Below are positions 1 through 64,000 of a DNA stretch of 64,000 bases, piece after piece. The position numbers were made by a program, and so were the translations under genes. This stretch comes from an uncultured Thermoanaerobaculia bacterium (lineage in GTDB: Bacteria > Acidobacteriota > JBCCFW01). Location of the stretch: positions 123,741 through 187,740 of the forward strand of contig CAZTIW010000001.1 of assembly GCA_964613915.1 (NCBI GenBank). The letters are read 5' to 3'. Every line of letters starts with the position of its first letter. The stretch's first letter is position 1. Under the pieces are notes generated by a model. The model did no database searches. It had not been told where the DNA came from and worked only from the letters and a program-made list of their open reading frames with translations.

Positions 1-147
1 CCGCCGCCGCCGGCTGCGCGCCGATCCTCGATGTTCCTGCTCTGCCTTCGACCGCGCCACAGCATGTTCACCCCGCTGAGCTGGAATCCCCTGGCGCCGC
101 CGCCGGGTCTCGTCCATCCGACTGAATCGCGGCTACGGATCGGGTCA

Positions 148-292
148 TCAGATATTGGGGTCTGACCCTCGTTTCGCATCGCCGGCCTCGACGATCTGCC
201 AGCGCACCCGACGGTACCGCCCCTACCCCCCGCACCCCACGCCTCATCATCAGATATTGGGGTCTGACCCTAGATTCAGATATTGGGGTGTG
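148..292. repeat. Three copies of a ~21-bp motif CAGATATTGGGGT(C/G)TGACCCT (148-170, 249-271 and 272-292), each with the palindromic core GGGTCTGACCC; they lie downstream of the fumA 3' end
   Basis: Direct reading: catcagatattggggtctgaccct occurs at ~148 and ~249 and is followed by attcagatattggggtgtgaccct at ~272; the core is a 5-1-5 inverted repeat. Confidence 0.6.
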
Positions 293-316
293 ACCCTGGA
301 TTCGGGGGAGCGGGGA

Positions 317-1921
<1,605 letters not shown>

Positions 1922-1970
1922 GGCGGATCCCCGGTGCTCGGACGCCGAGCGGAAGGTCCCGCCTCCGAGA

Positions 1971-3737
1971 TCACTCGGCGACGGGCGGGAGCGGGCCCAG
2001 ATCATCCTTCGCCGCCGCGCGCGCGTCCAGCCGATGGGCGAGGACCGCCAGCGCGATCTGCACGGCCAGCGCCAGCGGAATCGCGATCGGGCCCAGCCAG
2101 CCCGGCAGATCGAACGGTCCGGCCGAAGCCTGGCCGCTGAGAAGGCGCGTGACGCTCACGACCACGGGCACCGGATTGATGAACGCGCCCATCTCGACCA
2201 CGCGCGCCGCCGGCGCAAAGCCCAGGCGCGCCAGGCCCCCGGCGATCGAACCGGCGAACGTGGCGACCACGACGAGAGCGAAGAGCCACGACACCGGGCG
2301 GCCGGCGCGATCCTTCACGCCGGCCTCGAAGCGCGCCATGACGCGGCGCCCCTCGCGACCCATGGCCGCGCCGAAGACGCACCACGGCACGGCGCACAGC
2401 GCGATGAGCGCCGCCGCGCCGATGGCCGGCATGCCGAAGGACGCCACGGGCGCGCCGAGGCTGCACGCCAGCGTGAGCAGCCCCATCACGATGATCCCGT
2501 GCCACGCCGCGGTCGCGCGATCGAGCCCGACGATCCGTCGCCAGCCCGTCACCCGGCCCGCCGCGAGATCCGGCAGCCTCGTGCCGCCGGCGCGCAGCGA
2601 CGCGAAGAAACCGCCGGCTGCCGGGATGGCCGACGCCACGACGAGCGCGCCGGTCGGCGACCGCGCCGCGATGCCCGCGACGAGGAGCCCCAGGACGGTG
2701 ATGAGGAGCCACGCGCCCGGCCGCACGCCCATGCCGCGCGATCCGTCCGGCGCGCGCCAGCTCAGGCGCGCCACGGCGATGCTCACGGGGGCCGCGGCCA
2801 GCACGATGACGAGCGAGAGGACCCACGGCGACAGCGACGCTCCGAACACGTCCACGCGCAACGACGGAAGAAAGGCCGTGAGCGCCGCCCCCATGGGCGA
2901 TGCGGTCGCGAGCGCGGTCAGCGCGAGGGACGCCGGCACGGGCAGCGCCGACAGCGACTTGCCGGAGAAGGCGAGGGGCGCGAGCACCATCGCCGCGCCG
3001 AAGCCGAGCGCCATCTGCACGACGACGATCGCGGCCGCTGGCGGCACCTGCCCGCGCCCGCCCATGCCCGTCGCCATGCCGCGACCGAACCGCATGCCGC
3101 GGGCCGCGAGCACGCGGGCCGCCGCCACCTGCGCGCGCGAATCGAGAGCGGCGGCAGCCACGGCGACGCCCGTCACGCACGTCCACGCCACCGCCACGGC
3201 CAGCACGATCGCGATCTCCGTCAGGCGAATCCCGCCCATGGCCGAACTCGCCGCCGCGGTCGGCAGGAAGGCGAGCAGCAAGAGCGCCTGCACCTCGAGG
3301 TAGTAGGCCACCTTGCCCGCGACCCACGCGGACGTCGGCAGCGGCGACGAAGCCCAGGTCCGGCCGGACCGCGCCGCGACCTCCGCCACGGTGTCCTGCA
3401 TCATGGACGCCGCGGACCCGAGCAGCATGATCAGCAACATGGCGGCCGCCACCACGTGAAGGGCGATGGCGATGCCCCCGTGCGAGTCGGACGGCGCGAG
3501 AACGAAGCCGGCGGCGAAGGCGAGCGCGATGACCGCCTGCACGAGCAGGAGCGCCGTCATGTTGCGCCGCAGCGATCCCGCCGGAGCGCGCGTGGCGCAC
3601 GTCATGGCGTGCACGCCTCGCGCCTGGCGCAGCCACACCTCGAAGGCCTCGCGCCGCGTCGGCGGCCGATGAGACGGCAGCCCCGTCGACGCCGGCAGCC
3701 AGGCGCGTCCCGCGGGCGATTCGCCGGGCGCGGTCAC
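1971..3737 (-). CDS. ABC-2 type transporter permease (large polytopic membrane protein)
   Basis: Highly hydrophobic multi-TM product. The GTG at 3737 overlaps the TGA of the upstream ABC ATPase (GTGA coupling). The upstream part of the 698-aa ORF is Arg-rich junk overlapping the ATPase. Confidence 0.55.
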
Positions 3738-4672
3738 GAGACGATCCCGCGCGTGAAGGACAGGAAGACGTCCTCGACGTCCGCGCTCTCTGGCTCGACC
3801 GCGCAGAAGCGATGCCCCTCGGCGGCCAGCACGGCCACGAGTTCCGCCAGCGCATGGCGGTCGCCCTCGAACCCGAAGCGCACGCGTCCCTCGCTCACCC
3901 GGGGCTCGTGCACCCCTTCGGCGGAGCCGAGGCGCGCGACGAGCGCGTGCGGATCGGACACGGCGTCCACCGACACGCTCAGGTGCGTGCCGAGCCCGCG
4001 GCGGATTTCGTCGAGCGTCCCCGCCACGACCGTGCGGCCGTCCTCGAGAATCACCAGCGAGTCGCAAATCTCGGTCAGGTCCGACAGGACGTGCGACGAG
4101 ATGAGGATGGCGCAGCCCATGCGCTGGAGCTCCTGCGCGAGCGCGCGGAACTCGATGCGGGCGCGGGGGTCGAGGCCCGACGCCGGCTCGTCGAGCACGA
4201 GCAGGCGCGGCTGCGGCAGGAGCGTTCGCGCCAGGTGCAGGCGCTGCCTCATGCCCTTCGAGAGCTGACCGACCTCCTTGTCTCGATGGGCCGTGAGATC
4301 CACGAGCGACAGCGCCTCCTCGATCGCGACCGGCGTGGCCGCGGGCGGGAGTCCGTGCGCCGCCGCCGCGAAGCGCAGGTAGTCCATCGCGGTCATGGCG
4401 TCGGGGAGCTCCAGCACGTCAGGCATGAAGCCGACATGCCACCGCACCCAGCCCGCCGCGTCGCGCACGTCGCAGCCCATCACGCGCACGGTGCCCGACG
4501 CGGGCGCGAGCAGGCCGCAGATGACCTTCATCGTCGTGCTCTTGCCGGCGCCGTTCGGGCCGATCAGGCCGCAGGTCGAGCCGGCTCGAAGCTGGAAGCT
4601 CACGCCCCGCACGGCCTCCTGCCGGCCGTAGCGCACGACCAGATCCTCGACCTCGACCACGGTCCCGCTCAT
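3734..4672 (-). CDS. ABC transporter ATP-binding protein
   Basis: Walker A GPNGAGKST, signature LSKGMRQRL, Walker B LLVLDEPASGLD and H-loop SSHVL are present. The ATG at 4672 overlaps the stop of the upstream gene (ATGA). Confidence 0.9.
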   Translation of the reverse strand: MSGTVVEVEDLVVRYGRQEAVRGVSFQLRAGSTCGLIGPNGAGKSTTMKVICGLLAPASGTVRVMGCDVRDAAGWVRWHVGFMPDVLELPDAMTAMDYLRFAAAAHGLPPAATPVAIEEALSLVDLTAHRDKEVGQLSKGMRQRLHLARTLLPQPRLLVLDEPASGLDPRARIEFRALAQELQRMGCAILISSHVLSDLTEICDSLVILEDGRTVVAGTLDEIRRGLGTHLSVSVDAVSDPHALVARLGSAEGVHEPRVSEGRVRFGFEGDRHALAELVAVLAAEGHRFCAVEPESADVEDVFLSFTRGIVS

Positions 4673-6396
4673 GGCGACTCCCGCGGAGGATGGACGATGT
4701 ACACGACGTCGGCGCCGGCCTCGCCCGCGCCGCGATCGAACGCGACCGCCCCGCCCGTGGTGGGCATCAGCCTCGTGAGCAACTCGGGCTCCCCGTCATC
4801 GAAGTTCGCCGATCGCTCCACGATCGACTTCGGCCCCATCGGCGGCGCGCTGCTGCGCGGCAGGTCGTCCACCTCGAAGCGCACGCGCGGGGAGAGCGGC
4901 TCGTCGCGCCAGCTCTCGGTTCGCGCCACGACGGCGCCGAACCGCGGGACGACGCTCGACCGCACGCGGGTCTCGGCGCCGCGATGCTGGAAGGTGACCG
5001 GCGGAGCGTCGCGGGGAATCGCCGAGAGCAACTGCACGCTGGAGACCCCCAGGGGCAGGGGCACCTCCCCGTTGCTGGCGAGGACGGTCCACGTCACGAC
5101 GCGGCTCATGCCCGTGCCCTCCCAATGCTCGACCAGCGTCATGGGGATCACCCGGCTCGAGCGGCGGACGAGCCCGGCCAGCAGGAGCGGAGCGGAGACG
5201 GCCAGGAGCACCAGCGCGACCTGTCGCGGGCCGACGCGGTCGGGGGACTTGCCGCCCATGAAGGCGAGGGCCACGGCCGCGGCGAGCGTGGCGATGACGA
5301 GCGCGACGGCGCCCGCGAGCGGCGAGATCAGGCTCGCGTGCGCGCCAGCCATCATGACGCGCTGGCGCAGGGTCAGCTCCACGAGCGACTCCCACCGACT
5401 GCTCGGCGCCACGAACGCGGACGACACCCCCGCGCCGAGGAGCGCCGTCCAGGCGTCCGCGTCCATGACCGCGAGCGCCGCGGCCTCGCCGAGATCGAGT
5501 CCCAGCATCACGAGCCGCCCGTCGCCGAAGCGCCGACCGGCCGTGAACGCGCGGGCCTGGCCGCCGATCCCCAGGCGCGTCGCGCCACCGACCAGATCGA
5601 GATCGCGCACGGGCAGCGAGACGCTCCCGTCCGCGGTGGGCAGGGACTCCGATCGGACGGCGCCCGGCAGGCCCGGGAACACCGCCGCGTCCGCCGGCAG
5701 GTCGAGCCCTGCCAGCACGATCGTCGCGCCTCGCGCGCCATGACGGAGAAGCGCCGACCGCGCCTGCGCGCTCAAGGCGCCGAACTCCGTCGCGTCCACC
5801 ACCACGATGTCCGCCGTCTCCCACGCCGCCGGTTCCTCGGGCGCCGTCGCCGCGGTGAGCGTCGCCGTGCGCAGCGACGGGTCGGGCGCTCCCGCCGACA
5901 GCGCGGCCTCCAGCGCCAGGAGCCGGCCCACGCGCTCGCCCACCACCGCGACGGCCGGGCGCTCGACGATGACGGCGTTCGCCGGCGACCATCCGCCGTC
6001 GTCCAGCGCCCACTCGAACACGCCGCCATAGCGCTCCGTGCAGGCGACGATCGAGATCTCGCGCCTGGCGCCCGGCTCGGCCTGGACGTCCACGGCCCAG
6101 ACGGGCGACTCGGTGTTGGCGACGCGGATGCGCACGGTCGCTGCTAGCGGCTGCGATCCACCCACGACCATCACGCGGATCGGCGAACAGCCGGTCCACG
6201 ACGAGACGCCGCCCAGCCCTGCGGCCACCGTCACGTGAGGTCCGCCCGGCGCCACGCTGGCGCTCGCGACCATCTGCGCTGACGCCGCCGTCGCGCCGAA
6301 GACCAGAGCGACCAGGGCGACCAGAACGGCCATCCGTCGGCCGACGCCGCGCGCGCCGCCGGGTCTCATGCGTGAAGCTCGAGGCGGCAGGGGCAC
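4669..6396 (-). CDS. Exported/membrane-anchored hypothetical protein, first gene of the ABC-2 operon (possible GldG-like auxiliary component)
   Basis: N-terminal signal-like segment (MAVLVALVALVFGATAASA) and two C-proximal hydrophobic helices. Its stop overlaps the ATPase start (ATGA). No enzymatic motif was recognised. Confidence 0.5.
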   Translation of the reverse strand: MPLPPRASRMRPGGARGVGRRMAVLVALVALVFGATAASAQMVASASVAPGGPHVTVAAGLGGVSSWTGCSPIRVMVVGGSQPLAATVRIRVANTESPVWAVDVQAEPGARREISIVACTERYGGVFEWALDDGGWSPANAVIVERPAVAVVGERVGRLLALEAALSAGAPDPSLRTATLTAATAPEEPAAWETADIVVVDATEFGALSAQARSALLRHGARGATIVLAGLDLPADAAVFPGLPGAVRSESLPTADGSVSLPVRDLDLVGGATRLGIGGQARAFTAGRRFGDGRLVMLGLDLGEAAALAVMDADAWTALLGAGVSSAFVAPSSRWESLVELTLRQRVMMAGAHASLISPLAGAVALVIATLAAAVALAFMGGKSPDRVGPRQVALVLLAVSAPLLLAGLVRRSSRVIPMTLVEHWEGTGMSRVVTWTVLASNGEVPLPLGVSSVQLLSAIPRDAPPVTFQHRGAETRVRSSVVPRFGAVVARTESWRDEPLSPRVRFEVDDLPRSSAPPMGPKSIVERSANFDDGEPELLTRLMPTTGGAVAFDRGAGEAGADVVYIVHPPRESP

Positions 6397-6412
6397 GGGC
6401 GCCCGGCGACCG

Positions 6413-7486
6413 TCAGAGCGCCGCGACCGTCCGCGGCGGGTTCCGGAGCACGGCCCAGCTCTTCCACAGGACCTTGCCCCAGCCCATGCTGTGGTACGGA
6501 AGCTGGTGCCTCGCGCAGAACTCCCGCACCATGGGCGCGACCTTCGGGTAGTACACGTGGCTGAGCGTCGGAAACAGGTGATGCTCGACCTGGTACTGAA
6601 GGCCCGACGCGGTCATCGAGGCGAGAATCCCGCCCTCGAAGTTCACGCTGCTCGCGGCCTGCAGCACGACGAAGTCCGCCTTGCGGTGGTCCGCCTTCAG
6701 CCGCGCGGCTTCCGCCGGATAGTGACCGGGCGCCAGCATGGCGTACATCGCGTAGCTCATCAGGGCCATGCGCGCGACGTAGCTGAGCACGACGACCTGC
6801 CACGAGAAGAACATCAGCGGCACGCCGAACCACAGCGCGTAGTGCGCCACGAGGCAGCCCACGTCAATGAAGTGATGGCGCGTGCGGCGCGCGGGATCGC
6901 GCAGGCAGCGCGCGACGTGACGCCAGCCGTTCACCTGCATGTTGAACGAGTTCGCGAGCAGGGCGAACGGAAACACCCAGAACTGGAGCTTGTCGAAGTA
7001 GAACCGCTGCCAGCCTGACGTCTGATCGATCTCGTCGCGCGTCAGCGCGAACCAGGGAAACAGGTCCGAGTCGCCATCCACGCCCACGACGTTCGGAGCC
7101 GGGTGATGCATGACCACGTGACGGTGCCACCACGAGGTCGCGGCCAGCCCCAGGAAGACGGGGTAGCCGAAGAAGGTCAGGCCCTCGTTCAGCCACTGGC
7201 GATCGCTCGTGCCGCGATGCGAGGACGTGTGCGAGTTCGTGCCGACCGTGATCATGCCGAGCACCGCGATCACGGCGCCGAGCGCTCGCAGGGGCCACGG
7301 CAGCGGCATCCAGGTCATGAAGCAGCCCGCCAGCGTGACGGCCACGGCGGCGACGAGATGCAGCAGGATCGGGAGCGTCGCCTTGCGCGTGTAGCCGCGG
7401 GCTTCGATCTCGCGCCGCAACACGTGGAGGTCGTCGAGCATGGCGCGGGACGGTGACGCGGCAGGGGCGGCGACTGGTGGCGACAA
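6413..7486 (-). CDS. Membrane fatty-acid desaturase family protein (di-iron His-box enzyme)
   Basis: His boxes HTSSH, HRHVVMHH and QVEHH sit among multiple TM helices. An alternative start is the ATG at 7441. Confidence 0.75.
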   Translation of the reverse strand: MSPPVAAPAASPSRAMLDDLHVLRREIEARGYTRKATLPILLHLVAAVAVTLAGCFMTWMPLPWPLRALGAVIAVLGMITVGTNSHTSSHRGTSDRQWLNEGLTFFGYPVFLGLAATSWWHRHVVMHHPAPNVVGVDGDSDLFPWFALTRDEIDQTSGWQRFYFDKLQFWVFPFALLANSFNMQVNGWRHVARCLRDPARRTRHHFIDVGCLVAHYALWFGVPLMFFSWQVVVLSYVARMALMSYAMYAMLAPGHYPAEAARLKADHRKADFVVLQAASSVNFEGGILASMTASGLQYQVEHHLFPTLSHVYYPKVAPMVREFCARHQLPYHSMGWGKVLWKSWAVLRNPPRTVAAL

Positions 7487-7720
7487 GGAACTCTCCGATG
7501 GGCAGGACCCGCTCCCCCGGGGGCGGCAGCCGAAGGGAGGCTACGCAAGCCCCGCCCCGGAAGCAAGGTGCGCGACGGCACGCGGAGGGCCCGAGACCGG
7601 CCCGCTCCGGGCCAGCCCCCGCCGGGGCGCTTTCGCCCGCCGGGCCCAGCCCCTACACTTGCTCTCGGGGGCATGCCCCCTGCCCCGCCCCGCGAGGCAC
7701 CGAACGACCGGAGAACCGCC

Positions 7721-9631
7721 ATGTCCACCGCTCCCGCCCGCTTGCTCCACCCCATGATTCGCGAGAACGGCGTCCTCCGCCAGGCCACCTGGGACGAGGC
7801 GCTCGACCGCGCGGCCGAGCTCATCCAGTCTTCCGTCCGCCAGCGCGGGCCGAAGTCGTTCGGCATCTTCTCGTGCAGCAAGGCGACGAACGAGATGAAC
7901 TACATGGCGATGAAGTTCATCCGGACGGCCGTCGGCTCGAACAACATCGACTCCTGCAACCGCACTTGACACGCCCCCTCGGTCGTCGGTCTGGCGACTG
8001 TTTTCGGAGCGGGTGGCGGGACGAGTTCGTACGAGGAAGCCGAGAACACGGATCTCATCTTCCTCTGGGGTAGCAACGCGCGCGAGACGCATCCCATCTT
8101 CTTCCATCACGTGCTGAAGGGCATCCGCAACGGCGCGAAGCTCATGGTGGTCGACCCGCGGCGGACGAGCTCGGCTCGCTGGGCTGACCAGTGGCTGGGC
8201 CTGAACGTCGGCACGGACATCGAGCTCGCGAACGCCATGGGCAAGGTCATCCTCGACGAGGGACTGGAGAACCGCGAGTTCATCCGGCGCGCGACGGTGG
8301 ATTTCGAGGCCTACCGCGCGCTCGTCGCTCGCCATGACCTCGAGCGCGCCGAGCGCGTGACGGGCGTGCCGGGCGACGTCATCAAGCGCGCGGCCATCGA
8401 GTACGCCCGCGCCGACCGCGCGATGATCTGCTGGACGCTCGGCATCACCGAGCACCACAACGCGGTGGACAACGTCGTGTCGCTCATCAACCTCGGGCTC
8501 CTGACCGGCCACGTCGGGCGCTACGGCAGCGGGCTCAACCCCCTGCGCGGGCAGAACAACGTGCAGGGCGGCGGCGACATGGGCGCCCTGCCCCACAAGC
8601 TCACGGGCTTCCAGGACATTGACGACGACGCGCTGCGCGGCAAGTTCGAACGCGCCTGGGGCGTGACGTTCTCGGGCGAGGTCGGCTGGCACCTGACCGA
8701 GATGTTCGAGGCGATGGAGCGCGGCGACATGACCGCGCTGTTCTGCATCGGCGAGAACCCCGCGCAGTCGGAGGCCGACTCGCACCACTGCCACGGGCTG
8801 CTGTCGGGACTCGAGTGCCTGATCGTGCAGGACATCGTCATGACCAGGACGGCCGAGATGGCCCACGTCGTCTTCCCGGCATCGGCGTCGTGGTGCGAGG
8901 CTGACGGCACGGTCACGAATTCCGAGCGCCGCGTGCAGCGCGTGCGCAAGATCCTCGAACCGCCAGGCGAAGCTCGCGACGACATCCAGATCCTGGCCGA
9001 CCTCGCGCGACGCCTCGGCCGCGACCTCGGCAACCCGACGCCGCGGCAGCTCTGGGACGAGCTGCGCACGCTCTCGCCCATGCACGCGGGCATGAGCTAC
9101 GAGCGCCTCGAGAAGCTCGGCGGCATCCAGTGGCCCTGCCCGTCCGAAGACCACCCCGGCGAGAAGTTCCTTCACGCGCGGCTCTGGAAGGACCCCATCG
9201 AGGGCCGCCGTGCCCCCTTCCTGCCCTGCGAGCAGGTGCCGCCCGTGGACCAGCTCACCGAGGACTTCCCGCTGCGGCTCACGACCGGGCGGCGGCTCGA
9301 TTCCTACAACACGGGCGTGCAGACCTCGAGCTTCGCGTCGCCCATGCGCGGCGGCGAGACGCTGGACCTGTCGCCCGAGGACGCGCGCCGGCTGGCCATC
9401 ATGGACGGCGAGATGGTGCGCGTGACCTCGCGACGCGGCTCCGTGCTGGTGCCCGCGCGCATTGACACGGGCCTGAAGCCCGGGCTCACCTTCATGACGT
9501 TCCACTTCCCCGACCAGGTGGACACCAACATCCTCACCATTGACGCGACCGACCCCAAGTCGGGCACGGCCGAGTTCAAGGCCTCGGCGATTCGCGTCGA
9601 GAAGCTCGCGGTGGACGCCGTCGCGACCTGA
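7721..9631 (+). CDS. fdhA: Formate dehydrogenase catalytic (molybdopterin/MopB) fragment, a selenoprotein with in-frame TGA at 7967-7969 read as Sec; it lacks the N-terminal 4Fe-4S domain
   Basis: Two six-frame ORFs (7568..7969 and 8111..9631) share one frame and are separated only by TGA. The context SCNRT-TGA-HAPSVVGL matches the FdhF Sec site (CARV-U-HGPSVAGL). The translation is collinear with E. coli FdhF from residue ~63 (PMIR...ATWDEAL) to the C-terminus (GQNNVQGGGDMGALP, KSGTAEFKASAIRVEKL). A GGAGA RBS sits 7 nt before the ATG at 7721. Confidence 0.85.
7982..7998 (+). promoter_or_regulatory. SECIS-like hairpin, 12 nt downstream of the Sec UGA (GUCGUC-GGUC-U-GGCGAC: 6-bp stem, GGUC loop, bulged U)
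   Basis: The sequence after the TGA (CACGCCCCCUCGGUCGUCGGUCUGGCGAC) parallels E. coli fdhF (CACGGCCCAUCGGUUGCAGGUCUGCACC), including the apical GGUC loop and bulged U. Confidence 0.5.
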
Positions 9632-9712
9632 CGCGCCGGCGCGTCGCCCGGGGGCGCGCGACCGCCGCGCGCTCCCGTCGCTCATGCCATCATCCGCACC
9701 GAAAGACCTGAC

Positions 9713-11526
<1,814 letters not shown>

Positions 11527-11530
<4 letters not shown>

Positions 11531-12639
11531 GCTCGCGATTCGTCGAGGCGCCGCGCCGCATGGTCGAGTTGAGCGTGGATGGCCACGCGGTCGCCGTGCC
11601 CGAGGGCTCGACCATCATGGACGCCTGCCGCGAGGTCGGCGTGGACACGCCGACCCTGTGCTGGGCGGCGAACCTGACGCCCATCAACGCCTGCCGCGTG
11701 TGCGTGGTCGAGCTCGAGGGCGCGCGCACGCTCGTGCCGTCCTGCGCGCGCAAGGCCGAGGCCGGCATGAAGGTGAAGAGCGACAGCGAGCGCGTGCGGA
11801 CCAGCCGCAAGCTCGTGCTCGAGCTTCTCGCCTCGTCCGTGGATGTCTCGACGGCGCCCGCCTTCCAGGGGTTCATGGAGCGCTACGGCGCCGACGCGAG
11901 CCGCTTCGGCGAGGCGCAGGCGCCCGCGGCCGCCGGCGAGCGCGACGCCGCGCATGCCGGACACCATCACGCGACCGACGGGTCGCGCGCCGCGACCGTG
12001 CATCAGCCGGTCAAGGTGGACAACGAGCTCTACGTCCGCGACTACGGCAAGTGCATCCTCTGCTACAAGTGCGTGGACGCTTGCGGCGAGGAAGCGCAGA
12101 ACACGTTCGCCATCGCGGTCGCGGGTCGCGGGTTCGACGCGCGCATCTCGACCGAGCTCAACGTCCCGCTGACCGACTCCGCCTGCGTTTACTGCGGCAA
12201 CTGCATCAACGTCTGCCCGACCGGCGCGCTGATGTTCAAGTCGGAGCACGACATGCGCGCGGCGGGCACCTGGGACGAGTCCAAGCAGACGACCGCCGAG
12301 ACGGTCTGCCCGTACTGCGGCGTGGGCTGCGTGCTGGAGCTGACGGCCCAGGACAACCGCATCGTCAAGGTCATGTCCCCCGTCGAGTCCACCGTGACGA
12401 ACGGGAACCTGTGCATCAAGGGACGCTTCGGCTTCGACTACGTTCACCATCCGCACAGGCTGACGAAGCCGCTGATCCGGCTGCCAAGTGCCAAAAAGCA
12501 CGCCAACGACCAGGTCCACCCGAAGCTGGTTGAATTGGGAATGCCCTTCAAGCCACTCTTCGGCTTCGAGCACGTGCAGCGCATGCCCGGCAAGAAGTCC
12601 CGCCGCCCCCCCAGCGACGGCGACGCACCCGTCGGCTGA
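11527..12639 (+). CDS. fdsA: Formate dehydrogenase alpha N-terminal FeS fragment (2Fe-2S ferredoxin fold, 4Fe-4S clusters and the MopB N-terminal 4Fe-4S domain), ending exactly at the MopB domain boundary and followed by a ~50-aa non-homologous lower-GC tail
   Basis: MVELSVDGHAVAVPEGSTIMDACREVGVDTPTLCWAANLTPINACRVCVVE is NuoG/FdsA-like. CILCYKCVDAC and CVYCGNCINVCP are ferredoxin clusters. ETVCPYCGVGCVLEL...NGNLCIKGRFGFDYVHHPHRLTKPLIR matches FdhF residues 1-70. The tail LPSAKKHANDQVHPKLVELG... has no homology and lower GC. Confidence 0.8.
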
Positions 12640-12868
12640 CGGTCGCGGACGGCGCCAGCCAGCCACCGAGCGCCGCACCGGGGCTGGCCCCCGGGCCGAG
12701 CCTCGAGACCCTCCCGCCAGATCCGGCCAACCGTGGCACGACGACACGGCCGGCAGTGTCGGCCCTGCCTGGCGCCGCGCACGCACCTCGACCCGGCATC
12801 CGGCGAGCCGCGGCGTTGGCATCCCCATGACCCCACGACCACCCCGGATAGGCAGCACGCCCGCCGCT

Positions 12869-13021
12869 ACCTAACGCAAGCGGCCAGACCACGCGGACGG
12901 AGCGCAAGCGGCCGCAGCTCAATGACATGGCAGGCCCACCCCCGAGCTCACCCGCCGGTGATAGGCTCCGCAACACCGCTTCACCGGCGGACTAGGCGGA
13001 ACGATCCATTACTCGTTAGAG
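12869..13021 (+). repeat. Leftmost attC-like/attI-remnant element (begins ACCTAAC, ends CTCGTTAGAG), at the boundary between fdsA-N and the first cassette
   Basis: An inverse-core-like CCTAAC at 12870, an internal inverted repeat gcaagcggcc/ggccgcagc, and a core-like GTTAGAG at 13015-13021, 11 nt before the first cassette start. Confidence 0.35.
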
Positions 13022-13031
13022 GGACACAACA

Positions 13032-13364
13032 GTGCGCCGGAGCGATGTGAGCCTCGCAGTACTCGCCGTAGTGCTCGTCCTGGTGAGCGCCGTCGGCGTG
13101 CAGTGGTTCCTGGACAGCGCGGCTGATCGACTGCAGGCCGGCGGGCCAGTCTCTCTCGGCGTCCGAGTCTACGTGGCGGCGGCGTCGCCAGCGGTTGTGG
13201 TTGCCATCGCTCTCGCGATAGCGTGCATCGCGGCGCTTGCCATGGGGCAGCACAGCGTTGCGCGGGCGCTCAGCCGCGTGGCTTGCTACGCTGCGATGAT
13301 CTGGGCGCTCGGTAGCATCGTGGTTCTTGGCCTGGCGAACAGCGCCTTGGACTGCAAGGTGTGA
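13032..13364 (+). CDS. Cassette ORF 1: small integral membrane protein (110 aa, 3 TM)
   Basis: Hydrophobic ORF from GTG 13032, immediately followed by attC1. Confidence 0.4.
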   Translation: MRRSDVSLAVLAVVLVLVSAVGVQWFLDSAADRLQAGGPVSLGVRVYVAAASPAVVVAIALAIACIAALAMGQHSVARALSRVACYAAMIWALGSIVVLGLANSALDCKV

Positions 13365-13371
13365 AGGCGCC

Positions 13372-13434
13372 ATCTAACCCGCCGTTGCAGCCGACGCCGC
13401 AAAGCCGGCGCGGCTGAACGCCCACTCGTTAGGC
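13372..13434 (+). repeat. attC site 1 (R'' ATCTAAC ... R' GTTAGGC)
   Basis: atctaacccgccgttgcagccgacgccgcaaagccggcgcggctgaacgcccactcgttaggc. Confidence 0.75.
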
Positions 13435-13450
13435 GGACAAAGGCAGTCGC

Positions 13451-13987
13451 GTGAAGCCACGCTCGAGCCCTGACCTCCAACGCGCGCTTAATGCGCTCCC
13501 GGATGCGATAGCCGACATGAAGCGGCTCGCACGGGCCATTGATCCCGTTCGCGGTGTCGTCTGCCTGAGCTCGGCCGAGGTGCGGCTTCGCCCCGAGTTG
13601 GTTTGGAACGCCTTCGTCTGTCTGCTGTCTGAGTGTGCGTACGAGGACCTCCGTCCGTCGCAGCGCCCCGCACACCTCGCGTTTTGGTATGACGCAGAAG
13701 TTCAGAACGGCGGCCACGCCCAGTACCTCACCAACCCTACCGGGCTCCGCGCTGAGGAGACCGTGCAGGCCCTCCGCGCCGTTGGCGCGGAGAGGCACGC
13801 TGCTTTGCTCGGTCGGTGCCTTGCCACGTGCAGGCCGGCAGACGGAGCGCGCCCAGCTGACTCGGACACCATCCTCGATGAACTCGACACGGAGTACCAT
13901 TCACTCCAGCCATCGCTGGTGGATATCCTGGGCCGTCATCTCGAGGCACACCGGCCGGACTTCGTAACGGTCGCGGGTGCCTCCTAA
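13451..13987 (+). CDS. Cassette ORF 2: DUF4375/DMP19-like protein (possible DNA-mimic family)
   Basis: The motif AFWYDAEVQNGGHAQYLTN resembles the conserved EVxNGGFxQY signature I recall for the DMP19 C-terminal family. Starts at GTG 13451; attC2 follows. Family assignment is from memory only. Confidence 0.45.
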   Translation: MKPRSSPDLQRALNALPDAIADMKRLARAIDPVRGVVCLSSAEVRLRPELVWNAFVCLLSECAYEDLRPSQRPAHLAFWYDAEVQNGGHAQYLTNPTGLRAEETVQALRAVGAERHAALLGRCLATCRPADGARPADSDTILDELDTEYHSLQPSLVDILGRHLEAHRPDFVTVAGAS

Positions 13988-14044
13988 CCCGGCGTTGCAG
14001 CCGACGCCGCATTCGCGGCGCGGCTGAACGCCCACTCGTTAGAC
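13982..14044 (+). repeat. attC site 2 (TCCTAAC ... GTTAGAC)
   Basis: Near-identical to attC1; differs only in the central spacer. Confidence 0.75.
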
Positions 14045-14056
14045 GGACGAGGAGCC

Positions 14057-14575
14057 GTGGACCAACAACCACCACCGCTAGGCGAACTGCTGCTTCTTCT
14101 GATGTGGCTCTCGGCCGTACCGCAGCTCAGTGTGGCTCTGATCCAGACGACGGTTTTCGCTCGACTCGGTGTCTTTCAGCGGCACCGCCGCGCGGCGCTT
14201 CTTTCCCTTGTGGGAACCTACATTGGAGCGTTGCCCCTTGGACTAGTGTTGTTCGCGCTGCTGCCGACCTCACTACTTCCCGGCAGCGTTCTTCCTGATC
14301 AGTGGCCCGCTCTACCGCCATTGTTCTTCGTGCCGGCGGTCATCGCATCGATAGTGCTCGGCGGAGCCACGACAGCGTGGGTGATCTGTCGACGCAGAGC
14401 GGTCCAACCCGGCGTTGCAACCGACGCCGCAGCCGGCGCGGGTGAGCGCCCACTCGTTAGGTCGACCAGGGACTTGACACTCCACGGCACGGGGAGTACA
14501 AATACGGTATGTGGCAGGTCTTCGAGCATCGGCGTGTGTCACGACAGCTCGGAGTTCTTCCAGTCGAGCTCCTGA
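14057..14575 (+). CDS. Cassette ORF 3: small membrane protein; the reading frame has no stop before attC3 and reads through it into the next cassette
   Basis: Hydrophobic N-terminal 110 aa; the frame then translates attC3 (AVQPGVATDAAAGAGERPLVRS) and terminates at 14575 inside the higB cassette. Confidence 0.3.
   Translation: MDQQPPPLGELLLLLMWLSAVPQLSVALIQTTVFARLGVFQRHRRAALLSLVGTYIGALPLGLVLFALLPTSLLPGSVLPDQWPALPPLFFVPAVIASIVLGGATTAWVICRRRAVQPGVATDAAAGAGERPLVRSTRDLTLHGTGSTNTVCGRSSSIGVCHDSSEFFQSSS
14402..14461 (+). repeat. attC site 3 (GTCCAAC ... GTTAGGT)
   Basis: gtccaacccggcgttgcaaccgacgccgcagccggcgcgggtgagcgcccactcgttaggt. Confidence 0.7.
14474..14502 (+). promoter_or_regulatory. Sigma70-like promoter internal to the higBA cassette (TTGACA, 17 bp spacer, TACAAA); it would give a leaderless or near-leaderless higB mRNA
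   Basis: TTGACA at 14474-14479, a 17-nt spacer, TACAAA at 14497-14502; the higB ATG is at 14509. Confidence 0.5.
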
Positions 14576-14790
14576 AGCGGTACGAGAAGTGGAAGGACAT
14601 CGTGCGGGCGTCAGGTCCCACTGGCCTGCGCTTGATCCGCGGCTTGCGTGACGAAGCCTTGTCCGGAGAGTGGAAGGGGCACCGCTCGAGTCGCCTCAAC
14701 CAGCAGTACCGCGTGATCTACAAGGTGGAAGCGAGCGAGGTCGTCGTGCTCGTCGTCGAGGTCACGGCCCACGACTACCGCAGGAGATGA
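14509..14790 (+). CDS. higB: RelE/ParE-superfamily toxin, HigB-like (toxin gene precedes antitoxin)
   Basis: The C-terminal signature WKGHRSSRLNQQYRVIYKVEASEVVVLVVEVTAHDYR is typical of RelE/HigB toxins. Confidence 0.7.
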   Translation: MWQVFEHRRVSRQLGVLPVELLKRYEKWKDIVRASGPTGLRLIRGLRDEALSGEWKGHRSSRLNQQYRVIYKVEASEVVVLVVEVTAHDYRRR

Positions 14791-14794
14791 AGAG

Positions 14795-15061
14795 ATGAAG
14801 CGATCTGGTTTTCGTCGGGCGCGCAGCCGGGTGAAGGTCACTGTCGGTGAGTCCGTGCGCATCATCCGTGAACTCCAGGAGTTGAGCCAGAATGAGCTTG
14901 CGGCCCTCACTGGAATTCCCCAGTCGACTCTCTCCGCCATCGAGCATGACCGGGTGAATCTCGGTGTCGAGCGGGCGAAGGTCATCGCGCGTGCGCTGAA
15001 GTGTCACCCGGCCGTCCTCGTGTTTCCGAACTGGGACGTCGAGAAGGAGTCCGTTGCCTGA
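14795..15061 (+). CDS. higA: HTH XRE-family antitoxin, HigA-like
   Basis: Helix-turn-helix SQNELAALTGIPQSTLSAIEHDRVNLGVERAKVIARAL; lies 4 nt after higB. Confidence 0.7.
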   Translation: MKRSGFRRARSRVKVTVGESVRIIRELQELSQNELAALTGIPQSTLSAIEHDRVNLGVERAKVIARALKCHPAVLVFPNWDVEKESVA

Positions 15062-15121
15062 CCCGGCGCTGCAGCCGCCGCCGCCGCCGAGCCGGCGCGA
15101 CTGTACGCCCACTCGTTGGAC
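15056..15121 (+). repeat. attC site 4 (ends GTTGGAC)
   Basis: cctgacccggcgctgcagccgccgccgccgccgagccggcgcgactgtacgcccactcgttggac. Confidence 0.65.
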
Positions 15122-15127
15122 GGCAGA

Positions 15128-15634
15128 ATGATCGCTGTGGCGCAGCTCCTCTTTGCAGACGCGCGCTCGCAGGACGACCTCTTGCTGGCCTTGGAGCGGC
15201 ATCTTGCTAGCGCCACATCGTTTCGCGTCAGCAGGACAGAGTGGCGAGGTTACAGCATCATCATTCCGCAAGTTCTCGTCGGCACCTCGCCAGTCGTGCT
15301 CACTCTGCAGGTCGATCGCGCTCCCGAGTACGTGCCGGCTGAGATTGCGGAACTGGCAGAGCACCTCAGCGGAAAGGCGAATGACGACGAGCTGAACGCG
15401 CTTCGGCAGTGCGATACCCGTGTGGACATCATGTCTGCCAGCTCTGCGCAGACCTCGGAAAGCGAAGACGCGATCACCGTGTTCGCGTCAAGCGATCTCG
15501 ATCCTACCGCTCCCGACGTCACGACGGTCCTCAACGAGCTGCAATCGTTCACCGGCGCGTGGGTCGTGGACAACATGGACGGTCGGATTCGAAAGCCGGG
15601 GAGCGCAGAATGGATCGTTCTGTTCGAAGCCTAG
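15128..15634 (+). CDS. Cassette ORF 5: hypothetical protein (168 aa), no recognisable domain
   Basis: ATG at 15128 immediately after the attC4 core; followed by attC5. An acidic C-terminal half is present but I recognise no motifs. Confidence 0.45.
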   Translation: MIAVAQLLFADARSQDDLLLALERHLASATSFRVSRTEWRGYSIIIPQVLVGTSPVVLTLQVDRAPEYVPAEIAELAEHLSGKANDDELNALRQCDTRVDIMSASSAQTSESEDAITVFASSDLDPTAPDVTTVLNELQSFTGAWVVDNMDGRIRKPGSAEWIVLFEA

Positions 15635-15643
15635 CAAACCTGC

Positions 15644-15747
15644 CGTCCAACTCAACGCTGCAGCAGACGCCAACCCGCGCCACGCGAGTCGTAGTTTGCT
15701 ACGCTGTCGCGTGCGGGTTGGCGCGGTTGAGCGTCAGGCCGTTAGCC
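15644..15747 (+). repeat. attC site 5 (long variant, 104 bp; CGTCCAAC ... GTTAGCC with an extended imperfect palindrome)
   Basis: cgtccaactcaacgctgcagcagacgccaacccgcgcc...gtcgcgtgcgggttggcgcggttgagcgtcaggccgttagcc; the two arms are inverted repeats. Confidence 0.6.
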
Positions 15748-15766
15748 TGACCAAGAGGCCTTGTCG

Positions 15767-16336
15767 ATGCCGGAGCAGTCACTACAGCTCGATGAGCTTG
15801 GCAGGCCGTTACTCGACCAGTTCAGTGAGTCAGGCTTCGTCGATTGCGTTTTCCGCATCGCTCACATCTCGAGTGATCCGGGACACCACCGCCTTCGGCT
15901 CGAGGCGTCGCACAACGGAATCGCGGTCGGACTCTCCGTGAGTGTTCGAAGGGGTATTCGCGGCGGGTTCAACCCGAGCATGGAACTGATCCCTGACCAT
16001 GTGTACCGCCCGGCCGTCGAGTTCCTGCGCTCAGGATCTGAGAGTGATGACCTTGTCACGGCGCTGGCACAACTCTATGGGCAGCCCGCGCGGCCATTGC
16101 AGATGGTGACCGCCATCTCATTCACCGGGATCGCGCTCCATCGGGACGACGTCGACATGGAGACAGAGCCGATCACGATCAAGCTCTTCGGCCGTGATTC
16201 CGACGACGAGATCGAGCGCGACGAGTACTTCGAGTCGTTCTTCAACATCGATCTAGCATCTGGCTTTGTCTACTGGAATGAGAAGGACCCTGACTACCGC
16301 GCTCCACTCATTCGTGGACTGTCGGTAGCAGGCTAA
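15767..16336 (+). CDS. Cassette ORF 6: hypothetical protein (189 aa), no recognisable domain
   Basis: ATG at 15767 after attC5; followed by attC6. Confidence 0.45.
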   Translation: MPEQSLQLDELGRPLLDQFSESGFVDCVFRIAHISSDPGHHRLRLEASHNGIAVGLSVSVRRGIRGGFNPSMELIPDHVYRPAVEFLRSGSESDDLVTALAQLYGQPARPLQMVTAISFTGIALHRDDVDMETEPITIKLFGRDSDDEIERDEYFESFFNIDLASGFVYWNEKDPDYRAPLIRGLSVAG

Positions 16337-16395
16337 CCCGGCGTTGCAGCCGACGCCGCCGAGCCGGCGCGGGTGAGCGCCCCATCGCCAGCCCG
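16331..16395 (+). repeat. attC site 6 with a degenerate R' core (CATCGCCAGCC instead of CTCGTTAGGC)
   Basis: ggctaacccggcgttgcagccgacgccgccgagccggcgcgggtgagcgccccatcgccagcc. Confidence 0.55.
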
Positions 16396-16421
16396 ACAAG
16401 GGCGACGATGCGGACGCACGA

Positions 16422-16739
16422 GTGAGCACGAGCGAAGGTCGTGCCCAGGGTCGGCACGTGGCGTGCGTTGGCGTCGCCGTGATCTTGGCGGCCGGTCTTC
16501 GGGTCTACTCAGGCTGCACCGCGACGTATGCAACACCCGCCATCGAGAGCGCGGGCGAACTCTCCCGTGGCGAGACGCTCCTCACCGGAGCGGGGCGCTT
16601 CACCGGGAACTGGCACCTCGCCGTCGTGGCGGTTCTCTTGAGCTCTGCGCTCGTAGCGGCGCTCCTGACCGGCCGACGCGCAGGGTGCGCGGCGCCTGGA
16701 CCCAGCGTTGGCCCCGACGCGCAAGTGCGCCTTGGATGA
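16422..16739 (+). CDS. Cassette ORF 7a: small hypothetical protein with a lipoprotein-like N-terminus
   Basis: The GTG start and a hydrophobic stretch followed by YSGC are the only support. Confidence 0.25.
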   Translation: MSTSEGRAQGRHVACVGVAVILAAGLRVYSGCTATYATPAIESAGELSRGETLLTGAGRFTGNWHLAVVAVLLSSALVAALLTGRRAGCAAPGPSVGPDAQVRLG

Positions 16740-16977
16740 GCGCCATCTCGCGAGACCGAGACCGGCCAATCGGAGTGGCGTAGACTCTCCCGGCGAATGT
16801 CCGCGATGTCACCCGCAGGCTCGAATCCGACGGCTGGGCCAAGCCCGCCAGCGCGGATCCCATCGGCAGTTCAAGCACGCGGAGAAGCCGGGCCTCGTGA
16901 CCGTGCCGGGGAAGCCGAATGACGAGCTGGCGCCTGGCACGCTGAACAGTGTTCTCAAGCAGGCGGGGTTGAAGTGA
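16708..16977 (+). CDS. hicA: HicA-family mRNA-interferase toxin (C-terminal HicA domain; start site uncertain)
   Basis: The C-terminus GSHRQFKHAEKPGLVTVPGKPNDELAPGTLNSVLKQAGLK matches the HicA consensus (GSHxxFKHP...TVPxHxxKxLxxGTLxxILKQAGL). No canonical start lies near the expected N-terminus; the only ATG is 30 codons upstream. Confidence 0.5.
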   Translation: MAPTRKCALDERHLARPRPANRSGVDSPGECPRCHPQARIRRLGQARQRGSHRQFKHAEKPGLVTVPGKPNDELAPGTLNSVLKQAGLK

Positions 16978-17189
16978 TGAAGCTGCTCATTGTTGTCGAA
17001 CAGACACGAACCGGGTTTTCCGCCTACTCGCCCGATCTCCCTGGCTGCGTCGCAACGGGCGCGACGCGTGAGGAAGTCGAGCGCGAGATGAAGGAAGCGA
17101 TCGACTTCCACATCGAGGGGATGAGGGCAGACGGCGAAGCAGTGCCCGAGCCGTCGTCGTATTCGACCTGCGTCGAGGTTCCGGCCTAA
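16974..17189 (+). CDS. hicB: HicB-family antitoxin
   Basis: FSAYSPDLPGCVATGATREEVEREMKEAIDFHIE matches the HicB RNase-H-like fold consensus; 4-nt overlap with hicA. Confidence 0.65.
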   Translation: MMKLLIVVEQTRTGFSAYSPDLPGCVATGATREEVEREMKEAIDFHIEGMRADGEAVPEPSSYSTCVEVPA

Positions 17190-17246
17190 CCCGGCGCTGC
17201 AGCTGCCGCCACCGACCCGGTGCGGCAGCACGCCCGGTCGTTAGCC
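17184..17246 (+). repeat. attC site 7 (GCCTAAC ... GTTAGCC)
   Basis: gcctaacccggcgctgcagctgccgccaccgacccggtgcggcagcacgcccggtcgttagcc. Confidence 0.7.
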
Positions 17247-17262
17247 CGCCGGAGAGAAACAC

Positions 17263-17943
17263 GTGGCCAGGTCGCGGATCTACCTGCTTCCAGGGCTCGA
17301 TGGCACGGGCCAGCTCTTTGATCGCTTTCTCGCAGTCGCGCCGCCTGCGTTCGATTGCACGGCCATCACCTTGCCTTCGGGGCGGCTCACATGGGACGAG
17401 CTCGCGACTGCCGTCGCACCGAAGCTCTCGCCGGGCTCCGTGATCGTTGCCGAGTCGTTCTCCGGGCCGCTGGCTGTCGTCCTTGCGAACCGTCTACGAC
17501 CGGCCGGCCTCGTCTTCTGCAACAGTTTCGTCGTCCCGCCAAGAGCGCAGGCCCTTCGGTGGCTCCCGTGGGCGGCTCTTGGCCGGCTTCCGGTTCCGCG
17601 CCCGTTGCTGCGCCACTACCTGGTGGGGCCAGACGCGGACCGTGCGCTCGTGGACGACGTGGCGGCGGTGGTGGGTCGCCTCCCCGCCGAGCTGTTCGCC
17701 TGGCGTGTCAGAGCCGTGCTGACCGCCAACGTTGCCGAGATGTTCGGTCGCTGCGCCACGCCCGTGCAGTACCTCAGGGGCACCGAAGACCGGCTAGTGC
17801 CGGAAACGGCGTGGCAGCACATGGCAGCGCTGCGACAGATGGAAACGATCCGTGTTCTCGGGCCTCACCTCCTGCTACAAGCAAGCCCGGCCGAGTCATG
17901 GCAGGCGATCGAGCGATTCGCGAGATCGTTGCCAGCGGTCTGA
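17263..17943 (+). CDS. Cassette ORF 8: alpha/beta-hydrolase fold protein (esterase/lipase-like)
   Basis: Nucleophile elbow AESFSG after a beta-strand (VIVAESFSGPLAVVLA); 226 aa; GTG start at 17263 right after the attC7 core. Confidence 0.55.
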   Translation: MARSRIYLLPGLDGTGQLFDRFLAVAPPAFDCTAITLPSGRLTWDELATAVAPKLSPGSVIVAESFSGPLAVVLANRLRPAGLVFCNSFVVPPRAQALRWLPWAALGRLPVPRPLLRHYLVGPDADRALVDDVAAVVGRLPAELFAWRVRAVLTANVAEMFGRCATPVQYLRGTEDRLVPETAWQHMAALRQMETIRVLGPHLLLQASPAESWQAIERFARSLPAV

Positions 17944-17957
17944 CCAGCGATTGCGGC

Positions 17958-18010
17958 CCGCCGCGGCGGTTGCCCCGGCATCATGCGGGCAACAAACCGC
18001 CGTGGCGGGA
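17958..18010. terminator. Long imperfect GC-rich hairpin between the convergent cassette 8 and ankyrin genes (bidirectional terminator or degenerate terminal attC)
   Basis: cccgccgcggcggttgcccc ... gggcaacaaaccgccgtggcggg are inverted repeats with one bulge. Confidence 0.35.
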
Positions 18011-18031
18011 CCGCGGCACACCGGGCCACGC

Positions 18032-19447
18032 TCAGCGCAGATACCGGCGCTCCATCTCTTCCGTGATCGGGATGCGCTTGATGAGGGCGTGGAACTGCGC
18101 CTCGGTGAGGATGCGGACTCCCAGGGCCCTTGCCTTCTCCAGCTTGGCGCCGGCCTTCGCGCCGGCGACGAGCACGGTCGTCTTCTTCGTGATCGACGAG
18201 GCGTAGACGCCGCCGCGAACCTCGACACTGATCTGGATGCCGACCTGCGTGAGGTTCTCGAACGACCCCGTGGCCGCGAAGACCTGACCGGTGATGTCGT
18301 CTCCCATGTCCGTCACCTCCTCGGCGGCGGCCGCGGTCAGGGCGGGATCGGGAGCGGCCTTCGCCGCGGGCGCCGCCGGCGCCGCCGCGGCCTCCGCCCG
18401 CCTGCGCCGTGCGGCCGGCGTCTGCAGCGCCTCCAGGCGGGCGACGATCCGCTTCTCCTCGGGACCACCTGCGTGCTGAAGTGCCTGCTGCAGATCGCGG
18501 GCACGCGGGCGCGCGCCGCGCGCGAGCAACAGCTCGACGCAACCCAGCGAACCGGCGCGCGAAGCCGCGACCACGGGATGCACCGAGCCGGGGCCCGTGA
18601 GGTTGGGATCGGCGCCAGCGTCGAGCAGGATCTCGACGAGCGCCACGTCGCTGCGCGCGGCTGCCCGCGCCAGCGGCGTCTCGCTCCCTCCCGCCGCGTC
18701 GGGGTCGGCGCCGCTGGCCAGCAAGCGCTTCACCAGCTCGCGGGCGCCGCTGCTGGCCGCGAGCGCCAGGACCGGCGTGCCGCTGTCCGTGGTGGCTCGC
18801 GCCAGGGCGGGGTCGCGTTCGACCTCGGCGATGGCCGCGGACTCGTGACTCGCGCGCTCCGCCTCGCTGAGCGGCTGCGCGGTGGGCATGACGCGCGCGC
18901 GTTCGAACTCACGCTCCTGTCGTTCGGCCAGGCGCTGGCGATAGACGGGAGAGCGCGGCTGCTCGCTGGCGACGAAGGCATCGAGCTGGGCTCGCTCGGC
19001 GGCGGACAGCCAGGCCGGGTCCGCGCCGCCCGCGATCAGGGCGTCCACGACGTCCCAGTGCTGGTCCTTCACAGCCTGGCGAAGCTGCGGACGGCACCGC
19101 GTCACCGGCGCTCCGGCGCCGAGCAGGAACTCGATGACATCGAGGCGACGGTTGGTGATGGGAAAGGCGAGCAGCGGGAAGACCGCGTCCTCGGGATCGA
19201 GGCTGGCGCCGCGCGCCACCAGAAGCTGCGCCACCGAGAGGTGGCCGCGGCCTGCCGCCGCCGCCAGCGGCGAAGCGAAGCCGATGGTGCGCTGCTCGAG
19301 CTCGGCCCCGCCTTCGAGGAAGGCGCGCACGGCCGCGAGGTCGCCACGCAGCGCGGCTTCGGTCAGGTTGACGGGCGGAAGCGGCCGGGCGGCCGCATCC
19401 GCTGCCAGCGCTGACAGCGCCGCGATCAGTCGAGCGGGGTTTCCCAT
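18032..19447 (-). CDS. Ankyrin-repeat protein with a C-terminal BRCT domain
   Basis: Multiple ANK repeats (GxTPLxxAAxxGHxxxVxxLLxxGA). The C-terminal GQVFAATGSF...KKTTVLVAGAKAGAKLEKARALGVRILTEAQFHALI resembles the LigA-type BRCT domain. Confidence 0.65.
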   Translation of the reverse strand: MGNPARLIAALSALAADAAARPLPPVNLTEAALRGDLAAVRAFLEGGAELEQRTIGFASPLAAAAGRGHLSVAQLLVARGASLDPEDAVFPLLAFPITNRRLDVIEFLLGAGAPVTRCRPQLRQAVKDQHWDVVDALIAGGADPAWLSAAERAQLDAFVASEQPRSPVYRQRLAERQEREFERARVMPTAQPLSEAERASHESAAIAEVERDPALARATTDSGTPVLALAASSGARELVKRLLASGADPDAAGGSETPLARAAARSDVALVEILLDAGADPNLTGPGSVHPVVAASRAGSLGCVELLLARGARPRARDLQQALQHAGGPEEKRIVARLEALQTPAARRRRAEAAAAPAAPAAKAAPDPALTAAAAEEVTDMGDDITGQVFAATGSFENLTQVGIQISVEVRGGVYASSITKKTTVLVAGAKAGAKLEKARALGVRILTEAQFHALIKRIPITEEMERRYLR

Positions 19448-20499
19448 GTCACGGGCCGGTTGGCGATGAGGTATTGGGATTCGCGCGGGGTGAGCTCGTC
19501 CGTGGCGCCGAACTGGGTGACGGTGCCCGCGATCCGCAGCAGGCCGTCGCGGACTTCGACCGCCGCGGCCGACGAGGCGTTCCAGGGGGCGGGCACGAAG
19601 CTGTGCAGGTCCACGAAGGCCGAGGCCAGGCCGCGCCAGAGCGCTGCCCGCGTCGCCATGCTGCCCCCGCCGCTGGTCGTGGTCGCCTTGACCTGCACGT
19701 GGCCGACCTGGTGGCCGCGGGCGCAGCCGCTGGCGTGGGCCGCCTCGTGGCCGGGTGGCGTGAGGTCAACGAACGACTCGGCCGAGCCGCGCCAGAGTGC
19801 GGCCGCGCTCCCCTTGCGGGTCCAGCGAAGGCCCACTTGCTCGCCGTCGCCCACCGACCAGGCCTCGGAGATCGAGCGGTCGTCGCCGAGCACGATCAGG
19901 CGCGAGCCGTCGGCAGGCCACAGCGCGGCGCGTTGTCCACCCGTGCGGCCCGCACGCCCGACGACCCAGGCGCCGTCAGTCGCCGACGCCATCGCCTCGG
20001 CGCCCGGCTCGGCGGGCGGCAGCTCGACGAGGCTGCCGCCGGGTCCCCAGAACAGCGCCACATCGGGAGCCCGCTCCCCCTTCTTGACCTTGCGCTCGCC
20101 GGAGCCCGCGAAGCCGCCGCCCCCGGCGCCCATGGCGATGGTGTAGTCCCAGCCCTTCTCGGGATGAAGGTCCACCGCCTCGAGTGCGCCGTTCGAGAGC
20201 CGCCACCCGACGGCGCCGCCGAACTGGCCCGAGCTGCGGGTCCAGAACCCGGGGATCGCGTCGCCGCTCGCCGTGCGCGCCGACAGCCTCTTCTGCGATG
20301 CATGGGTGAGCGCCACCGGCTGGCCGTCGGGCCACCAGTGGGGCACGCCTGGCCCCCGGCCCTCGGCCTCGCCGACCACGTGACCGCCGCAGAATCCCGA
20401 GGCGCGCGCTCTGCTCAGCCGCTTGGGGAGCGGCAGGATCGTGACCTTCCAGCGTGCAGGATCAGCGAGTTCAGCGGGACCAGCCATGTCGTCCTCCAC
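19426..20499 (-). CDS. Repeat protein with HAF-like (AALW-G-x-DL) repeats and no signal peptide
   Basis: Recurring AALWxGxAxSFVDL/ALWPADGS units resemble the HAF extracellular repeat, yet the N-terminus lacks a signal sequence. Confidence 0.45.
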   Translation of the reverse strand: MEDDMAGPAELADPARWKVTILPLPKRLSRARASGFCGGHVVGEAEGRGPGVPHWWPDGQPVALTHASQKRLSARTASGDAIPGFWTRSSGQFGGAVGWRLSNGALEAVDLHPEKGWDYTIAMGAGGGGFAGSGERKVKKGERAPDVALFWGPGGSLVELPPAEPGAEAMASATDGAWVVGRAGRTGGQRAALWPADGSRLIVLGDDRSISEAWSVGDGEQVGLRWTRKGSAAALWRGSAESFVDLTPPGHEAAHASGCARGHQVGHVQVKATTTSGGGSMATRAALWRGLASAFVDLHSFVPAPWNASSAAAVEVRDGLLRIAGTVTQFGATDELTPRESQYLIANRPVTWETPLD

Positions 20500-20891
20500 G
20501 TTTGGCGCTCGCGGATTGTAACCGGGAGCTGGCCGCGCGGGGTAGACGCGGTGTCCCGAGCCGGGGAGGCACAGCAGGCCGCATCCCGCCCTGGCGGCAT
20601 CGGGGCGATGGGCGAACGATCCCGCTCTCTCAGCGCCGGAGCCGAGTCACCGGCTCACGGCCGGTCACCGGGCAACATTGCTGGGTGGGGGTGACGCCGG
20701 ACCTCGCCGCACGCGGACATGCCGGCGCTGCATCGCGTCCACCGCGTCCGCGCATCCGATCGTGCGCACAGCCCGCGTTCGCACGCCTGCTCGAGCTCGA
20801 CCCGATCATCCTGGCCGTCACGCATGCTGAGCCGCCACTGGATCGCGACGCCCAGGCTTGGCGCCTGGCCCTCGGCCGGGCTTCCGAACCC

Positions 20892-21530
20892 TCAAGGTTC
20901 CTCGTCGCCCGCCAGTTCGGCCTGAAGCCAGGCCCTTGCCATCGCCCAGTCGGCCTTCACCTGCGTCTCGCCGAGGTCGAGGGTGTCGGCTGTCTCGGGA
21001 ATGGACAGGCCACCGAAGAAGCGCAACTCGACGATGCGGGCCTGCCGCGGGCTGAGCTTGGCAAGGCGTTCCAGCGCTTCGTGAAGCGCGAGCACGTCCA
21101 GGTTCAGGTCCGCCGCGAGGTTCCGGGCGGCGGCCGCGTCGTCCCGCCACGTGATGCGCTCGCGACCGCCTCCGCGCTTGGCGGCGCCCCGCTGGCGCGC
21201 GTGGTCCACGAGGACCTGACGCATCGCGCGTGCGAACGCCGCGAACAGGTGCTTGCGATCGCTCAGGTCGGGAGACCCGGGCATGAGCCGGACGTAGGCC
21301 TCGTGCACGAGATCGGTCGGCTGGAGGGAGTGGTCAGGCCGCTCGCGACGCCGGTAGGCGGCGGCGATGCGCCGGAGCTCGGGGTACACGAGCTCCGCCA
21401 GGCGCTCGGCCGCGCCGGGTTCGCGCGCCCTGACGGCGCGCAGCGCGTGCGTGATGTCCCCGGGCAGGTCGGGGTCCGGTACGCCCTCGGGAGGCTGGTC
21501 GTCACCCGCGTCCACGGGCGCATCATGCAC
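20892..21530 (-). CDS. ECF sigma factor (sigma-70 family, TIGR02999-like subgroup)
   Basis: Region 2 (LVHEAYVRL) and region 4 HTH (LSPRQARIVELRFFGGLSIPETADTLDLGETQVKADWAMARAWL). The GTG at 21530 is favoured over the ATG at 21632, which adds an Arg/Gly-rich extension. Confidence 0.7.
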   Translation of the reverse strand: MHDAPVDAGDDQPPEGVPDPDLPGDITHALRAVRAREPGAAERLAELVYPELRRIAAAYRRRERPDHSLQPTDLVHEAYVRLMPGSPDLSDRKHLFAAFARAMRQVLVDHARQRGAAKRGGGRERITWRDDAAAARNLAADLNLDVLALHEALERLAKLSPRQARIVELRFFGGLSIPETADTLDLGETQVKADWAMARAWLQAELAGDEEP

Positions 21531-21792
21531 GTCCCCGCGCCGGCGGAGCCAGCCGGGGGACCATGCCTGAGGGCCAGGCAGTGGACCGGGTCCTCCGCGC
21601 AGCCCCGCCCGCCTGCACCGCCCGCCTGCCAACCCCGACCGACCGGTTCGCCCGCCGTCTGCGCTTGTGGATCCGAAACCAGCAGGATCGCCTCCGGGAC
21701 GTCAGCACCCGGAGGGCAAGGCGTGGATTCCCGCGCCCTGTAGTTCCGTTCGATCCTGCCGCCGGCACGGACCGTGCGCGGCAAGGAGGATC

Positions 21793-22593
21793 ATGGTCAT
21801 GCGTTCAGTTCGTCTCGTCCTGGCCCTGGCGGCGGTGGCGGCCCTCGGCGCTCCCGCCGTTCACGCGGAGAGCGAGAACAGCGTCATCCGCTCATTCATC
21901 GCCAACCGGATCAACAGCAACGCGGCGCGCGAGATTCCGTGTCCGCCCCTCGCGGCGGATTGCGCGTCGCCCACGTGCACGCGCATCCTGACCAGCGGCG
22001 GTCCGCGCTGCTTCGAGCTCAACGACAAGCTCCCCTACTGGGACGCGCTGCGATGGGCGCCCGATGGCGGCGACGTCACGATCAGCGAGTGCGGTCCGTA
22101 CGTGGCGGCCGTCAGCTTCTTCACGTGGTCCGGCGACCAGACCGGAAACGCCGGCGACGTGCAGGCGAAGTTCCGCGGCATCAAGTACACGGCGACCATC
22201 AACGGCGTTCCCGTGCCCGTCCTCACGGGAGGGGCGAGCACGTGGAAGTACTTCATCAACGTGGAGAGCCACCGCGGCGTCGGCAGCCGGTCGCTGGCCC
22301 GCTTCTGCGACTGGCACATGACCGAGCGGACGGCCGACTGCCCCAAGGAGTTGCAAGTCGATCCGGGCGAGAGCTGCTGGGGGCAGACCTGGGGCGTGGA
22401 CCTCAGTCACCTTCCCGCGGGCGAGCACGTGCTGGTGAGCACCATCGAGATTCCGAATGGATTCCCGGGCGTCTGCCCGGCCACGCAGCCGACCTGCAAG
22501 GCCGACGGAACCCAGCAGTTCAGCGACAACGGCGCCTGCACGCTCGTGCAGCGCCGCAAGTTCATCGTCACGGCGCCGGGGGGGTGCGAGTGA
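21793..22593 (+). CDS. Secreted Cys-rich hypothetical protein (signal peptide MVMRSVRLVLALAAVAALGAPAVHA)
   Basis: AAGGAGGA RBS 5 nt before the ATG at 21793; cleavable signal; 12 Cys. Confidence 0.55.
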   Translation: MVMRSVRLVLALAAVAALGAPAVHAESENSVIRSFIANRINSNAAREIPCPPLAADCASPTCTRILTSGGPRCFELNDKLPYWDALRWAPDGGDVTISECGPYVAAVSFFTWSGDQTGNAGDVQAKFRGIKYTATINGVPVPVLTGGASTWKYFINVESHRGVGSRSLARFCDWHMTERTADCPKELQVDPGESCWGQTWGVDLSHLPAGEHVLVSTIEIPNGFPGVCPATQPTCKADGTQQFSDNGACTLVQRRKFIVTAPGGCE

Positions 22594-23161
22594 CGGAGCA
22601 GGAGTGAGGGCGACCGCGCGCCCGCTCTGCACTCGACCGGCGGGTCGGGGCTTCCTCTGGGAGGCTCCGGCCCGCCGACATTTTTCGGCCGCGTCTCCGC
22701 GCTGCCGACCATGCGATCAGCGGTCGCGACGCGAGGCGATGGATCGCCGACTCGCCTCACGGCCACCCCCCGGCTGCGGCTCCTGATCGCCGACGCCGGC
22801 ACTCTCTCGATGAACACCCGCGGTCATCACCACCGCCGTCGTCCCGTCCCGCCACGGGCGGCGCAGCGCCACGCTCACGCCGGGCATCTGTTGCGATCAA
22901 TCCACCGCCAGTGCGGGTCGCAGCAAGTACTGGCACGGTCTCTCGAGTCGGGCGCGATCCCGCGTTCGAGCCGCCCCAGGCCGGTCAGTCGCTCCCGTTC
23001 GTCAGCTACCCGCACGCCGAGGCCGCCGGCGTGGAGCACAGGGGCCTCGACGCCAAGGCAAGGTGATCCCTCGCGTCCCGCGCATGCCGTGGCGTGAGTG
23101 CCGCTCGCGTCGCTGGTCGCGGGAGAGCTCCTCGACGGGCACGAGTTGCACTCGTGATGAA

Positions 23162-24034
23162 TCATCCGGACAGGCCCATCTGCTGCCACGGAATCCACCT
23201 GAACACCAGGGCGACGACGATCGCGGCGACGAAGCCGACCAGTCCGCCGGTCGGCGTCATGGCGGGCGGCGGCTCCTTCTCTCGCGACCGGGCCGTGAGA
23301 AAGGCGGCCACTGCCGTCAAGGCCGCCGGAGCGCAAAGCCAGGCAATGGAGCCGCCCCGGGGAGCAAGGAGGACGTGCACCGCCACGCTGCCCGCCCACG
23401 TCACGACTACCGTCGCGAGCCAGCAGGAGATCACGTGACCGCCCGCCAGGCGACGACGCCCACCCAGGAGACCCACGGCGGGTGCGAGCACGAACGCCAG
23501 GCTCGCCACCCGGAGCCACAAGAGATCCGCCACGTGCTCCGTTCCGAGGTGTGAGGGCGTGCCCGGAGGGAACGTGCCTCGCAGCCCGCTCGCGAGCTCT
23601 CTCACGCTCCAGGACGTGATGTCCATCGGATGAACGCCCAACCTCGCGGGATCGCCGCTCAACGCGGCCGACAGCTCACTGCCTGCGCGGCTCGCCCAAG
23701 GGCCCAGCACCCACTCAAGCGTGAACTGCGCGAGGATCATGAGGCCCAGGAGACCCAAGCGCTGACCCAATCGTGGACGTGCGATCACGAATCCGAAGAC
23801 GAGGAGAAACGAGATCGCCGGGAGCTCCAGCGCCATCGCCCGCGAGATCCCGCAGAGCGCGACGAGAGCCGCGAGGCCCGCGCTCCGCTCGCCATGACCC
23901 AGCCCCTCGATCACCCCTCGCACCTCGAACACGCACGAGAGCGTCACGAGCCCCGCCGCCACGCCCAGGGGCAGCGCCCTGTCGGCGATCACGCGCCTGG
24001 CTGCGGACAGGGCAGAGCTCACTCGCAGATGCAC
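23162..24034 (-). CDS. Polytopic integral membrane protein (about 7 TM), function unknown
   Basis: Hydropathy only. Confidence 0.4.
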   Translation of the reverse strand: MHLRVSSALSAARRVIADRALPLGVAAGLVTLSCVFEVRGVIEGLGHGERSAGLAALVALCGISRAMALELPAISFLLVFGFVIARPRLGQRLGLLGLMILAQFTLEWVLGPWASRAGSELSAALSGDPARLGVHPMDITSWSVRELASGLRGTFPPGTPSHLGTEHVADLLWLRVASLAFVLAPAVGLLGGRRRLAGGHVISCWLATVVVTWAGSVAVHVLLAPRGGSIAWLCAPAALTAVAAFLTARSREKEPPPAMTPTGGLVGFVAAIVVALVFRWIPWQQMGLSG

Positions 24035-24741
24035 GTGTAGGGCGTGCCTTCTCTACAACTCGTCGGTCCGTTCTGGCCTTGAGGACACGAGGAGAAGGAC
24101 TGACATGCGAAAGTACCCCATCGCACGGGGCACAGCTGGGGGAGCGCCCTCCGCGTTGGAGGAAAGCTCGGCGTGCACAAGCAGAAGCTCCACGACTTGG
24201 TGCAACCCAGTCCGCTCGATGGACAGGATGCGCACACTTCGATCCCGACGGGCTGGCACGGTGCGCCTCCGATGGCGCCGGGATTGACGATCTCGCCCCC
24301 TGAACCGATGGTCCCCGGCGGGACACTCGAGAGAACTGTCCACTTCACTTCGCCGGAGGAGTCCCTGTACGTGAGGAGCTCGGAAGGATAGACGTCACTC
24401 AATGCGTGGACGATGACGGATCCGGGCGGATGATCGGCCAGTGTCGACGCGTAGTAGCCGTAGTAGTCCTCGCTGGATTGAATCTCGTAGCGAAGCGTGT
24501 GGACTTCTCCGGTGGGGTATCGCACGAGCGCCAGATCCCAGATGTAGCCCAACACTCCCGTGGACGCATCGAGAGAGACGCGAGCTCCCACGAGATCCGA
24601 CACTTCGTAGAGGGCCCATGCACTTCCGACCGGAAGCGACGCGAAGGGCGGCAGCGGATCCGGAGCTACCTGCGCCTGAAGCACCGATGGAGAGAAGGTG
24701 GCGACCACGCCGATTGCGGTGACGACCACGAGCCTCCGCAC
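24019..24741 (-). CDS. Secreted Cys-rich hypothetical protein (signal VRRLVVVTAIGVVATFSPSVLQAQ); the ORF extends to 24867 but the signal peptide suggests the GTG at 24741
   Basis: N-region/H-region/AQA-like cleavage motif; the C-terminal 80 aa contain 14 Cys. Confidence 0.4.
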   Translation of the reverse strand: MRRLVVVTAIGVVATFSPSVLQAQVAPDPLPPFASLPVGSAWALYEVSDLVGARVSLDASTGVLGYIWDLALVRYPTGEVHTLRYEIQSSEDYYGYYASTLADHPPGSVIVHALSDVYPSELLTYRDSSGEVKWTVLSSVPPGTIGSGGEIVNPGAIGGAPCQPVGIEVCASCPSSGLGCTKSWSFCLCTPSFPPTRRALPQLCPVRWGTFACQSFSSCPQGQNGPTSCREGTPYTCICE

Positions 24742-24800
24742 GCGTTCGATGAGCGGCCTGACCCGGGCAGAATTAGTAGCAGCAGGTTCTGCGCGGTAAA

Positions 24801-24821
24801 GAGAGAGAGTGGGGGGGGGGG
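24801..24821. repeat. (GA)4.5 dinucleotide repeat followed by a G11 homopolymer in the upstream region of the secreted Cys-rich gene
   Basis: gagagagag at 24801-24809 and eleven G at 24811-24821. Confidence 0.8.
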
Positions 24822-25650
24822 CGCAAGACCATGGTTCTCCTCCGTTGCCGACAAGGATCGGCTTCACTGGTGCCGCTGTCGCAGGGCGACGTGCCCTCCA
24901 GCACGCGACACGAAACGAGGATACGCCTCGTCAGCGCGCGCAAGCAAGTAGCCTCCCGTCCGCCCGCGCGCCCGTCTCACGTCGCGCGTTGACGGCGCTC
25001 CTCGGGACGCGTGCCGGGAGGCTGGCAAGGACCGCGCGACACGCACGACGCCTCGCGGCCAGGGGCGGCCAGTCACCCGCGACCGTACACGGGCGATTCG
25101 AGCGCCCTCCCTTCCCGAGCAGCGACTCGCCGTCGCGCTAACGAGCCGACGGATCGCACAGTCCCGAACGCCGGTCACGCGTGAGTGACTGGCGGGCGGC
25201 GGGGGCACGCGCGCTTCTCTGGCGAGGCGGAGCGCGCCGCGAACGCGCGTCCAGCGACGCTCGGAGCCCCGTCCTAGCGCACGCCTACCGGACGCGGTCC
25301 TCGTCTCCCCCACATCCCGACCCTCTCCCCCGGTTCTCTCTCGCTCGACCGCGCCAGCGGCAGACCGCGAGCCGGCAGGGCGATGCCCGCGAGGATCCTC
25401 GGACTGGCCCGGGATCCGTCACGGCTGCGGTGGTTCGCGTCCGCCCCGCACAACGCGGACGCTCCAGCACGTCCACTGCAAGCGTCTGCATCAGCAGGTC
25501 CACCCACGCGATCCGCGCCGAGCGCTGGCTCGCCGCTGCTGGCAAGCCACCGCGGGGCGCCGCGCCGGCGGGCCCTCCTCCACGCCGACGCGTGCGGATG
25601 GAGGCTCGGGCTCGTGCGGCGGGGACGACCCGGGCGGGCGCGCGAACACG

Positions 25651-26046
25651 CTACCGCGCGCGTCGCGTGTTGGCTTCGAGGAACACGGCGACCTGCGCCC
25701 TGGAGGCGTTCCGCTGCGCGACGTCCAGCACGAGTTGAAGCAACTCAGCTGGATCAGCCTCGAGCCTCCGTCCGTTCAGCCCGAGAAACACGATGCATGT
25801 CATCAGGGCGATCCGCTTGTTGCCATCCACGAACGGGCGGTTCCGGGCGAGGTGGACGAGGTACGCCGCTCCCATCTCGAACACGCTCTCGTGGAGAAAC
25901 CGACCGCCGAACGTCGCGGCGGGAACGGCGAGCGCTGACTCGAGCAGGCCCAGGTCCCGGATGCCGGCCGTCCCGCCATGACGGCCGAGCTGATCCAAGT
26001 GGAGAGCGAGGACCTCATCGAGGCCGAGGAACGTGACGTCCTTCAC
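25651..26046 (-). CDS. doc: Doc (death-on-curing) Fic-family toxin
   Basis: Fic motif HLARNRPFVDGNKRIALMT; ATGA overlap with the upstream antitoxin. Confidence 0.8.
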   Translation of the reverse strand: MKDVTFLGLDEVLALHLDQLGRHGGTAGIRDLGLLESALAVPAATFGGRFLHESVFEMGAAYLVHLARNRPFVDGNKRIALMTCIVFLGLNGRRLEADPAELLQLVLDVAQRNASRAQVAVFLEANTRRAR

Positions 26047-26279
26047 TCCGCGAGTTTCTTGAAGACCGGACCGTAGCGGTGATGCGCGTCCTCGGCGATG
26101 GTCTCGACCCGCTTGGCGCGCGCCTTCGTGCGCGCCGGGCGCACCACGATCGCATCGCCATGGGTGGAGACCTCCACGGGCTTGTCCGCGTCAATGCCCG
26201 TCTCCTCGAGGAACTCGCGATCAAGGACGAGGGCAACGCTGTTGCCGGTGCGGGTGAGCTTCTTCGTGCGGACGGACAT
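26043..26279 (-). CDS. phd: AbrB/SpoVT-fold antitoxin (Phd-type partner of Doc)
   Basis: MSVRTKKLTRTGNSVALVLDREFLEETGID is a swapped-hairpin AbrB-like N-terminus. Start taken at ATG 26279; the ORF continues to GTG 26312. Confidence 0.7.
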   Translation of the reverse strand: MSVRTKKLTRTGNSVALVLDREFLEETGIDADKPVEVSTHGDAIVVRPARTKARAKRVETIAEDAHHRYGPVFKKLAE

Positions 26280-26288
26280 GGTACGGAC

Positions 26289-26317
26289 AACGTAGAGCCA
26301 ATGTACGTACACGTCAA
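26289..26317 (-). promoter_or_regulatory. Putative phd-doc promoter with a palindromic operator (TTGACG, 17 bp including TGTACGTACA, TACGTT), 9 nt upstream of the phd ATG
   Basis: Reverse strand reads cccTTGACGtgtacgtacattggctcTACGTTgtccgtaccATG; TGTACGTACA is a perfect 10-bp palindrome inside the spacer. Confidence 0.4.
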
Positions 26318-26333
26318 GGGGTCGCCGCGCGGC

Positions 26334-26747
26334 TCAACCCTCGGCGACGCTCGCCCCGCCCATCGGCCGGAGCCTCGCCCGGAGGCGCGCCGCGGCGGCG
26401 ATGGCGTCCACCGGCTGGGGGCCGGCGTCGAGGATGTCGCGCACCTGATCGATCGGCGTCAGGTGCACGTGCACGTGGCGCACCTTCAGGCCCGCGATCA
26501 TGACGCCAACCTTCGCCGGCTGGAACTCGGCCTGGATCGCCCGCGCCACGATCTGCGCGACGCCGAACACGTGGCTGGCGAGATCCGGCGGCAAGTCGAT
26601 CCAGTGGTCCACCTCATCGATCGGCACCACGATCGCGTGACCCGGGCGGAGGGGTTCCATCGCGTGCAGGGCGATGCAGCGATCATCGCGCCAGAAGACC
26701 AGCGGATCGGGCTTGCCTTGCAGGATGGGCGTGAACACCGAGGGCAT
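26334..26747 (-). CDS. HIT-family (histidine triad) hydrolase
   Basis: HVHVHL triad motif; the 577-aa ORF in the track is this gene plus an upstream non-coding extension. Confidence 0.75.
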   Translation of the reverse strand: MPSVFTPILQGKPDPLVFWRDDRCIALHAMEPLRPGHAIVVPIDEVDHWIDLPPDLASHVFGVAQIVARAIQAEFQPAKVGVMIAGLKVRHVHVHLTPIDQVRDILDAGPQPVDAIAAAARLRARLRPMGGASVAEG

Positions 26748-26776
26748 GCCCCGAGCATGCCACGGCCGGCCCGCTC

Positions 26777-27652
26777 CTACTTGGAGCCCAGCAGGCCGAC
26801 GATGAGCAACGCGTGGATCAGCAGCCCCAGGCTCGCCCAGATGAACCCGCAGCCGATCCCCGTTCTCGCATGCCACTTGCCCTTCGCTTCGGGATGGAAG
26901 TGAAGGTAGTCGAGGCCCTTCCACCCCAGCACGATCGCCGCGATCCCCATCCCGATGCCGACGATGCCGAGCATCGGGACGAGCGCGAAGATGGAGAAGA
27001 GGCCGAGGTAGTACGAGATGAGAGCGCTCCGATTGCGGAACGGGATGATGGTCGCGATCACGTCGCCACCGGGCGGGGGCGAAGGCGGGTGCCCCGAGGC
27101 GGGCGGCGGCGCGACGCGCCCCTCGTAGGCCGCGACGAAGGCCGGGCGCGTCAGGAAGAAGAGGATCGCCACCCCGTGCGCGATGCCGATCAGGGTTCCC
27201 GCGACGAGACCGAGCACGCCGCCCACCAGCCCGGGCATCAGCTGGTCCGCGTCGGCGGCGTTCCTCGCGGCGGCAAGCGCCGGGCCCATCCCGACGACCC
27301 AGAGCACGACCGCGCCAGCCGGCCCCGCCACGAGAGAGTAGAGGCCGTAGACGATCATGCCGATGCGCGCCCACGCCGCCTGGCGAAGCAAGCCGATGCC
27401 CGCCACGAGCAAGAGCATGGAGAAGGCCAGGCCGAGAAGGTTCATGGCGACGGCCCACCGCTCGTAGGTGGCCGGATCGGGCAGCAAGCCCACGAGGGGA
27501 TCCTTCACCCCCTTGACCAGCGCCGCGAGGCCGATCGCCAGCGCCCCGCCCAGGACGCCCAGCGCGCCCAGCACGATGCCGATCCAGCCGAAGACCGTCG
27601 CCGCCACGGGCCGCGGCGCGCCCGACATGCCCGAGCTCCCGTCCACGCTCAT
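26777..27652 (-). CDS. Integral membrane protein (Gly/Leu-rich, 6-7 TM), function unknown
   Basis: Hydropathy only; stop/start overlap with the upstream FGE gene. Confidence 0.45.
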
Positions 27653-28293
27653 GACAACCCCCTTCCGTCGTCGGCCGCGATGCGCAGGCCGTAGTCATCG
27701 TACCGGAACTCCGGGGCCAGGCTGGATCGGGCCCAGACCCGCGTGAACTTGACCCGATGACGCCAGCTGCCGCCGCGACTGGCGCGCCGCGATCCCTCCA
27801 CCGCCCAGTCCGAGCACCACTCGTGCACGTTGTCCGCCATGCAGGCGAGACCGAACGCGTTCGCGCACGCCGCGCTCGGCACGTGCGGGCGCGCGAGCGC
27901 CGCGATGGTCGCCAGCTCCGCGCGCTGATCGGGCGGCTCATCGCCCCACGGCCAGTCGGCCCCTTCGATCCCCCCTCGCGCCGCGAGCTCGCGTTCGGCC
28001 GTCGTCGGCAGGCGCACCGGCAGGTTCGCCTCGCGCGCGAGCCAGGCGCAGTAAGCGGCCGCGTCATGCCAGCTCACCCCCACGACGGGCGCGTGCGCGT
28101 CGGCGAAGCGCTCATCGCCAAGGAACGGAGCGGGCGGCGCGCCCGTGGCGGCGACGAAGCGCGCGTACTCGAGGTTGCTGACGGGACGCGGCCCGATGCC
28201 GAACGGCGCGACGCTCACGACGCGCGCCGGCCCGCCGTCCTCGCCGCCCAGCGCCAGGGCACCCCCTTCGATCCGCACGAGCTCCACCCGCAT
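27649..28293 (-). CDS. Formylglycine-generating-enzyme (SUMF1/FGE-sulfatase) domain protein
   Basis: Motifs RVVRGGSW-like (RGGSWRH), NVHEWCSDW and [14 protein letters not shown]; start chosen at [10 protein letters not shown]. Confidence 0.6.
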
Positions 28294-28436
28294 GCGCCCC
28301 AGCGTAGCCGAGAGCCCGGCGGCCTTGCACGGGTTGGCCACGCCCTCCCCGTGAACACGCCGCCGTTTCCATGCGTGAAGCGCACGTGCTCGCGGAACAC
28401 TCCTCGCTCCAGCGCGAACCGCTCGCGAGGCCCGTC

Positions 28437-29891
28437 ATGCGCTCCGTGCTCGACAGATTCGTTCGCCCGCTGACGGCCCTGGCCGTGGGGGCGGCCGTGG
28501 CGTGGGACGCGCTCACGTGGCGCGCGCCGCTCGGTCTCGGCGCGGCGCTCGCCTTCATGCTCGCCCTCGCCCTGGTCGTCTTCCGGTTCCCCCGAGCGTG
28601 CGCGGATCTCCCCGGGGCCGCGCTCGCGCTGGCCTGCCTCGGCGCCTCCGCGTCGCTCGCGGTCGAGCCCGGGCCCGCGGGGGTCGCCCTCGCCGCGGCG
28701 TTGCTCGTGATCGTCGCGTCGCGCGGTCGTCGCCGGGGACCGCTCCCGCTCGCGGGCCTCGCGGCGCTCGCCTGGTTCGCGCCGGGCGCGATCGCGGGCG
28801 CGTGGCGAGGCGTCTTCGCGCACCGCAGGAGGGCACGCTCGCCCGCGTTCCCGCTGCGCGGCTGGATCGCGCCCGCCGTCATCGCCGCCGTGTTCGCATG
28901 CATCTTCGCGGTGGGCGATCCGTCGTTCGTCGCGGCGCTGCGGCAACTCGCTCGCCTGCTGGGCCAGTGGCTCGTGCCCGACGCGGCCCACGCCCGCGCC
29001 TGGCTCGTCATGCTGATCAGCGCCTGGGGGCTCCTCTTGTTTCGCATGCCCGCCGCGTGGCACGCGATGGTGGTCCGGCTCGACGGTCTCCGTCAGCGCG
29101 AGGCGCCCGGCGTCACGACCGCCGTCGTGATCCGCACGCTCGTCCTGCTTCATGGCGTGTTCCTCATCGAGAACGCGCTCGGCGTGCGGCATGCGTGGCT
29201 CGGCGTGCCGCTGCCGGCGGGAACGCTGGCCGGTGGCGCGCGGCATGCGGCGGCAGCGCTGCTGCTCGCCGCCCTGCTCTCCGCGGCGCTCACGCTCCTG
29301 GCCTTCGCGCGCGGCAGCGCCGTCGAGACCGACAGGACCGCCCGCGCGCTCGCCGTGCTCTGGCTCGCGCAGGTCGGGCTTCTGCTGGCAACGGCGATCC
29401 TGCGGCTGGAGCGGTACGTCCTCGCCTACTCGCTCACGCGCGCGCGGCTCGCGGCCATCGTCTGCTTCGCGCTCGTCGCGGTCGGCATCGCCTTGCTCGC
29501 GATCCGTCTCATGGCGCGACGCAGCAACGGCTGGCTGTTGCGAGCCACCTCCATGGCGACGCTCGCGGTCCTTCTGGCCGTCGCGTTCACGAACGTCAAC
29601 GGCATCGTCGCGCGGTTCAACGTGCGCCATTGCCACGAGTTCGGCGGAGGCGCGGCGCGGCTGGACGTGGCGCATCTCGAATCGCTCGGTCCCCCGGCGC
29701 TCCCGGCCATCGAGGACGCTCTGGCGGCCCTCGAGCGGTCAATCGTCCTCGGGGCGCCACCATCGCCTCTCTGGCGGCACCTGGCGCTGGCCCGATCGTC
29801 CCTTCGGGCTCAGGCTGCCGCCGCGGCGAGCGACTGGCGCGGGCTCAGCGTGCGGAGCGCCGTGGCGCGGCTCGAACAGGGCGGGCGGTGA
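28437..29891 (+). CDS. Polytopic membrane protein (DUF4173-like), function unknown
   Basis: About 12 hydrophobic helices; start uncertain (ORF from 28371). Confidence 0.4.
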   Translation: MRSVLDRFVRPLTALAVGAAVAWDALTWRAPLGLGAALAFMLALALVVFRFPRACADLPGAALALACLGASASLAVEPGPAGVALAAALLVIVASRGRRRGPLPLAGLAALAWFAPGAIAGAWRGVFAHRRRARSPAFPLRGWIAPAVIAAVFACIFAVGDPSFVAALRQLARLLGQWLVPDAAHARAWLVMLISAWGLLLFRMPAAWHAMVVRLDGLRQREAPGVTTAVVIRTLVLLHGVFLIENALGVRHAWLGVPLPAGTLAGGARHAAAALLLAALLSAALTLLAFARGSAVETDRTARALAVLWLAQVGLLLATAILRLERYVLAYSLTRARLAAIVCFALVAVGIALLAIRLMARRSNGWLLRATSMATLAVLLAVAFTNVNGIVARFNVRHCHEFGGGAARLDVAHLESLGPPALPAIEDALAALERSIVLGAPPSPLWRHLALARSSLRAQAAAAASDWRGLSVRSAVARLEQGGR

Positions 29892-29991
29892 CAGCCGCCG
29901 CGCCACGCCCGGATGCGACCCGGCGCTCGATCTTGTAGCCTCGGGCCCTTGCCGTGCCCCCCGCGCGGCGCTTTCCCCGAGGAGACACGCC

Positions 29992-30660
29992 ATGTTCCGT
30001 TGCCCCCTGCACGCCGTCGCCGTCGTCGCGGCGCTCGCCGTCCCCGCCGCGTTCGCGCACGAAGCCGCCGAACCCTCCAAGCCCGCCGCGTCCCCCGCCG
30101 ACGCCGGCGCGGTCGCCGCGCCCGCGGACGCCGCGGCCCCCGAGATGAGCGAAGAAGAGAAGGCGATGATGGAAGCGTGGACGAAGGCCATGACGCCCGG
30201 CCCGCATCACGCCGCGCTCGAACCGCTCGTCGGCACGTTCGACGTGAAGCTCAACCACTGGATGGCCGAGGGCACGGAAGCCTCGACGTCCACGGGCCTC
30301 AGCCACCACGCGTGGACGCTCGGCAACCGCTACCTCGAGCAGCGCTACGAGGGCAGCTTCGACGGACAGCCGTTTCAGGGCATCGGCTACACCGGCTACG
30401 ACAACATCCTCGGCACGTACTTCGGCACCTGGATGGACAGCATGAGCACGGGCATCATGACGAGCACGGGCAAGGCCGAGAGCCCGACCGTGATCAACTT
30501 CGACGCGCTCATGTCCGATCCGATGACGGGCACCGCGAAGCCCGTTCGCGAGAAGCTGACGATCACGAGCGCCGATGCGCACGTGCTCGAGATGTGGACC
30601 GCCGGACCCGATGGCAAGGAGTTCCGGATGATGGAAATCCTGTACACGCGCAAGAAGTAG
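29992..30660 (+). CDS. Secreted DUF1579-family protein
   Basis: GAGGAG RBS 8 nt before the ATG at 29992; signal MFRCPLHAVAVVAALAVPAAFA; C-terminal ...EFRMMEILYTRKK is typical of DUF1579. Confidence 0.55.
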   Translation: MFRCPLHAVAVVAALAVPAAFAHEAAEPSKPAASPADAGAVAAPADAAAPEMSEEEKAMMEAWTKAMTPGPHHAALEPLVGTFDVKLNHWMAEGTEASTSTGLSHHAWTLGNRYLEQRYEGSFDGQPFQGIGYTGYDNILGTYFGTWMDSMSTGIMTSTGKAESPTVINFDALMSDPMTGTAKPVREKLTITSADAHVLEMWTAGPDGKEFRMMEILYTRKK

Positions 30661-30715
30661 CGCGCCCGGCAGCCCCTCCCCGCCGCGACGCTCGGGTGGT
30701 CGCGGCCGGGGAGCC

Positions 30716-32002
30716 TCAGGCGGGGTGAAGCCACCAGTCCTGCGGCCAGGCGCGCAGCCCCTCTGGCCAGTACAGGATGATGGGGATGCCGACCAGGATC
30801 GCGATCACGAAGGCCACGGCCACGAGGATCCGGTGGCGGCGGCTCCCCAGGGCGACCGCCAGGCCACCCTTGAACGCGAGGTTGCTGAGCGCGCCGACCA
30901 TGATCACGCGCCACCCCACGTTCGCCTCGAGCTGACCATCGCGCACGAGCTGCGCCGTGGACAGCGTGATGGCGTCCACGTCGGTGAGGCCCGACAGGAT
31001 CGCGACGACCGTGAGCCCGGCATCGCCGAACATCCGCCGGCTCAATGCGATCCCGACGATGACGACCGCGTAGAGGCCGCCGAAGACGAGCGCCGTCTTG
31101 AGTTGCGCCGGGTTCTCGTCCCCCGCCAGCGTGACCGGCTCGCCGCTCTTGCGGCGCATCAGCACGAACACCGACGCCGCGAGCGCGAGCAGCACGATCA
31201 GCAGCGGGATGGCCGCGATCGCCAGCAAGCCAGGCGCGACGATCGCGATCTCCACGCCGATGCGGACGAACGTGGTGGCGGACGCGACGATCACGACGAC
31301 CGCGGCCACGTGTCCGAGCCCTGCCGTCGCGCGCGTGCGCCGCGCCTGATCCACCGTGGTCGCGGTGGACGAGATGAGTCCGCCGACGATGCCCGCCAGC
31401 ATCGCGCCCGCCTTCGGACCGAGCACGCGGTACGCCGCATGGCCGACCAGACCGATACCCACGATGAGCACGACCATCATCCAGATGCGCCGCGGGTTCA
31501 GCACGCCGAGCGGGTCGCGAGCCTGGTCGGGCAGGAGCGGCAGGATGACCAGCGCGATCAGCACGAACGTCATGACCGCGCGCACCTCCGCGTCGGCCAG
31601 CTTTCGGACCGTCGCGTGGAGCGGCGCCTTGAAGTGCAGCAGGAGCGCCACCGTCGCGCCGGTCGCCACCGCCGCGATGGCGGGCCCGAGGATGGCCAGA
31701 GCGCCCACGCCGAACATGACGAGCGCGGCCACCTCGCTGGTCAGGTCGGGGATGGACGGACCCGTGCGTGACCGCGCCACGTGACCGACGGCCAGCAGGA
31801 ACGCCAGGGCCACCGCCGTCGCGCCGAGCATCCAGGGCGCCGCGTGGGCGCTCGAGAGGTGCCCGAACACGGCTCCCATCAGCGTGATCAGCGCGAACGT
31901 GCGGATGCCGCCGAGCTGTGCCTGCGCTCGCTCGCGCTGGAAGCCGACGAGAAGGCCGAGCCCGAGCGCGAGGCCCAGGCCCTGGATCAGATGCGGTGGC
32001 AT
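30716..32002 (-). CDS. MgtC-family/DUF4010 integral membrane protein
   Basis: N-terminal MgtC-like LGLALGLGLLVGFQRE followed by about 10 TM helices. Confidence 0.6.
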   Translation of the reverse strand: MPPHLIQGLGLALGLGLLVGFQRERAQAQLGGIRTFALITLMGAVFGHLSSAHAAPWMLGATAVALAFLLAVGHVARSRTGPSIPDLTSEVAALVMFGVGALAILGPAIAAVATGATVALLLHFKAPLHATVRKLADAEVRAVMTFVLIALVILPLLPDQARDPLGVLNPRRIWMMVVLIVGIGLVGHAAYRVLGPKAGAMLAGIVGGLISSTATTVDQARRTRATAGLGHVAAVVVIVASATTFVRIGVEIAIVAPGLLAIAAIPLLIVLLALAASVFVLMRRKSGEPVTLAGDENPAQLKTALVFGGLYAVVIVGIALSRRMFGDAGLTVVAILSGLTDVDAITLSTAQLVRDGQLEANVGWRVIMVGALSNLAFKGGLAVALGSRRHRILVAVAFVIAILVGIPIILYWPEGLRAWPQDWWLHPA

Positions 32003-32156
32003 GTCCGAACTCCGCCGCGGACCATCGCCCCCCTTGCCCCGGGGGCCGCGCCCGCGCGGCGCTAGCCTAGATCACCCGCCGCGATTCGGAGGCATCCGCT
32101 GCGCGCGCGAGCGGCCTCGGGCCATCCATGGCAACACGGCAAGACCCCGCGCCCGC

Positions 32157-32186
32157 TTGACAGGATATTGCTGTAGCAGCAATATG
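32157..32186 (+). promoter_or_regulatory. Sigma70-like promoter (TTGACA, 17 bp, CAATAT) overlapping a perfect 9-3-9 palindrome ATATTGCTG-TAG-CAGCAATAT (putative operator), ~90 nt upstream of the RCC1/TSP3 gene
   Basis: TTGACA 32157-32162; palindrome 32165-32185; the -10 CAATAT at 32180-32185 lies inside the right half-site. Confidence 0.45.
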
Positions 32187-32274
32187 GCATGGGAAGTGGC
32201 CGGAATCTGCCGGCGGCGCCGACGGGGCGCCTGGCTCGCGGCGCGCCGGAGGGTCGCTCCCCTGGGGGTGGCGG

Positions 32275-35200
32275 ATGGGATTGGACGCGGCTGACCGATC
32301 GGCGCGAGACGCCGGTTCGAGCGTGCGTGGCCCGACGAGGTCCCGGGTGGGACCCGGGCTCGAACGCCGCGCGGCGCGTGCGCTCATCGGCGCCCTGCTG
32401 CTCTTGCTCGTTCCTCCTGCGGCGGCCGGGACCTGCGATCCCCCGATCGCGGCCGGCACGCACCATGTTCTCCAGGTCCGCGCGGACGACTCGGTGTGGG
32501 GCTGGGGCGACAACTCCGTCGGCCAGCTGGGCGTGAGCCTGCCCGCGGGCCAGCTGGAGTCGCGCGTGCCGGTGGAGATCGCCGCGCTCCGCGGGCGCGG
32601 CGTGGTGGCCGTCGCCGCGGGGCTGGGACACTCGCTGGCGTTGCTCTCGGACGGCGGCGTTCTCTCGTGGGGCTACAACGCGTACGGACAGCTCGGTCAC
32701 GGAACCAACCGCAACGAGGCGGCGCCCAGGCGCATCGTCGGCCTGCGCAACGTGATCGCGATTGCCGCCGGAGGCTGGCATTCGCTGGCGGTCACCGATG
32801 ACGGCACGACCTGGGCCTGGGGCGCCAACTCGTGGGGACAGCTCGGTGATGGACGAGCGGGCGTGAGCTCGTGGTCGCCCGTCCGCGTCGGCGGGGGCCT
32901 GACCGGCGTGGTGGCGGTCGCCGGAGGTCGCTTGCACTCGCTGGGCCTTCGCGCCGATGGCAGCGTCTGGGCGTGGGGAAGCGACAACAGCGGTGAGTGC
33001 GGCAGCGACGAGGTCACGACCTCAGCGCCGTCGCCCGTGCGCGCCGCCATCACGGATGTCACGAGGATCGCCGCCGGGGCGTCCCACTCGCTCGCCGTCA
33101 CGAGTGATGGCGCCGCGTGGGCCTGGGGATCGGGATCGCTCGGCGAGATCGGCGACGGCGCGCTGCGCGACCAGCCACTGCCGACGCGCGTCACGCTCGC
33201 GGGTCCCGTGCGCGCGATCGCGGGCGGAGGCGCCCACTCCGTGGCCGTCACGATGGACGGCACCGCGTTCGCGTGGGGCTTCGGCGGCAGCGGGCTGCGC
33301 GGTGACGGCACGACCGGCGACGCTCCCGTGCCCGTCGCCGTGACCGGCGTCGTCCGCGCGCGCACGTGTGCGGCCGGCGGCTCGTTCAGCGTCTTCGGGA
33401 TCGGCGACGGCACCGTGCGGACGCTGGGCACCGGCACGGTCGGCACGCTCGGCGACGGCCGTGAGGGCTACCGCGCGCTCGCCCGGGACGTGAGCGCCGG
33501 GCTCGTCGCAAGCGACATCGCCGGCATGGCGGAGGGCTTCATGGCGGTGACGCCCGCGGGCGAGGCCCTCACCTGGGGTTACAACCAGGACGGCCAGCTC
33601 GGTGACGGCACGACGGACCACTCGGCCACGCCCGTCGTGGTCGGCGGCGTTTCCGGCGCCGCGCGCGTGGCTGGCTCGCACGCGGGCTTCGCGCTCCTGT
33701 CCGATCGCACGCTCCGCTCGTGGGGGTTCAACGCCAGCGGACAGCTCGGTGACGGGACCACGGCGTCGAGCGCGAACGCCGGCGCGGTCCTGGACCCTGC
33801 CGATCCCAGCGGCACGCTGACGGACGTCGTCCGCGTGTCGGCGGGGCCCTTCCACGTGCTCGCCGTGAAGGGTGACGGCAGCTGCTGGGGATGGGGTTCG
33901 GGCTTTCACGGCGCGCTCGGCCCGCCGACTCCGGGCGATCGCCTGCTGCCCGCGCGCGTGGCGGATCCCGCGGATCCCACGGGGTTCCTCTCGGGCGTGG
34001 CGGACGTGTCGGCCGGACGCGTCCATTCGCTCGCTCTCATGGCCGACGGGACCGTCCGCGCGTGGGGCAGCAACTGGTACGGACAGCTCGGCGCCGGCCA
34101 GTTCCTGGACGACGACCGCCCGGTCGCGGTGGCCGGCATCGCGGGCGCGACGGCCGTGTCGGCGGGGAGCTTTCACTCCCTCGCGCTCCTCGCCGACGGC
34201 TCGATGCTCTCCTGGGGATCGAACGCGTACGGCCAGCTCGGCAACGGCACCACGCTGGACTGGTTGTCGCCGACGAACGTGAACGCGAGCACGCCGTGCG
34301 TGGCCATCGCCGCCGGCGAGACCTTCTCGCTGGCCCTCACGTCGGCCGGCAACGTTCTGGCCTGGGGCAGCAACTTCACGGGCCAGCTCGGCACCGGCGA
34401 CCGCATCAGCCGCACGCAGCCGACGCTCGTGCTGGACCCGAGCGATCCCAGCGGCCTCTTGAGCGGCATCGTTCGCATCGCGACCTCGGCCGGCGCCGCC
34501 GCCGCGCTCGACGCGAGCGGGCGGATCATCACCTGGGGCAGCAACGCCTACGGGAAGCTCGCCGAGGGCGCGTTCGCCAACGCGACGACGCCGGCGCAAC
34601 CCGACACGGGGAGCCTGCCCGACGCCGACGGCGACGGCGCGTGGGACGCCTGCGACACGTGCCCCCTCGTGCCGGATCCGTCGCAGGAGGACAGGGACCT
34701 CGACGGCGCCGGCGACGCGTGCGATGAGTGCACCGACTCCGACTTCGATGGCTTCGGCGATCCGGGGCACCCGCTCGAGCCATGCGCGATCGACAACTGT
34801 CCCGACGTCGCGAATCCATCGCAGGAGGACGCCGACGGCGACGGCGAGGGCGACGCTTGCGACGCGTGCACCGACACGGACGGCGACGGCTTCGGCGAAC
34901 CCGGCCTCCCCGCCAGCACCTGTCCCCCGGACAACTGCCCCGCCATCCCCAACGACCAGCAGGACCGGGACGGCGACGGGCTCGGCGACGCGTGCGACGC
35001 GTGCACCGACTCCGACTTCGACGGGTTCGGCGATCCAGGCAATCCGGGCGAGCCCTGTCCGGTGGACAACTGTCCCGGCGTCGCGAACCCGTCGCAGGCC
35101 GATGCCGACGGGGATGGCGAGGGAGACGGCTGCGACGCGTGCACCGACACGGATGGCGACGGATTCGGAGACCCGGGGTTCCCGGCGAACGCCTGCCCCG

Positions 35201-35577
35201 CCGACAACTGCCCCGATCTCGTGAACGATCAGCAGGACACCGACGGAGACGGGGCCGGCGACGCCTGCGATCCGTGCGTGGACGATCCGGCCAACACGTG
35301 CGACGACATGCCTCTCCTGCGCCACGGATCCATCAGCATCCGCGCGGTCACGCTCTACCCATGGATCCTGACGGCCGGAGGGGATCCCGTGCTCGATCCG
35401 GCGCGCGACCTGTACCTGTCCGACGTGCGGTGGATGCCGTCGGTGACGGTGCGGGGCGACGCCGCCTTCGTGGGCGAACGCAACCCGGGCGTGATCGTCT
35501 TCTACGAGGTCGTGAACGCCTCCGGGCCGCTGCGCGCGACCAAGGCAGGGAGCGATGTCGTGCTGTCAGGCTGGTAG
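32275..35577 (+). CDS. Large secreted protein with N-terminal RCC1 (beta-propeller) repeats and C-terminal thrombospondin type-3 (Ca-binding DxDxDGxxDxxD) repeats
   Basis: Repeated [12 protein letters not shown] / [12 protein letters not shown] / [10 protein letters not shown] units (RCC1); tandem DADGDGxxDACDxCPxxxNPSQxDxDGDGxGDACDxCTD units (TSP3); signal-like [16 protein letters not shown]. Confidence 0.75.
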
Positions 35578-35670
35578 GGTCTTCGTCCTCCATGTCCCGC
35601 CATCTTGCGAGGACCCTGAAGGACGAGCCCTTCATGCACGCGCGCAGCGCGTGGCGGGAGGAGGCGAGGC

Positions 35671-35790
35671 GTGCGAAGCACCCGAGAGACGAAACGCGAA
35701 CGCGTTTCGTCCTCAGCAGAGGGCCGCCCCGACCGACGAGGGCGAGCGGTGCGAAGCACCCGAGAGACGAAACGCGAACGCGTTTCGTCC
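35671..35790. repeat. Two copies of a 42-bp direct repeat (35671-35712 and 35749-35790), each holding a perfect hairpin GACGAAACGCG-aa-CGCGTTTCGTC, between the convergent giant genes (tandem terminators or REP-like element)
   Basis: gtgcgaagcacccgagagacgaaacgcgaacgcgtttcgtcc occurs twice; the hairpins are at 35688-35711 and 35766-35789. Confidence 0.6.
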
Positions 35791-35876
35791 GGAAAGGCTG
35801 GTCCCCCCTGCATGAATGCGCGGCGGCTCCGACCGTGCGGCCCTGTTCGGTTCTGCCTGAGCCGCGCTGCCCCGCC

Positions 35877-38800
35877 TCACGGCCCGACGCCGGTGCTGCC
35901 GTAGCTCTCGGCTGGCCCGAACGTGCCGTCGGTTCCGCCGTCGCGGACGAGGATGTACACGTCGGTGCCCGCGCGCGGATCGAGGAGCGCGAGCTGCTCG
36001 TCCTGCGGCGAACCGTCGGCGTCCTCGAGCCGCACGCTGGTGAACCCGGGATCCGTGGGCCACGTGCCGGCGCGAGAGAGCGACGGCCGGGCCGTGGACG
36101 CGATCGCCACGTCGTAACGGTCGTGGCACGGGTGGAGGCTCGCCTGCCAGCTGACGTGCAGGCCGCCCGCCTCCTTGCGCACCATGACGAGCTGGACGGG
36201 CGCGTCGGACGGGCAGCCGCCCGACACGACGTCGTGACGCACGAGACGCACGCAGCCCGCGGCGTCCTGGATCTCGAGCTCCACGGTCACCGTCTGCTGG
36301 GGGCCCATCGGGAACGTGAGCGTGGGTCCGGTGCCGTCGGGGATGCCGTCGGCGCCGATGTCCCACGTGAACTGCACGCCGCCGGAGGGGCTCGTGCCGG
36401 TGGCGGTGAGATCCGCCTGGAACGAGCCGGGGCCGAGATAGCTGACCACCGACGTGAAGTCGCCCGTCAGGTAGTCCGGCACGTCAATGGTCACGAACGC
36501 TTGCGCGGAACAGCCCTCGCCGTCCGTGATCGTCACGGTCTCCACGTAACTCCCGGGCGTCAGGACGCCGCGGCCCCGACCCGTGCCGTCATCGAGCAGG
36601 TTCGTGAAGGTGAACGTCCAGTTCCCGTCGCCGCCGCCACCCGTCGCCACGAGGGTCGTGTCGCCGGTGCAGGGATCCACGACCGGCGAGCCGAGCGAGA
36701 GCGTCAGCTCCGGATTGATCGCGATGGGATCAGAGAGTCCCGTCGCGGAGCAACCCGCGGCGTCGGTCAGCGTGACGCGAGCCTGCGTCAGCGTGCCGAA
36801 CGGGAACGCGCCCGTGCCCGTGCCGGCGCCGTCGTCCGCGAGGATGTCCCACGTGAACACGTAGGGACCCACTCCGCCGGCGGCCGTGGCGAGAACCGAA
36901 ACGTCACCGGTGCAGTGGTCAACGACGGGGACCGCGAGCGTCACGGCGAGCTCGGCGTGAACGTCCACCACGACGCTCGTCCGGTGCTCGCATCCGTTCG
37001 AATCGAGGACGGTCAGGGTCGTCGTGGTCGGCCCGATGCCGAAGAAGGTCGTCGGCGGCGGATCGTCCGCGGTCGAGTCCTCCGTCCCGTCACCGTCGAA
37101 GTCCCATGACCACGCCACGATGGTGGCCGGCCCGGCGGCCGACGAGCCACGCCCGTCAAAGTCCACCGGCTCATCCGTGCAGGTCGCGAGGCGGCTGGCG
37201 GCGATCACCGCCGCCGGCGGCAAGGTGACGCGCACGATGCGCATGAGCGTGGACTGCCCGCACGGGTTGGTCACGCGCAGCGTCACCGGGTGGTCGCCGG
37301 CGCTCGCGAACGTCCAGTCGGGATCGGGAACGTCCGAATCCTCCCGGCCGTCGTTGTTGAAGTCCCAGGACCACGCGAGAGGCGGCCCGGGGGACAGGTC
37401 CACGAAGGACACCGTGGCGCCCCCTGGCCCGAGACAGGCGGGCATCGTGAAGTCGAAGTCCGCCACGGGCGGGATGCCGTAGTCTCGGTCGGTGGCCTCG
37501 GCATGCGCGAAGTTCGAGTCCGTCAGGCCGAAGTTGTTGGGCCCGTCCGAGCAGTTGCCGGAGTTCTCGGCACGGACCACGTACGAGTAGAGGAGGCCCG
37601 GCACCGCGGTCGTGTCCGTGTACGTCGTTCCCGTGACTCCGAACGCCAGGAGGGTCGAGGCGTCCGGCGTGAAGCCGGGATCCGTGGATCGGTAGATGAC
37701 GTACGTGCCGCTCCCGCCCAGCCCCCAGCTGATCACGGGATCCCAGTCGAGCCGGATCCCGTCCGTCTCGCAGGGCGCGATGTCGGTCGCGCTCAGGATG
37801 CCGTCGAAGGTCGGAGGCGGGCTGCATCCCACCGTGAACGTCACCTGCCTCGAAGAGATCAGGAAGCCGCACGACGCCAGCCAGGTGGTGCGCAGCGTCC
37901 AGACGCCGCTGCGCGAGTACGTCACGGGCTGGGTCACGAAGCGATCGCCGAGCGTCTCGCCCGAGTAGACGTCCAGGCCGGCCGTGCTCGACGTGACGGC
38001 GCCAGCGGACCACGCGGCGACGGTGCCGTTCATGCGCACGTAGTCCTCGCCCGCGTCGGGCCGGCCGTTGCCGTTGGCGTCGAAGTAGGCCACGTGCTCG
38101 ATGCGCGAGGCGATGATGTCAATGGACGTGGGGTTCGACACGTCCGCATAGGCCACGAGCGCGTCGCCGCTGAGCACGTAGAGGTCCGCTCCCGTGTCGT
38201 TGAGAGACACGCGGGCGCCACCCGAGACGAGATCCCGCATCTCGAAGGTCACCGTGCCCGAGGGCCCGACGTCCACGTAGCTGGCCCCTTGCTTCTCCTG
38301 GAGCTTCACGGTCCAGGTGCCGAGAAGGGGCGCCGGGCCGCCGTCGAAGAAGTCGTCGAGCGCTCCGTTCGAGTAGGGGGCAACGTCCGCGCTGGTGCGG
38401 ACCGCCGTTCCGAGCGCGTCGAGCCACAGGAAGCGATAGGTGCCGCCCCCCGAGCGAAAGGCCAGCACGTAGATGGTCGAGCACTGGCCGAAGAACTGGG
38501 TCGACGGCCGCGCGAAGAGGGGATCGGAGTACGAGAGCATCCCGAACACCGTGATCGTGTCGGTGGCCGTGTCCTGGATGGGCGCAGAGCCCGCGGTGCC
38601 CGTCGTGCGCACGGTGTCCACCTGGCCGTGCGTGGCGCCCGCCGGAATGCGCACGCGCGTGATGAGCGGGAACCTCCCGCCATCGCCAGGAACGGGCCCG
38701 GTGGACGTGATGACGCGCGACTGATCCGGATCGCCGTCGTCGTTCGGATCGTCCATCGTCGCCGTCGCGCTCCCGAGGGTCGAGGTCGTGGCGAGGCCGA

Positions 38801-40388
38801 ACGTGTCCGTGGCGGGCCCGGAGTTGATCAGATCGTGGGGGAAGTAAAGCGTCTTCCCGCGCTGGCCCTTGCCCGAGCGGTCCGGCTGAACCCGGAGCGC
38901 CGTCGCCACCACGCGGATCGTGTCGAGGAGCGTCGCCGTGTTCACGCCATCGCTGACCCAGATGTCCACGTCATCCCGGATGCCGACGGGGGCGCCGACA
39001 GGCACGTTGACGACCAGCACGATGGGCCGGCAGGTCCCGTCCGGAACGGAGCCCACGTCCGGGTCGCCGTCAGCGTCGGTGTCCGACAGCGGCGCTCCGT
39101 CAGCCGGATCGCCGTCACCGTTCGGATCGCTCCAGAACGTGCCCGTCCAGTTGAGGAGCGAGTCGAAGGTCAGGTCGAGCACGGCGGCCGCGCCGCTGTC
39201 GTTGCAGACGCGGTGCGCGAGGCGCGTGGGCGTGCCGGGCGCGCTCAGCGCGTTCCGGTCGGGCCAGATCGTGACCAGGCCGACGCGCACGCGATCCTCG
39301 GTCTGGACGCGCACCGCGGGCTTGTAGCCCGACGCGGCGAAGACCGTGACGACCTCTTCCGTGCCGACGGCCTGCCTCGCCGGGACACCCACGCGCAGCA
39401 CGTAGTTGCGCACCGCTCCCGCCGCCAGCGCGCCGCCATCAACGAAGCCGTTCCTGTTCGCGTCCACTGCGGGAGCGGGGAAGATGTCGCCCGTGTCCGT
39501 CATGTCGCCATCGCCGTTCGCGTCGCGCCCGAGCAGGGCGCCGTCGGACGGATTGCCGTCACCGTTCGGATCGGACCAGATTTCGAGCGCGAAGCCGAGC
39601 CGCGTGCGAAGGATGAGGTCAATGATGTCGGACGCCGTGCCGTCGTTGGTCACGCGGTGGGGAAAGTCCACCGTGCGGCCGGGCGCCGTCCCCTTCGTCG
39701 CGCCGGGGCTCAGCATCACGCCGACGAGGAACGTGTCCAGGAGATCCGTGTTGTCCTGGATGCCGCCCGGCAGGTTCAGGTTGGTGGACAGGGCTGGCTG
39801 CATGAAGATGGGCGTGCCGGCGGCGATGCCGAGCGACGCCCACGTGATCGAGCACTCGAAACCGATGCCGGAGGAGTCCGCGCTCGCGGCGCCGCCGGAG
39901 GTCGTGACGGACGTGCCGAGAGGGCCGGGCATGCTGACGCCATCGCCGCCCATCGGATCGGGAGTGCCCCCGTCGTTGTAGCGGTAGAGCTCGTAGCTGT
40001 TCAGCGACGAGCCGGTGAACTTGAACACCGCCACGCGATCGGTCGCGGCGTGCATCACCCGGTCATGGCCGTAGTCCATGTAGAAGATGGCATTGAACGA
40101 GTTCGTCCCGGACCCGGTCCGCGAGAAGTAGAGGTACAGGTTGGTGGCGTCCCACGTGAACGCGACGCCCCGCTCGTCGCGCTGGGCCTGCGACGGCATG
40201 TCCGGATCGCCCTGCGCCGCCGATCGATCGGCGACCTTCTGGTCCCGGTCCAGCAGGACCTCCGTCCAGTCGTCAAGATTGCCGTCAATGGTGATCGTCC
40301 GCAGCGTCTTGGCGTCGGCCGGCCCGGGCAGGGCCAGCGCCAGCAGCAGCGCCGCGACAGCGGCTGGGGTCAGGGTTGGGCGAGTCAT
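35877..40388 (-). CDS. Giant (1503 aa) secreted cell-surface protein with PKD/Ig-like and Ca-binding (DPNGDGDP) repeats
   Basis: Signal MTRPTLTPAAVAALLLALALPGPADA; repeated SDPNGDGxPxDG motifs; multiple about 90-aa beta-sandwich-like units (VTLTDAAGCSA..., FTFTN...). Confidence 0.75.
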   Translation of the reverse strand: MTRPTLTPAAVAALLLALALPGPADAKTLRTITIDGNLDDWTEVLLDRDQKVADRSAAQGDPDMPSQAQRDERGVAFTWDATNLYLYFSRTGSGTNSFNAIFYMDYGHDRVMHAATDRVAVFKFTGSSLNSYELYRYNDGGTPDPMGGDGVSMPGPLGTSVTTSGGAASADSSGIGFECSITWASLGIAAGTPIFMQPALSTNLNLPGGIQDNTDLLDTFLVGVMLSPGATKGTAPGRTVDFPHRVTNDGTASDIIDLILRTRLGFALEIWSDPNGDGNPSDGALLGRDANGDGDMTDTGDIFPAPAVDANRNGFVDGGALAAGAVRNYVLRVGVPARQAVGTEEVVTVFAASGYKPAVRVQTEDRVRVGLVTIWPDRNALSAPGTPTRLAHRVCNDSGAAAVLDLTFDSLLNWTGTFWSDPNGDGDPADGAPLSDTDADGDPDVGSVPDGTCRPIVLVVNVPVGAPVGIRDDVDIWVSDGVNTATLLDTIRVVATALRVQPDRSGKGQRGKTLYFPHDLINSGPATDTFGLATTSTLGSATATMDDPNDDGDPDQSRVITSTGPVPGDGGRFPLITRVRIPAGATHGQVDTVRTTGTAGSAPIQDTATDTITVFGMLSYSDPLFARPSTQFFGQCSTIYVLAFRSGGGTYRFLWLDALGTAVRTSADVAPYSNGALDDFFDGGPAPLLGTWTVKLQEKQGASYVDVGPSGTVTFEMRDLVSGGARVSLNDTGADLYVLSGDALVAYADVSNPTSIDIIASRIEHVAYFDANGNGRPDAGEDYVRMNGTVAAWSAGAVTSSTAGLDVYSGETLGDRFVTQPVTYSRSGVWTLRTTWLASCGFLISSRQVTFTVGCSPPPTFDGILSATDIAPCETDGIRLDWDPVISWGLGGSGTYVIYRSTDPGFTPDASTLLAFGVTGTTYTDTTAVPGLLYSYVVRAENSGNCSDGPNNFGLTDSNFAHAEATDRDYGIPPVADFDFTMPACLGPGGATVSFVDLSPGPPLAWSWDFNNDGREDSDVPDPDWTFASAGDHPVTLRVTNPCGQSTLMRIVRVTLPPAAVIAASRLATCTDEPVDFDGRGSSAAGPATIVAWSWDFDGDGTEDSTADDPPPTTFFGIGPTTTTLTVLDSNGCEHRTSVVVDVHAELAVTLAVPVVDHCTGDVSVLATAAGGVGPYVFTWDILADDGAGTGTGAFPFGTLTQARVTLTDAAGCSATGLSDPIAINPELTLSLGSPVVDPCTGDTTLVATGGGGDGNWTFTFTNLLDDGTGRGRGVLTPGSYVETVTITDGEGCSAQAFVTIDVPDYLTGDFTSVVSYLGPGSFQADLTATGTSPSGGVQFTWDIGADGIPDGTGPTLTFPMGPQQTVTVELEIQDAAGCVRLVRHDVVSGGCPSDAPVQLVMVRKEAGGLHVSWQASLHPCHDRYDVAIASTARPSLSRAGTWPTDPGFTSVRLEDADGSPQDEQLALLDPRAGTDVYILVRDGGTDGTFGPAESYGSTGVGP

Positions 40389-40663
40389 GGAGGCCCCCGT
40401 GCCGCACGACAGGTGTCGTGAAGCCGGACTGAGCTTGTACGGAAATCCAATGCCGCCCCCGCCGATGGGAAGTTCGGCAAGCCGAACAACCCACCGGAAG
40501 GCTCGAGACGCGGCTCAGCGGCCGCTCCTGGGCGCACCGCAGCCAGCAGACGCGCTGGCATGGGCACGCAGAGCAAGCGCCGTGCCGACCGCCGCGGGGG
40601 CCCCCTCCCCTCCTCGCGGGGAGCGACGGATCGAGCCCTCCGGCGCCGTGATCGATCGGGCCG

Positions 40664-42310
40664 TCAGTACCCGAGCGCGCAGCCGTCCTTGCGCGATTCG
40701 GTCGCGCCACACCAGCCGCCGGACGCGCGGTCGCGCGCGACGGCCTGGTAGCCGCCGAACGTCCCCGGCAAGGCCCGCGCGAGCGCGTGCCCGCGCGACG
40801 CGAGATCCGACTGGATCGCTGGCGAGACGCCGTCCTCGAGGTGAAGTACGCCCCCCTCCCGCATGCGCGTCCCGGTCGGCTCGCTCGATCCCCCGTGATG
40901 GAACCGCGGCGCGTCGCCGGCCTCCTGGAGATTCATGGCGTGATCCACGAGGTTGACCACGACCTGCGCATGTCCCTGGGGCTGCATGTCGCCACCCATC
41001 AGACCGAACGCCGCCAGCGGCTCGCCGTCCGCCATGAGCAGGGCCGGGATGATCGTGTGGAAGGGCCTCTTGCCGGGCGCGAGCGCGTTCGGGTGCGCCG
41101 GGTCAAGAGCGAACAGCGCGCCGCGATTCTGCAGGCCGAATCCGAGCTCCGTCACGACGTGCCCCGATCCGAAGCCCGTGTAGTTGCTCTGGATGAGCGC
41201 CACCATCGAGCCCGACGCGTCGGCCGTGCAGCACAGCGTCGTCTCGCGCCGCGAGAGCGCCGGCGGATCCCCCGGCAGGTCCACGAGCGCGGCGCGGCGC
41301 GAATCCACGCGACCCGCGAGCCGGCGCGCGTGCTCGCGCGACAAGAGTTCCTGCACGGGAACGCGCGCGAAGTCGGGATCCCCGTACAGCCGCGCGCGAT
41401 CGCCGTAGACCTGCTTCTTCGCCTCGACGAACAGGTGCCAGTAGTCGGGGGCGTCTCGCCCATGCGCCGCGACGTTCAGCTCGTCCACCACGTTGAGCAA
41501 CTGGAGCGCCGCCAGTCCCTGTCCCGGAGGCGGCAGTTCGAGCACGTCCACGCCGCGGTACGTGGTCGCGATCGGCACGACCTCGCGCGACGCGTGCGCT
41601 TCGAAGTCCTCGCGGGCAAGGCGCCCTCCATGCGCGCTGGAGAACGCGACGATGGCCGGCGCGATGAGATCGCGGAACGCGTCGCGCGGCGAGGCCGCGA
41701 CGGCCTCGAGCGTGCGAGCGAGCGCCGCGTTGCGGAAGATCTCGCCCTCGGCGGGAGGGCGATCGCCCGGCATGAACACGTCCGCGAAGCCCGGCATCGC
41801 GCGCAGGACGGCGGACGCGCGCGCCCACTCGCCCGCGATGACCGGCGACACGGGGAAGCCGTCGCGCGCGAGATCGATCGCGGGCGCGAGGACTCGCGCC
41901 ATCGGCAGGCGCCCGAAGCGATCGTGCAGGGCGGCCCAGCCTTCGACGCAACCCGGCACGGTCCAGGACGCGGGCGATCGGAGCGGCACCGTGCCGTCAG
42001 CGGAGCGCTCGACCTCCGCGATGCTGGCCGCGAGAGGCGCGCGTCCCGAGGCGTCGAGGCCGAACACGCGCGCGCCGTCCGCCTCCCAGAGCAGGGCGAA
42101 CAGGTCGCCGCCGAGACCGCAGGATGTCGGCTCGGTGACGGCGAGGCACGCATTCACGGCGATGGCCGCGTCCACGGCGCTGCCGCCCGCGCGCAGGATG
42201 TCCACGCCCGCCAGCGACGCCAGCGGTTGCGCCGCGCAGGCCATGCCGCGCCGCGCGAGCACCACCGATCGCGCGGCACTCCCCCGCCCGCGCGTCAGCC
42301 CCTGCCGCAT
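40664..42310 (-). CDS. ggt: Gamma-glutamyltranspeptidase family protein (no obvious signal peptide)
   Basis: GGT motifs GGSAVDAAIAVNACLAVTEP, the autoprocessing TT-containing region and C-terminal GGxQxQ; the ATG at 42310 overlaps the stop of the upstream antiporter gene by 1 nt (TGATG). Confidence 0.75.
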   Translation of the reverse strand: MRQGLTRGRGSAARSVVLARRGMACAAQPLASLAGVDILRAGGSAVDAAIAVNACLAVTEPTSCGLGGDLFALLWEADGARVFGLDASGRAPLAASIAEVERSADGTVPLRSPASWTVPGCVEGWAALHDRFGRLPMARVLAPAIDLARDGFPVSPVIAGEWARASAVLRAMPGFADVFMPGDRPPAEGEIFRNAALARTLEAVAASPRDAFRDLIAPAIVAFSSAHGGRLAREDFEAHASREVVPIATTYRGVDVLELPPPGQGLAALQLLNVVDELNVAAHGRDAPDYWHLFVEAKKQVYGDRARLYGDPDFARVPVQELLSREHARRLAGRVDSRRAALVDLPGDPPALSRRETTLCCTADASGSMVALIQSNYTGFGSGHVVTELGFGLQNRGALFALDPAHPNALAPGKRPFHTIIPALLMADGEPLAAFGLMGGDMQPQGHAQVVVNLVDHAMNLQEAGDAPRFHHGGSSEPTGTRMREGGVLHLEDGVSPAIQSDLASRGHALARALPGTFGGYQAVARDRASGGWCGATESRKDGCALGY

Positions 42311-44187
42311 CACGCCGGTGGTGTCGCCGGCTTCTCCGGCTCGGCGCTCCAACCCGCCTCGACGAGCGCCTTGCGCGCTGCCTCGCGGCTGCTCGTGAGA
42401 ACGGCGAACGACACGACATCGCCGCCGCGCAGCTTGGTGGCGCCGCTGACGGGTTCCACCGCCGTGCCACGCCGCATCACGAGCGGGAGCACCGGCAGGC
42501 GATTCCCGGGAGCGTCGTCGTCCGTCTCCAGCGCGGGAAGCTGCGCCTTGTCGCCGGCGACCCATGCTTCGACGGTCGCGGCGCCGGACTCCAGCCAGAG
42601 CGACCAGGCGTCCACGCGCCTGGCCTTGCCGAACAGCACCTCGCCGCCGGCCTCCGCGACGAGCTCGGGCGTCACGCGGGCGCGGCGATGCCTGAGAGCG
42701 GCGAGCGCACGGGGAACGCCGGACTCGCGGCAGTGCTGGACGAAGAGCAGGTTGACTTCCTCGTTCGTCGTCACCGCCACCGCGCCGGCCCAGGTATCAA
42801 CCCCGGCCGCGCCGAGCGTCGCCTCGTCGAGCGCGTTCCCCTGCACGACGAGCTGGCCTTCCGTTGCGGCGAGATCCGCCGCTTGCGGGCTCGAGTCCAG
42901 GATCACGACCTTGCCGCCGGTCTTGAGGAGCTTGGCCAGCGTCAGGCCGAGCTGACTCGCGCCCAGGATTCCCCAGCCCTTGCGCGCCGGCAGCGTGACG
43001 CGGAGCCAGCGCGCGAGCACGACCCCCGTCGATCCCTGCACGACGACGGTCGCGGCGATCACGAGAAACACGAGCGCGCGCAGCGGCCGTCCGCCTTCGA
43101 GGCCGACGGCTTCCATGGACTGGACGAAGAGCGAGGCCACGGCCGCGGCCACGATCCCGCGAGGCGCCATCCACGAGAGAAAGCCGCGCTCGCGCCAGGT
43201 CAGCTCCGAGCCCACCGTGGACGACAGGATGTTGAGGGGCCGGACGACCAGCATGAGGATGACGACCACCAGGGCCCCTGGAACACCCAGATCCTTCACG
43301 TCCTGCATGCGCACGTCGGCCGCGAGGAGCACGAACAGCAGGCCGATCATGAGGAGCGTCAGTTGCTGCTTGAAGAGCCGCAACTCCTCGACGCGATCGT
43401 GACCGATGTTTCCCGCCACGAGGCCGCCGACCACCACCGTGATGATGCCGGTCTCGGGCACGGCCGCGTTGGAAACGCCGAACGCGAGCGCGGTCAGGGC
43501 GAGCACCGCGACGTTGAGGAGCCCTTCCGGCAGCCAGCGCTCGTATCGCAACGCGAGGAGCACCGCGACGCCGAGGAGGATCCCCACGACCATGCCGATG
43601 CCCAGCCGCGCGCCGAGGCGCCCGGCGACATCGCCGAGGCCGTCGCCCGACGCCGTCAGCACGATCTCGAGCGTCACGACCGCCGCCGTGGCGCCGATGG
43701 CATCGCCGAAGATCCCCTCGCCCTCGAGGATCGTCGCCAGGTTGCTGCGCACGTTCATGCGGCGCAGGAGCGGACCGATGACCGTCGGTCCCGTGACGAT
43801 GACCAGGCTCCCGAAGAGCAGGCACACGGGCCATGACCAGTCCATCAAGGCCCGCGTCGCGAGCGCGGCCCCCAGCATGGTCACCGCCGCGCCGACGGTG
43901 ACCAGCAGCTGGATGGTGCGGCCTTCCCGGCGCACGCGCGCGATGTCGAGGTGCAGGGCGCCCTCGAACAGGATGATCGCCACCGCGAAGCCGACGATCA
44001 CGGGCAGGATGGGCCCGAGGTCGGTCGGGTTGACCAGGCCGACGCCGTCCGGGCCGAGCAGCACGCCGAGCGCGAGCAGCGGGACGATGCTCGGCAGCCG
44101 CAGCCAGCGCCCGAGCGCGTGGCCCGCGATGCCGGCCGTGAGCGCGAGCGCCAGGATGAGGCCGGGGTCGGGGCCGTGATCGTGCAT
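42310..44187 (-). CDS. Cation:proton antiporter (CPA1/NhaP-type membrane domain) with C-terminal TrkA-N/TrkA-C regulatory domains
   Basis: About 12 TM N-terminal domain; KTN Rossmann GWGILGASQLGLTLAKLLKTGGKVVILD; C-terminal TrkA_C-like (RGGDVVSFAV). Confidence 0.7.
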   Translation of the reverse strand: MHDHGPDPGLILALALTAGIAGHALGRWLRLPSIVPLLALGVLLGPDGVGLVNPTDLGPILPVIVGFAVAIILFEGALHLDIARVRREGRTIQLLVTVGAAVTMLGAALATRALMDWSWPVCLLFGSLVIVTGPTVIGPLLRRMNVRSNLATILEGEGIFGDAIGATAAVVTLEIVLTASGDGLGDVAGRLGARLGIGMVVGILLGVAVLLALRYERWLPEGLLNVAVLALTALAFGVSNAAVPETGIITVVVGGLVAGNIGHDRVEELRLFKQQLTLLMIGLLFVLLAADVRMQDVKDLGVPGALVVVILMLVVRPLNILSSTVGSELTWRERGFLSWMAPRGIVAAAVASLFVQSMEAVGLEGGRPLRALVFLVIAATVVVQGSTGVVLARWLRVTLPARKGWGILGASQLGLTLAKLLKTGGKVVILDSSPQAADLAATEGQLVVQGNALDEATLGAAGVDTWAGAVAVTTNEEVNLLFVQHCRESGVPRALAALRHRRARVTPELVAEAGGEVLFGKARRVDAWSLWLESGAATVEAWVAGDKAQLPALETDDDAPGNRLPVLPLVMRRGTAVEPVSGATKLRGGDVVSFAVLTSSREAARKALVEAGWSAEPEKPATPPA

Positions 44188-44278
44188 GGGGCGGCACGTT
44201 ACAGGGGCGGCACCGTGGCGGCAACACGGGACCCGCGACGCGGCGTGCCGCTGGCCGCGCGCGAATCGGCCGAGAGGG

Positions 44279-45430
44279 TCAGTTGTTCAGATCTTCCTCG
44301 TGCAGCTCCACGCGGATGCCATGGCCCGCCAGATCGCGAAGCACGCGCGCGACCAGATCGGCATCGTGACCGAAGCGCTCGGGCGGCAGCACCCCCGTCG
44401 CCTCGAGATCGCCGCCGAGCAGGAGCCGCGCGAAGGTCGTGCAGGTCAGGCCGGTCGTGCGGGCCATGGACGACGCGCCGGTCTTGCGGTCCATGAAGTC
44501 CACGAGATCCCACTGCACCATGCGCCGCTGCTTGCGGCGGACGCCCTCGGCCTGGATGCGCAGCACCGTGACGTCCTCCTCGCCCGGCAAGTAGCGCCAC
44601 TGCCGGAACAGGAGCGTGCTCGTGAGCTCGCGCGGCGTGACCTCGACGCCTCCGCACGTGACGACGTCCCGCGAGAGGAAGCCGGCCGACTTGAGCGCGC
44701 GCATGAGGTGATAGTGCCCGGCATGCCTGAGGGTTCGCTCGCGCAGGTTGGGGACCCCGAGCGTCGTCGCGAGCGAGCGCAGGCCGTCGGTCGTCGTGGC
44801 CTCGAGCGGACCGACGGCCGGGAAGTCCACCATCTCGGAGTCGGCGAGCGGCTCGGCGTTGACCACGCAGCCACCGGCGACGATGCGGGCGGGGCGCGTG
44901 TACTCCTCGATGACGTCCTCGGGCGAGAACGGCGCCTTGTAGCGGAAGGGCTCCGTGGGACGCCGCGGGATGCCGCCCACGAGGATCTCGACGCGATCGC
45001 AGTCGTCGAGCATGGCCACCGATCGCGCGGCGAGCAGGTTCGACAGGCCCGGGGCGACGCCGCAGTCCACGATGGCGGTCAGTCCGCGGTCGCGGGCGAA
45101 GCCGTCGAGCGCGAGAGCGTCCTCGGGCATGAACGAGATGTCCACGATGTTCTTGCCGGCTTCGAGCACGGCCTCGAGCGTCTGGTAGCCGAAGCGGCTC
45201 GGCAGCGCGCCCACGACGAGCGCGAAGTCCCCCACGAGATCGCGCAGGCGCGAAGCGTCCGCGACGTCGGCGTGGAGCGTCGTGACCCGCCCGCCGGACC
45301 GGGACGACGCGCGACCGAGGGCCTCCTCGGACACGTCCGCCACGGTCACGTCGTGCTCCCCGTCGCTCGCAAGCTCGGAGGCGATGAATGATCCGATGAG
45401 ACCGGAGCCGAGGACGAGGATGCGTGCCAT
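44279..45430 (-). CDS. Saccharopine dehydrogenase-like NAD(P)-binding oxidoreductase
   Basis: N-terminal Rossmann MARILVLGSGLIGSFIA and the saccharopine-DH C-terminal domain; ATG at 45430. The upstream 830 nt of the 661-aa ORF is antisense to the DUF692 gene. Confidence 0.7.
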   Translation of the reverse strand: MARILVLGSGLIGSFIASELASDGEHDVTVADVSEEALGRASSRSGGRVTTLHADVADASRLRDLVGDFALVVGALPSRFGYQTLEAVLEAGKNIVDISFMPEDALALDGFARDRGLTAIVDCGVAPGLSNLLAARSVAMLDDCDRVEILVGGIPRRPTEPFRYKAPFSPEDVIEEYTRPARIVAGGCVVNAEPLADSEMVDFPAVGPLEATTTDGLRSLATTLGVPNLRERTLRHAGHYHLMRALKSAGFLSRDVVTCGGVEVTPRELTSTLLFRQWRYLPGEEDVTVLRIQAEGVRRKQRRMVQWDLVDFMDRKTGASSMARTTGLTCTTFARLLLGGDLEATGVLPPERFGHDADLVARVLRDLAGHGIRVELHEEDLNN

Positions 45431-45514
45431 GCTGTGCCGATCATCCGTCGGGCTGCGCGAGCGCGCAAGGACCCCATGCCCGGCTGAAGCTCCGCACGCC
45501 ACGGTGTCCCGACC

Positions 45515-46387
45515 ATGAGCCCCTCCTTCTTCGACCGCGTGACGACGCTGCCGCGGCTCGGCCTGGGCATCTCCACCGAGTACGGCGCTGGCTGCCACGG
45601 ACTCGACATCGGGCAGTTGCGGGCGATGCGGCCCGATCTCGTCGGTTTCCTGGAAATCGGGGTCGATCTCGAGCGCAGCCTCGACGAGGACGCCCGCGCC
45701 TGGATCGCGGCCGCCCTCCCGGTCACGTACCACTACCTCGACCTCAACCTCGAGGAACCCGAGGATCTGGACGCCGCCTGGGTGCGGGACGCCTCGGCGC
45801 TCGCGCGCGAATGCGGCGCCGCCTGGATGTGCGGCGACGCCGGCCTCTGGCACGTGGGTCCGCGCGACCGAGGCCACGGCACGCTCATGCCGCCGATCCT
45901 GCATGCCGACTCGGCGCGATCCGTCGCGACGAGCGTCGCCCGCCTGCGCGAGCAGTCGGGGCTCGAGGTGCTTCCCGAAAACCCGCCGGCTCACGCGTAC
46001 CTCGGTCCGATGCACGTCCTCGAGTACTTCGCGATGGTGGCCGAGCTCGCGGACTCGGGGCTCCTCCTCGACGTCGCACACGTGGCCGCGTATCAGGCCG
46101 CGATGGGGCGCGACGCGCTCGACGGCTTCGACGCGTTCCCGTTCGATCGGGTCGTCGAGATTCACGTCGCGGGCGGCAGCGGCTTCGTGCATCGCGGGGC
46201 TTCCTTCGTCGAGGATGATCACGGGCTCGACGTTCTCCCGGCGACGTGGGCGATTCTCGAGCATGTCGTCGCGCGCGCGACCAACCTGCGCGCCGTCGTC
46301 GTGGAGGCCGAGCGCAACGAGCTGTCCGCCGTCATCCCTCTCTTCGAGCGCGTCCGCGACGCGGTGGCGCCGGCGCTCGCGCCGTGA
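45515..46387 (+). CDS. DUF692 / MNIO (multinuclear non-heme iron oxidase, MbnB/TglH/BufB family)
   Basis: Family signatures LEVLPENPPAHAY (ENPSxY-like), LLLDVAHVAAYQAAMG and VVEIHVAGG at the correct spacing. Confidence 0.7.
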   Translation: MSPSFFDRVTTLPRLGLGISTEYGAGCHGLDIGQLRAMRPDLVGFLEIGVDLERSLDEDARAWIAAALPVTYHYLDLNLEEPEDLDAAWVRDASALARECGAAWMCGDAGLWHVGPRDRGHGTLMPPILHADSARSVATSVARLREQSGLEVLPENPPAHAYLGPMHVLEYFAMVAELADSGLLLDVAHVAAYQAAMGRDALDGFDAFPFDRVVEIHVAGGSGFVHRGASFVEDDHGLDVLPATWAILEHVVARATNLRAVVVEAERNELSAVIPLFERVRDAVAPALAP

Positions 46388-47205
46388 TCGATCACCGGCG
46401 CATCCAGCGCACGCTGTTTCGCATGCAGCACGACGCGCGCTTCGCCGAGCGCCTGCGCGCGCGCGACGACGACGCGATCGCGTCCACGGCTCTGGACGCG
46501 GACAGCCTCGCCCTGCTGCTCGCCGCCCCGGTCGCGGCCGTCGAGGCCGACCCGGGCGGCAAGCGCCGGGCGCAGTTCCTGCGCAACGTGTCGTCCGAGC
46601 ACGCGCTGACCTGCGCGCGCGCAGGCGCCGAGATCGTCGAGTCGTTCACGACGTCGCCGGAGTTCCACGCGGCGATGCGCGAGGATCGCTCGCTACCGCT
46701 CGCGTTTGCCGACCACGCGGTGCGGTGGAGCGCCGCGACCGAAGACGCGCTCCTGCGCGCGCTCGCCCGCGTCGAGCAGGCGATGGCGAGCCTGAGACGC
46801 GGTCCGTTCGCGCGCGTCGGCGCGCCCCCTGGCGGCCTCGCTCTGGGAGAGCGCGCGGAGATCCTCTCGCTCCCCGGCGGAACGATCGCGGCCGCCGCCC
46901 GCCTGCGGCAGGCGCTGGATGCGAACGCCGCGGTGCCGGGCGACCTCGACATCGGCGTGGACGCGGGCGAGTTCGCCCTCGTGCTGGGGGGGCCGCGGCC
47001 GAGCCCGCATCAGCTCGCGTCCGTCTCGATCGAGCGACTCAACGCGCTCGCGGGCGAGTTGCTCTCTCTCTGCGCGGGCCCCGCCACCGCCGCCGACCTC
47101 GCCGCCTTCCGAACCCGCCACGAGGTCACTGAGCCCGAGCTCGCCGCGTTCACGGCGGGACTGATCGCCGACGGGGCCCTCGCGCGCCACACGGACGCGC
47201 CCTGA
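46384..47205 (+). CDS. DUF2063-like partner protein (MbnC/BufC-type), translationally coupled to the MNIO gene
   Basis: The GTG at 46384 overlaps the MNIO stop (GTGA). Size and position match the usual DUF692 partner; there is no independent motif evidence. Confidence 0.5.
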   Translation: MIDHRRIQRTLFRMQHDARFAERLRARDDDAIASTALDADSLALLLAAPVAAVEADPGGKRRAQFLRNVSSEHALTCARAGAEIVESFTTSPEFHAAMREDRSLPLAFADHAVRWSAATEDALLRALARVEQAMASLRRGPFARVGAPPGGLALGERAEILSLPGGTIAAAARLRQALDANAAVPGDLDIGVDAGEFALVLGGPRPSPHQLASVSIERLNALAGELLSLCAGPATAADLAAFRTRHEVTEPELAAFTAGLIADGALARHTDAP

Positions 47206-47288
47206 CGCTGCTCCGGGCCCCGGACGCGCTACCTCTGGCTGGGCGCCGAGGGCGTGACAGGCCGTGGCTCCGGACATACATTCACGCC

Positions 47289-49538
47289 ATGCTGGCTCCC
47301 GCGCGCCCCCGCCGCGCCCTGTTCTGGGCGCTGGCCCTGCTTCTGTCCACGTCCATGGCGCGGGGCGGATCGACTTCCGGCACGGAGTTCTGGACGTGCT
47401 GGATGGAGTCGTTCGACCGGACCAACGACTTCGGCCTCGCCGTCGCCAATGACGGCCTGTCGCCCGCGACGGTGACCGTCTCCTCCCCCACGCGGCAGCT
47501 CGCGAGCGCGGTCATCGCTCCGGGCGCGGTCAACGTGTTCCGCTTCGACCCGGCGGACCGCAACGCGCCGCTCATGCTCGTCGGCACGCGCAAGGCCATG
47601 GCGTCCTATCGCATCAACTCGGACGTTCCCGTCACCGTGTATCAGTTCAACACGCTCCTCAAGAGCGCTGTCACGCGCAACCACACTCACGACGGGGTGA
47701 CCGTGCTGCCGGTGACGGCGCTCGGCCCCCGCTACCGCATCAGCTCCTGGCCCCAGGTCGAGTTCACCGGCCAGCCGGGGCGGGGCCTCCTCGCGGTCGT
47801 GGCGTTCGCGGCGCTTCCGACCACGGTGACGATCACGCCGACGGCGCCGACCCTCGCGGGCGACATCGGCGCATCGCCCGCCGGTACGCCGATCGTCGTG
47901 ACGCTGCAGCGAGGAGAAGTCCTGCAACTCGCCAGCGACCTGCTGGGATCGGACCTCACGGGGACCGTCGTGACGGCGGACAGACCGATCGCCGTGTTCG
48001 GCGGATCCGTCTGCTCGCAGGTCCCCGCGGGCACGCGGTTCTGCGATCATCTCGAGGAGCAGTACTTCCCGACGCAGGCGTGGGGAAAGGAGTTCCTCGC
48101 CGTCAAGTCGAAGGCACGGGGGACCATCCCCGACTACTGGCGCGTGCTGGCGCAGCGCGATGGAACCTCCGTCACGCTCGCGCCCGATCCGATCGGCGGC
48201 GGCCCGCATGCGCTGGCGGCGGGAGAGTTCCTGCAGTTCTCGAGCGTGTCGGATGTCGTCGTGCAGGGCTCGCTCCCGCTGCAGGTCACGCAGTACTTCG
48301 CGGGCTCGACCTACTCGGGCCTCAACACCGGGCCCGGCGACCCGTCGCTCATCCTCACGGTCCCCACCGAGCAGTTCGAGACGGACTTCCTCTTCTACGT
48401 TCCGGACCTGTTCTCGGACGACAACGTCATCCTGGTGAAGCCGGCCGGCGCGACCTTCCTGCTGGACGGGATGCAGATCCCGCAGGCGAGCTTCGCGGCG
48501 ATCGGCTCCTCCGGATTCGAGAAGGCGATCGTGCCCGTGGCGGACGGCGTGCATTCGGCGATCGCGAGCGAGCCGTCCATGGTGTACGTGTTCGGCTTCG
48601 AGCGCGACACGTCGTACGGCTACTACGCGGGCGGAAGGCCGGAGCCGATCGGCTCGGCCATCACGTGCGACATCACGGCGACCACGCCGGGGCCGTGCGA
48701 CGGCGGCTGGATCACGCTCGACGCGACCGGGAGCCTCGGCACGCCCCCGCTCAGGTACACGTGGACGCCGGTGACGCCGGGTCTCGTGATCAGCTCGCCG
48801 ACAGCCGGCGTGACCCGCGCCCAGCTCCCGGCCGGATCGAGTTCCGTCGTCGGCGTGACGATCTCGAACAACGAGGACGCCGTGACGTGCTGGGTCCAGC
48901 TCGCGCCGCCTCCCGATCCGGCCCCGCCGCCGGTCGTGACCTGCCTTGCCCGCATCACCGTCGAGGCGACGCAGGCCGGCGGCGAGGTCGTCGTCGTGAC
49001 GGCGACCGCGAGCGCGTCATGCCCTCCCGTGGACCTCGTCAACAACCGGACGAGCGGTGGCGGGGACGCGACGGACTTCTACCCGTGCGGCACGACGAAC
49101 GTGCGGTTCACCGCGACCGACGCCATCGGCCAGAGCACGACGTGCACGACGCGCGTCGAGGTGGGCCAGTCATGGATCCCGGCGGAGGTGAGCGGCCTGC
49201 CGTTCGGCGTGCCCCTGCGCGTGAGCAAGCTCGCCGGGAACGCCGAGCTCCGGCTGACGTTCGCCGACCTCGACCAGCCCCTGCTGCGGTACAACGCGTA
49301 CGCCGGCACGGTGCCGGCGACGCTCATGAGCGGCTACGACCACGCGCCGATCGCCTGCTCGTTCGCGCCGGCCAGCATCGCGCCCGGCGTGCAGGAGCGA
49401 CGCATCCCGTTCGTGCCGGGCATCAATCGCTACTTCCTCGTCTCCGCGAGCAATTGCGGAGACGAAGGCACGCGCGGTTACCGCTCCGACCGCCTGGAGC
49501 GCCCCGCCCGCCCGAGCGACTGCGGCCTCGCGCGCTGA
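47289..49538 (+). CDS. Secreted protein with an IgGFc-binding-protein N-terminal-like domain and HYR/Ig-like Cys-containing domains
   Basis: Signal MLAPARPRRALFWALALLLSTSMA. Blocks GDPSLILTVPTEQF, FLFYVPD and VYVFGFE resemble the bacterial IgGFc_binding family; later units (TCDITATTPGPCDGG..., VTCWVQLAPPPD...) are HYR-like. Confidence 0.55.
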   Translation: MLAPARPRRALFWALALLLSTSMARGGSTSGTEFWTCWMESFDRTNDFGLAVANDGLSPATVTVSSPTRQLASAVIAPGAVNVFRFDPADRNAPLMLVGTRKAMASYRINSDVPVTVYQFNTLLKSAVTRNHTHDGVTVLPVTALGPRYRISSWPQVEFTGQPGRGLLAVVAFAALPTTVTITPTAPTLAGDIGASPAGTPIVVTLQRGEVLQLASDLLGSDLTGTVVTADRPIAVFGGSVCSQVPAGTRFCDHLEEQYFPTQAWGKEFLAVKSKARGTIPDYWRVLAQRDGTSVTLAPDPIGGGPHALAAGEFLQFSSVSDVVVQGSLPLQVTQYFAGSTYSGLNTGPGDPSLILTVPTEQFETDFLFYVPDLFSDDNVILVKPAGATFLLDGMQIPQASFAAIGSSGFEKAIVPVADGVHSAIASEPSMVYVFGFERDTSYGYYAGGRPEPIGSAITCDITATTPGPCDGGWITLDATGSLGTPPLRYTWTPVTPGLVISSPTAGVTRAQLPAGSSSVVGVTISNNEDAVTCWVQLAPPPDPAPPPVVTCLARITVEATQAGGEVVVVTATASASCPPVDLVNNRTSGGGDATDFYPCGTTNVRFTATDAIGQSTTCTTRVEVGQSWIPAEVSGLPFGVPLRVSKLAGNAELRLTFADLDQPLLRYNAYAGTVPATLMSGYDHAPIACSFAPASIAPGVQERRIPFVPGINRYFLVSASNCGDEGTRGYRSDRLERPARPSDCGLAR

Positions 49539-49589
49539 CCGCCGCGCCGCGTGCGCGCGGGCCGGCAGCCCGGCACCGTGGCTGGCGCC

Positions 49590-51608
49590 TCAGCCGTGGA
49601 CGAACGGAGCCTTGGCGCGGGCGCCTTCCTTGAGGAAGGTCTCCATGCCGATGTGCATGTCCTTCGTCTCGACGCAGGCGCCGAAGAGCTGGCTCTCCAG
49701 GTCGAGCCCCTGCGCGAGCGGCATCGCGGCCCCCTCGAGGATCGCGCGGCACAGGATCTCGTCGATCTTCCGGCTCAGGTGTCCGATGTCCACGTCGGGC
49801 ATGCTCGCGGGCACCTTCATGGGCTCGCGCGAGATCGGGCGGATCGTCACGCCCGCCTTGCCGGTCGCGATCGCGATCGCTCGCGGAATCAGCTGCGAGG
49901 CCTCGACCTCCTCGGCGATCAGCCCCATCTCCCGGGCGTCCGCGCCCGAGAACGGCCGGCCCGTCCGCAGGAGCGACCACGCGCGCTCGAGTCCCACGAT
50001 GCGCGGCAGCCGCTGCGTGCCGCCGGCTCCCGGGATGATCCCGAGGTTCGGCTCGGGCTGCCCCGCGATCGGGTTCAGCCCCTTGCGCGCGATGCGGTGA
50101 TGGCACGCCATGGCCAGCTCGTTGCCGCCGCCGAACGCCAGCCCGTTGTACGCGCACACGACCGGCTTGCCGAAGTTCTCGATGCGGTCGAGCACGCGGT
50201 GGAACAGCCGGCTGTTCTCGTAGCCCTCCTTCGCGGTCGTCAGGCGCGAGAGCATGCCGATGTCCGCGCCCGCCACGAACGCCTTCGGCCCGAAGCCCGT
50301 GATGACCACGCCCTTCACGCCCGCATCCGCCTCGGCAGCGTCCATCGCCGCCTCGAGGTGAGCGAAGACATCCTCGTTGAGCGCGTTCAGCTTGTCGGGC
50401 CGGCGGATCTTGACGATGCGGGCGCCGTCCTGCGTGGTCTCCTGCAGGTACGAGACCGGCCACGGCTTGCCGCTCGCCGCCTGCTCCCGCAGCCGCGCCG
50501 GCACGACGAACTTCGAGTACCGCGCCCGGAACTTCTCCACCAGCGCGAGCGACTCCTTCACGCCGACCTCGTTCATGAACGTGAACGGCGGCTTGATGAC
50601 CAGCGCCGTCGAGATCGCGATGTCGAGATCCGGCAGCGTCGCCAGGCCCGCGTCGAGGATCTCGGAGACGAGACCGAAGTACGCGCCACGCATGAGGTCG
50701 CCGACCAGCGCCGCCTTCTCGGGAGAGACCTCGATGACCTCATCGCGGCCCGGGGTCTCCCACTTCGTCTTCTCGGCAACGGCCTTCTTCAGGCTCTCGG
50801 GCGTGTGGAACCACCCGTTGATCTTGCTCGTGTAGTGGTCCAACCCGACGGCCGTGATCGGATTGCCGCCCGTCAGGTTCATCGCGGTGAAGGGCCCGAT
50901 GCCCTGCCCGAGCACCTTCATGGCGACGGTGTCGATCTCCTTGCTCGTCGCGACGCCGTCATCCGCGAGCGAGAGCGCCGCCAGGAACAGCCCCTCGAAC
51001 ACGGGATCCACCGCGTAGCCGTAACGGCTGCGCACCTCGATCGGAAGCTTGCCGATGGACTCGTAGAAGTCCAGCAGCCACCGCGTCACGGCAGGCGCCG
51101 TCGCCTCGCCCGGCGTCACCTCGACGACGATGTTGCGCTCCGCCGGGAAGAAGTAGTGGATGCAGGCGCTCCGCGACGCGTCCTTCAGCTCCGAGAAGAT
51201 CATCTCGGGCTCCAGGTGGGACGAGTTGCTCGCGAGGATCGCCCCGGGCGCGCAGGTCGCCTCGAGCTGCGCGAAGATCTTGCGCTTCAGCCCTCCGTCC
51301 TCCGTGGCCGCCTCGACGACGAATTCGGCCCCGGCGAGCGCGCCGTAGTCGGTCGTCCACGACAGGCTCGCGATCATCGTGTCGGCCATGTCGCCCTTGA
51401 AGGCGCCCGACTCCTGCCCCTTGCGAATCTTCTTCTCGGTGCGCGCCTTGCCGGCGTCGAGCGCCGCCTGCGCCACGTCCACGACGACGACCCTGACGCC
51501 ACTCCCCGAAAAGACCTTCGCGAAGAACAGGGCGATGTCCGGGCCGATCTGGCCGGAGCCGATGACGCCGACGGTCGTGAGCGAGCGATCCTGAAACGAA
51601 AACGGCAT
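49590..51608 (-). CDS. fadN: Bifunctional 3-hydroxyacyl-CoA dehydrogenase (N-terminal) / enoyl-CoA hydratase (C-terminal), FadN-type domain order
   Basis: N-terminal GVIGSGQIG Rossmann plus HAD C-domain; C-terminal crotonase fold (ITGFGPKAFVAGADI, AYNGLAFGGGNELAMACHHRIA). ATG at 51608. Confidence 0.8.
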   Translation of the reverse strand: MPFSFQDRSLTTVGVIGSGQIGPDIALFFAKVFSGSGVRVVVVDVAQAALDAGKARTEKKIRKGQESGAFKGDMADTMIASLSWTTDYGALAGAEFVVEAATEDGGLKRKIFAQLEATCAPGAILASNSSHLEPEMIFSELKDASRSACIHYFFPAERNIVVEVTPGEATAPAVTRWLLDFYESIGKLPIEVRSRYGYAVDPVFEGLFLAALSLADDGVATSKEIDTVAMKVLGQGIGPFTAMNLTGGNPITAVGLDHYTSKINGWFHTPESLKKAVAEKTKWETPGRDEVIEVSPEKAALVGDLMRGAYFGLVSEILDAGLATLPDLDIAISTALVIKPPFTFMNEVGVKESLALVEKFRARYSKFVVPARLREQAASGKPWPVSYLQETTQDGARIVKIRRPDKLNALNEDVFAHLEAAMDAAEADAGVKGVVITGFGPKAFVAGADIGMLSRLTTAKEGYENSRLFHRVLDRIENFGKPVVCAYNGLAFGGGNELAMACHHRIARKGLNPIAGQPEPNLGIIPGAGGTQRLPRIVGLERAWSLLRTGRPFSGADAREMGLIAEEVEASQLIPRAIAIATGKAGVTIRPISREPMKVPASMPDVDIGHLSRKIDEILCRAILEGAAMPLAQGLDLESQLFGACVETKDMHIGMETFLKEGARAKAPFVHG

Positions 51609-51773
51609 GGGACTCTCCGAGAAGGGCACGAAAGCGCGCTGGGGGAAGCGCGGATCATGCACCAGGGACGGGCCGCCCGCCCCGCCCCCGGCGGCCCGGG
51701 GGACGCGCGTCACGCGACCGTGCCAGCGGCGTCTGGCTTGCTCCGCCGGGAGGCCCGCGGCGATGATCGGCGG

Positions 51774-52454
51774 ATGCCCCGCCGCAGCCCCGAGCCCTGG
51801 ACCCCCGCCGAGCGCCGCATCCTCACCGCTTTCGCGAGCCCGCGCGCGATCCAGGACTGGCTCGACGCGCTGGACTACAACGAGGAGTCGGTCTATCGCT
51901 CTCCCCGGCACGTCATGGCGACGCGGCGCGCCCACTGCTTCGACGGCGCCCTGTTCGCCGCCGCCGCGCTGCGGCAGCTCGGCCACCCGCCGCTCATCGT
52001 GGACCTCGCGGCCGTGCGCGATGACGACCACGTGCTGGCCGTGTTCCGCCGCGGCAAGCACTGGGGCGCCGTCGCCAAGTCCAACTGCGTGGGGCTGCGC
52101 TACCGTGAACCCGTGCACCGCACGGTGCGCGAGCTCGTCATGACGTACTTCGAGCAGTACTACAACCTCAACGGCGAGAAGACGCTGCGTCGCTTCTCGC
52201 GCCCCCTGAACCTCGCGAGGCTCGACCGCCTCGAGTGGCAGTCGTCGGACGAGCATCTCGACGATGTCGTCGCGGCACTCGAAGCCACGCGGCACGAGAC
52301 CATCCTGACGCCCGCGATGATTCGCCAGCTCTCGCTGACCGACCGGCGGAGCTTCGACGCGGGACTGCTGGGCAGCAATCCGAAGGGACTCTACCAGCCA
52401 GCGCCCCTCAAGCCCCGCTCCGATGTCAGGAAGCGCGCGGCGCGCCGAGCGTGA
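51774..52454 (+). CDS. Transglutaminase-like cysteine-peptidase superfamily protein
   Basis: Catalytic-Cys context RRAHCFDGALFAAAALRQLG with a downstream DDDHVLAVF (His) typical of transglutaminase-like cores. Confidence 0.5.
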   Translation: MPRRSPEPWTPAERRILTAFASPRAIQDWLDALDYNEESVYRSPRHVMATRRAHCFDGALFAAAALRQLGHPPLIVDLAAVRDDDHVLAVFRRGKHWGAVAKSNCVGLRYREPVHRTVRELVMTYFEQYYNLNGEKTLRRFSRPLNLARLDRLEWQSSDEHLDDVVAALEATRHETILTPAMIRQLSLTDRRSFDAGLLGSNPKGLYQPAPLKPRSDVRKRAARRA

Positions 52455-52464
52455 CGTCCGCGCG

Positions 52465-52497
52465 TTGCGTCGCGCGGCTGTTCATGGTATAGTTATC
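52465..52497 (+). promoter_or_regulatory. AT-rich island with an extended -10 promoter (TTGCGT, 17 bp, TGgTATAGT) upstream of the DUF4332 gene
   Basis: ttgcgtcgcgcggctgttcatggtatagt; a conspicuous AT-rich patch in 70% GC DNA, about 185 nt before the ATG at 52682. Confidence 0.45.
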
Positions 52498-52681
52498 CAA
52501 CGATACTGATTCACGTGAAGCGTCACGGGCGCCGCCAGCGCGAGCCCACTTCACCAGGCGGCTCGTCCCGCGCCTCGCGTGCACATCGCACACCCCGGCG
52601 AGATCGGTCTGCTTGCCGCGCGCATCGCGCGTCGGCTCGAGCAGGCGCGACGACCCGCCGGCCTCACGCAAGGATGACGCC

Positions 52682-53092
52682 ATGACGACCTACAAGATCC
52701 ACGAAATCGAAGGCATCGGACCCCAGCGCGCCGAGAAGCTCGCGGTGGCGAACATCACGACGACCGCGGACCTGCTGGCGCACTGCAGCACGCCCGATGG
52801 CCGCCAGTCGGTCGCGGCGAAGACAGGCCTCGATGCCGGCCAGCTCACGCGCTGGACGCGCATGGCTGACCTGATGCGCGTCAACGGCGTGGGATCCGAG
52901 TACTCCGAGCTCCTCCAGGCCGCCGGAATGGAGTCCGTCACGCACCTGGCGAAGGCCAATCCCGCAGACCTCGCCACGAAGCTGGCCGCAGCCAACAACA
53001 CGCGCCAGCTCGTGCGCGCGCTGCCCGCCGGCAGCGTGGTCGAGAGCTGGGTGCGCTCCGCGACCACGCTCCCGCCCATCAGCCTGAGCTGA
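52682..53092 (+). CDS. DUF4332 domain protein (tandem helix-hairpin-helix-like)
   Basis: MTTYKIHEIEGIGPQRAEKLAVANITTTADLL ... MRVNGVGSEYSELLQAAGMESVTHLAKANPADLATKL; AAGGATGA RBS before the ATG at 52682. Confidence 0.55.
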   Translation: MTTYKIHEIEGIGPQRAEKLAVANITTTADLLAHCSTPDGRQSVAAKTGLDAGQLTRWTRMADLMRVNGVGSEYSELLQAAGMESVTHLAKANPADLATKLAAANNTRQLVRALPAGSVVESWVRSATTLPPISLS

Positions 53093-53118
53093 TCCCGGCC
53101 GCGGGCTGCCCGCCCGGC

Positions 53119-53163
53119 GCCGGCCGCATTCCCCCGCGGGAACGGCCGGCGCTCTTGCGTTCC
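53119..53163 (+). terminator. Rho-independent-like terminator: 10-bp perfect stem GCGCCGGCCG/CGGCCGGCGC with a 16-nt loop, followed by TCTTGCGTT
   Basis: Read directly: gcgccggccgcattcccccgcgggaacggccggcgc tcttgcgtt, 27 nt after the DUF4332 stop. Confidence 0.4.
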
Positions 53164-53293
53164 GGAGCGGTCACGCGGCGGTCCGCTTGCGCGCGGCACG
53201 GCCGAGGGGCGACAGGGGGAGGCAAGGTCCGTCGATCCAGGCATGATGGGCCGGCACCGACGCGCCCGGCGCGCCGGCCTCGGAGTCGCTCGC

Positions 53294-53602
53294 ATGTGGA
53301 AGCTCATCGTCGCGCTCTTCGGCCTGACCGTGCCGAACGGCCTGTTCATCGCCTGGCTCATCACCGAGTTCGACGGCATCGCGCCGGTCCTGCAGAACCG
53401 GCTGGCGGTGGCGTTCATGATTGACTGCGCGCTCGCCACGGGCCTGCTCGCCGCGCTCTTCGCGCGCCGCCCCATCGGGCCCATCCGGTGGCCCTGGTTC
53501 GTGGCGCTTTCCTTGCTCGGCGGTCTCGGCTTCAGCATCCCCTTCTTCTGGTGGCTCAACGACCGCGCTTCGCGACGAGCCGTCCGCGGGGTCGCCGCAT
53601 GA
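53294..53602 (+). CDS. Small integral membrane protein (3 TM), translationally coupled to the downstream GH38-like gene
   Basis: MWKLIVALFGLTVPNGLFIAWL...; its TGA overlaps the next ATG (ATGA at 53599-53602). Confidence 0.4.
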   Translation: MWKLIVALFGLTVPNGLFIAWLITEFDGIAPVLQNRLAVAFMIDCALATGLLAALFARRPIGPIRWPWFVALSLLGGLGFSIPFFWWLNDRASRRAVRGVAA

Positions 53603-56600
53603 CGGGCCGGCTGGCGCGCGTCCTCGCGCTGGCCGCCATGCTCGCGCTCTGGGGCGCGCCCGCAACGCGCGCCTACACGCCGGGCAGCGGGACGCTCCTC
53701 ACCGAGAACTTCAACGACGGGAACGACGCGGGCTGGCAGACCGTGGGCACGCTGTCGAAGTGGACGGTCGCGAATCGCGGCGGCTCGCCCGCCTACGTCG
53801 CCGATGGCGCCGCGGATCTCTTCCGCGGGTTACCCGAGACCTCGGTGCGCCGCCTCATCGCGGTCCCCGTGGGCTCGGTGGACCTCTGCTTCGGCATGGT
53901 CGCCGGCGCCGGTCCCGCGTGGTCCATGACCTGGGAGCTCCGCCCGCCGCGCGACGATGCGCCGTTCTACCGCCTCGCGTTCCTCGCCGACGGATCGATC
54001 GAGGCGCGCCTCGTGGATGCGGCCGGCGCCGAAACGCTCGTGGCCGCGGCGCCCAGCCGCATCGTGCCGGGAACGCCCGCGTGGATCCGCCTGCGTCTGC
54101 GACCGGGAGCTGCCGGCGCCACGGACGTGTCGCTTCGCGCGTGGGGCGGCGGCGCCGCCGCCGAGCCCGGAACGTGGGATGCCACCGGCACGACGCCGGG
54201 TCCCGACGGCATCCCGTACATCGAGCGCGCGCAGGTCGCCTGCGCGCAGCCCGCGGGCGGAGAGACGTGGGTGGACGAGATCGACATCTTCGGCGACACG
54301 TCGGCCGGCGTGCTCTCGACCATCAAGACCGTGTGGATCGTCGAGGCCTCGCATCTCGACATCGGCTTCACGGCGCCGCCCGCCGACATCGAGGCCTTCG
54401 CCAAGACGCATCTCGACCAGGTGATGACGAACCTGCGCACGGTGCCCGAGTACCGCTGGACGATCGAGAACGCGTGGCAGCTCCTCCGATTCATCGAGCG
54501 CAGCACGCCCGCGCAGATCCGGGAGGCCATGGACTTCCTGCGCGAGGGGCGGCTGTCGCTCTCGGCCGGGTACGCGAACCTCCACACGACGGTGACCTCG
54601 CGCGAGGAGATGATCCGCGCGCTGAGCCATTCGCAGGCCATCGCGCGCGCCGAGGGCTTCGAGTCGACCACCTACATCCAGGATGACGTGCCGGGCGGGA
54701 CGTGGGCGCTGCCCGAACTCATGCGGCGCGCGGGCGTGACGCACTACCTGGGCGGCATGAACTGCTCGTTCGGCGGGGTGATCACGGCGCCGTCGCACGC
54801 CACGCGCCCGTTCTGGTGGGAGGGGCCCGATGGCAGCCGCGTCCTCTCCTGGATCACGTTCGACTCGTATGCCGAGGGCCTGGGCGAGTACGGCCTGTCG
54901 TTCTTCGACACGCCCGCGACCATGCACCCCGCGCTCGGGGCGGGGCTCGGCATGCAGGAGGGCCTGGGCTACCCCCACGAGAACCTGCTCGTCATGCGCG
55001 TGTTCGACAACCACTACCAGGGGCTTCACGTCCGCAATCTCGTGAACCAGTGGAACGCGCGATACCGCACGCCGATCCTGCGCCTCGCGACGCCACGGGA
55101 GTTCTGGACGGCGATCGAGGCCGAGATCGCGGCCAGCGGCTGGACCATCCCGACCCATCGCGGCGACTACGGCGGCGCGTGGAGCTCCGTCATCCCCGGC
55201 ACGGCGCACACGCAGGCCGCGGTGAACGTCGCGCGACGCGACGTGCAGGCGGCCGAGGGCTTCTGCGCGGCGGCGGCCACCGTCGGCGCGCCGCATCCCA
55301 CGGCGGACATCGATCGCGCGTGGCGGCTCATCCTCGACGTGGACGAGCACTCCGGCGGCGGCCTCCCCTGGCCCGGCATCATGACGGAGCCCGAGGCCAC
55401 GCAGACGGCGATCGATCACCAGACCTACGCGATCGAGGCGCGCGATCTCGCGGCGCGCGCGCTCGCCTCGGGCATGGAGGCGCTCTCGCGGCGCGTTGAC
55501 CTGCCGCGCGGCGGGATCGTCGCGTGGAACGCGCAGGACGCGGCACGCACGGGGCCCGTCTCCGCGCGCTTGCCTGCTGGCCTCGTGCCCGGGAGCTTCC
55601 GGCTGATCGACATGGCTCGCGGCGAGGAAATCGCCTACCAGCAGGATCCCGCGGACGCCTCGGCGATCCTGTTCCTCGCGCGCGATGTCGAGCCCCGCGG
55701 CTTCGGCGCGTTCGAGACGCGTCCGGGCGCGCCGCGCGCCGCGGCGTCCGATCTCGTCGTCACCGCGACGACGATCGAGAACGCGTTCTATCGCGTCACG
55801 GTGGATTCCGTGGACGGCTCGGTGGCGTCCATCGTGCACCTGCCGAGCGGACGCGAGCTCGTGGATGCGAGCTCGCCCTTCCGGTTCGGCCAGGCCGCGT
55901 GGAACACGAACACGAACGCGTTCTGGGGCGTCACGCCGACGATCGAGACGGTGCCCGCGGCGCGCGTGAGTCCTGGCGCGACCGGACCCGTCATGGCGTC
56001 GCTGCTCGTCGAGCGCGACGGGACGCCAGCCGCGAGCATGGAGATCCGCCTGCACGCGGGCCTCGATCGGATCGAGGTCGCGTCCGTGTTCGACCGATCG
56101 CGCGTGCCGTACGTGCCGGTTGCGGATCACTCGCGCCTCTACGCGCTCACGTATCCGCTCGCGCTGACCAACTTCGACTTCGCGACGGAGAGCCCCGCGA
56201 GGCTCCTGCGTCCCGCCACGGACGGCTTCGCGCGCGACGGCCTCTTCGCGCAGCTCAACACGACCGCGTGCCTCGACGTTCAGGACGCGGCGGGAGGCGT
56301 GATCCTCGCGAGCCCGGAGACCATGGTGTCCGAGTGGGGCGGGATCTCCGCGAATCTCGGCGCGCACCGCACCGGCGCGGCGACGTGGTTCCTGCGCGTC
56401 AAGAGCGTCGCGGACGAGGCCGAGTTCGAGGGCGGCATCGTCGGGCCGATGGATGACGAGCCGGGCCTCGGCCCGCTCTACCCGGCGACCGTGCTCCTGC
56501 GCGCGAGCGGTCCCTCGAGCGAGGCCGCCGTTCGCCGCGCGGGCCACGATCTCGTGGATCCCCTGCGCGCCACGTGGATCGATCGCGGCGACGGGACCTG

Positions 56601-57093
56601 GCCGGCGGGGGGACGCGCGCTGCTGGCGTGCGACGACGCGGACGCGCGCGCCTTCACGCTCAAGCGTGCCGCCGATGGCGCGTGGGTCGCGCGGATCGAG
56701 GACACGGCGGGCGCCGCGCGCGACGTGCGCGTCGGCTCGCTCCTGACCCTCGCGAATCCGGAGGCCGCGTCGCTCATGGAGGTTCCCGCGGGCCCGCTCG
56801 CGCTGGATGCCGGCCGCGTGGTCGTGCCGCTCGTTCCGTTCGGCACGACGACGTTCCGCGTGCGCGCCACCGATGACGTGGCGCCCATCGTGCTCATGGT
56901 GACCAAGGATGTCCCGGCCGCCGAGGTCGTGCTGACCTGGACGGGCGGCAAGCCCGCGTACCGCGTGCTGGGCTCCCTGCGCGCCGATGTCTCCGGCGAC
57001 ACGCGCGTGCTCGACGCCCGCGCGCCAGCCACGACGCTGCGCGACGCGCCCGCCTACCCCGACGGGCAGCTCTGGTTCTATCAGGTGAGGTAG
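53599..57093 (+). CDS. Large secreted glycoside-hydrolase family 38-like (alpha-mannosidase-type) protein
   Basis: Signal MTGRLARVLALAAMLALWGAPATRA. Central region matches the GH38 N-domain pattern (VWIVEASHLDIGFT, YRWTIENAWQL, YIQDDVPGGTWALPELMRRAGVTHYL). Assignment is from memory of family motifs. Confidence 0.5.
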   Translation: MTGRLARVLALAAMLALWGAPATRAYTPGSGTLLTENFNDGNDAGWQTVGTLSKWTVANRGGSPAYVADGAADLFRGLPETSVRRLIAVPVGSVDLCFGMVAGAGPAWSMTWELRPPRDDAPFYRLAFLADGSIEARLVDAAGAETLVAAAPSRIVPGTPAWIRLRLRPGAAGATDVSLRAWGGGAAAEPGTWDATGTTPGPDGIPYIERAQVACAQPAGGETWVDEIDIFGDTSAGVLSTIKTVWIVEASHLDIGFTAPPADIEAFAKTHLDQVMTNLRTVPEYRWTIENAWQLLRFIERSTPAQIREAMDFLREGRLSLSAGYANLHTTVTSREEMIRALSHSQAIARAEGFESTTYIQDDVPGGTWALPELMRRAGVTHYLGGMNCSFGGVITAPSHATRPFWWEGPDGSRVLSWITFDSYAEGLGEYGLSFFDTPATMHPALGAGLGMQEGLGYPHENLLVMRVFDNHYQGLHVRNLVNQWNARYRTPILRLATPREFWTAIEAEIAASGWTIPTHRGDYGGAWSSVIPGTAHTQAAVNVARRDVQAAEGFCAAAATVGAPHPTADIDRAWRLILDVDEHSGGGLPWPGIMTEPEATQTAIDHQTYAIEARDLAARALASGMEALSRRVDLPRGGIVAWNAQDAARTGPVSARLPAGLVPGSFRLIDMARGEEIAYQQDPADASAILFLARDVEPRGFGAFETRPGAPRAAASDLVVTATTIENAFYRVTVDSVDGSVASIVHLPSGRELVDASSPFRFGQAAWNTNTNAFWGVTPTIETVPAARVSPGATGPVMASLLVERDGTPAASMEIRLHAGLDRIEVASVFDRSRVPYVPVADHSRLYALTYPLALTNFDFATESPARLLRPATDGFARDGLFAQLNTTACLDVQDAAGGVILASPETMVSEWGGISANLGAHRTGAATWFLRVKSVADEAEFEGGIVGPMDDEPGLGPLYPATVLLRASGPSSEAAVRRAGHDLVDPLRATWIDRGDGTWPAGGRALLACDDADARAFTLKRAADGAWVARIEDTAGAARDVRVGSLLTLANPEAASLMEVPAGPLALDAGRVVVPLVPFGTTTFRVRATDDVAPIVLMVTKDVPAAEVVLTWTGGKPAYRVLGSLRADVSGDTRVLDARAPATTLRDAPAYPDGQLWFYQVR

Positions 57094-57140
57094 GCGGGAA
57101 CGCGCGGCCGACCGTGCGACAATCACGGCGGGGCTGACGC

Positions 57141-58466
57141 GTGCACGTGAAACTCAGCAAGGGCCTCGAGCTTCCGATGGGCGGCGCACCCGAGCAGGTC
57201 GTCCGCCCCGGCCCCGCCGTGCGCGAGGTCGCCGTGCTGCCCGGCGATCACCCGGGGATGAGGGCCCGCGCCTGCGTCGCCGAGGGGGATCGCGTGCGGC
57301 GCGGCGAGCCGGTGGTCGTCGATCGCCGCCATCCGGAACTCGTCCTCACGTCGCCGGCGTCGGGCATCGTCACGACCCTGATGCTCGGCGAGCGCCGCCG
57401 GCTCGCCGCCGTGGTCATCGCCCTCGACGGTGACGCCGAGCACGAGCTTCCCGCGCGCTCGCCGTCGGCTCTCGCGTCGCTCGACGGTGCGGCCGTCGCG
57501 GACTTCCTGCGCGCCTCGGGGCTCTGGTCGGCCATCCGGACGCGACCGGCCGGACGCCTCGTCGATCTCCGAGCGGAGCCCGCGGCGATCCTGGTGACCG
57601 CGATGGACACCAACCCGCTCGCGGCGGATCCACGCGTGGCGATGTCGGGCCGCGACGACGACTTCGCCACGGGCCTCCTGCTTCTCGCGCAGCTCACGCG
57701 CGGGCCGATCGTCATCTGCCACGCCCCCGGCCCTCCGCTCCCCATCCCCGCGCACGATCGTCTCGTGGCCGCGTGCTTCGAGGGCCCGCATCCGGCAGGT
57801 CTTCCCGGCACGCACGTTCACTGGCTCTGCCCCGTCGGCGAAGGCCGCGTCGCATGGCATGTCGGCGTGCAGGATGTCCTCGCGCTCGGCCGCACGTTCA
57901 CGACGGGGCGTCCGGATGTCGATCGCGTGATCTCCATCGCGGGTCCGCTCGTCCGCGAGCCGCGGCTGGCACGCGTGCCGCTCGGCGCCAGCGTGAGCGA
58001 CCTTGCTGGCGAGGACGCCCTCGCCGACGGCGCTCGCGTCATCGCGGGCTCGCCGCTCTCGGGCCGTCACGCGACGGGCGAGGCTGCCTGGCTCGGCCGG
58101 CATCACGCGCAGGTCTGCGTCCTCGGCGAACCCGGCCACGAGGCGGCGAGAGAGAGGCCCTTCACGGCGGCGCGCCGCCCGCTCCCTCGCGGGCCGCGTG
58201 GCTTCACGACCAGCCTGCACGGCCGCCCGACCGGCTTCGTCCCCACCGATCTCTTCGATGCCGTCTTCCCGCTCGAGATCCCCGCCACGCCGCTGCTGCG
58301 CGCGCTCGCCGCCGGCAACGTCGAGACCGCGGTCGAACTGGGCTGCCTGGACCTCGACGAGGAGGACCTCGCGCTCCTGAGCTTCGTGTGTCCGGCGAAG
58401 CACGATCACGCCGCCAACCTGCGCGCGATCCTCGACCGCATCGCGAGCGAGCTCTCGCATGGCTGA
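57141..58466 (+). CDS. nqrA: Na+-translocating NADH:quinone oxidoreductase subunit A
   Basis: The N-terminus VHVKLSKGLELPMGGAPEQ matches NqrA MIKIKKGLDLPIAGAPEQ; length fits. Confidence 0.85.
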   Translation: MHVKLSKGLELPMGGAPEQVVRPGPAVREVAVLPGDHPGMRARACVAEGDRVRRGEPVVVDRRHPELVLTSPASGIVTTLMLGERRRLAAVVIALDGDAEHELPARSPSALASLDGAAVADFLRASGLWSAIRTRPAGRLVDLRAEPAAILVTAMDTNPLAADPRVAMSGRDDDFATGLLLLAQLTRGPIVICHAPGPPLPIPAHDRLVAACFEGPHPAGLPGTHVHWLCPVGEGRVAWHVGVQDVLALGRTFTTGRPDVDRVISIAGPLVREPRLARVPLGASVSDLAGEDALADGARVIAGSPLSGRHATGEAAWLGRHHAQVCVLGEPGHEAARERPFTAARRPLPRGPRGFTTSLHGRPTGFVPTDLFDAVFPLEIPATPLLRALAAGNVETAVELGCLDLDEEDLALLSFVCPAKHDHAANLRAILDRIASELSHG

Positions 58467-59604
58467 GCGTCACGGCCCTGCGACGATCGGCGCGCCGCAC
58501 GTGAGAGACGCCCAGAGCGTGGCCTCCATGACGTCATGCCTGCTGGTCGCGCTCCTGCCCTGCCTGCTGGTCGGGCTCTGGAACACGGGCAGGCAGGCCT
58601 TCACGGGACTGTCGTCGCTGCCTCCGGGCGAGACGACGGGCTGGCGTCTTGCTCTCTTTCACCGTCTCGAACTCGAGCAGGCCGCGGGATGGGCGGCCAC
58701 GCTGGCGCTCGGCGCGCTGCACGTCCTGCCCCTTCTCGTCGTCGCCATCGCGGCGGCGCTCGCGTGGGAACACCTGTTCGCCCGCCTGCGGCGCCGGCAG
58801 GCCGGCGAGGGCGCGGCCGCGGCCGCCGTCATCTTCACGCTCCTGCTGCCGGCAGCCACCCCGCTCCCGGAAGCCGCCTTCGGGATGAGCTTCGGCATGG
58901 TCTTCGGCCGCCTCATCTTCGGAGGCGTCGGCCGCACGTTCCTGCACCCCGCCGTCGTCGGCCTCGCGTTCCTCGCCGTGTCGCGCACCTCGCCGCCGCC
59001 CGGCGCGGCGCTCTTCCCGGGCCTGCGCGGATACACCGGCACGGACGCGTTCGCGCAGGCCGCCGCGCGCGGGCCGAGCGCGCTTGGCGAGAGCGGCCTC
59101 GAATGGCTGGACGCGTTCCTGGGCATGGAGCCCGCCAGGATCGGCGAGTCGTCGGTCATCGCCTGCCTGCTCGGCGCCGCATGGCTCGTCCACCGGCGCG
59201 CGGCCTCGTGGCAGGTCATGGCCGGCGCCCTCATCGGGGCCGTCGCCGCCAGCGTCCTCTGGAACGTCGTCGAACGCCCGGCGGCAGCGCCGGCGCTGCC
59301 AGCGCACTGGCATCTCGTGCTCGGCGGCTTCGCCTTCGTGGCCGTGTTCGTCGCCACGGATCCACCGAGCACCGGCTCGACGCCGGCTGGCCGGTGGATC
59401 GCCGGCCTGCTCGTCGGTACGCTCGTCGTGATCCTGCGCCTCGGCCACCCGGACCACCCGGACGGCGTGATCCCCGCCGTGCTCCTCGCGAGCGTCGCGG
59501 CGCCCCTGATCGATCACGCCGTGACGCGGTGGGCGGTGCGACGCCGCAGGCGGCGGTCCGCCAGCGCCCTCGCGGGACTCCAGGAAAGGACGGCACGTGG
59601 CTGA
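58459..59604 (+). CDS. nqrB: Na+-NQR subunit B
   Basis: FGMVFGRLIFGGVGRTFLHPAVVGLAFL matches NqrB; polytopic. Confidence 0.85.
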   Translation: MAERHGPATIGAPHVRDAQSVASMTSCLLVALLPCLLVGLWNTGRQAFTGLSSLPPGETTGWRLALFHRLELEQAAGWAATLALGALHVLPLLVVAIAAALAWEHLFARLRRRQAGEGAAAAAVIFTLLLPAATPLPEAAFGMSFGMVFGRLIFGGVGRTFLHPAVVGLAFLAVSRTSPPPGAALFPGLRGYTGTDAFAQAAARGPSALGESGLEWLDAFLGMEPARIGESSVIACLLGAAWLVHRRAASWQVMAGALIGAVAASVLWNVVERPAAAPALPAHWHLVLGGFAFVAVFVATDPPSTGSTPAGRWIAGLLVGTLVVILRLGHPDHPDGVIPAVLLASVAAPLIDHAVTRWAVRRRRRRSASALAGLQERTARG

Positions 59605-60394
59605 GAACACCCGAGGCAGCGCCGGAGCCCCGAAGGACACGCGCGCGCGCGCCATCCTGGTCGTCAGCCTCGTGGCGCTGGCCTGCGCCACGGTCGTGTC
59701 GGCGACCGCCATGCTTCTCGCTCCCGCGCGCGAGGGCAATCGGGCCGCCGAGAAGGACGCCCTGCTCCGCGGCCTTCTCGCGAGCGTCCCCGGCGTGAGC
59801 GAACTCGTGGGCGGCGCCGAAGGCCGCTTGCAGGCTCGCGTCGTGGACCTGGGCAGCGGCCAGTCCGCGCCGGCCGACGACGAGTCGGCGCTCGCTCCCG
59901 CGATGCAGGTCGCGGACGTGGCGATTCCCGAGTCCGTGGACGTCGCCGGTCTCAAGATGCGTCCGCAGCGAGCGGTCGTGTACGTCGTCGAGCGCGACGG
60001 GAGGCCGGCGCTGATCATCCTGCCCGTCTCGGGTCGCGGGTATGCCTCCCTCCTGTCGGGGTATCTCGCGCTGGAGGGGGACGCGAAGACGGTCGTCGCG
60101 CTGACGATCGCCGATCAGGCCGAGACGCCCGGAATCGGCACGAAGATCCTGGACCCCGCCTGGAGCGGCCTGTGGAAGGGCAAGACCGCGTTCGCCCCTG
60201 ACGGCACCGTGCGCCTCCACGTCGCCTCGGGCAAGGTGGACCCCGCCTCCCCGGACGCCCGCCACGCCGTGGACGGCATCACGGGAGCCACGCGCACGAC
60301 GCAAGGCGTGACGAACATGCTGCGTTACTGGCTCGGTGATCACGGGTTCGGCCCCTATCTCGCCCGCATGCGGGCGGAGAGCGCGCGGCCGTGA
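59597..60394 (+). CDS. nqrC: Na+-NQR subunit C (FMN-binding)
   Basis: Single N-terminal TM; FMN attachment motif DGITGATRTTQGV. Confidence 0.85.
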   Translation: MAENTRGSAGAPKDTRARAILVVSLVALACATVVSATAMLLAPAREGNRAAEKDALLRGLLASVPGVSELVGGAEGRLQARVVDLGSGQSAPADDESALAPAMQVADVAIPESVDVAGLKMRPQRAVVYVVERDGRPALIILPVSGRGYASLLSGYLALEGDAKTVVALTIADQAETPGIGTKILDPAWSGLWKGKTAFAPDGTVRLHVASGKVDPASPDARHAVDGITGATRTTQGVTNMLRYWLGDHGFGPYLARMRAESARP

Positions 60395-61041
60395 CCCCCG
60401 CGCGGAGGGTGTTGCTCGACCCCCTGCTCGACGACAACCCGATCACGCTGCACGTGCTGGGGATCTGCTCGGCCCTCGCCGTCACGACGGGCCTGGCCAC
60501 GGCCCTGACCATGAGCCTCGCCTTTCTCGCGGTCATCACGATCGCCAGCGGCATCATCAGCGCGCTGCGCGGGATCATCCCGCGCAGCGCGCGACTCATC
60601 GTCCAGGTGATGATCATGGCCTCGCTCGTGATCGTCGTGGACCAGGTGTTGCAGGCTCACGCCTACGAGATGAGCAAGCGACTCTCGGTCTTCGTGAGCC
60701 TCATCGTGACGAACTGCATCATGCTGGCGCGCAGCGAGAACTTCGCGCTGCGCCATCGCGTGGTGCCGAGCATGCTCGACGGCTTCGGCAACGGCCTCGC
60801 GTACGGCGCCATCCTCGTGATCATGGGGACGCTGCGCGAGCTCTTCGGCGCGGGCCAGATCCTCGGCCGGCAGATCCTGCCGCTCGCGGACGAAGGCGGC
60901 TGGTTCTCTCCCGTGACGCTTCTCGTGAGCCCGCCCGGAGCCTTCCTGCTTCTCGGCCTCCTGCTCTGGGCACAGCGCGCGTGGCTGCCAGGCTCGCCCG
61001 CCGCCGCGCGGAGGCGCGCGCTGACGGAGGCCCATGGCTGA
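60391..61041 (+). CDS. nqrD: Na+-NQR subunit D
   Basis: NqrD/RnfE-like ([20 protein letters not shown]). Confidence 0.85.
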
Positions 61042-61642
61042 GCTGGGCATCTTCCTCGACGCGATCTTCGCGGACAACCTGGCGCTCGCGCTGTTTCTCG
61101 GCATGTGCACGTTCCTGGCCGTCTCGCGGACCGTGCGCACGGCCGTCGGGCTGGGCGTGGCCGTGGTCTTCGTGCAGGTGATCACGGTTCCGATCAACTA
61201 CCTCATTCACGAGTACTTGCTCGCGGCTGGAGCCTGGGCGTGGCTCGGCTTGCCCGACGTGGATCTCCGCTTCCTCGGCCTCATCACGCACGTGGGCGTC
61301 ATCGCCGCCACCGTGCAGGTCCTCGAGATGGTGACGGAGCGGCACTTCCCGGCGCTCCACGCCGCGCTCGGGATCTACCTGCCGCTGCTCACGGTCAACT
61401 GCGCCATCCTGGGAGGCTCGCTGTTCACCATCGAGCGGGGACACGGCTTCGGCCACAGCGTCGTGTACGCGGCGGGGACGGGCATCGGATGGGCGCTCGC
61501 GGTCGTGCTCCTGGCCGCGATCCGGGAGCGACTCCAGTCGAGCGACATCCCGCAGGACCTGCGCGGGGTGGGCATCGCGTTCATCGTCGCGGGGATGATG
61601 TCCCTGGCGTTCATGGCCTTCGCCGGCCTTCGATTCGGCTGA
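61034..61642 (+). CDS. nqrE: Na+-NQR subunit E
   Basis: NqrE/RnfA-like ([21 protein letters not shown]). Confidence 0.85.
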
Positions 61643-61703
61643 CGGAGCCGGGGAGGCAGCCACGCTCGAACTCGCGTTCAGCATCCTGATCTTCACCGGC
61701 GTC

Positions 61704-62879
61704 ATGGCCGGGCTCGCGCTCCTCGTGCAGGTGGCGCGCGCGCGCCTGGCGCCGGAGGGGCCCGCGACGATCACGACGGGCGATGGTCACGAGCTCCGCG
61801 CGCTCGCCGGCGCGTCGCTTCTCGACGCGCTCGCGGAAGCGGGCGTGTTGCTGCCCGCGGCCTGCGGCGGCGCGGGATCGTGCGGGCTGTGCCGGGTGCG
61901 CGTCACGGAGGGCGGCGGCGCCGTGTCTCCCATCGAACGCGCCACGCTGGGACGAGCAGCAGCCAGGGGCACCCGCCTGGCCTGTCAGGTCCGCGTGCGT
62001 GACGGTCTTCGCGTGGTCGTGCCCGAGGAGGCGCGCGCGATCCGCACGTGGACCTGCCGCGTGCGGAGCGCGCGCAGCCTGACACCCCTCATTCGTGAAG
62101 TCGTGCTGGCGCTGCCCCCGGGCGAGAGGCTGGACTTCCGCGCTGGCGCCTTCGTGCAGGTGACGTGTCCGCCCTTTCGGCTGAGGCTCGGCGACCTGGC
62201 CGCCGCGGCCGAACACGGGAAGGAGTGGACCAGGCTCGGCATCTCGGACCTCGTGGCGCACGCCCACGCGCCGGTCACGCGCGCGTACTCCCTGGCCAAT
62301 CACCCGAACGACACGGACGCCGCCGTGCTCTTCGTGCGGCTCGCGCTGCCACCGCCGTCCCACCCGAAGGCGCCGCCGGGCGTCGTGTCGTCCTGGCTCT
62401 TCTCTGTGGCCGAGGGCGATGAGGTCACGATGGAAGGCCCGCACGGGCACTTCTTCGTCGAGGATGGCGATCGCGAGCTCGTCTTCATCGGCGGAGGAGT
62501 CGGGCTGGCCCCGCTCCGCGCTCACGTCCTCGAGCAGCTCGAGCGTCGCGGCGCTCGCCGCGCGATCAGCCTCTGGTATGGAGCGCGGAGCCGCGCGGAT
62601 CTCTTCCACGCCGATGAGTTCGAGCGCCTCGCGCGCGAGCACGAGAACTTCACCTGGCGCGTCGCCCTGTCCGAGCCAGCGGCGCAGGATGCGTGGGATG
62701 GACCGACGGGCTTCATCCATCGCGTGGTCCACGACGAGTACCTCGCCACGCACCCCGCTCCCGAGGACTGCGCATACTATCTGTGCGGGCCCCCGATGAT
62801 GGTCCAGGCGACGGTGGCCATGCTCCTGAGCCTGGGCGTCGAGGAGGACAGCATCCTGCACGACGACTTCGGCGCCTGA
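61704..62879 (+). CDS. nqrF: Na+-NQR subunit F (2Fe-2S ferredoxin plus FAD/NADH-binding reductase); the N-terminal membrane anchor appears to lack a canonical start codon
   Basis: CGGAGSCGLCRV, RAYSLAN, GGGVGLAPLRAH and YYLCGPPMM motifs. The frame is open back to 61599 and encodes TLELAFSILIFTGVMAGLALLV (the expected TM helix), but there is no ATG/GTG/TTG between the upstream stop and the ATG at 61704. Confidence 0.85.
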   Translation: MAGLALLVQVARARLAPEGPATITTGDGHELRALAGASLLDALAEAGVLLPAACGGAGSCGLCRVRVTEGGGAVSPIERATLGRAAARGTRLACQVRVRDGLRVVVPEEARAIRTWTCRVRSARSLTPLIREVVLALPPGERLDFRAGAFVQVTCPPFRLRLGDLAAAAEHGKEWTRLGISDLVAHAHAPVTRAYSLANHPNDTDAAVLFVRLALPPPSHPKAPPGVVSSWLFSVAEGDEVTMEGPHGHFFVEDGDRELVFIGGGVGLAPLRAHVLEQLERRGARRAISLWYGARSRADLFHADEFERLAREHENFTWRVALSEPAAQDAWDGPTGFIHRVVHDEYLATHPAPEDCAYYLCGPPMMVQATVAMLLSLGVEEDSILHDDFGA

Positions 62880-62910
62880 AGGGCGCGAGCCCGCGAGAGG
62901 AGAACGACGC

Positions 62911-63096
62911 ATGTCCCAGTGGATTCTCGCCCTCGGCATCTTCGTGGCGGCGTCCCTCGCGCTGTCGCTGGGCCTGGTGCTCGGCAGGCCTCCAGCGCGA
63001 CGGGGCTGCGCCCTCCCGGGTCAGGCTCCGGACACGTGCTGCGCGTGTACGGGCGACTGCGACGCCGGGGCCGGGAGAGCCGGGAGCGTGTCATGA
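62911..63096 (+). CDS. nqrM: Putative NqrM (Na+-NQR maturation factor, DUF539-like): single TM plus a Cys cluster
   Basis: MSQWILALGIFVAASLALSLGLVLG then C...CCAC...C. Size and position directly after nqrF fit NqrM. Confidence 0.45.
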   Translation: MSQWILALGIFVAASLALSLGLVLGRPPARRGCALPGQAPDTCCACTGDCDAGAGRAGSVS

Positions 63097-63527
63097 AGGC
63101 AGCAGGTCCCGTCCGGCGCTACATGACGACGACGCTCGTGACGCTGCGCCCCGACATGAGCGTGCACGAGGCCATCCACGTGCTGCTGTCGCACAGATTC
63201 TCGGGCGCGCCCGTGCTGGACGCGGACGGACGCCTGATCGGCATCCTCTCGAACAAGGACTGCATCCGCACGTCGTTCAGCGCGAGCTACCATCAGGAGT
63301 GGGGCGGCCTGGTCGCCGACGCGATGTCGAGTCCCGTCGTCACGGTGGACGCGGACGAGGACATCGTCGAGGTCGCCGAGAAGTTCCTCCGCGGTCGCTA
63401 CCGCCGGTACCCCGTCGTCGAAAACGGCCGGCTCGCGGGCCTGGTCAGCCGCCACGACATCCTGCGAGCCCTCGGCGATCTCTGGGGGCAGCCGCCAGGC
63501 GGCGGCCAGCCTCCCGCGGAGAAGTGA
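63093..63527 (+). CDS. CBS-domain pair protein
   Basis: Two CBS motifs (RYMTTTLVTLRPDMSVHEAIHVL...GAPVLDADGRLIGILS; VVTVDADEDIVEVAEKF...YPVVENGRLAGLVSRHDILRAL). Confidence 0.6.
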   Translation: MKAAGPVRRYMTTTLVTLRPDMSVHEAIHVLLSHRFSGAPVLDADGRLIGILSNKDCIRTSFSASYHQEWGGLVADAMSSPVVTVDADEDIVEVAEKFLRGRYRRYPVVENGRLAGLVSRHDILRALGDLWGQPPGGGQPPAEK

Positions 63528-63540
63528 TCCCGCGCGCCCG

Positions 63541-64000
63541 TCAGAATCGGTGGCCGACGCGAAGCTCCACGACGTTCGCCTCGTAGTCGAGACGGTCGTC
63601 CGCGTCGTCAAGGTCGATCCAGCGCAGGCCGGTCCCCACGAAGAACCCGCGCGCGAGCTGGCGCTCGAACTCGACCTCCCAGTCGCGAAGATCCTGGTCC
63701 AGGTCCATGGCGCTCGGCACCGCCGGGGGCACGTTCGGATCGCTGCCGTCGGCGAGCGCCCGCCCGCGCGCTTCGACGACGCTGAAGCGAAGCCCCGCCG
63801 TGAAGCGACGCGGGAGATCGAGCCTGACGTGCCCCGCGACGTGCCGCTGATCCACGTCGTGGATGGTCCTGCCGGGGAAGGTCGCGTTCGGCCCCCCGAA
63901 GGCCGCTCCGTCGAAGATGACATCGGCGACGCGCAGCACGTCCGAACGCGTGACGGCGAGCCCCCAGGACACGCGCGCATGCGCTTGATGACTCACGCGC
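63541..64000 (-). CDS. Outer-membrane beta-barrel protein, C-terminal fragment (gene continues beyond the window end)
   Basis: Alternating amphipathic beta-strands and a C-terminal ...ELRVGHRF ending in Phe, the OMP signature. Confidence 0.45.
   Translation of the reverse strand, partial: RVSHQAHARVSWGLAVTRSDVLRVADVIFDGAAFGGPNATFPGRTIHDVDQRHVAGHVRLDLPRRFTAGLRFSVVEARGRALADGSDPNVPPAVPSAMDLDQDLRDWEVEFERQLARGFFVGTGLRWIDLDDADDRLDYEANVVELRVGHRF

Follow-up and report, generated by a model that had tools for sequence, protein, structure and literature searches.

Just downstream of a formate dehydrogenase (FDH) operon, the window (the whole 64-kb stretch of DNA that we analyzed, part of a 316-kb contig) carries a series of small ORFs followed by repeated elements, which raises the question of whether these repeats are genuine integron attC sites and, if so, how such an array originated. 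A sequence-only reading had interpreted the locus as a CALIN, a cluster of attC sites lacking an integron-integrase (Cury et al. 2016, PMC4889954; IntegronFinder 2, PMC9024848). Our analyses support this interpretation, since covariance models score the sites and the repeats are not dispersed in the window: the segment at 12.95–17.25 kb is very likely a CALIN within these 64 kb, and we consider with the same high confidence that it represents a partly decayed remnant, or a detached part, of a chromosomal integron cassette array. This type of element is common and already described, and the array is a real, partly decayed example of it. Nine attC-like elements on the plus strand bound eight cassettes (c1–c8) over about 4.3 kb, starting 0.4 kb past the FDH genes; six elements belong to one family, one is long and divergent (a5) and two are badly decayed (a0 and a6b). 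The cassettes lie head to tail on the plus strand, each with a small ORF or a toxin–antitoxin (TA) pair and then an attC, and both the position of the repeats after small plus-strand ORFs and their R''-to-R' polarity, co-oriented with the ORFs, are as had been described.

The elements are 61–66 nt long (103 nt for a5), end in RYYYAAC/GTTRRRY cores and stand just 3' of co-oriented ORFs. The short cores concentrate in the array: five of the six CTAAC and all six GTTAG of the 64 kb fall within 12.8–17.3 kb. With up to three mismatches, a 20-nt family core gave six matches, all on the plus strand and in the array (1.57 expected; 0 of 100 shuffles reached six). A dispersed repeat family, the outcome named beforehand as contrary to an integron origin, was not observed, with no copy outside the array within the 64-kb window. 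The sites had been called near-identical; they are indeed similar and include a six-member family, but its members are only 70–87% identical, with a5 divergent and a0 and a6b decayed. The attC bottom strand forms the canonical hairpin: its R box (CTAAC/GTTAG) has 5 bp, and on the 3' arm two bases are extrahelical, a 6-bp stem lying between them. The proposed folding of the sites gave a divided result: a1, a2, a5 and a7 fold well on the bottom strand (z = −2.6 to −5.1), with an R box in the minimum-energy fold of a2 (5 bp) and a7 and with T and C bulges 6 bp apart in a2, whereas a3, a4, a6 and a6b fold no better than shuffles. Among the six window copies alone we found no compensatory changes. 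In 98 family members drawn from 58 other loci, compensatory changes affect 13 of the 18 stem pairs, with 108 compensatory cells relative to 24.8 ± 3.6 in shuffles (0 of 500 shuffles as high); pairing in register reaches 94.6% of cells (20–49% when slid), and the R box sequence is fixed.

We scored the elements with two covariance models of our own, R1 from the six best window copies only and R2 from 7 genuine class 1 attC sites only; the training sites of R2 were first picked by R1, so that R2 leans towards aadA-like sites. R1 scores its six copies at 72–89 bits, against 18.6 bits for the best match elsewhere in the window, and finds the 7 class 1 sites (E ≤ 0.006). The attC model check put forward in the sequence-only reading thus turned out positive, also with the class 1-trained R2: its top six correct-strand matches in the 64 kb are six window sites (52.5, 43.7, 24.2, 17.5, 17.5 and 16.4 bits), although its background starts at 15.6 bits, only a1–a3 being clearly significant and a4, a6 and a7 just above background. 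R2 did not detect a0, a5 or a6b. Matches to the best-preserved site, a2, were obtained in 2,587 plasmid records. Those inspected directly follow aadA1 or aadB, or close the 3' end of a small cassette that neighbours intI1, and their orientation relative to the ORFs is the same throughout. To the class 1 integron attC sites of these two genes and of a small DUF1010 cassette, a2 is 78–83% identical.

Table 1. Features of the array and of its right edge, with positions in the window (z, fold relative to shuffles).
Feature	Position	Strand	Evidence
a0, decayed attC remnant, left array end	12947..13020	+	R'' lost (CTCAC); 3' half ends ...ACTCGTTAGAG
Cassette 1 ORF, 110 aa, hydrophobic	13032..13364	+	ORF list; also in independent contig L012
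attC a1, R'' ATCTAAC, R' GTTAGGC	13372..13434	+	R1 87.9 bits; R2 43.7 bits, E = 3.7e-11; bottom-strand z = -2.65
Cassette 2 ORF, 178 aa, DMP19-like	13451..13987	+	Pfam PF14300 DMP19, E = 9.2e-20
attC a2, R'' TCCTAAC, R' GTTAGAC, best preserved	13982..14044	+	R1 89 bits; R2 52.5 bits, E = 5.6e-14; bottom-strand z = -4.95
Cassette 3 ORF, ~116 aa up to attC, hydrophobic	14057..14404	+	ORF list
attC a3, R'' GTCCAAC, R' GTTAGGT, two stem mismatches	14402..14462	+	R1 80.8 bits; R2 24.2 bits, E = 6.8e-5; z = 0.18
Cassette 4 gene 1, RelE/StbE-family toxin, 93 aa	14509..14790	+	NCBIfam TIGR02385 36 bits (cut-off 27.9)
Cassette 4 gene 2, HTH (Xre-type) antitoxin, 88 aa	14795..15061	+	Pfam HTH_3, E = 1.1e-13; L067 protein 83% identical
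attC a4, R'' GCCTGAC (AAC mutated to GAC), R' GTTGGAC, partly decayed	15056..15121	+	R1 74.3 bits; R2 16.4 bits, marginal; z = -0.55
Cassette 5 ORF, 168 aa	15128..15634	+	ORF list; 168 aa call in L068 too
attC a5, long (103 nt), divergent, R'' GTCCAAC, R' GTTAGCC	15645..15747	+	Bottom-strand z = -5.1
Cassette 6 ORF, 189 aa, conserved protein	15767..16336	+	
attC a6, R'' GGCTAAC, R' decayed to GCCAGCC	16331..16392	+	R1 79 bits; R2 17.5 bits; z = 0.33
Cassette 7 ORF, 105 aa, may not be a real gene	16422..16739	+	ORF list; GC3 0.75
a6b, putative strongly decayed attC remnant, no R boxes	16697..16760	+	51-63% identity to family members
Cassette 8 gene 1, hicA toxin pseudogene, no evident start codon	16786..16977	+	Frameshift near 16830-16850
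Cassette 8 gene 2, HicB antitoxin, 71 aa	16974..17189	+	Pfam HicB_lk_antitox, E = 2.1e-11
attC a7, R'' GCCTAAC, R' GTTAGCC, last recognisable site	17184..17246	+	R1 71.8 bits; R2 17.5 bits; z = -4.53, R-box pairing
Alpha/beta-hydrolase-like ORF, 226 aa	17263..17943	+	Weak Hydrolase_4 match only
Strong hairpin between convergent hydrolase and ankyrin/BRCT genes, no R''/R' cores	17952..18012	.	15-nt arms, 93% complementary

The individual parts (Table 1) are unequally preserved. At the left end, a0 was detected by neither R1 nor R2 on the correct strand, but its 5' and 3' parts can be aligned to the family (57–65% identity), and it contains a perfect 10-bp hairpin (12952–12990). About 300 bp of non-coding DNA precede it, and the left edge previously placed at 12869 (ACCTAAC) found no support, the 12862–13026 segment folding like shuffles (z = −0.1). 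The stop codon TAA of cassette 2 falls within the R'' of a2, and the frame of cassette 3 continues through a3 to 14575 because its R'' (CCAAC) supplies no TAA. The long site a5 obtains only 16.4 bits from the family models, and a resemblance to the family is seen at its ends (repeat families D2 and D4, 66–79% identity); its identification as an attC rests on its cores, its fold and its position between two ORFs. The R' of a6 has lost its GTT cleavage triplet. The a6b element is at noise level with R1 (13.7 bits; fold z = −0.38), and its alignment and position suggest an attC remnant.

Two TA modules had been announced. Profiles match both the RelE–HTH pair, whose toxin also presents weak Pfam matches to HigB, YafQ and YoeB, and HicAB, but hicA is frameshifted: its in-frame ORF covers only positions 16–58 of the HicA_toxin profile (62 bits), and the match extends to positions 2–58 (78 bits) once the N-terminal part, encoded in another frame, is joined to it. 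The ORFs of cassettes 1, 3, 5 and 7 have no Pfam, NCBIfam or PADLOC match, and PADLOC gave no support to the suggested defence cargo. The right edge proposed earlier, 17960, takes in the hydrolase ORF, which starts 17 nt past the R' of a7 and is cassette-like in composition (GC3 0.77; GC 0.676). Neither R1 nor R2 detected an attC downstream of this ORF, which is either the last cassette with a decayed attC or the first flanking gene. Only a hairpin follows it, with fold z of −3.1 and −3.8 on the two strands and 12.3 bits with R1 on the wrong strand only; this may be a terminator-like structure or else an attC that has decayed completely.

The GC-content of the array is lower than that of the remaining window (respectively, 0.644 and 0.717), as had been observed, and the GC3 of the cassette ORFs (0.69–0.78) is lower than that of most clearly coding flanking genes (0.83–0.93). 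By these measures the composition of the array is foreign; lower GC is expected of cassettes. The sequence-only reading also had "fdsA-N" occupying the expected intI/attI position. This gene is not truncated: the FDH is naturally split, and the ORF encodes its normal stand-alone Fe–S subunit, so no integrase was displaced there. In the closest genome with usable context (Kofleriaceae), there is no array at the FDH site and the downstream region is not syntenic either; that the array was "inserted" after the FDH genes is no more than a candidate reading.

No tyrosine recombinase had been noticed in the 64 kb, and our searches agree: none of about 50 window ORFs matched Phage_integrase (Pfam), and tblastn of five IntI proteins against the window gave nothing better than E = 0.1, those matches being scattered. 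No attI, Pc promoter or integrase remnant was found in the window. The term "integrase-less" holds only locally, because the 64 kb cover part of a 316-kb contig. Elsewhere, the same attC family adjoins integron integrases in L004/L060 (an Alkalilimnicola MAG) and in L029/L047 and L052 (metagenomes); these integrases score 438–500 bits with TIGR02249 (cut-off 265). Multi-copy loci carry their copies on one strand, spaced by roughly 0.4–1.1 kb, and in L004 and L050/L065 the family occurs in the same arrays as true aadA-type sites. In locus L067, a block running from a3 to a4 around relE–HTH (6273–7001, against 14406–15131 of the window) is 76.8% identical at the DNA level, with a toxin 81% identical; no other window cassette protein matched L067. 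relE–HTH is a modular cassette that recurs, with its attC sites at either end, in a different array. The proposal of a sedentary chromosomal integron is supported only in part: it agrees with the fairly homogeneous attC, but the family and the relE–HTH cassette occur in arrays of unrelated phyla, and the array is small and decaying.

IntI is known to recombine attC sites as folded bottom strands. The cassettes would have been inserted one at a time by the IntI tyrosine recombinase of an ancestral integron, recombining the folded bottom-strand attC of a circular cassette with attI or another attC, and the integrase would later have disappeared or become separated through rearrangement; another possibility is that a secondary site received the first cassette. 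The array may still be a detached part of a complete integron of the same genome, with an IntI acting in trans, encoded on another replicon or at a distance exceeding 12.6 kb on the left side or 46 kb on the right. We regard this as possible but tentative. About half of CALINs occur in IntI-encoding genomes and rearrangements can split arrays (PMC4889954); the window is part of a larger contig, and a1, a2, a3, a5 and a7 keep their AAC/GTT triplets, four of them folding well. Against continued service by an integrase stand several signs of neglect (the GTT loss of a6, the a6b and a0 remnants, the mutated R'' of a4, the hicA frameshift and the read-through of cassette 3 into its attC) and the lack of any IntI fragment within the window.

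An array that never had an integrase or attI of its own appears unlikely. A first cassette would then have been seeded by IntI in trans at a secondary site with a GTT ("attG") past the FDH operon, with later growth by attC × attC insertions. Integration at secondary sites is among the origins that Cury et al. give for CALINs (PMC4889954), and a preprint reports integrase-mediated cassette insertion outside att sites (bioRxiv 10.1101/2022.09.11.507474). There is also no attI-like site or intI remnant to the left of the array, where the outermost element, a0, resembles an attC rather than an attI. However, a0 is decayed and preceded by non-coding DNA, so the left junction is eroded and uninformative, and the non-syntenic Kofleriaceae relative offers no empty-site comparison.

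A join of another organism's cassettes to the FDH operon by metagenome assembly error is very improbable. Assemblies are known to break or go wrong at attC repeats, composition changes abruptly, and the two contigs L012 and L068 end or start at attC sites (L012 inside a1; L068 near a2, ending in a6). Nevertheless, these independently assembled contigs reproduce the FDH-to-a1 junction and cassettes c3–c6 at 99.7–100% identity, L012 running from the FDH genes through the 0.4-kb gap and then cassette 1, to end inside a1; the right side runs unbroken into high-GC genes, and lower GC is expected of cassettes. Least probable of all, ordinary intergenic hairpins (REP-like or intrinsic terminators) resembling attC by chance in GC-rich DNA would agree with imperfect palindromes after ORFs and with the four poor folds, but this reading is effectively refuted by the single orientation and array-limited copies, the identity to genuine aadA1/aadB sites, models that detect each other's sites, integrase-adjacent relatives, bulges and 6-bp spacing that fit attC rules, and terminator-like sites at chance level in the window.

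The preferred reading is thus a decaying remnant or detached piece of a chromosomal cassette array. The five sites with intact triplets could still recombine given IntI in trans, in which case c2 and c3 could be released singly and c6–c8 only as a fused block. Any expression of promoterless cassettes would depend on read-through transcription out of the co-oriented FDH operon. The TA modules presumably have promoters of their own and contribute to the retention of the array.

Compared with known systems, the array resembles Vibrio superintegrons in its chromosomal location, relatively homogeneous attC, interspersed TA modules and cassettes mostly of no known function, and a homologue of the c6 protein is encoded by one of the cassettes of a Vibrio harveyi-group array. 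Unlike sedentary integrons, it has no integrase or attI, 8–9 sites instead of tens to hundreds, and both TA modules co-oriented with the cassettes. The complete environmental integrons L004/L060 and L029/L047/L052 share the attC family (49–85 bits with R1) and one-strand cassettes of similar size, but they encode IntI, which is transcribed divergently to the cassettes in L004/L060 and in the same direction as them in the others. The sites also resemble the "Xanthomonadales-type" attC of aadA1, aadA2, aadB and catB8 (Ghaly et al. 2021, PMC8352920): ~60–66 nt, the same R boxes, a near-identical central stem (GCCGCGCCGC...GCGGCGTCGGC), the T bulge in the same place with the second bulge 6 bp away, and 78–83% identity. 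In contrast, 96 of 98 family members have C as the L'' bulge, the usual base being G, and three extra covarying pairs shorten the unpaired central spacer, canonically 5–6 nt per arm (PMC5027507). The family is also higher in GC, no resistance genes occur in the array, and its hosts are Myxococcota and other non-Xanthomonadales phyla. We assign the host of the present array to the myxobacteria (an uncultured member of the Myxococcota), among which reports of cassette arrays are rare; in the Myxococcaceae genomes of PMC13616975, IntegronFinder 2 recorded none. Finally, the array shares with CALINs at least two attC in one orientation without a nearby intI, a chromosomal location, cargo mostly of no known function, a size near the average of ~6 attC and, like 95% of CALINs, no recognisable intI pseudogene; it differs in nothing essential, several of its sites being visibly decayed.

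Downstream of the formate dehydrogenase (FDH) operon we counted nine attC-like elements (a0 to a7 and a6b) between 12.9 and 17.3 kb, all on the plus strand and each located directly 3' of a small plus-strand ORF; eight cassettes (c1 to c8) lie between them. The elements measure 61-66 nt (a5, 103 nt), all within the 57-141 bp of described attC sites (PMC5027507). The elements start with a RYYYAAC-like motif and finish with a GTTRRRY-like motif, their polarity is uniform over the array, and in two cases the stop codon of the ORF lies inside the terminal inverse core R''. The six sites supported by covariance models and a5 are clustered within 3.9 kb, with a spacing of 0.4-1.3 kb. The sequence-only reading had described the attC sites as near-identical, which overstates their likeness: a1, a2, a3, a4, a6 and a7 form one family with pairwise identities of 70-87%, a5 is divergent and a0 and a6b are remnants.

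Features of the FDH operon, the attC-like elements and the cassettes (positions in the window).
Feature	Position	Strand	Description
FDH catalytic molybdopterin part	7718-9631	+	in-frame TGA at 7967-7969, motif NIDSCNRT-*-HAPSVVGL
NuoE/F fusion	9713-11530	+	
FDH N-terminal Fe-S/Fe4S4 part	11527-12639	+	separate gene
132-bp insert	12447-12578		direct repeats at 12416-12446 and 12548-12578
a0	12947-13020	+	remnant without R boxes
a1	13372-13434	+	AAC and GTT kept
a2	13982-14044	+	AAC and GTT kept
a3	14402-14462	+	AAC and GTT kept
a4	15056-15121	+	R'' has GAC
a5	15645-15747	+	long, divergent; AAC and GTT kept
a6	16331-16392	+	GTT of R' lost (GCCAGCC)
a6b	16697-16760	+	remnant without R boxes
a7	17184-17246	+	AAC and GTT kept
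c1			110-aa hydrophobic ORF
c2			DMP19-like protein (PF14300)
c3	14057-14575		hydrophobic ORF, runs through a3 into the next cassette and overlaps the relE start
c4			RelE/StbE toxin (TIGR02385, 36 bits vs cut-off 27.9) and HTH antitoxin (HTH_3)
c5			168-aa ORF, no assigned family
c6	15767-16336		189-aa conserved protein
c7			doubtful 105-aa ORF
c8			hicA-hicB (HicB: PF15919)
Alpha/beta-hydrolase ORF	17263-17943		226 aa

The composition of the window agrees with this delimitation. Five of the six CTAAC occurrences in the 64 kb and all six GTTAG occurrences fall in the array, and the 20-nt family core, searched with up to three mismatches, yields six matches, all in the array and on the plus strand, against a chance expectation of 1.57. 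The array is visibly poorer in GC than its flanks, as had been claimed (0.644 vs 0.717 elsewhere in the window), and the GC3 of its ORFs is 0.69-0.78, relative to 0.83-0.93 in most of the clearly coding flanking genes. A tRNA scan of the window found no tRNA gene, and therefore no tRNA-linked island. The left boundary that had been placed at 12869 did not hold, since the 165-nt stretch from ACCTAAC to GTTAGAG folds no better than shuffled sequences; a further remnant suspected at 12810-12880 has no structure.

We then considered whether these elements are attC sites. The bottom-strand folds of a1, a2, a5 and a7 stand out from shuffles (z = -2.6 to -5.1) and those of a3, a4, a6 and a6b are not better than shuffles. 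Both a2 and a7 form an imperfect stem that a 5-bp R box (CTAAC/GTTAG) closes; a2 also presents two single bulged bases on its 3' arm, exactly 6 bp apart. In the attC sites studied by Nivina et al., the AAC triplet faces the extrahelical bases, which are usually a G in L'' and a conserved far T, and the first of them must be separated from the last by a 6-bp stem; no single extrahelical base is essential, and C at L'' is outside the bases tested there (PMC5027507).

We built a covariance model (R1) from a1, a2, a3, a4, a6 and a7, which scores these six copies at 72-89 bits; the rest of the window stays at or below 18.6 bits. A dispersed REP family, the alternative named by the sequence-only reading, is set aside by this result, as R1 finds no copy beyond the array, at least within these 64 kb. 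The site a2 matches 2,587 plasmid records. We examined three of these matches. In the first, the site directly follows aadA1; in the second, next to intI1, it has ant(2'')-Ia (aadB) on one side and catB8 on the other; in the third, it is placed at the 3' end of a small cassette flanked by intI1 and blaGES-5. Relative to the ORFs, all three are oriented like the window sites. R1 also recovers seven genuine attC sites of class 1 integrons, all at E <= 0.006. A second model (R2) was trained only on these seven sites, which show six compensatory pairs, and the six window sites are its six best correct-strand matches in the whole window. The scores are significant for a2 (52.5 bits), a1 (43.7 bits) and a3 (24.2 bits) and marginal for a6 and a7 (17.5 bits each) and a4 (16.4 bits), relative to a background that starts at 15.6 bits; a0, a5 and a6b were not detected by R2. 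Because the training sites were picked with R1, this test favours aadA-like sites, and both models are self-built; on these models, a1 to a3 clearly pass the attC covariance check and a4, a6 and a7 pass it marginally. Rfam, searched over the whole window at gathering thresholds, gave no match and appears to hold no matching attC family. No covariation was seen among the six window copies, because these copies are too alike. Judged by sequence and predicted structure, the window elements are attC sites; indirect evidence for their putative recombination by an integron integrase comes from the integrases that adjoin the family in other loci and from a cassette, bounded by such sites, that recurs in another array.

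No integrase accompanies these sites in the window. Pfam searches of about 50 plausible ORFs found no tyrosine recombinase family, with no Phage_integrase or IntI in the 12.6 kb to the left or the 46 kb to the right of the array, and tblastn, for which IntI1 and four IntI proteins of environmental origin served as queries, returned nothing better than E = 0.1, with scattered matches. Both searches bear out the earlier statement that the 64 kb hold no tyrosine recombinase. One weak tblastn match recurred in the gap at 12640-13031 (THLDPASGEPRRWH vs the IntI-specific THSTDPRSGVVRRHH) and was considered as an IntI remnant. Against a four-sequence IntI profile, the IntI-like stretch (12766-12843) reaches 1.9 bits and is outscored by at least 15 window tiles of equal size; we rejected it as noise.

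A cluster of attC sites lacking an integron integrase (CALIN) is defined by at least two clustered attC sites with no integron integrase nearby, intI pseudogenes having been sought 10 kb on either side (Cury et al. 2016; PMC4889954). Among the 279 CALINs of complete genomes, 95% lack an intI pseudogene within 10 kb, and half belong to genomes without any IntI (PMC4889954), and IntegronFinder 2 reported 2,961 CALINs with about six attC sites each (PMC9024848). The array presents more than two clustered attC sites, scored as such by the models, and no integrase nearby within the window. Its reading as a CALIN thus stands: it is a member of this class, ordinary in kind, and shows every defining feature that was tested. 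A complete integron has intI together with a neighbouring attI and a Pc promoter; the window offers no intI, and the scan found no sigma-70-like promoter, a scan that is unsuited to this organism; promoter and terminator consensus scans are uninformative in a GC-rich genome. To our knowledge, attI is not recognisable by sequence. The array had also been taken for a sedentary chromosomal integron, a class that requires more than 19 attC sites or presence in all genomes of the species (PMC4889954); with nine attC-like elements at most, it falls short of the first of these.

Several features indicate that the array looks neglected. The AAC and GTT triplets are both kept in a1, a2, a3, a5 and a7 only. 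Because R'' of a3 is CCAAC and not CTAAC, it supplies no stop, and the c3 ORF continues through the site. Since a6 lacks its GTT and a6b its R boxes, c6, c7 and c8 now form one fused block. Both toxin-antitoxin (TA) modules that had been proposed are recognisable (RelE/HTH and HicA/HicB); hicA is frameshifted, its in-frame match covering profile positions 16-58 only and joining the other frame restoring 2-58, so that the hicA-hicB module is probably defective. With R boxes gone, one ORF running through its attC site and a toxin gene out of frame, the array is caught in the course of decay, in line with the proposed origin of CALINs as degraded integrons. At the right end, the alpha/beta-hydrolase ORF begins 17 nt past a7 and has a cassette-like GC3, and the only element 3' of it is a strong hairpin without R boxes; this ORF is either the last cassette or the first flanking gene.

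The suggestion that the cargo serves defence found no backing: PADLOC recognised no known defence system among the cassettes and gave generic HTH matches only, and NCBIfam added only RelE. The cargo includes c6, which belongs to a conserved family of 171 members (P0121-P0240 among them), mostly of about 185 aa, with no Pfam domain and found in Vibrio, Desulfobotulus, Pirellula and many metagenomes. Its AlphaFold2 model is confident and mostly beta (pLDDT 91.3), without a convincing solved relative. Two VCR-type repeats flank a homologue with 52% identity in a Vibrio harveyi-group array of 13-14 copies; this family also travels as a Vibrio cassette. Around a 76%-identical homologue (P0133, on contig L071), a recognisable array was not found.

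To the left of the array, the FDH operon (7718-12639, plus strand) encodes a naturally split and permuted alpha subunit, and the TGA at its active-site position is probably a selenocysteine codon. The order of catalytic part, NuoE/F fusion and Fe-S subunit is kept in relatives, including a Kofleriaceae MAG, and the compared loci L011 and L013-L015 present the same gene order and the same gene-call split at the TGA. The Fe-S subunit gene had been named fdsA-N, and we considered whether the array truncates it. Homologues of this Fe-S protein share its Fe-S domains and stand alone, with a size of about 300-330 aa, and they end just past KGRFGFE(F/H)V(H/Q); with the conserved gene order this leads us to reject the truncation. 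In the Kofleriaceae relative, Uma2, rpsB, tsf, pyrH and frr come after the FDH operon and no array is present. Since the window and this relative are not syntenic downstream, the comparison does not delimit an insertion.

Near its 3' end, the Fe-S gene carries a 132-bp (44-aa) insert bordered by direct repeats, which encodes DYVHHPHRLTKPLIR... and is absent from a contig of SRR12901013 (L012) that is otherwise 99.7-100% identical. Unsplit FdsA-type proteins appear to have a stretch like the DYVHHPHRLTKPLIR insert after their Fe4S4 domain. A population polymorphism, a scar of recombination from a paralogue or an assembly difference could each account for the insert. Two short contigs of SRR12901013 repeat the junction from FDH to a1 and the cassettes c3-c6 at 99.7-100% identity, and this agreement argues against a chimeric join.

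For the FDH Fe-S subunit (69-76% identity) and the class I fumarase (77-78%), most named relatives belong to Kofleriaceae, Byssovorax, Labilithrix, Polyangium and other Myxococcota, which indicates that the host is an uncultured myxobacterium without a close named relative. A Myxococcota MAG with an integron integrase has been reported (PMC12772301), and integron elements appear rare in cultured Myxococcaceae (PMC13616975). The array thus documents integron cassettes in an uncultured myxobacterial lineage, of a phylum with few observed arrays; taken alone, it is one more CALIN among thousands catalogued. Elsewhere in the window, a second GC dip was observed around the kilobase 24001-25000 (GC 0.641), where two ORFs of about 300 aa without Pfam match are found at 23162-24930 on the minus strand. 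R1 and R2 gave no match within 24001-25000. Given its composition and its Pfam-less ORFs, this segment may be another piece of foreign DNA.

Integron integrases are established to recombine the folded bottom strand of attC, and the array would have been assembled by capture of one cassette at a time, IntI joining each folded attC to attI or to another attC. Later, the integrase would have been lost or separated; alternatively, the array may have been seeded at a secondary site. The five sites with intact triplets could still serve an IntI supplied in trans. Promoterless cassettes would rely on read-through from the co-oriented FDH operon, and we found no terminator-like site in the 0.4-kb gap between FDH and the array, a scan that is weak evidence. 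TA modules are known to stabilise chromosomal arrays in general and, by analogy, probably do so here.

We further analyzed the distribution of this attC family in other genomes. A degenerate 24-nt pattern retrieved 10 loci in species-representative genomes and 49 metagenome loci, the former from Acidobacteriota, Gemmataceae, other Planctomycetota, Anaerolineae, Thermoflexales, Alkalilimnicola, Marinobacter and a contig of Candidatus Hadarchaeum. R1 detects 98 family members in 58 loci, and the copies within one locus are on the same strand with a spacing of roughly 0.4-1.1 kb. In the alignment of these 98 members, 13 of the 18 stem pairs show compensatory changes, with 108 compensatory cells vs 24.8 +/- 3.6 in shuffles (none of 500 shuffles as high). 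Pairing in register reaches 94.6% of cells vs 20-49% when the partners are slid, a figure that is somewhat inflated by the model-fitted alignment. The 5-bp R box is conserved in sequence without covariation. Fixed R boxes with a stem that is kept only as structure are the signature of attC. The extrahelical bases of the family are two single-base bulges of the 3' arm, 6 bp apart, with T in 84 of the 98 members and, at L'', C rather than G in 96.

Integron integrases adjoin the family in five loci (L004/L060, L029/L047 and L052) and are 52-58% identical to IntI1, with TIGR02249 scores of 438-500 bits vs a cut-off of 265. In L004/L060 their genes diverge from the cassettes, and in the other three loci they lie upstream of the cassettes in the same orientation. 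The relE-HTH cassette of the window has a counterpart in a further locus: positions 6273-7001 of L067 align with 14406-15131 at 76.8% DNA identity, the block running from a3 to a4, and none of the other window cassette proteins was found in L067. A block of homology bounded by attC sites is what is predicted for a mobile cassette.

Some of these loci call for comment. The 646-bp contig L010 (NZ_JBMFOX010000132.1), binned as the archaeon Candidatus Hadarchaeum, carries a family attC (57 bits with R1), which could be a binning artefact or be relevant to the reported archaeal integrons (PMC9668308). In two planctomycete MAGs of different lineages from the same study, a Gemmataceae and a Phycisphaerales, the best attC sites (L002 899-965 and L009 3350-3416) are equal in R1 score (86.4 bits), length and GC, and further R1 and R2 matches are equal in score at one constant coordinate offset. 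This likeness suggests recent sharing or cross-binning.

Among known attC sites, the closest type to those of the window is that of aadA1/aadA2/aadB/catB. Relative to this type, the L'' bulge of the window's family is C and not G, and three extra covarying pairs (GC to CG) form in the central spacer, which is shortened to 5 nt on the 5' arm and 2 nt on the 3' arm, whereas about 5-6 nt per arm are usual; the corresponding positions stay unpaired in the class 1 attC alignment. G-bulge aadA-like sites that are 90-95% identical to class 1 attC share arrays with the C-bulge family, which suggests that the two subfamilies share integrases and cassette pools across phyla. These canonical G-bulge sites, which resemble those of aadA1 and catB8, were observed in an Alkalilimnicola MAG with a complete integron (L004 3104-3167) and in two metagenome contigs (L050 73-136 and L065 1920-1983), in the latter two immediately upstream of an AbrB/MazF-like TA cassette.

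Ghaly et al. assigned the aadA1/aadA2/aadB/catB type to a 'Xanthomonadales-type' clade, found to 99.4% in Xanthomonadales chromosomes, and taxonomic and environmental grouping were not distinguishable by them (PMC8352920). The hosts of the present family are Myxococcota, Planctomycetota, Acidobacteriota, Chloroflexota and Gammaproteobacteria. It is conceivable, and we propose this tentatively, that the window sites belong to a distinct and widespread subfamily with C at L'' and a short spacer, sister to the aadA/aadB/catB type, and that the Xanthomonadales clade represents an environmental pool that crosses phyla. If so, the clade of Ghaly et al. would not be a taxonomic marker but an environmental, cross-phylum cassette pool, and soil or sediment myxobacteria would form part of the reservoir for circulating cassettes. 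Through this family, environmental arrays from at least five phyla are linked with the attC type found in the aadA and aadB cassettes that dominate clinically. This link bears on the origin of the recombination sites of resistance cassettes and on the question whether attC types follow taxonomy or environment.

Follow-up and report, generated by a model that had tools for sequence, protein, structure and literature searches.

To our knowledge, what an MNIO does has in each case investigated to date been worked out via the substrate gene adjoining the enzyme gene. The locus described here raises the question of what such an enzyme acts on when it is accompanied by a partner gene and by no substrate gene. 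It is located in a window of 64,000 nucleotides (the whole stretch of DNA that was analysed) and comprises the following features:

45515..46387, + strand: MNIO (DUF692) enzyme gene, 290 aa, recognised by its PF05114 match
45830..45895, + strand: clade-signature loop CGDAGLWHVGPRDRGHGTLMPP, enzyme residues 106-127, recognised by near-invariance in 31 sequences
46384..46387, + strand: GTGA start/stop overlap (translational coupling), read from the sequence itself
46384..47205, + strand: partner gene, 273 aa, DUF2063-like fold, 'PME-type 2', from the AF2 model and Foldseek
46390..46446, + strand: most conserved partner segment DHRRxQRxLFRMQxDxxFA, residues 3-21, from the 37-sequence alignment
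46831..47193, + strand: predicted partner C-terminal beta/alpha domain, residues ~150-270, RRE/winged-helix-like, from AF2 secondary structure

The partner gene starts with the GTG at 46384, which overlaps the TGA stop codon of the enzyme gene (46385-46387), and this start is backed by the N-termini of homologues (MIDHRR...) and by a 273-aa database protein. The spacers around the pair measure 84 bp on the upstream, divergent side (45431-45514) and 83 bp on the downstream side (47206-47288), and the gene calls, spacing and GTGA coupling given in the earlier, sequence-only reading were confirmed. The neighbouring genes code for a saccharopine dehydrogenase-like protein, a Na/H exchanger, GGT and an IgGFc_binding protein, as well as a FadB-like fatty-acid oxidation protein, as judged from its sequence.

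The product of the ORF 45515-46387 had been assigned to DUF692/MNIO, with an HMM mismatch named as the outcome that would speak against it. No mismatch occurred, as the protein matches Pfam PF05114 (MbnB_TglH_ChrH) over residues 39-268 with an E-value of 4.7e-24 and 85.5 bits (cutoff 25). It misses the cutoffs of the NCBIfam equivalogs widely, with 71.6 bits of 310 for BufB, 64.5 of 400 for ApyH, 55.7 of 360 for HvfB and 20.3 of 600 for ChrH. According to its AF2 model (pLDDT 90.7), the enzyme is a xylose-isomerase-like TIM barrel resembling MbnB and TglH, and the top nine Foldseek matches of the model are all MNIOs (TglH, 3bww and MbnB; E 1e-14 to 1e-9, TM 0.65-0.80), the best folds being TglH 8hci_B (E 1.3e-14, TM 0.71) and MbnB 7dz9 (TM 0.72-0.80). 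None of the residues H73, H113, E155, D186, H189, H217, D235/H236 and E264 varies among 31 clade members, and HMMER aligns them with the metal-ligand columns of MbnB, which we take to be iron ligands per the published MbnB structures, with His189 standing at the position of an Asn ligand of MbnB; judging from this alignment, the predicted ligand set for the two or three iron ions of an MNIO is complete. The loop CGDAGLWHVGPRDRGHGTLMPP, almost all positions of which are invariant across 31 sequences of 59-73% overall identity, is an insertion relative to MbnB in the HMMER alignment and the least confident stretch (pLDDT 56-73) of an otherwise confident AF2 model, and may function as a substrate or lid loop.

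The label DUF2063, given to the partner in the sequence-only reading, holds for the fold and not for family membership. The window partner is without any Pfam match at E <= 0.1, none of the 37 family members (the window protein and 36 homologues) matches DUF2063 (PF09836) at E <= 1, no sequence match was found in NCBIfam or the PDB, and the 37-sequence profile gave no sequence-level link to DUF2063 or any PDB chain. However, the AF2 model of the partner (pLDDT 95.2) has two significant PDB matches in Foldseek, both of them MNIO partners, namely TglI (8hi7_A, E 6e-4, TM 0.50, prob 1.0) and NGO1945 (3dee, E 5e-3, prob 1.0), followed by MbnC with a weak E-value of 4.7, so the protein is DUF2063-like in fold only. 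In the sections of Antoine et al. 2025 considered here, 'PME-type 2' proteins are those encoded directly after the MNIO gene, lacking a DUF2063 signature and structurally related to NGO1945 (3dee) or TglI (8hi7), and the window partner fits this definition with its GTGA overlap, lack of a DUF2063 match and prob 1.0 folds.

The Foldseek alignment to the two-domain TglI and NGO1945 spans both domains of the partner. The N-terminal helical domain of the AF2 model contains the motif DHRRxQRxLFRMQxDxxFA, in which Q8, R9, L11, R13, M14 and Q15 are invariant and H4, R5, F12, D17, F20 and A21 near-invariant in 37 sequences; by analogy with TglHI, this segment is a putative MNIO interface. The C-terminal domain, confidently predicted to consist of three to four strands and four helices, looks RRE/winged-helix-like in the model, and weak HTH_IclR matches were obtained for 3/37 partner homologues.

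Sequence scores place the pair in an uncharacterised MNIO clade with a sharp boundary: its full-length members score 289-345 bits, and the next full-length MNIO follows at 132 bits and 33% identity. Enzyme identity across phyla is 55-73%, and the mean column identity, 66% in the enzyme and 53% in the partner, suggests that both are under purifying selection. A genome scan limited to two peptide patterns, one of which is CGDAGLWH from the loop, revealed carriers in at least 252 of about 185,000 species genomes, mainly of Myxococcota and Planctomycetota, a frequency at which the clade appears to be accessory and not core. The carriers are hundreds of soil and water bacteria, including the cultured Nannocystis radixulma, N. 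punicea (complete genome CP114040) and Paraliomyxa miuraensis.

The comparison drew on 84 non-redundant loci, which represent at least 5 phyla, and on crude gene calls based on ORFs and GC3. Pairing or fusion with the partner is obligate in the clade: the partner follows the enzyme directly in 77 of the 80 loci having downstream sequence, and the partner HMM finds a copy beside the MNIO in 76/84 loci plus one divergent copy, leaving L064, L069 and L077 with no recognisable partner nearby. The two are fused in-frame into one protein in 11 loci, while in most of the 65 unfused ones the MNIO ORF extends 3-9 nt past position 1 of the partner model. One Planctomycetota fusion, the ORF of locus L016, has 587 aa. 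Of the ten best representatives at 50% identity, eight have both domains in one chain of 421-632 aa. The literature search found no description of an orphan Myxococcota/Planctomycetota MNIO clade or of MNIO-partner fusions, and the sections of Antoine et al. 2025 considered describe neither a clade-wide lack of precursors nor enzyme-partner fusions.

No plausible precursor ORF is present in the 84-bp and 83-bp spacers. By inspection, the upstream spacer holds one start-to-stop ORF, of 3 codons, and the downstream spacer none; an out-of-frame 73-aa ORF (47254-47475) begins at a GTG of the latter and runs into the next gene. The sequence-only reading had allowed for a precursor just outside the spacers, and the small-ORF scan of the whole window gave no candidate, with no Cys-rich, signal-peptide-type small ORF in the intergenic space of the 64 kb. 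The short Cys-rich or signal-peptide ORFs with coding-like GC3 that do occur in the window are merely antisense shadows of large genes.

Neighbours in the 84 loci were grouped by clustering every ORF not shorter than 25-30 aa in a range of ±5-8 kb, both with a low-complexity filter and without one. The commonest family, in both counts a large paralogous signalling family (kinase/sensor-like), was found in at most 14 of the 84 loci in the coding-filtered count or 19 in the unfiltered all-ORF count, and no neighbour in the 84 loci is conserved beyond lineage-specific synteny. On inspection of every locus, the short same-strand ORFs located just upstream of the MNIO gene or just downstream of the partner gene are mutually unrelated, and no small precursor-like ORF is conserved on either side in this set. 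The upstream saccharopine dehydrogenase gene, considered as a conserved partner, is absent from every other locus. The sole recurring associated gene, lineage-specific and present in about 8-10 loci, codes for a P450; in a Myxococcota sub-lineage it lies directly upstream of the MNIO gene in the same orientation, in about 8 loci as the only operon partner, and the window has no P450. The lack of a linked precursor gene thus extends from the spacers and the window to all 84 loci in several phyla, and both the missing adjacent precursor and the new MNIO context suggested earlier are borne out, while the maturase-type module of a translationally coupled MNIO and partner is supported as well.

Leader peptidase, exporter and tailoring genes are absent among the window neighbours, and no conserved protease, transporter/exporter or immunity gene was seen near the comparison loci. 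With its housekeeping-type neighbours, such a setting is unlike a natural-product cluster.

Among the known systems, TglH-TglI of the Pseudomonas syringae 3-thiaglutamate/pearlin pathway (8HCI, 8HI7) is the best solved-structure match for both window proteins, and TglI, likewise 'PME-type 2', also has no Pfam DUF2063 signature. Nevertheless, the identity to the window proteins is only 14-19%, and the invariant loop of 22 residues is peculiar to the clade. TglHI has the precursor TglA as well as TglB, a PEARL enzyme, in its cluster, whereas neighbours of this type are absent in the window and all 84 loci. The TIM barrel of MbnB from the methanobactin system matches that of the enzyme and the ligand columns align, but MbnC resembles the partner only weakly, and mbn operons have the MbnA precursor gene adjacent.

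BufB-BufC and HvfB-HvfC, the DUF692 + DUF2063 pairs for bufferins and for HvfA of Haemophilus, share the gene order with the window pair, enzyme before partner, BufB and HvfB give the best and the third NCBIfam score of the enzyme, and the predicted two-domain architecture of the partner, helical plus RRE, is like that of NGO1945; still, their cutoffs are far above the window scores and the DUF2063 HMM does not match the partner. In bufferin operons, as described in the parts of PMC12452194 considered, there is a Sec-signal precursor gene directly upstream and often DoxX or sigma/anti-sigma genes, none of which are found at the window pair. ApyH, which acts with ApyI and the P450 ApyO in the aminopyruvatide system, is the second NCBIfam match and has a PME-type 2 partner as the window enzyme does, and a P450 gene accompanies the pair in the Myxococcota sub-lineage. 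Aminopyruvatide and biphenomycin-type MNIO clusters, however, carry a precursor and further tailoring genes, and the window pair has neither. A 276-aa protein of Plesiocystis pacifica (WP_006975235), model D of the uncharacterised 'PME-type 2' group in the sections considered of Antoine et al. 2025, shares the taxon family (Nannocystaceae), length and predicted helical plus RRE architecture and probably belongs to the window partner family.

It had also been suggested that the substrate is the product of the gene immediately downstream (47289-49538), a 749-aa IgGFc_binding/HYR protein with 13 Cys and a Sec-type signal peptide, which is encoded on the same strand 83 bp from the pair. Protein-sized MNIO substrates are indeed accepted in the literature (PMC12452194, in the parts considered), and HvfA and long bufferins are examples of entire proteins that MNIOs modify. 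However, an IgGFc_binding homologue beside the pair was found in 0/82 other non-redundant loci, and the region contains a single sigma-70-like promoter match (0.0 expected), located in the 83-bp spacer just before the ATG of this gene. Given that none of the other loci compared has this protein beside the pair and that its gene is preceded by a separate promoter-like site, it is a very unlikely substrate, the more so as the precursor gene usually lies upstream of the MNIO gene in characterised systems and PME-type 2 partners have so far been observed with signal-peptide-less precursors (PMC12452194, same parts). Even less credible is that the pair is what remains, no longer functional, of a RiPP cluster after loss of the precursor; the lack of a precursor, protease or transporter near the window pair would fit, but both ORFs are intact with an invariant ligand set in the enzyme, and decay would not leave the same precursor-less arrangement in place in 84 loci of different phyla, where the sequences are strongly conserved and the genes have fused repeatedly.

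The ordinary housekeeping neighbours and the lack of a conserved protease, transporter or immunity gene leave room for a non-RiPP role. The clade might make no natural product at all and carry out constitutive modification of a conserved cellular protein, or non-ribosomal or small-molecule oxidation; with a small molecule as substrate, the partner would serve as a structural subunit and not as a leader-peptide reader. We regard this as conceivable though not probable: the conservation of the enzyme across phyla, its frequent fusion with the partner, the location amid unrelated genes (L/F-transferase-, GST-, gamma-carbonic-anhydrase-, lytic-transglycosylase- and MoaA-like, by eye), the absence of a conserved protease or exporter and the P450 as the only operon partner in about 8 Myxococcota loci are in its favour, but all characterised MNIOs act on a ribosomal peptide or protein, the partner retains the two-domain architecture of the peptide-binding TglI and NGO1945, and the pattern-limited scan places the clade in only a small part of the species genomes. 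That this is the first MNIO system outside any natural-product cluster, a stand-alone, often single-chain module of iron oxidase and reader in Myxococcota, Planctomycetota and allied phyla which modifies cellular protein(s) encoded elsewhere or a non-ribosomal substrate, is a bolder proposal that we consider rather doubtful.

It seems quite reasonable to suggest, and we hold it to be fairly likely, that the pair is a self-contained TglHI-like heterodimeric oxidative maturase acting on a peptide or protein, as suggested by the predicted fold of the partner, the gene for which would lie elsewhere in the genome. The TIM-barrel MNIO with its full iron-ligand set would be the catalytic half, the N-terminal helical domain of the partner would dock on it, and the C-terminal RRE/winged-helix-type domain would capture a ribosomally made peptide or protein. 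The substrate gene would be unlinked to the enzyme genes, in contrast to every characterised MNIO system known to us, and there may be several scattered ones. The reaction expected is O2-dependent side-chain oxidation, most likely of Cys as in most MNIOs.

The well-delimited clade, carried by at least 252 species genomes, thus has the hallmarks of an active enzyme-partner pair, yet no linked substrate. If the substrate is found, it may reveal new MNIO chemistry or a RiPP class with precursors in trans, or else indicate that MNIOs also serve ordinary protein modification or metabolism, and the natural fusions and cultured carriers make the question experimentally approachable.

The pair lies in a region with a G+C content of 72%, and its immediate surroundings are as follows:

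44279-45430, - strand: saccharopine-dehydrogenase-like gene, divergent, upstream, 84 bp from the MNIO gene
45515-46387, + strand: MNIO enzyme gene, 290 aa, Pfam PF05114 match
46384-47205, + strand: partner gene, 273 aa, GTG start
47289-49538, + strand: IgGFc_binding protein gene, 749 aa, 83 bp downstream of the partner gene

The sequence itself shows the partner start GTG 46384 overlapping the MNIO stop TGA 46385-46387, in agreement with the translational coupling proposed in the sequence-only reading. This start was chosen because the N-termini of 36 homologues (MIDHRRxQR...) and a 273-aa database entry agree with it, and GTG 46246, taken from a mechanical listing, was rejected on the same grounds. 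The spacers of 84 and 83 bp, within one base pair of the 85 and 84 bp reported earlier, hold no usable ORF by inspection: the upstream one contains one 3-codon ORF, and in the downstream one a GTG opens a 73-aa out-of-frame ORF overlapping the next gene. The window as a whole also gave no small ORF resembling DUF2282, bufferins or MbnA. The pair indeed has no adjacent precursor.

Beyond these genes the window consists of ordinary chromosome, which encodes, among others, fumarase, formate dehydrogenase and proteins of the RCC1, PKD and ankyrin types. Other features of the window (the toxin-antitoxin-like genes and the Nqr operon were judged by sequence only):

7568-9631, + strand: molybdopterin oxidoreductase / formate-dehydrogenase-type gene with a single in-frame TGA at 7967-7969
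9713-11530: NuoF-like gene, following the formate-dehydrogenase-type gene
11302-12639: NuoG-like Fe-S gene, following the NuoF-like gene
14509-14790: RelE-like gene
18032-19447: large ankyrin-BRCT protein
25651-26046 and 26043-26312, - strand: Doc/Phd-like pair
27649-28341, - strand: stand-alone FGE-sulfatase-domain protein
32275-35577: large RCC1-repeat protein
35877-40388: large PKD protein
57141-62879, + strand: apparently complete six-gene Nqr (Na+-translocating NADH:quinone oxidoreductase) operon

The in-frame TGA sits in the motif IDSCNRT*HAPSVVGL, at the position where formate-dehydrogenase-type enzymes carry Cys or selenocysteine, so the gene probably encodes a selenoprotein and is not a pseudogene. 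The large RCC1-repeat, PKD and ankyrin-BRCT proteins are consistent with a genome of Myxococcota type. Two patches (~12600-18000 and ~22600-26400) have a G+C content of 0.62-0.68 versus 0.72, contain few GC3-supported genes, hold the small toxin-antitoxin-like pairs and may have been acquired horizontally.

The 290-aa enzyme matches PF05114 (MbnB_TglH_ChrH, MNIO/DUF692) at 85.5 bits (E 4.7e-24; the cutoff is 25 bits), which bears out its earlier assignment to DUF692, and it falls far under the cutoffs of all NCBIfam models that represent characterised MNIOs:

BufB equivalog: 71.6 bits, cutoff 310
ApyH equivalog: 64.5 bits, cutoff 400
HvfB equivalog: 55.7 bits, cutoff 360
ChrH equivalog: 20.3 bits, cutoff 600

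A profile built from 31 relatives (59-73% identity, mean column identity 66%) aligns to MbnB (7DZ9), TglH (8HCI) and the Haemophilus DUF692 structure 3BWW, and the invariant H73, H113, E155, D186, H217, D235/H236 and E264 fall on what we take to be the MbnB iron-ligand columns, with the Asn ligand position of MbnB occupied by an invariant His (H189) in the clade. The best nine PDB matches of the AlphaFold model (pLDDT 90.7) are all MNIOs; TglH ranks first (E 1.3e-14, TM 0.71), with 3BWW and MbnB next (TM up to 0.80). Judging from these residues and the predicted fold, the enzyme looks active. A clade-specific, almost invariant 22-residue stretch, CGDAGLWHVGPRDRGHGTLMPP (residues 106-127), is aligned by HMMER as an insertion relative to MbnB and is the sole low-confidence part of the model (pLDDT 56-73); we infer that these residues form a mobile loop, either a substrate loop or a lid.

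The 273-aa partner has no Pfam or NCBIfam match, and its sequence gives only chance-level matches in the PDB, to P450s (E 0.02-0.09), while a 37-sequence profile of its family gives none there. Its AlphaFold model (pLDDT 95.2, pTM 0.90) consists of a helical N-terminal domain (residues ~1-139) and a beta/alpha C-terminal domain (~150-270). Foldseek against the PDB returned only two matches with E < 0.01, namely the TglH partner TglI (8hi7_A; E 6e-4, prob 1.0, TM 0.50) and the archetypal DUF2063 + RRE protein NGO1945 (3dee; E 5e-3, prob 1.0, TM 0.63 on target), with MbnC as a weak third. The DUF2063 label of the sequence-only reading is therefore right as to the fold and wrong as to the sequence family, PF09836 matching none of the 37 members. 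According to Antoine et al. 2025 (PMC12452194), "PME-type 2" denotes partners that are missed by the DUF2063 signature and structurally related to NGO1945 and TglI, which, by its predicted structure, is exactly the class of the window partner. One of the four PME-type 2 example models in that text is a 276-residue protein of Plesiocystis pacifica, a member of the Nannocystaceae like several clade carriers, and it is probably a member of the same partner family.

A search of 5.8 billion proteins gave more than 1,500 matches at E <= 1e-5, the best 120 of which are 61-73% identical to the enzyme. In a set of 15 billion proteins reduced to 50%-identity representatives, the full-length members of the clade reach 289-345 bits and the next full-length MNIO outside it 132 bits (33% identity). 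The clade is large and, by these scores, sharply delimited. With one genome taken per species, a pattern scan showed that at least 252 genomes encode a relative, mostly MAGs of Myxococcota and Planctomycetota, including Nannocystis, Enhygromyxa, Paraliomyxa and Bradymonadia, with some Eisenbacteria and Blastocatellia; three carriers are cultured (Nannocystis radixulma, N. punicea and Paraliomyxa miuraensis).

For comparison, 84 non-redundant loci were used (83 fetched plus the window). The partner HMM matches directly 3' of the MNIO gene in 76 of them, a divergent copy is present in one further locus (L085), and four loci stop at the MNIO gene, so that the partner is present in 77 of the 80 loci that extend downstream of the MNIO gene. 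The majority of unfused loci show the same stop/start overlap as the window, the partner starting 3-9 nt before the MNIO ORF ends. Natural single-chain fusions are common in the clade: the two genes form a single continuous ORF in 11 loci, eight of them full length at about 560-630 aa, and among the ten best cluster representatives eight are single chains of 421-632 aa that contain both domains. Fusions and the genes that intervene in two exceptional loci are:

L016, L018, L019, L034, L039, L047, L050, L055 (full length) and P0162-P0170: single-chain fusions, about 520-632 aa
L014, 989-1462 from MNIO start, - strand: secreted-protein gene, 2 Cys, homologous to the L056 copy
L056, ~867-1541 from MNIO start, - strand: secreted-protein gene, homologous to the L014 copy

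Gene fusion is strong evidence that enzyme and partner work as one unit. They are obligately linked with three exceptions: L014 and L056, both from Planctomycetota, in which an opposite-strand gene for a ~157-aa secreted protein lies between them, and L089, in which the partner is 4.3 kb away beyond a kinase-like gene. Other MNIOs, at 30-34% identity, are 476-646 aa long, and their C-terminal regions are mostly unrecognised by the partner HMM.

The two proteins differ in conservation, with a mean column identity of 66% for the enzyme versus 53% for the partner and pairwise identities between phyla of 55-70% versus 30-45%; the most conserved part of the partner is an invariant N-terminal segment, DHRRxQRxLFRMQxD. 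This pattern fits a fixed chemistry paired with a recognition module that co-evolves.

Gene calls around six homologues gave completely different neighbours. When the ORFs from ±5-8 kb around the pair (minimum length 25-30 aa) were all clustered across the 84 loci, no linked substrate gene was found. Apart from the pair and antisense shadows, the commonest family occurs in 14 loci (coding-filtered) or 19 (unfiltered) and resembles Ser/Thr kinases or sensor proteins, which form a very large group of paralogues in the carrier phyla; all other families occur in at most 10 loci each, reflecting lineage-specific synteny. Short same-strand ORFs directly 5' of the MNIO or 3' of the partner gene are rare, mutually unrelated and not Cys-rich. 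The orphan state is thus a conserved property of the whole clade. Only one operon partner recurs, a soluble P450 encoded directly upstream in about eight Myxococcota MAGs that are related to each other; the window has no such gene, and in L012 a convergent P450 lies just past the partner.

L024, L025, L027, L028, L032, L035, L041, L070; about -1250 to 0, same strand: P450 (398-402 aa), 0-59 bp from MNIO start

The order P450-MNIO-partner recalls the aminopyruvatide and biphenomycin clusters, but it comes without a precursor.

The sequence-only reading had named the downstream secreted protein as a possible substrate. This 749-aa protein has an N-terminus resembling a signal peptide; it contains an IgGFc_binding domain (E 4e-69) and also matches HYR weakly. 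Its spacer contains GTGACA-17-TACATT at 47254-47282 (+), the only sigma-70-like match in 45300-47450 (0.0 expected in shuffles) in a consensus scan that is weak for this phylum; the match suggests separate transcription and ends 7 nt before the ATG, so that transcripts from such a promoter would be leaderless or almost so. Neither this protein nor the upstream dehydrogenase has a homologue in the other loci compared. The substrates found so far with PME-type 2 partners have no signal peptide, as far as the available part of PMC12452194 goes, whereas this protein looks Sec-exported. With no counterpart beside the pair elsewhere, its own promoter-like site and a Sec-type N-terminus, it is unlikely to be the substrate.

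We consider it reasonably probable that the pair is a maturase acting on a peptide or protein substrate encoded in trans, a feature that would distinguish this clade. If TglHI, MbnBC and BufBC are a guide, the helical domain of the partner would bind the MNIO TIM barrel, presumably through the invariant segment as the interface, and the C-terminal winged-helix/RRE-type domain would hold the recognition sequence of the substrate, placing the target residue, most often Cys in the superfamily, at the multi-iron centre for a putative O2-dependent oxidation. As the main rival we see a function unrelated to natural products, with a cellular protein or a small molecule as its target. The flanking genes are housekeeping-like (by eye, L/F-tRNA-protein transferase-, glutathione transferase-, gamma-carbonic-anhydrase-, lytic transglycosylase- and MoaA-like) and a protease or exporter is absent, which makes this a serious possibility, albeit one we hold to be rather unlikely.

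The maturase interpretation, and with it the location and orphan status originally proposed for the module, stands. In the available portions of the literature, all characterised MNIOs (MbnB, TglH, ChrH/DybH, ApyH, BufB, HvfB, MovX, PbsC and the Streptomyces std enzyme) have a precursor in the same cluster, whereas the clade has none linked, and the accessible text of PMC12452194 describes neither the clade nor its systematic lack of a precursor nor the fusions. What is added here is that the orphan state spans a whole clade, previously undescribed as far as those sources extend, in which enzyme and partner are frequently fused.
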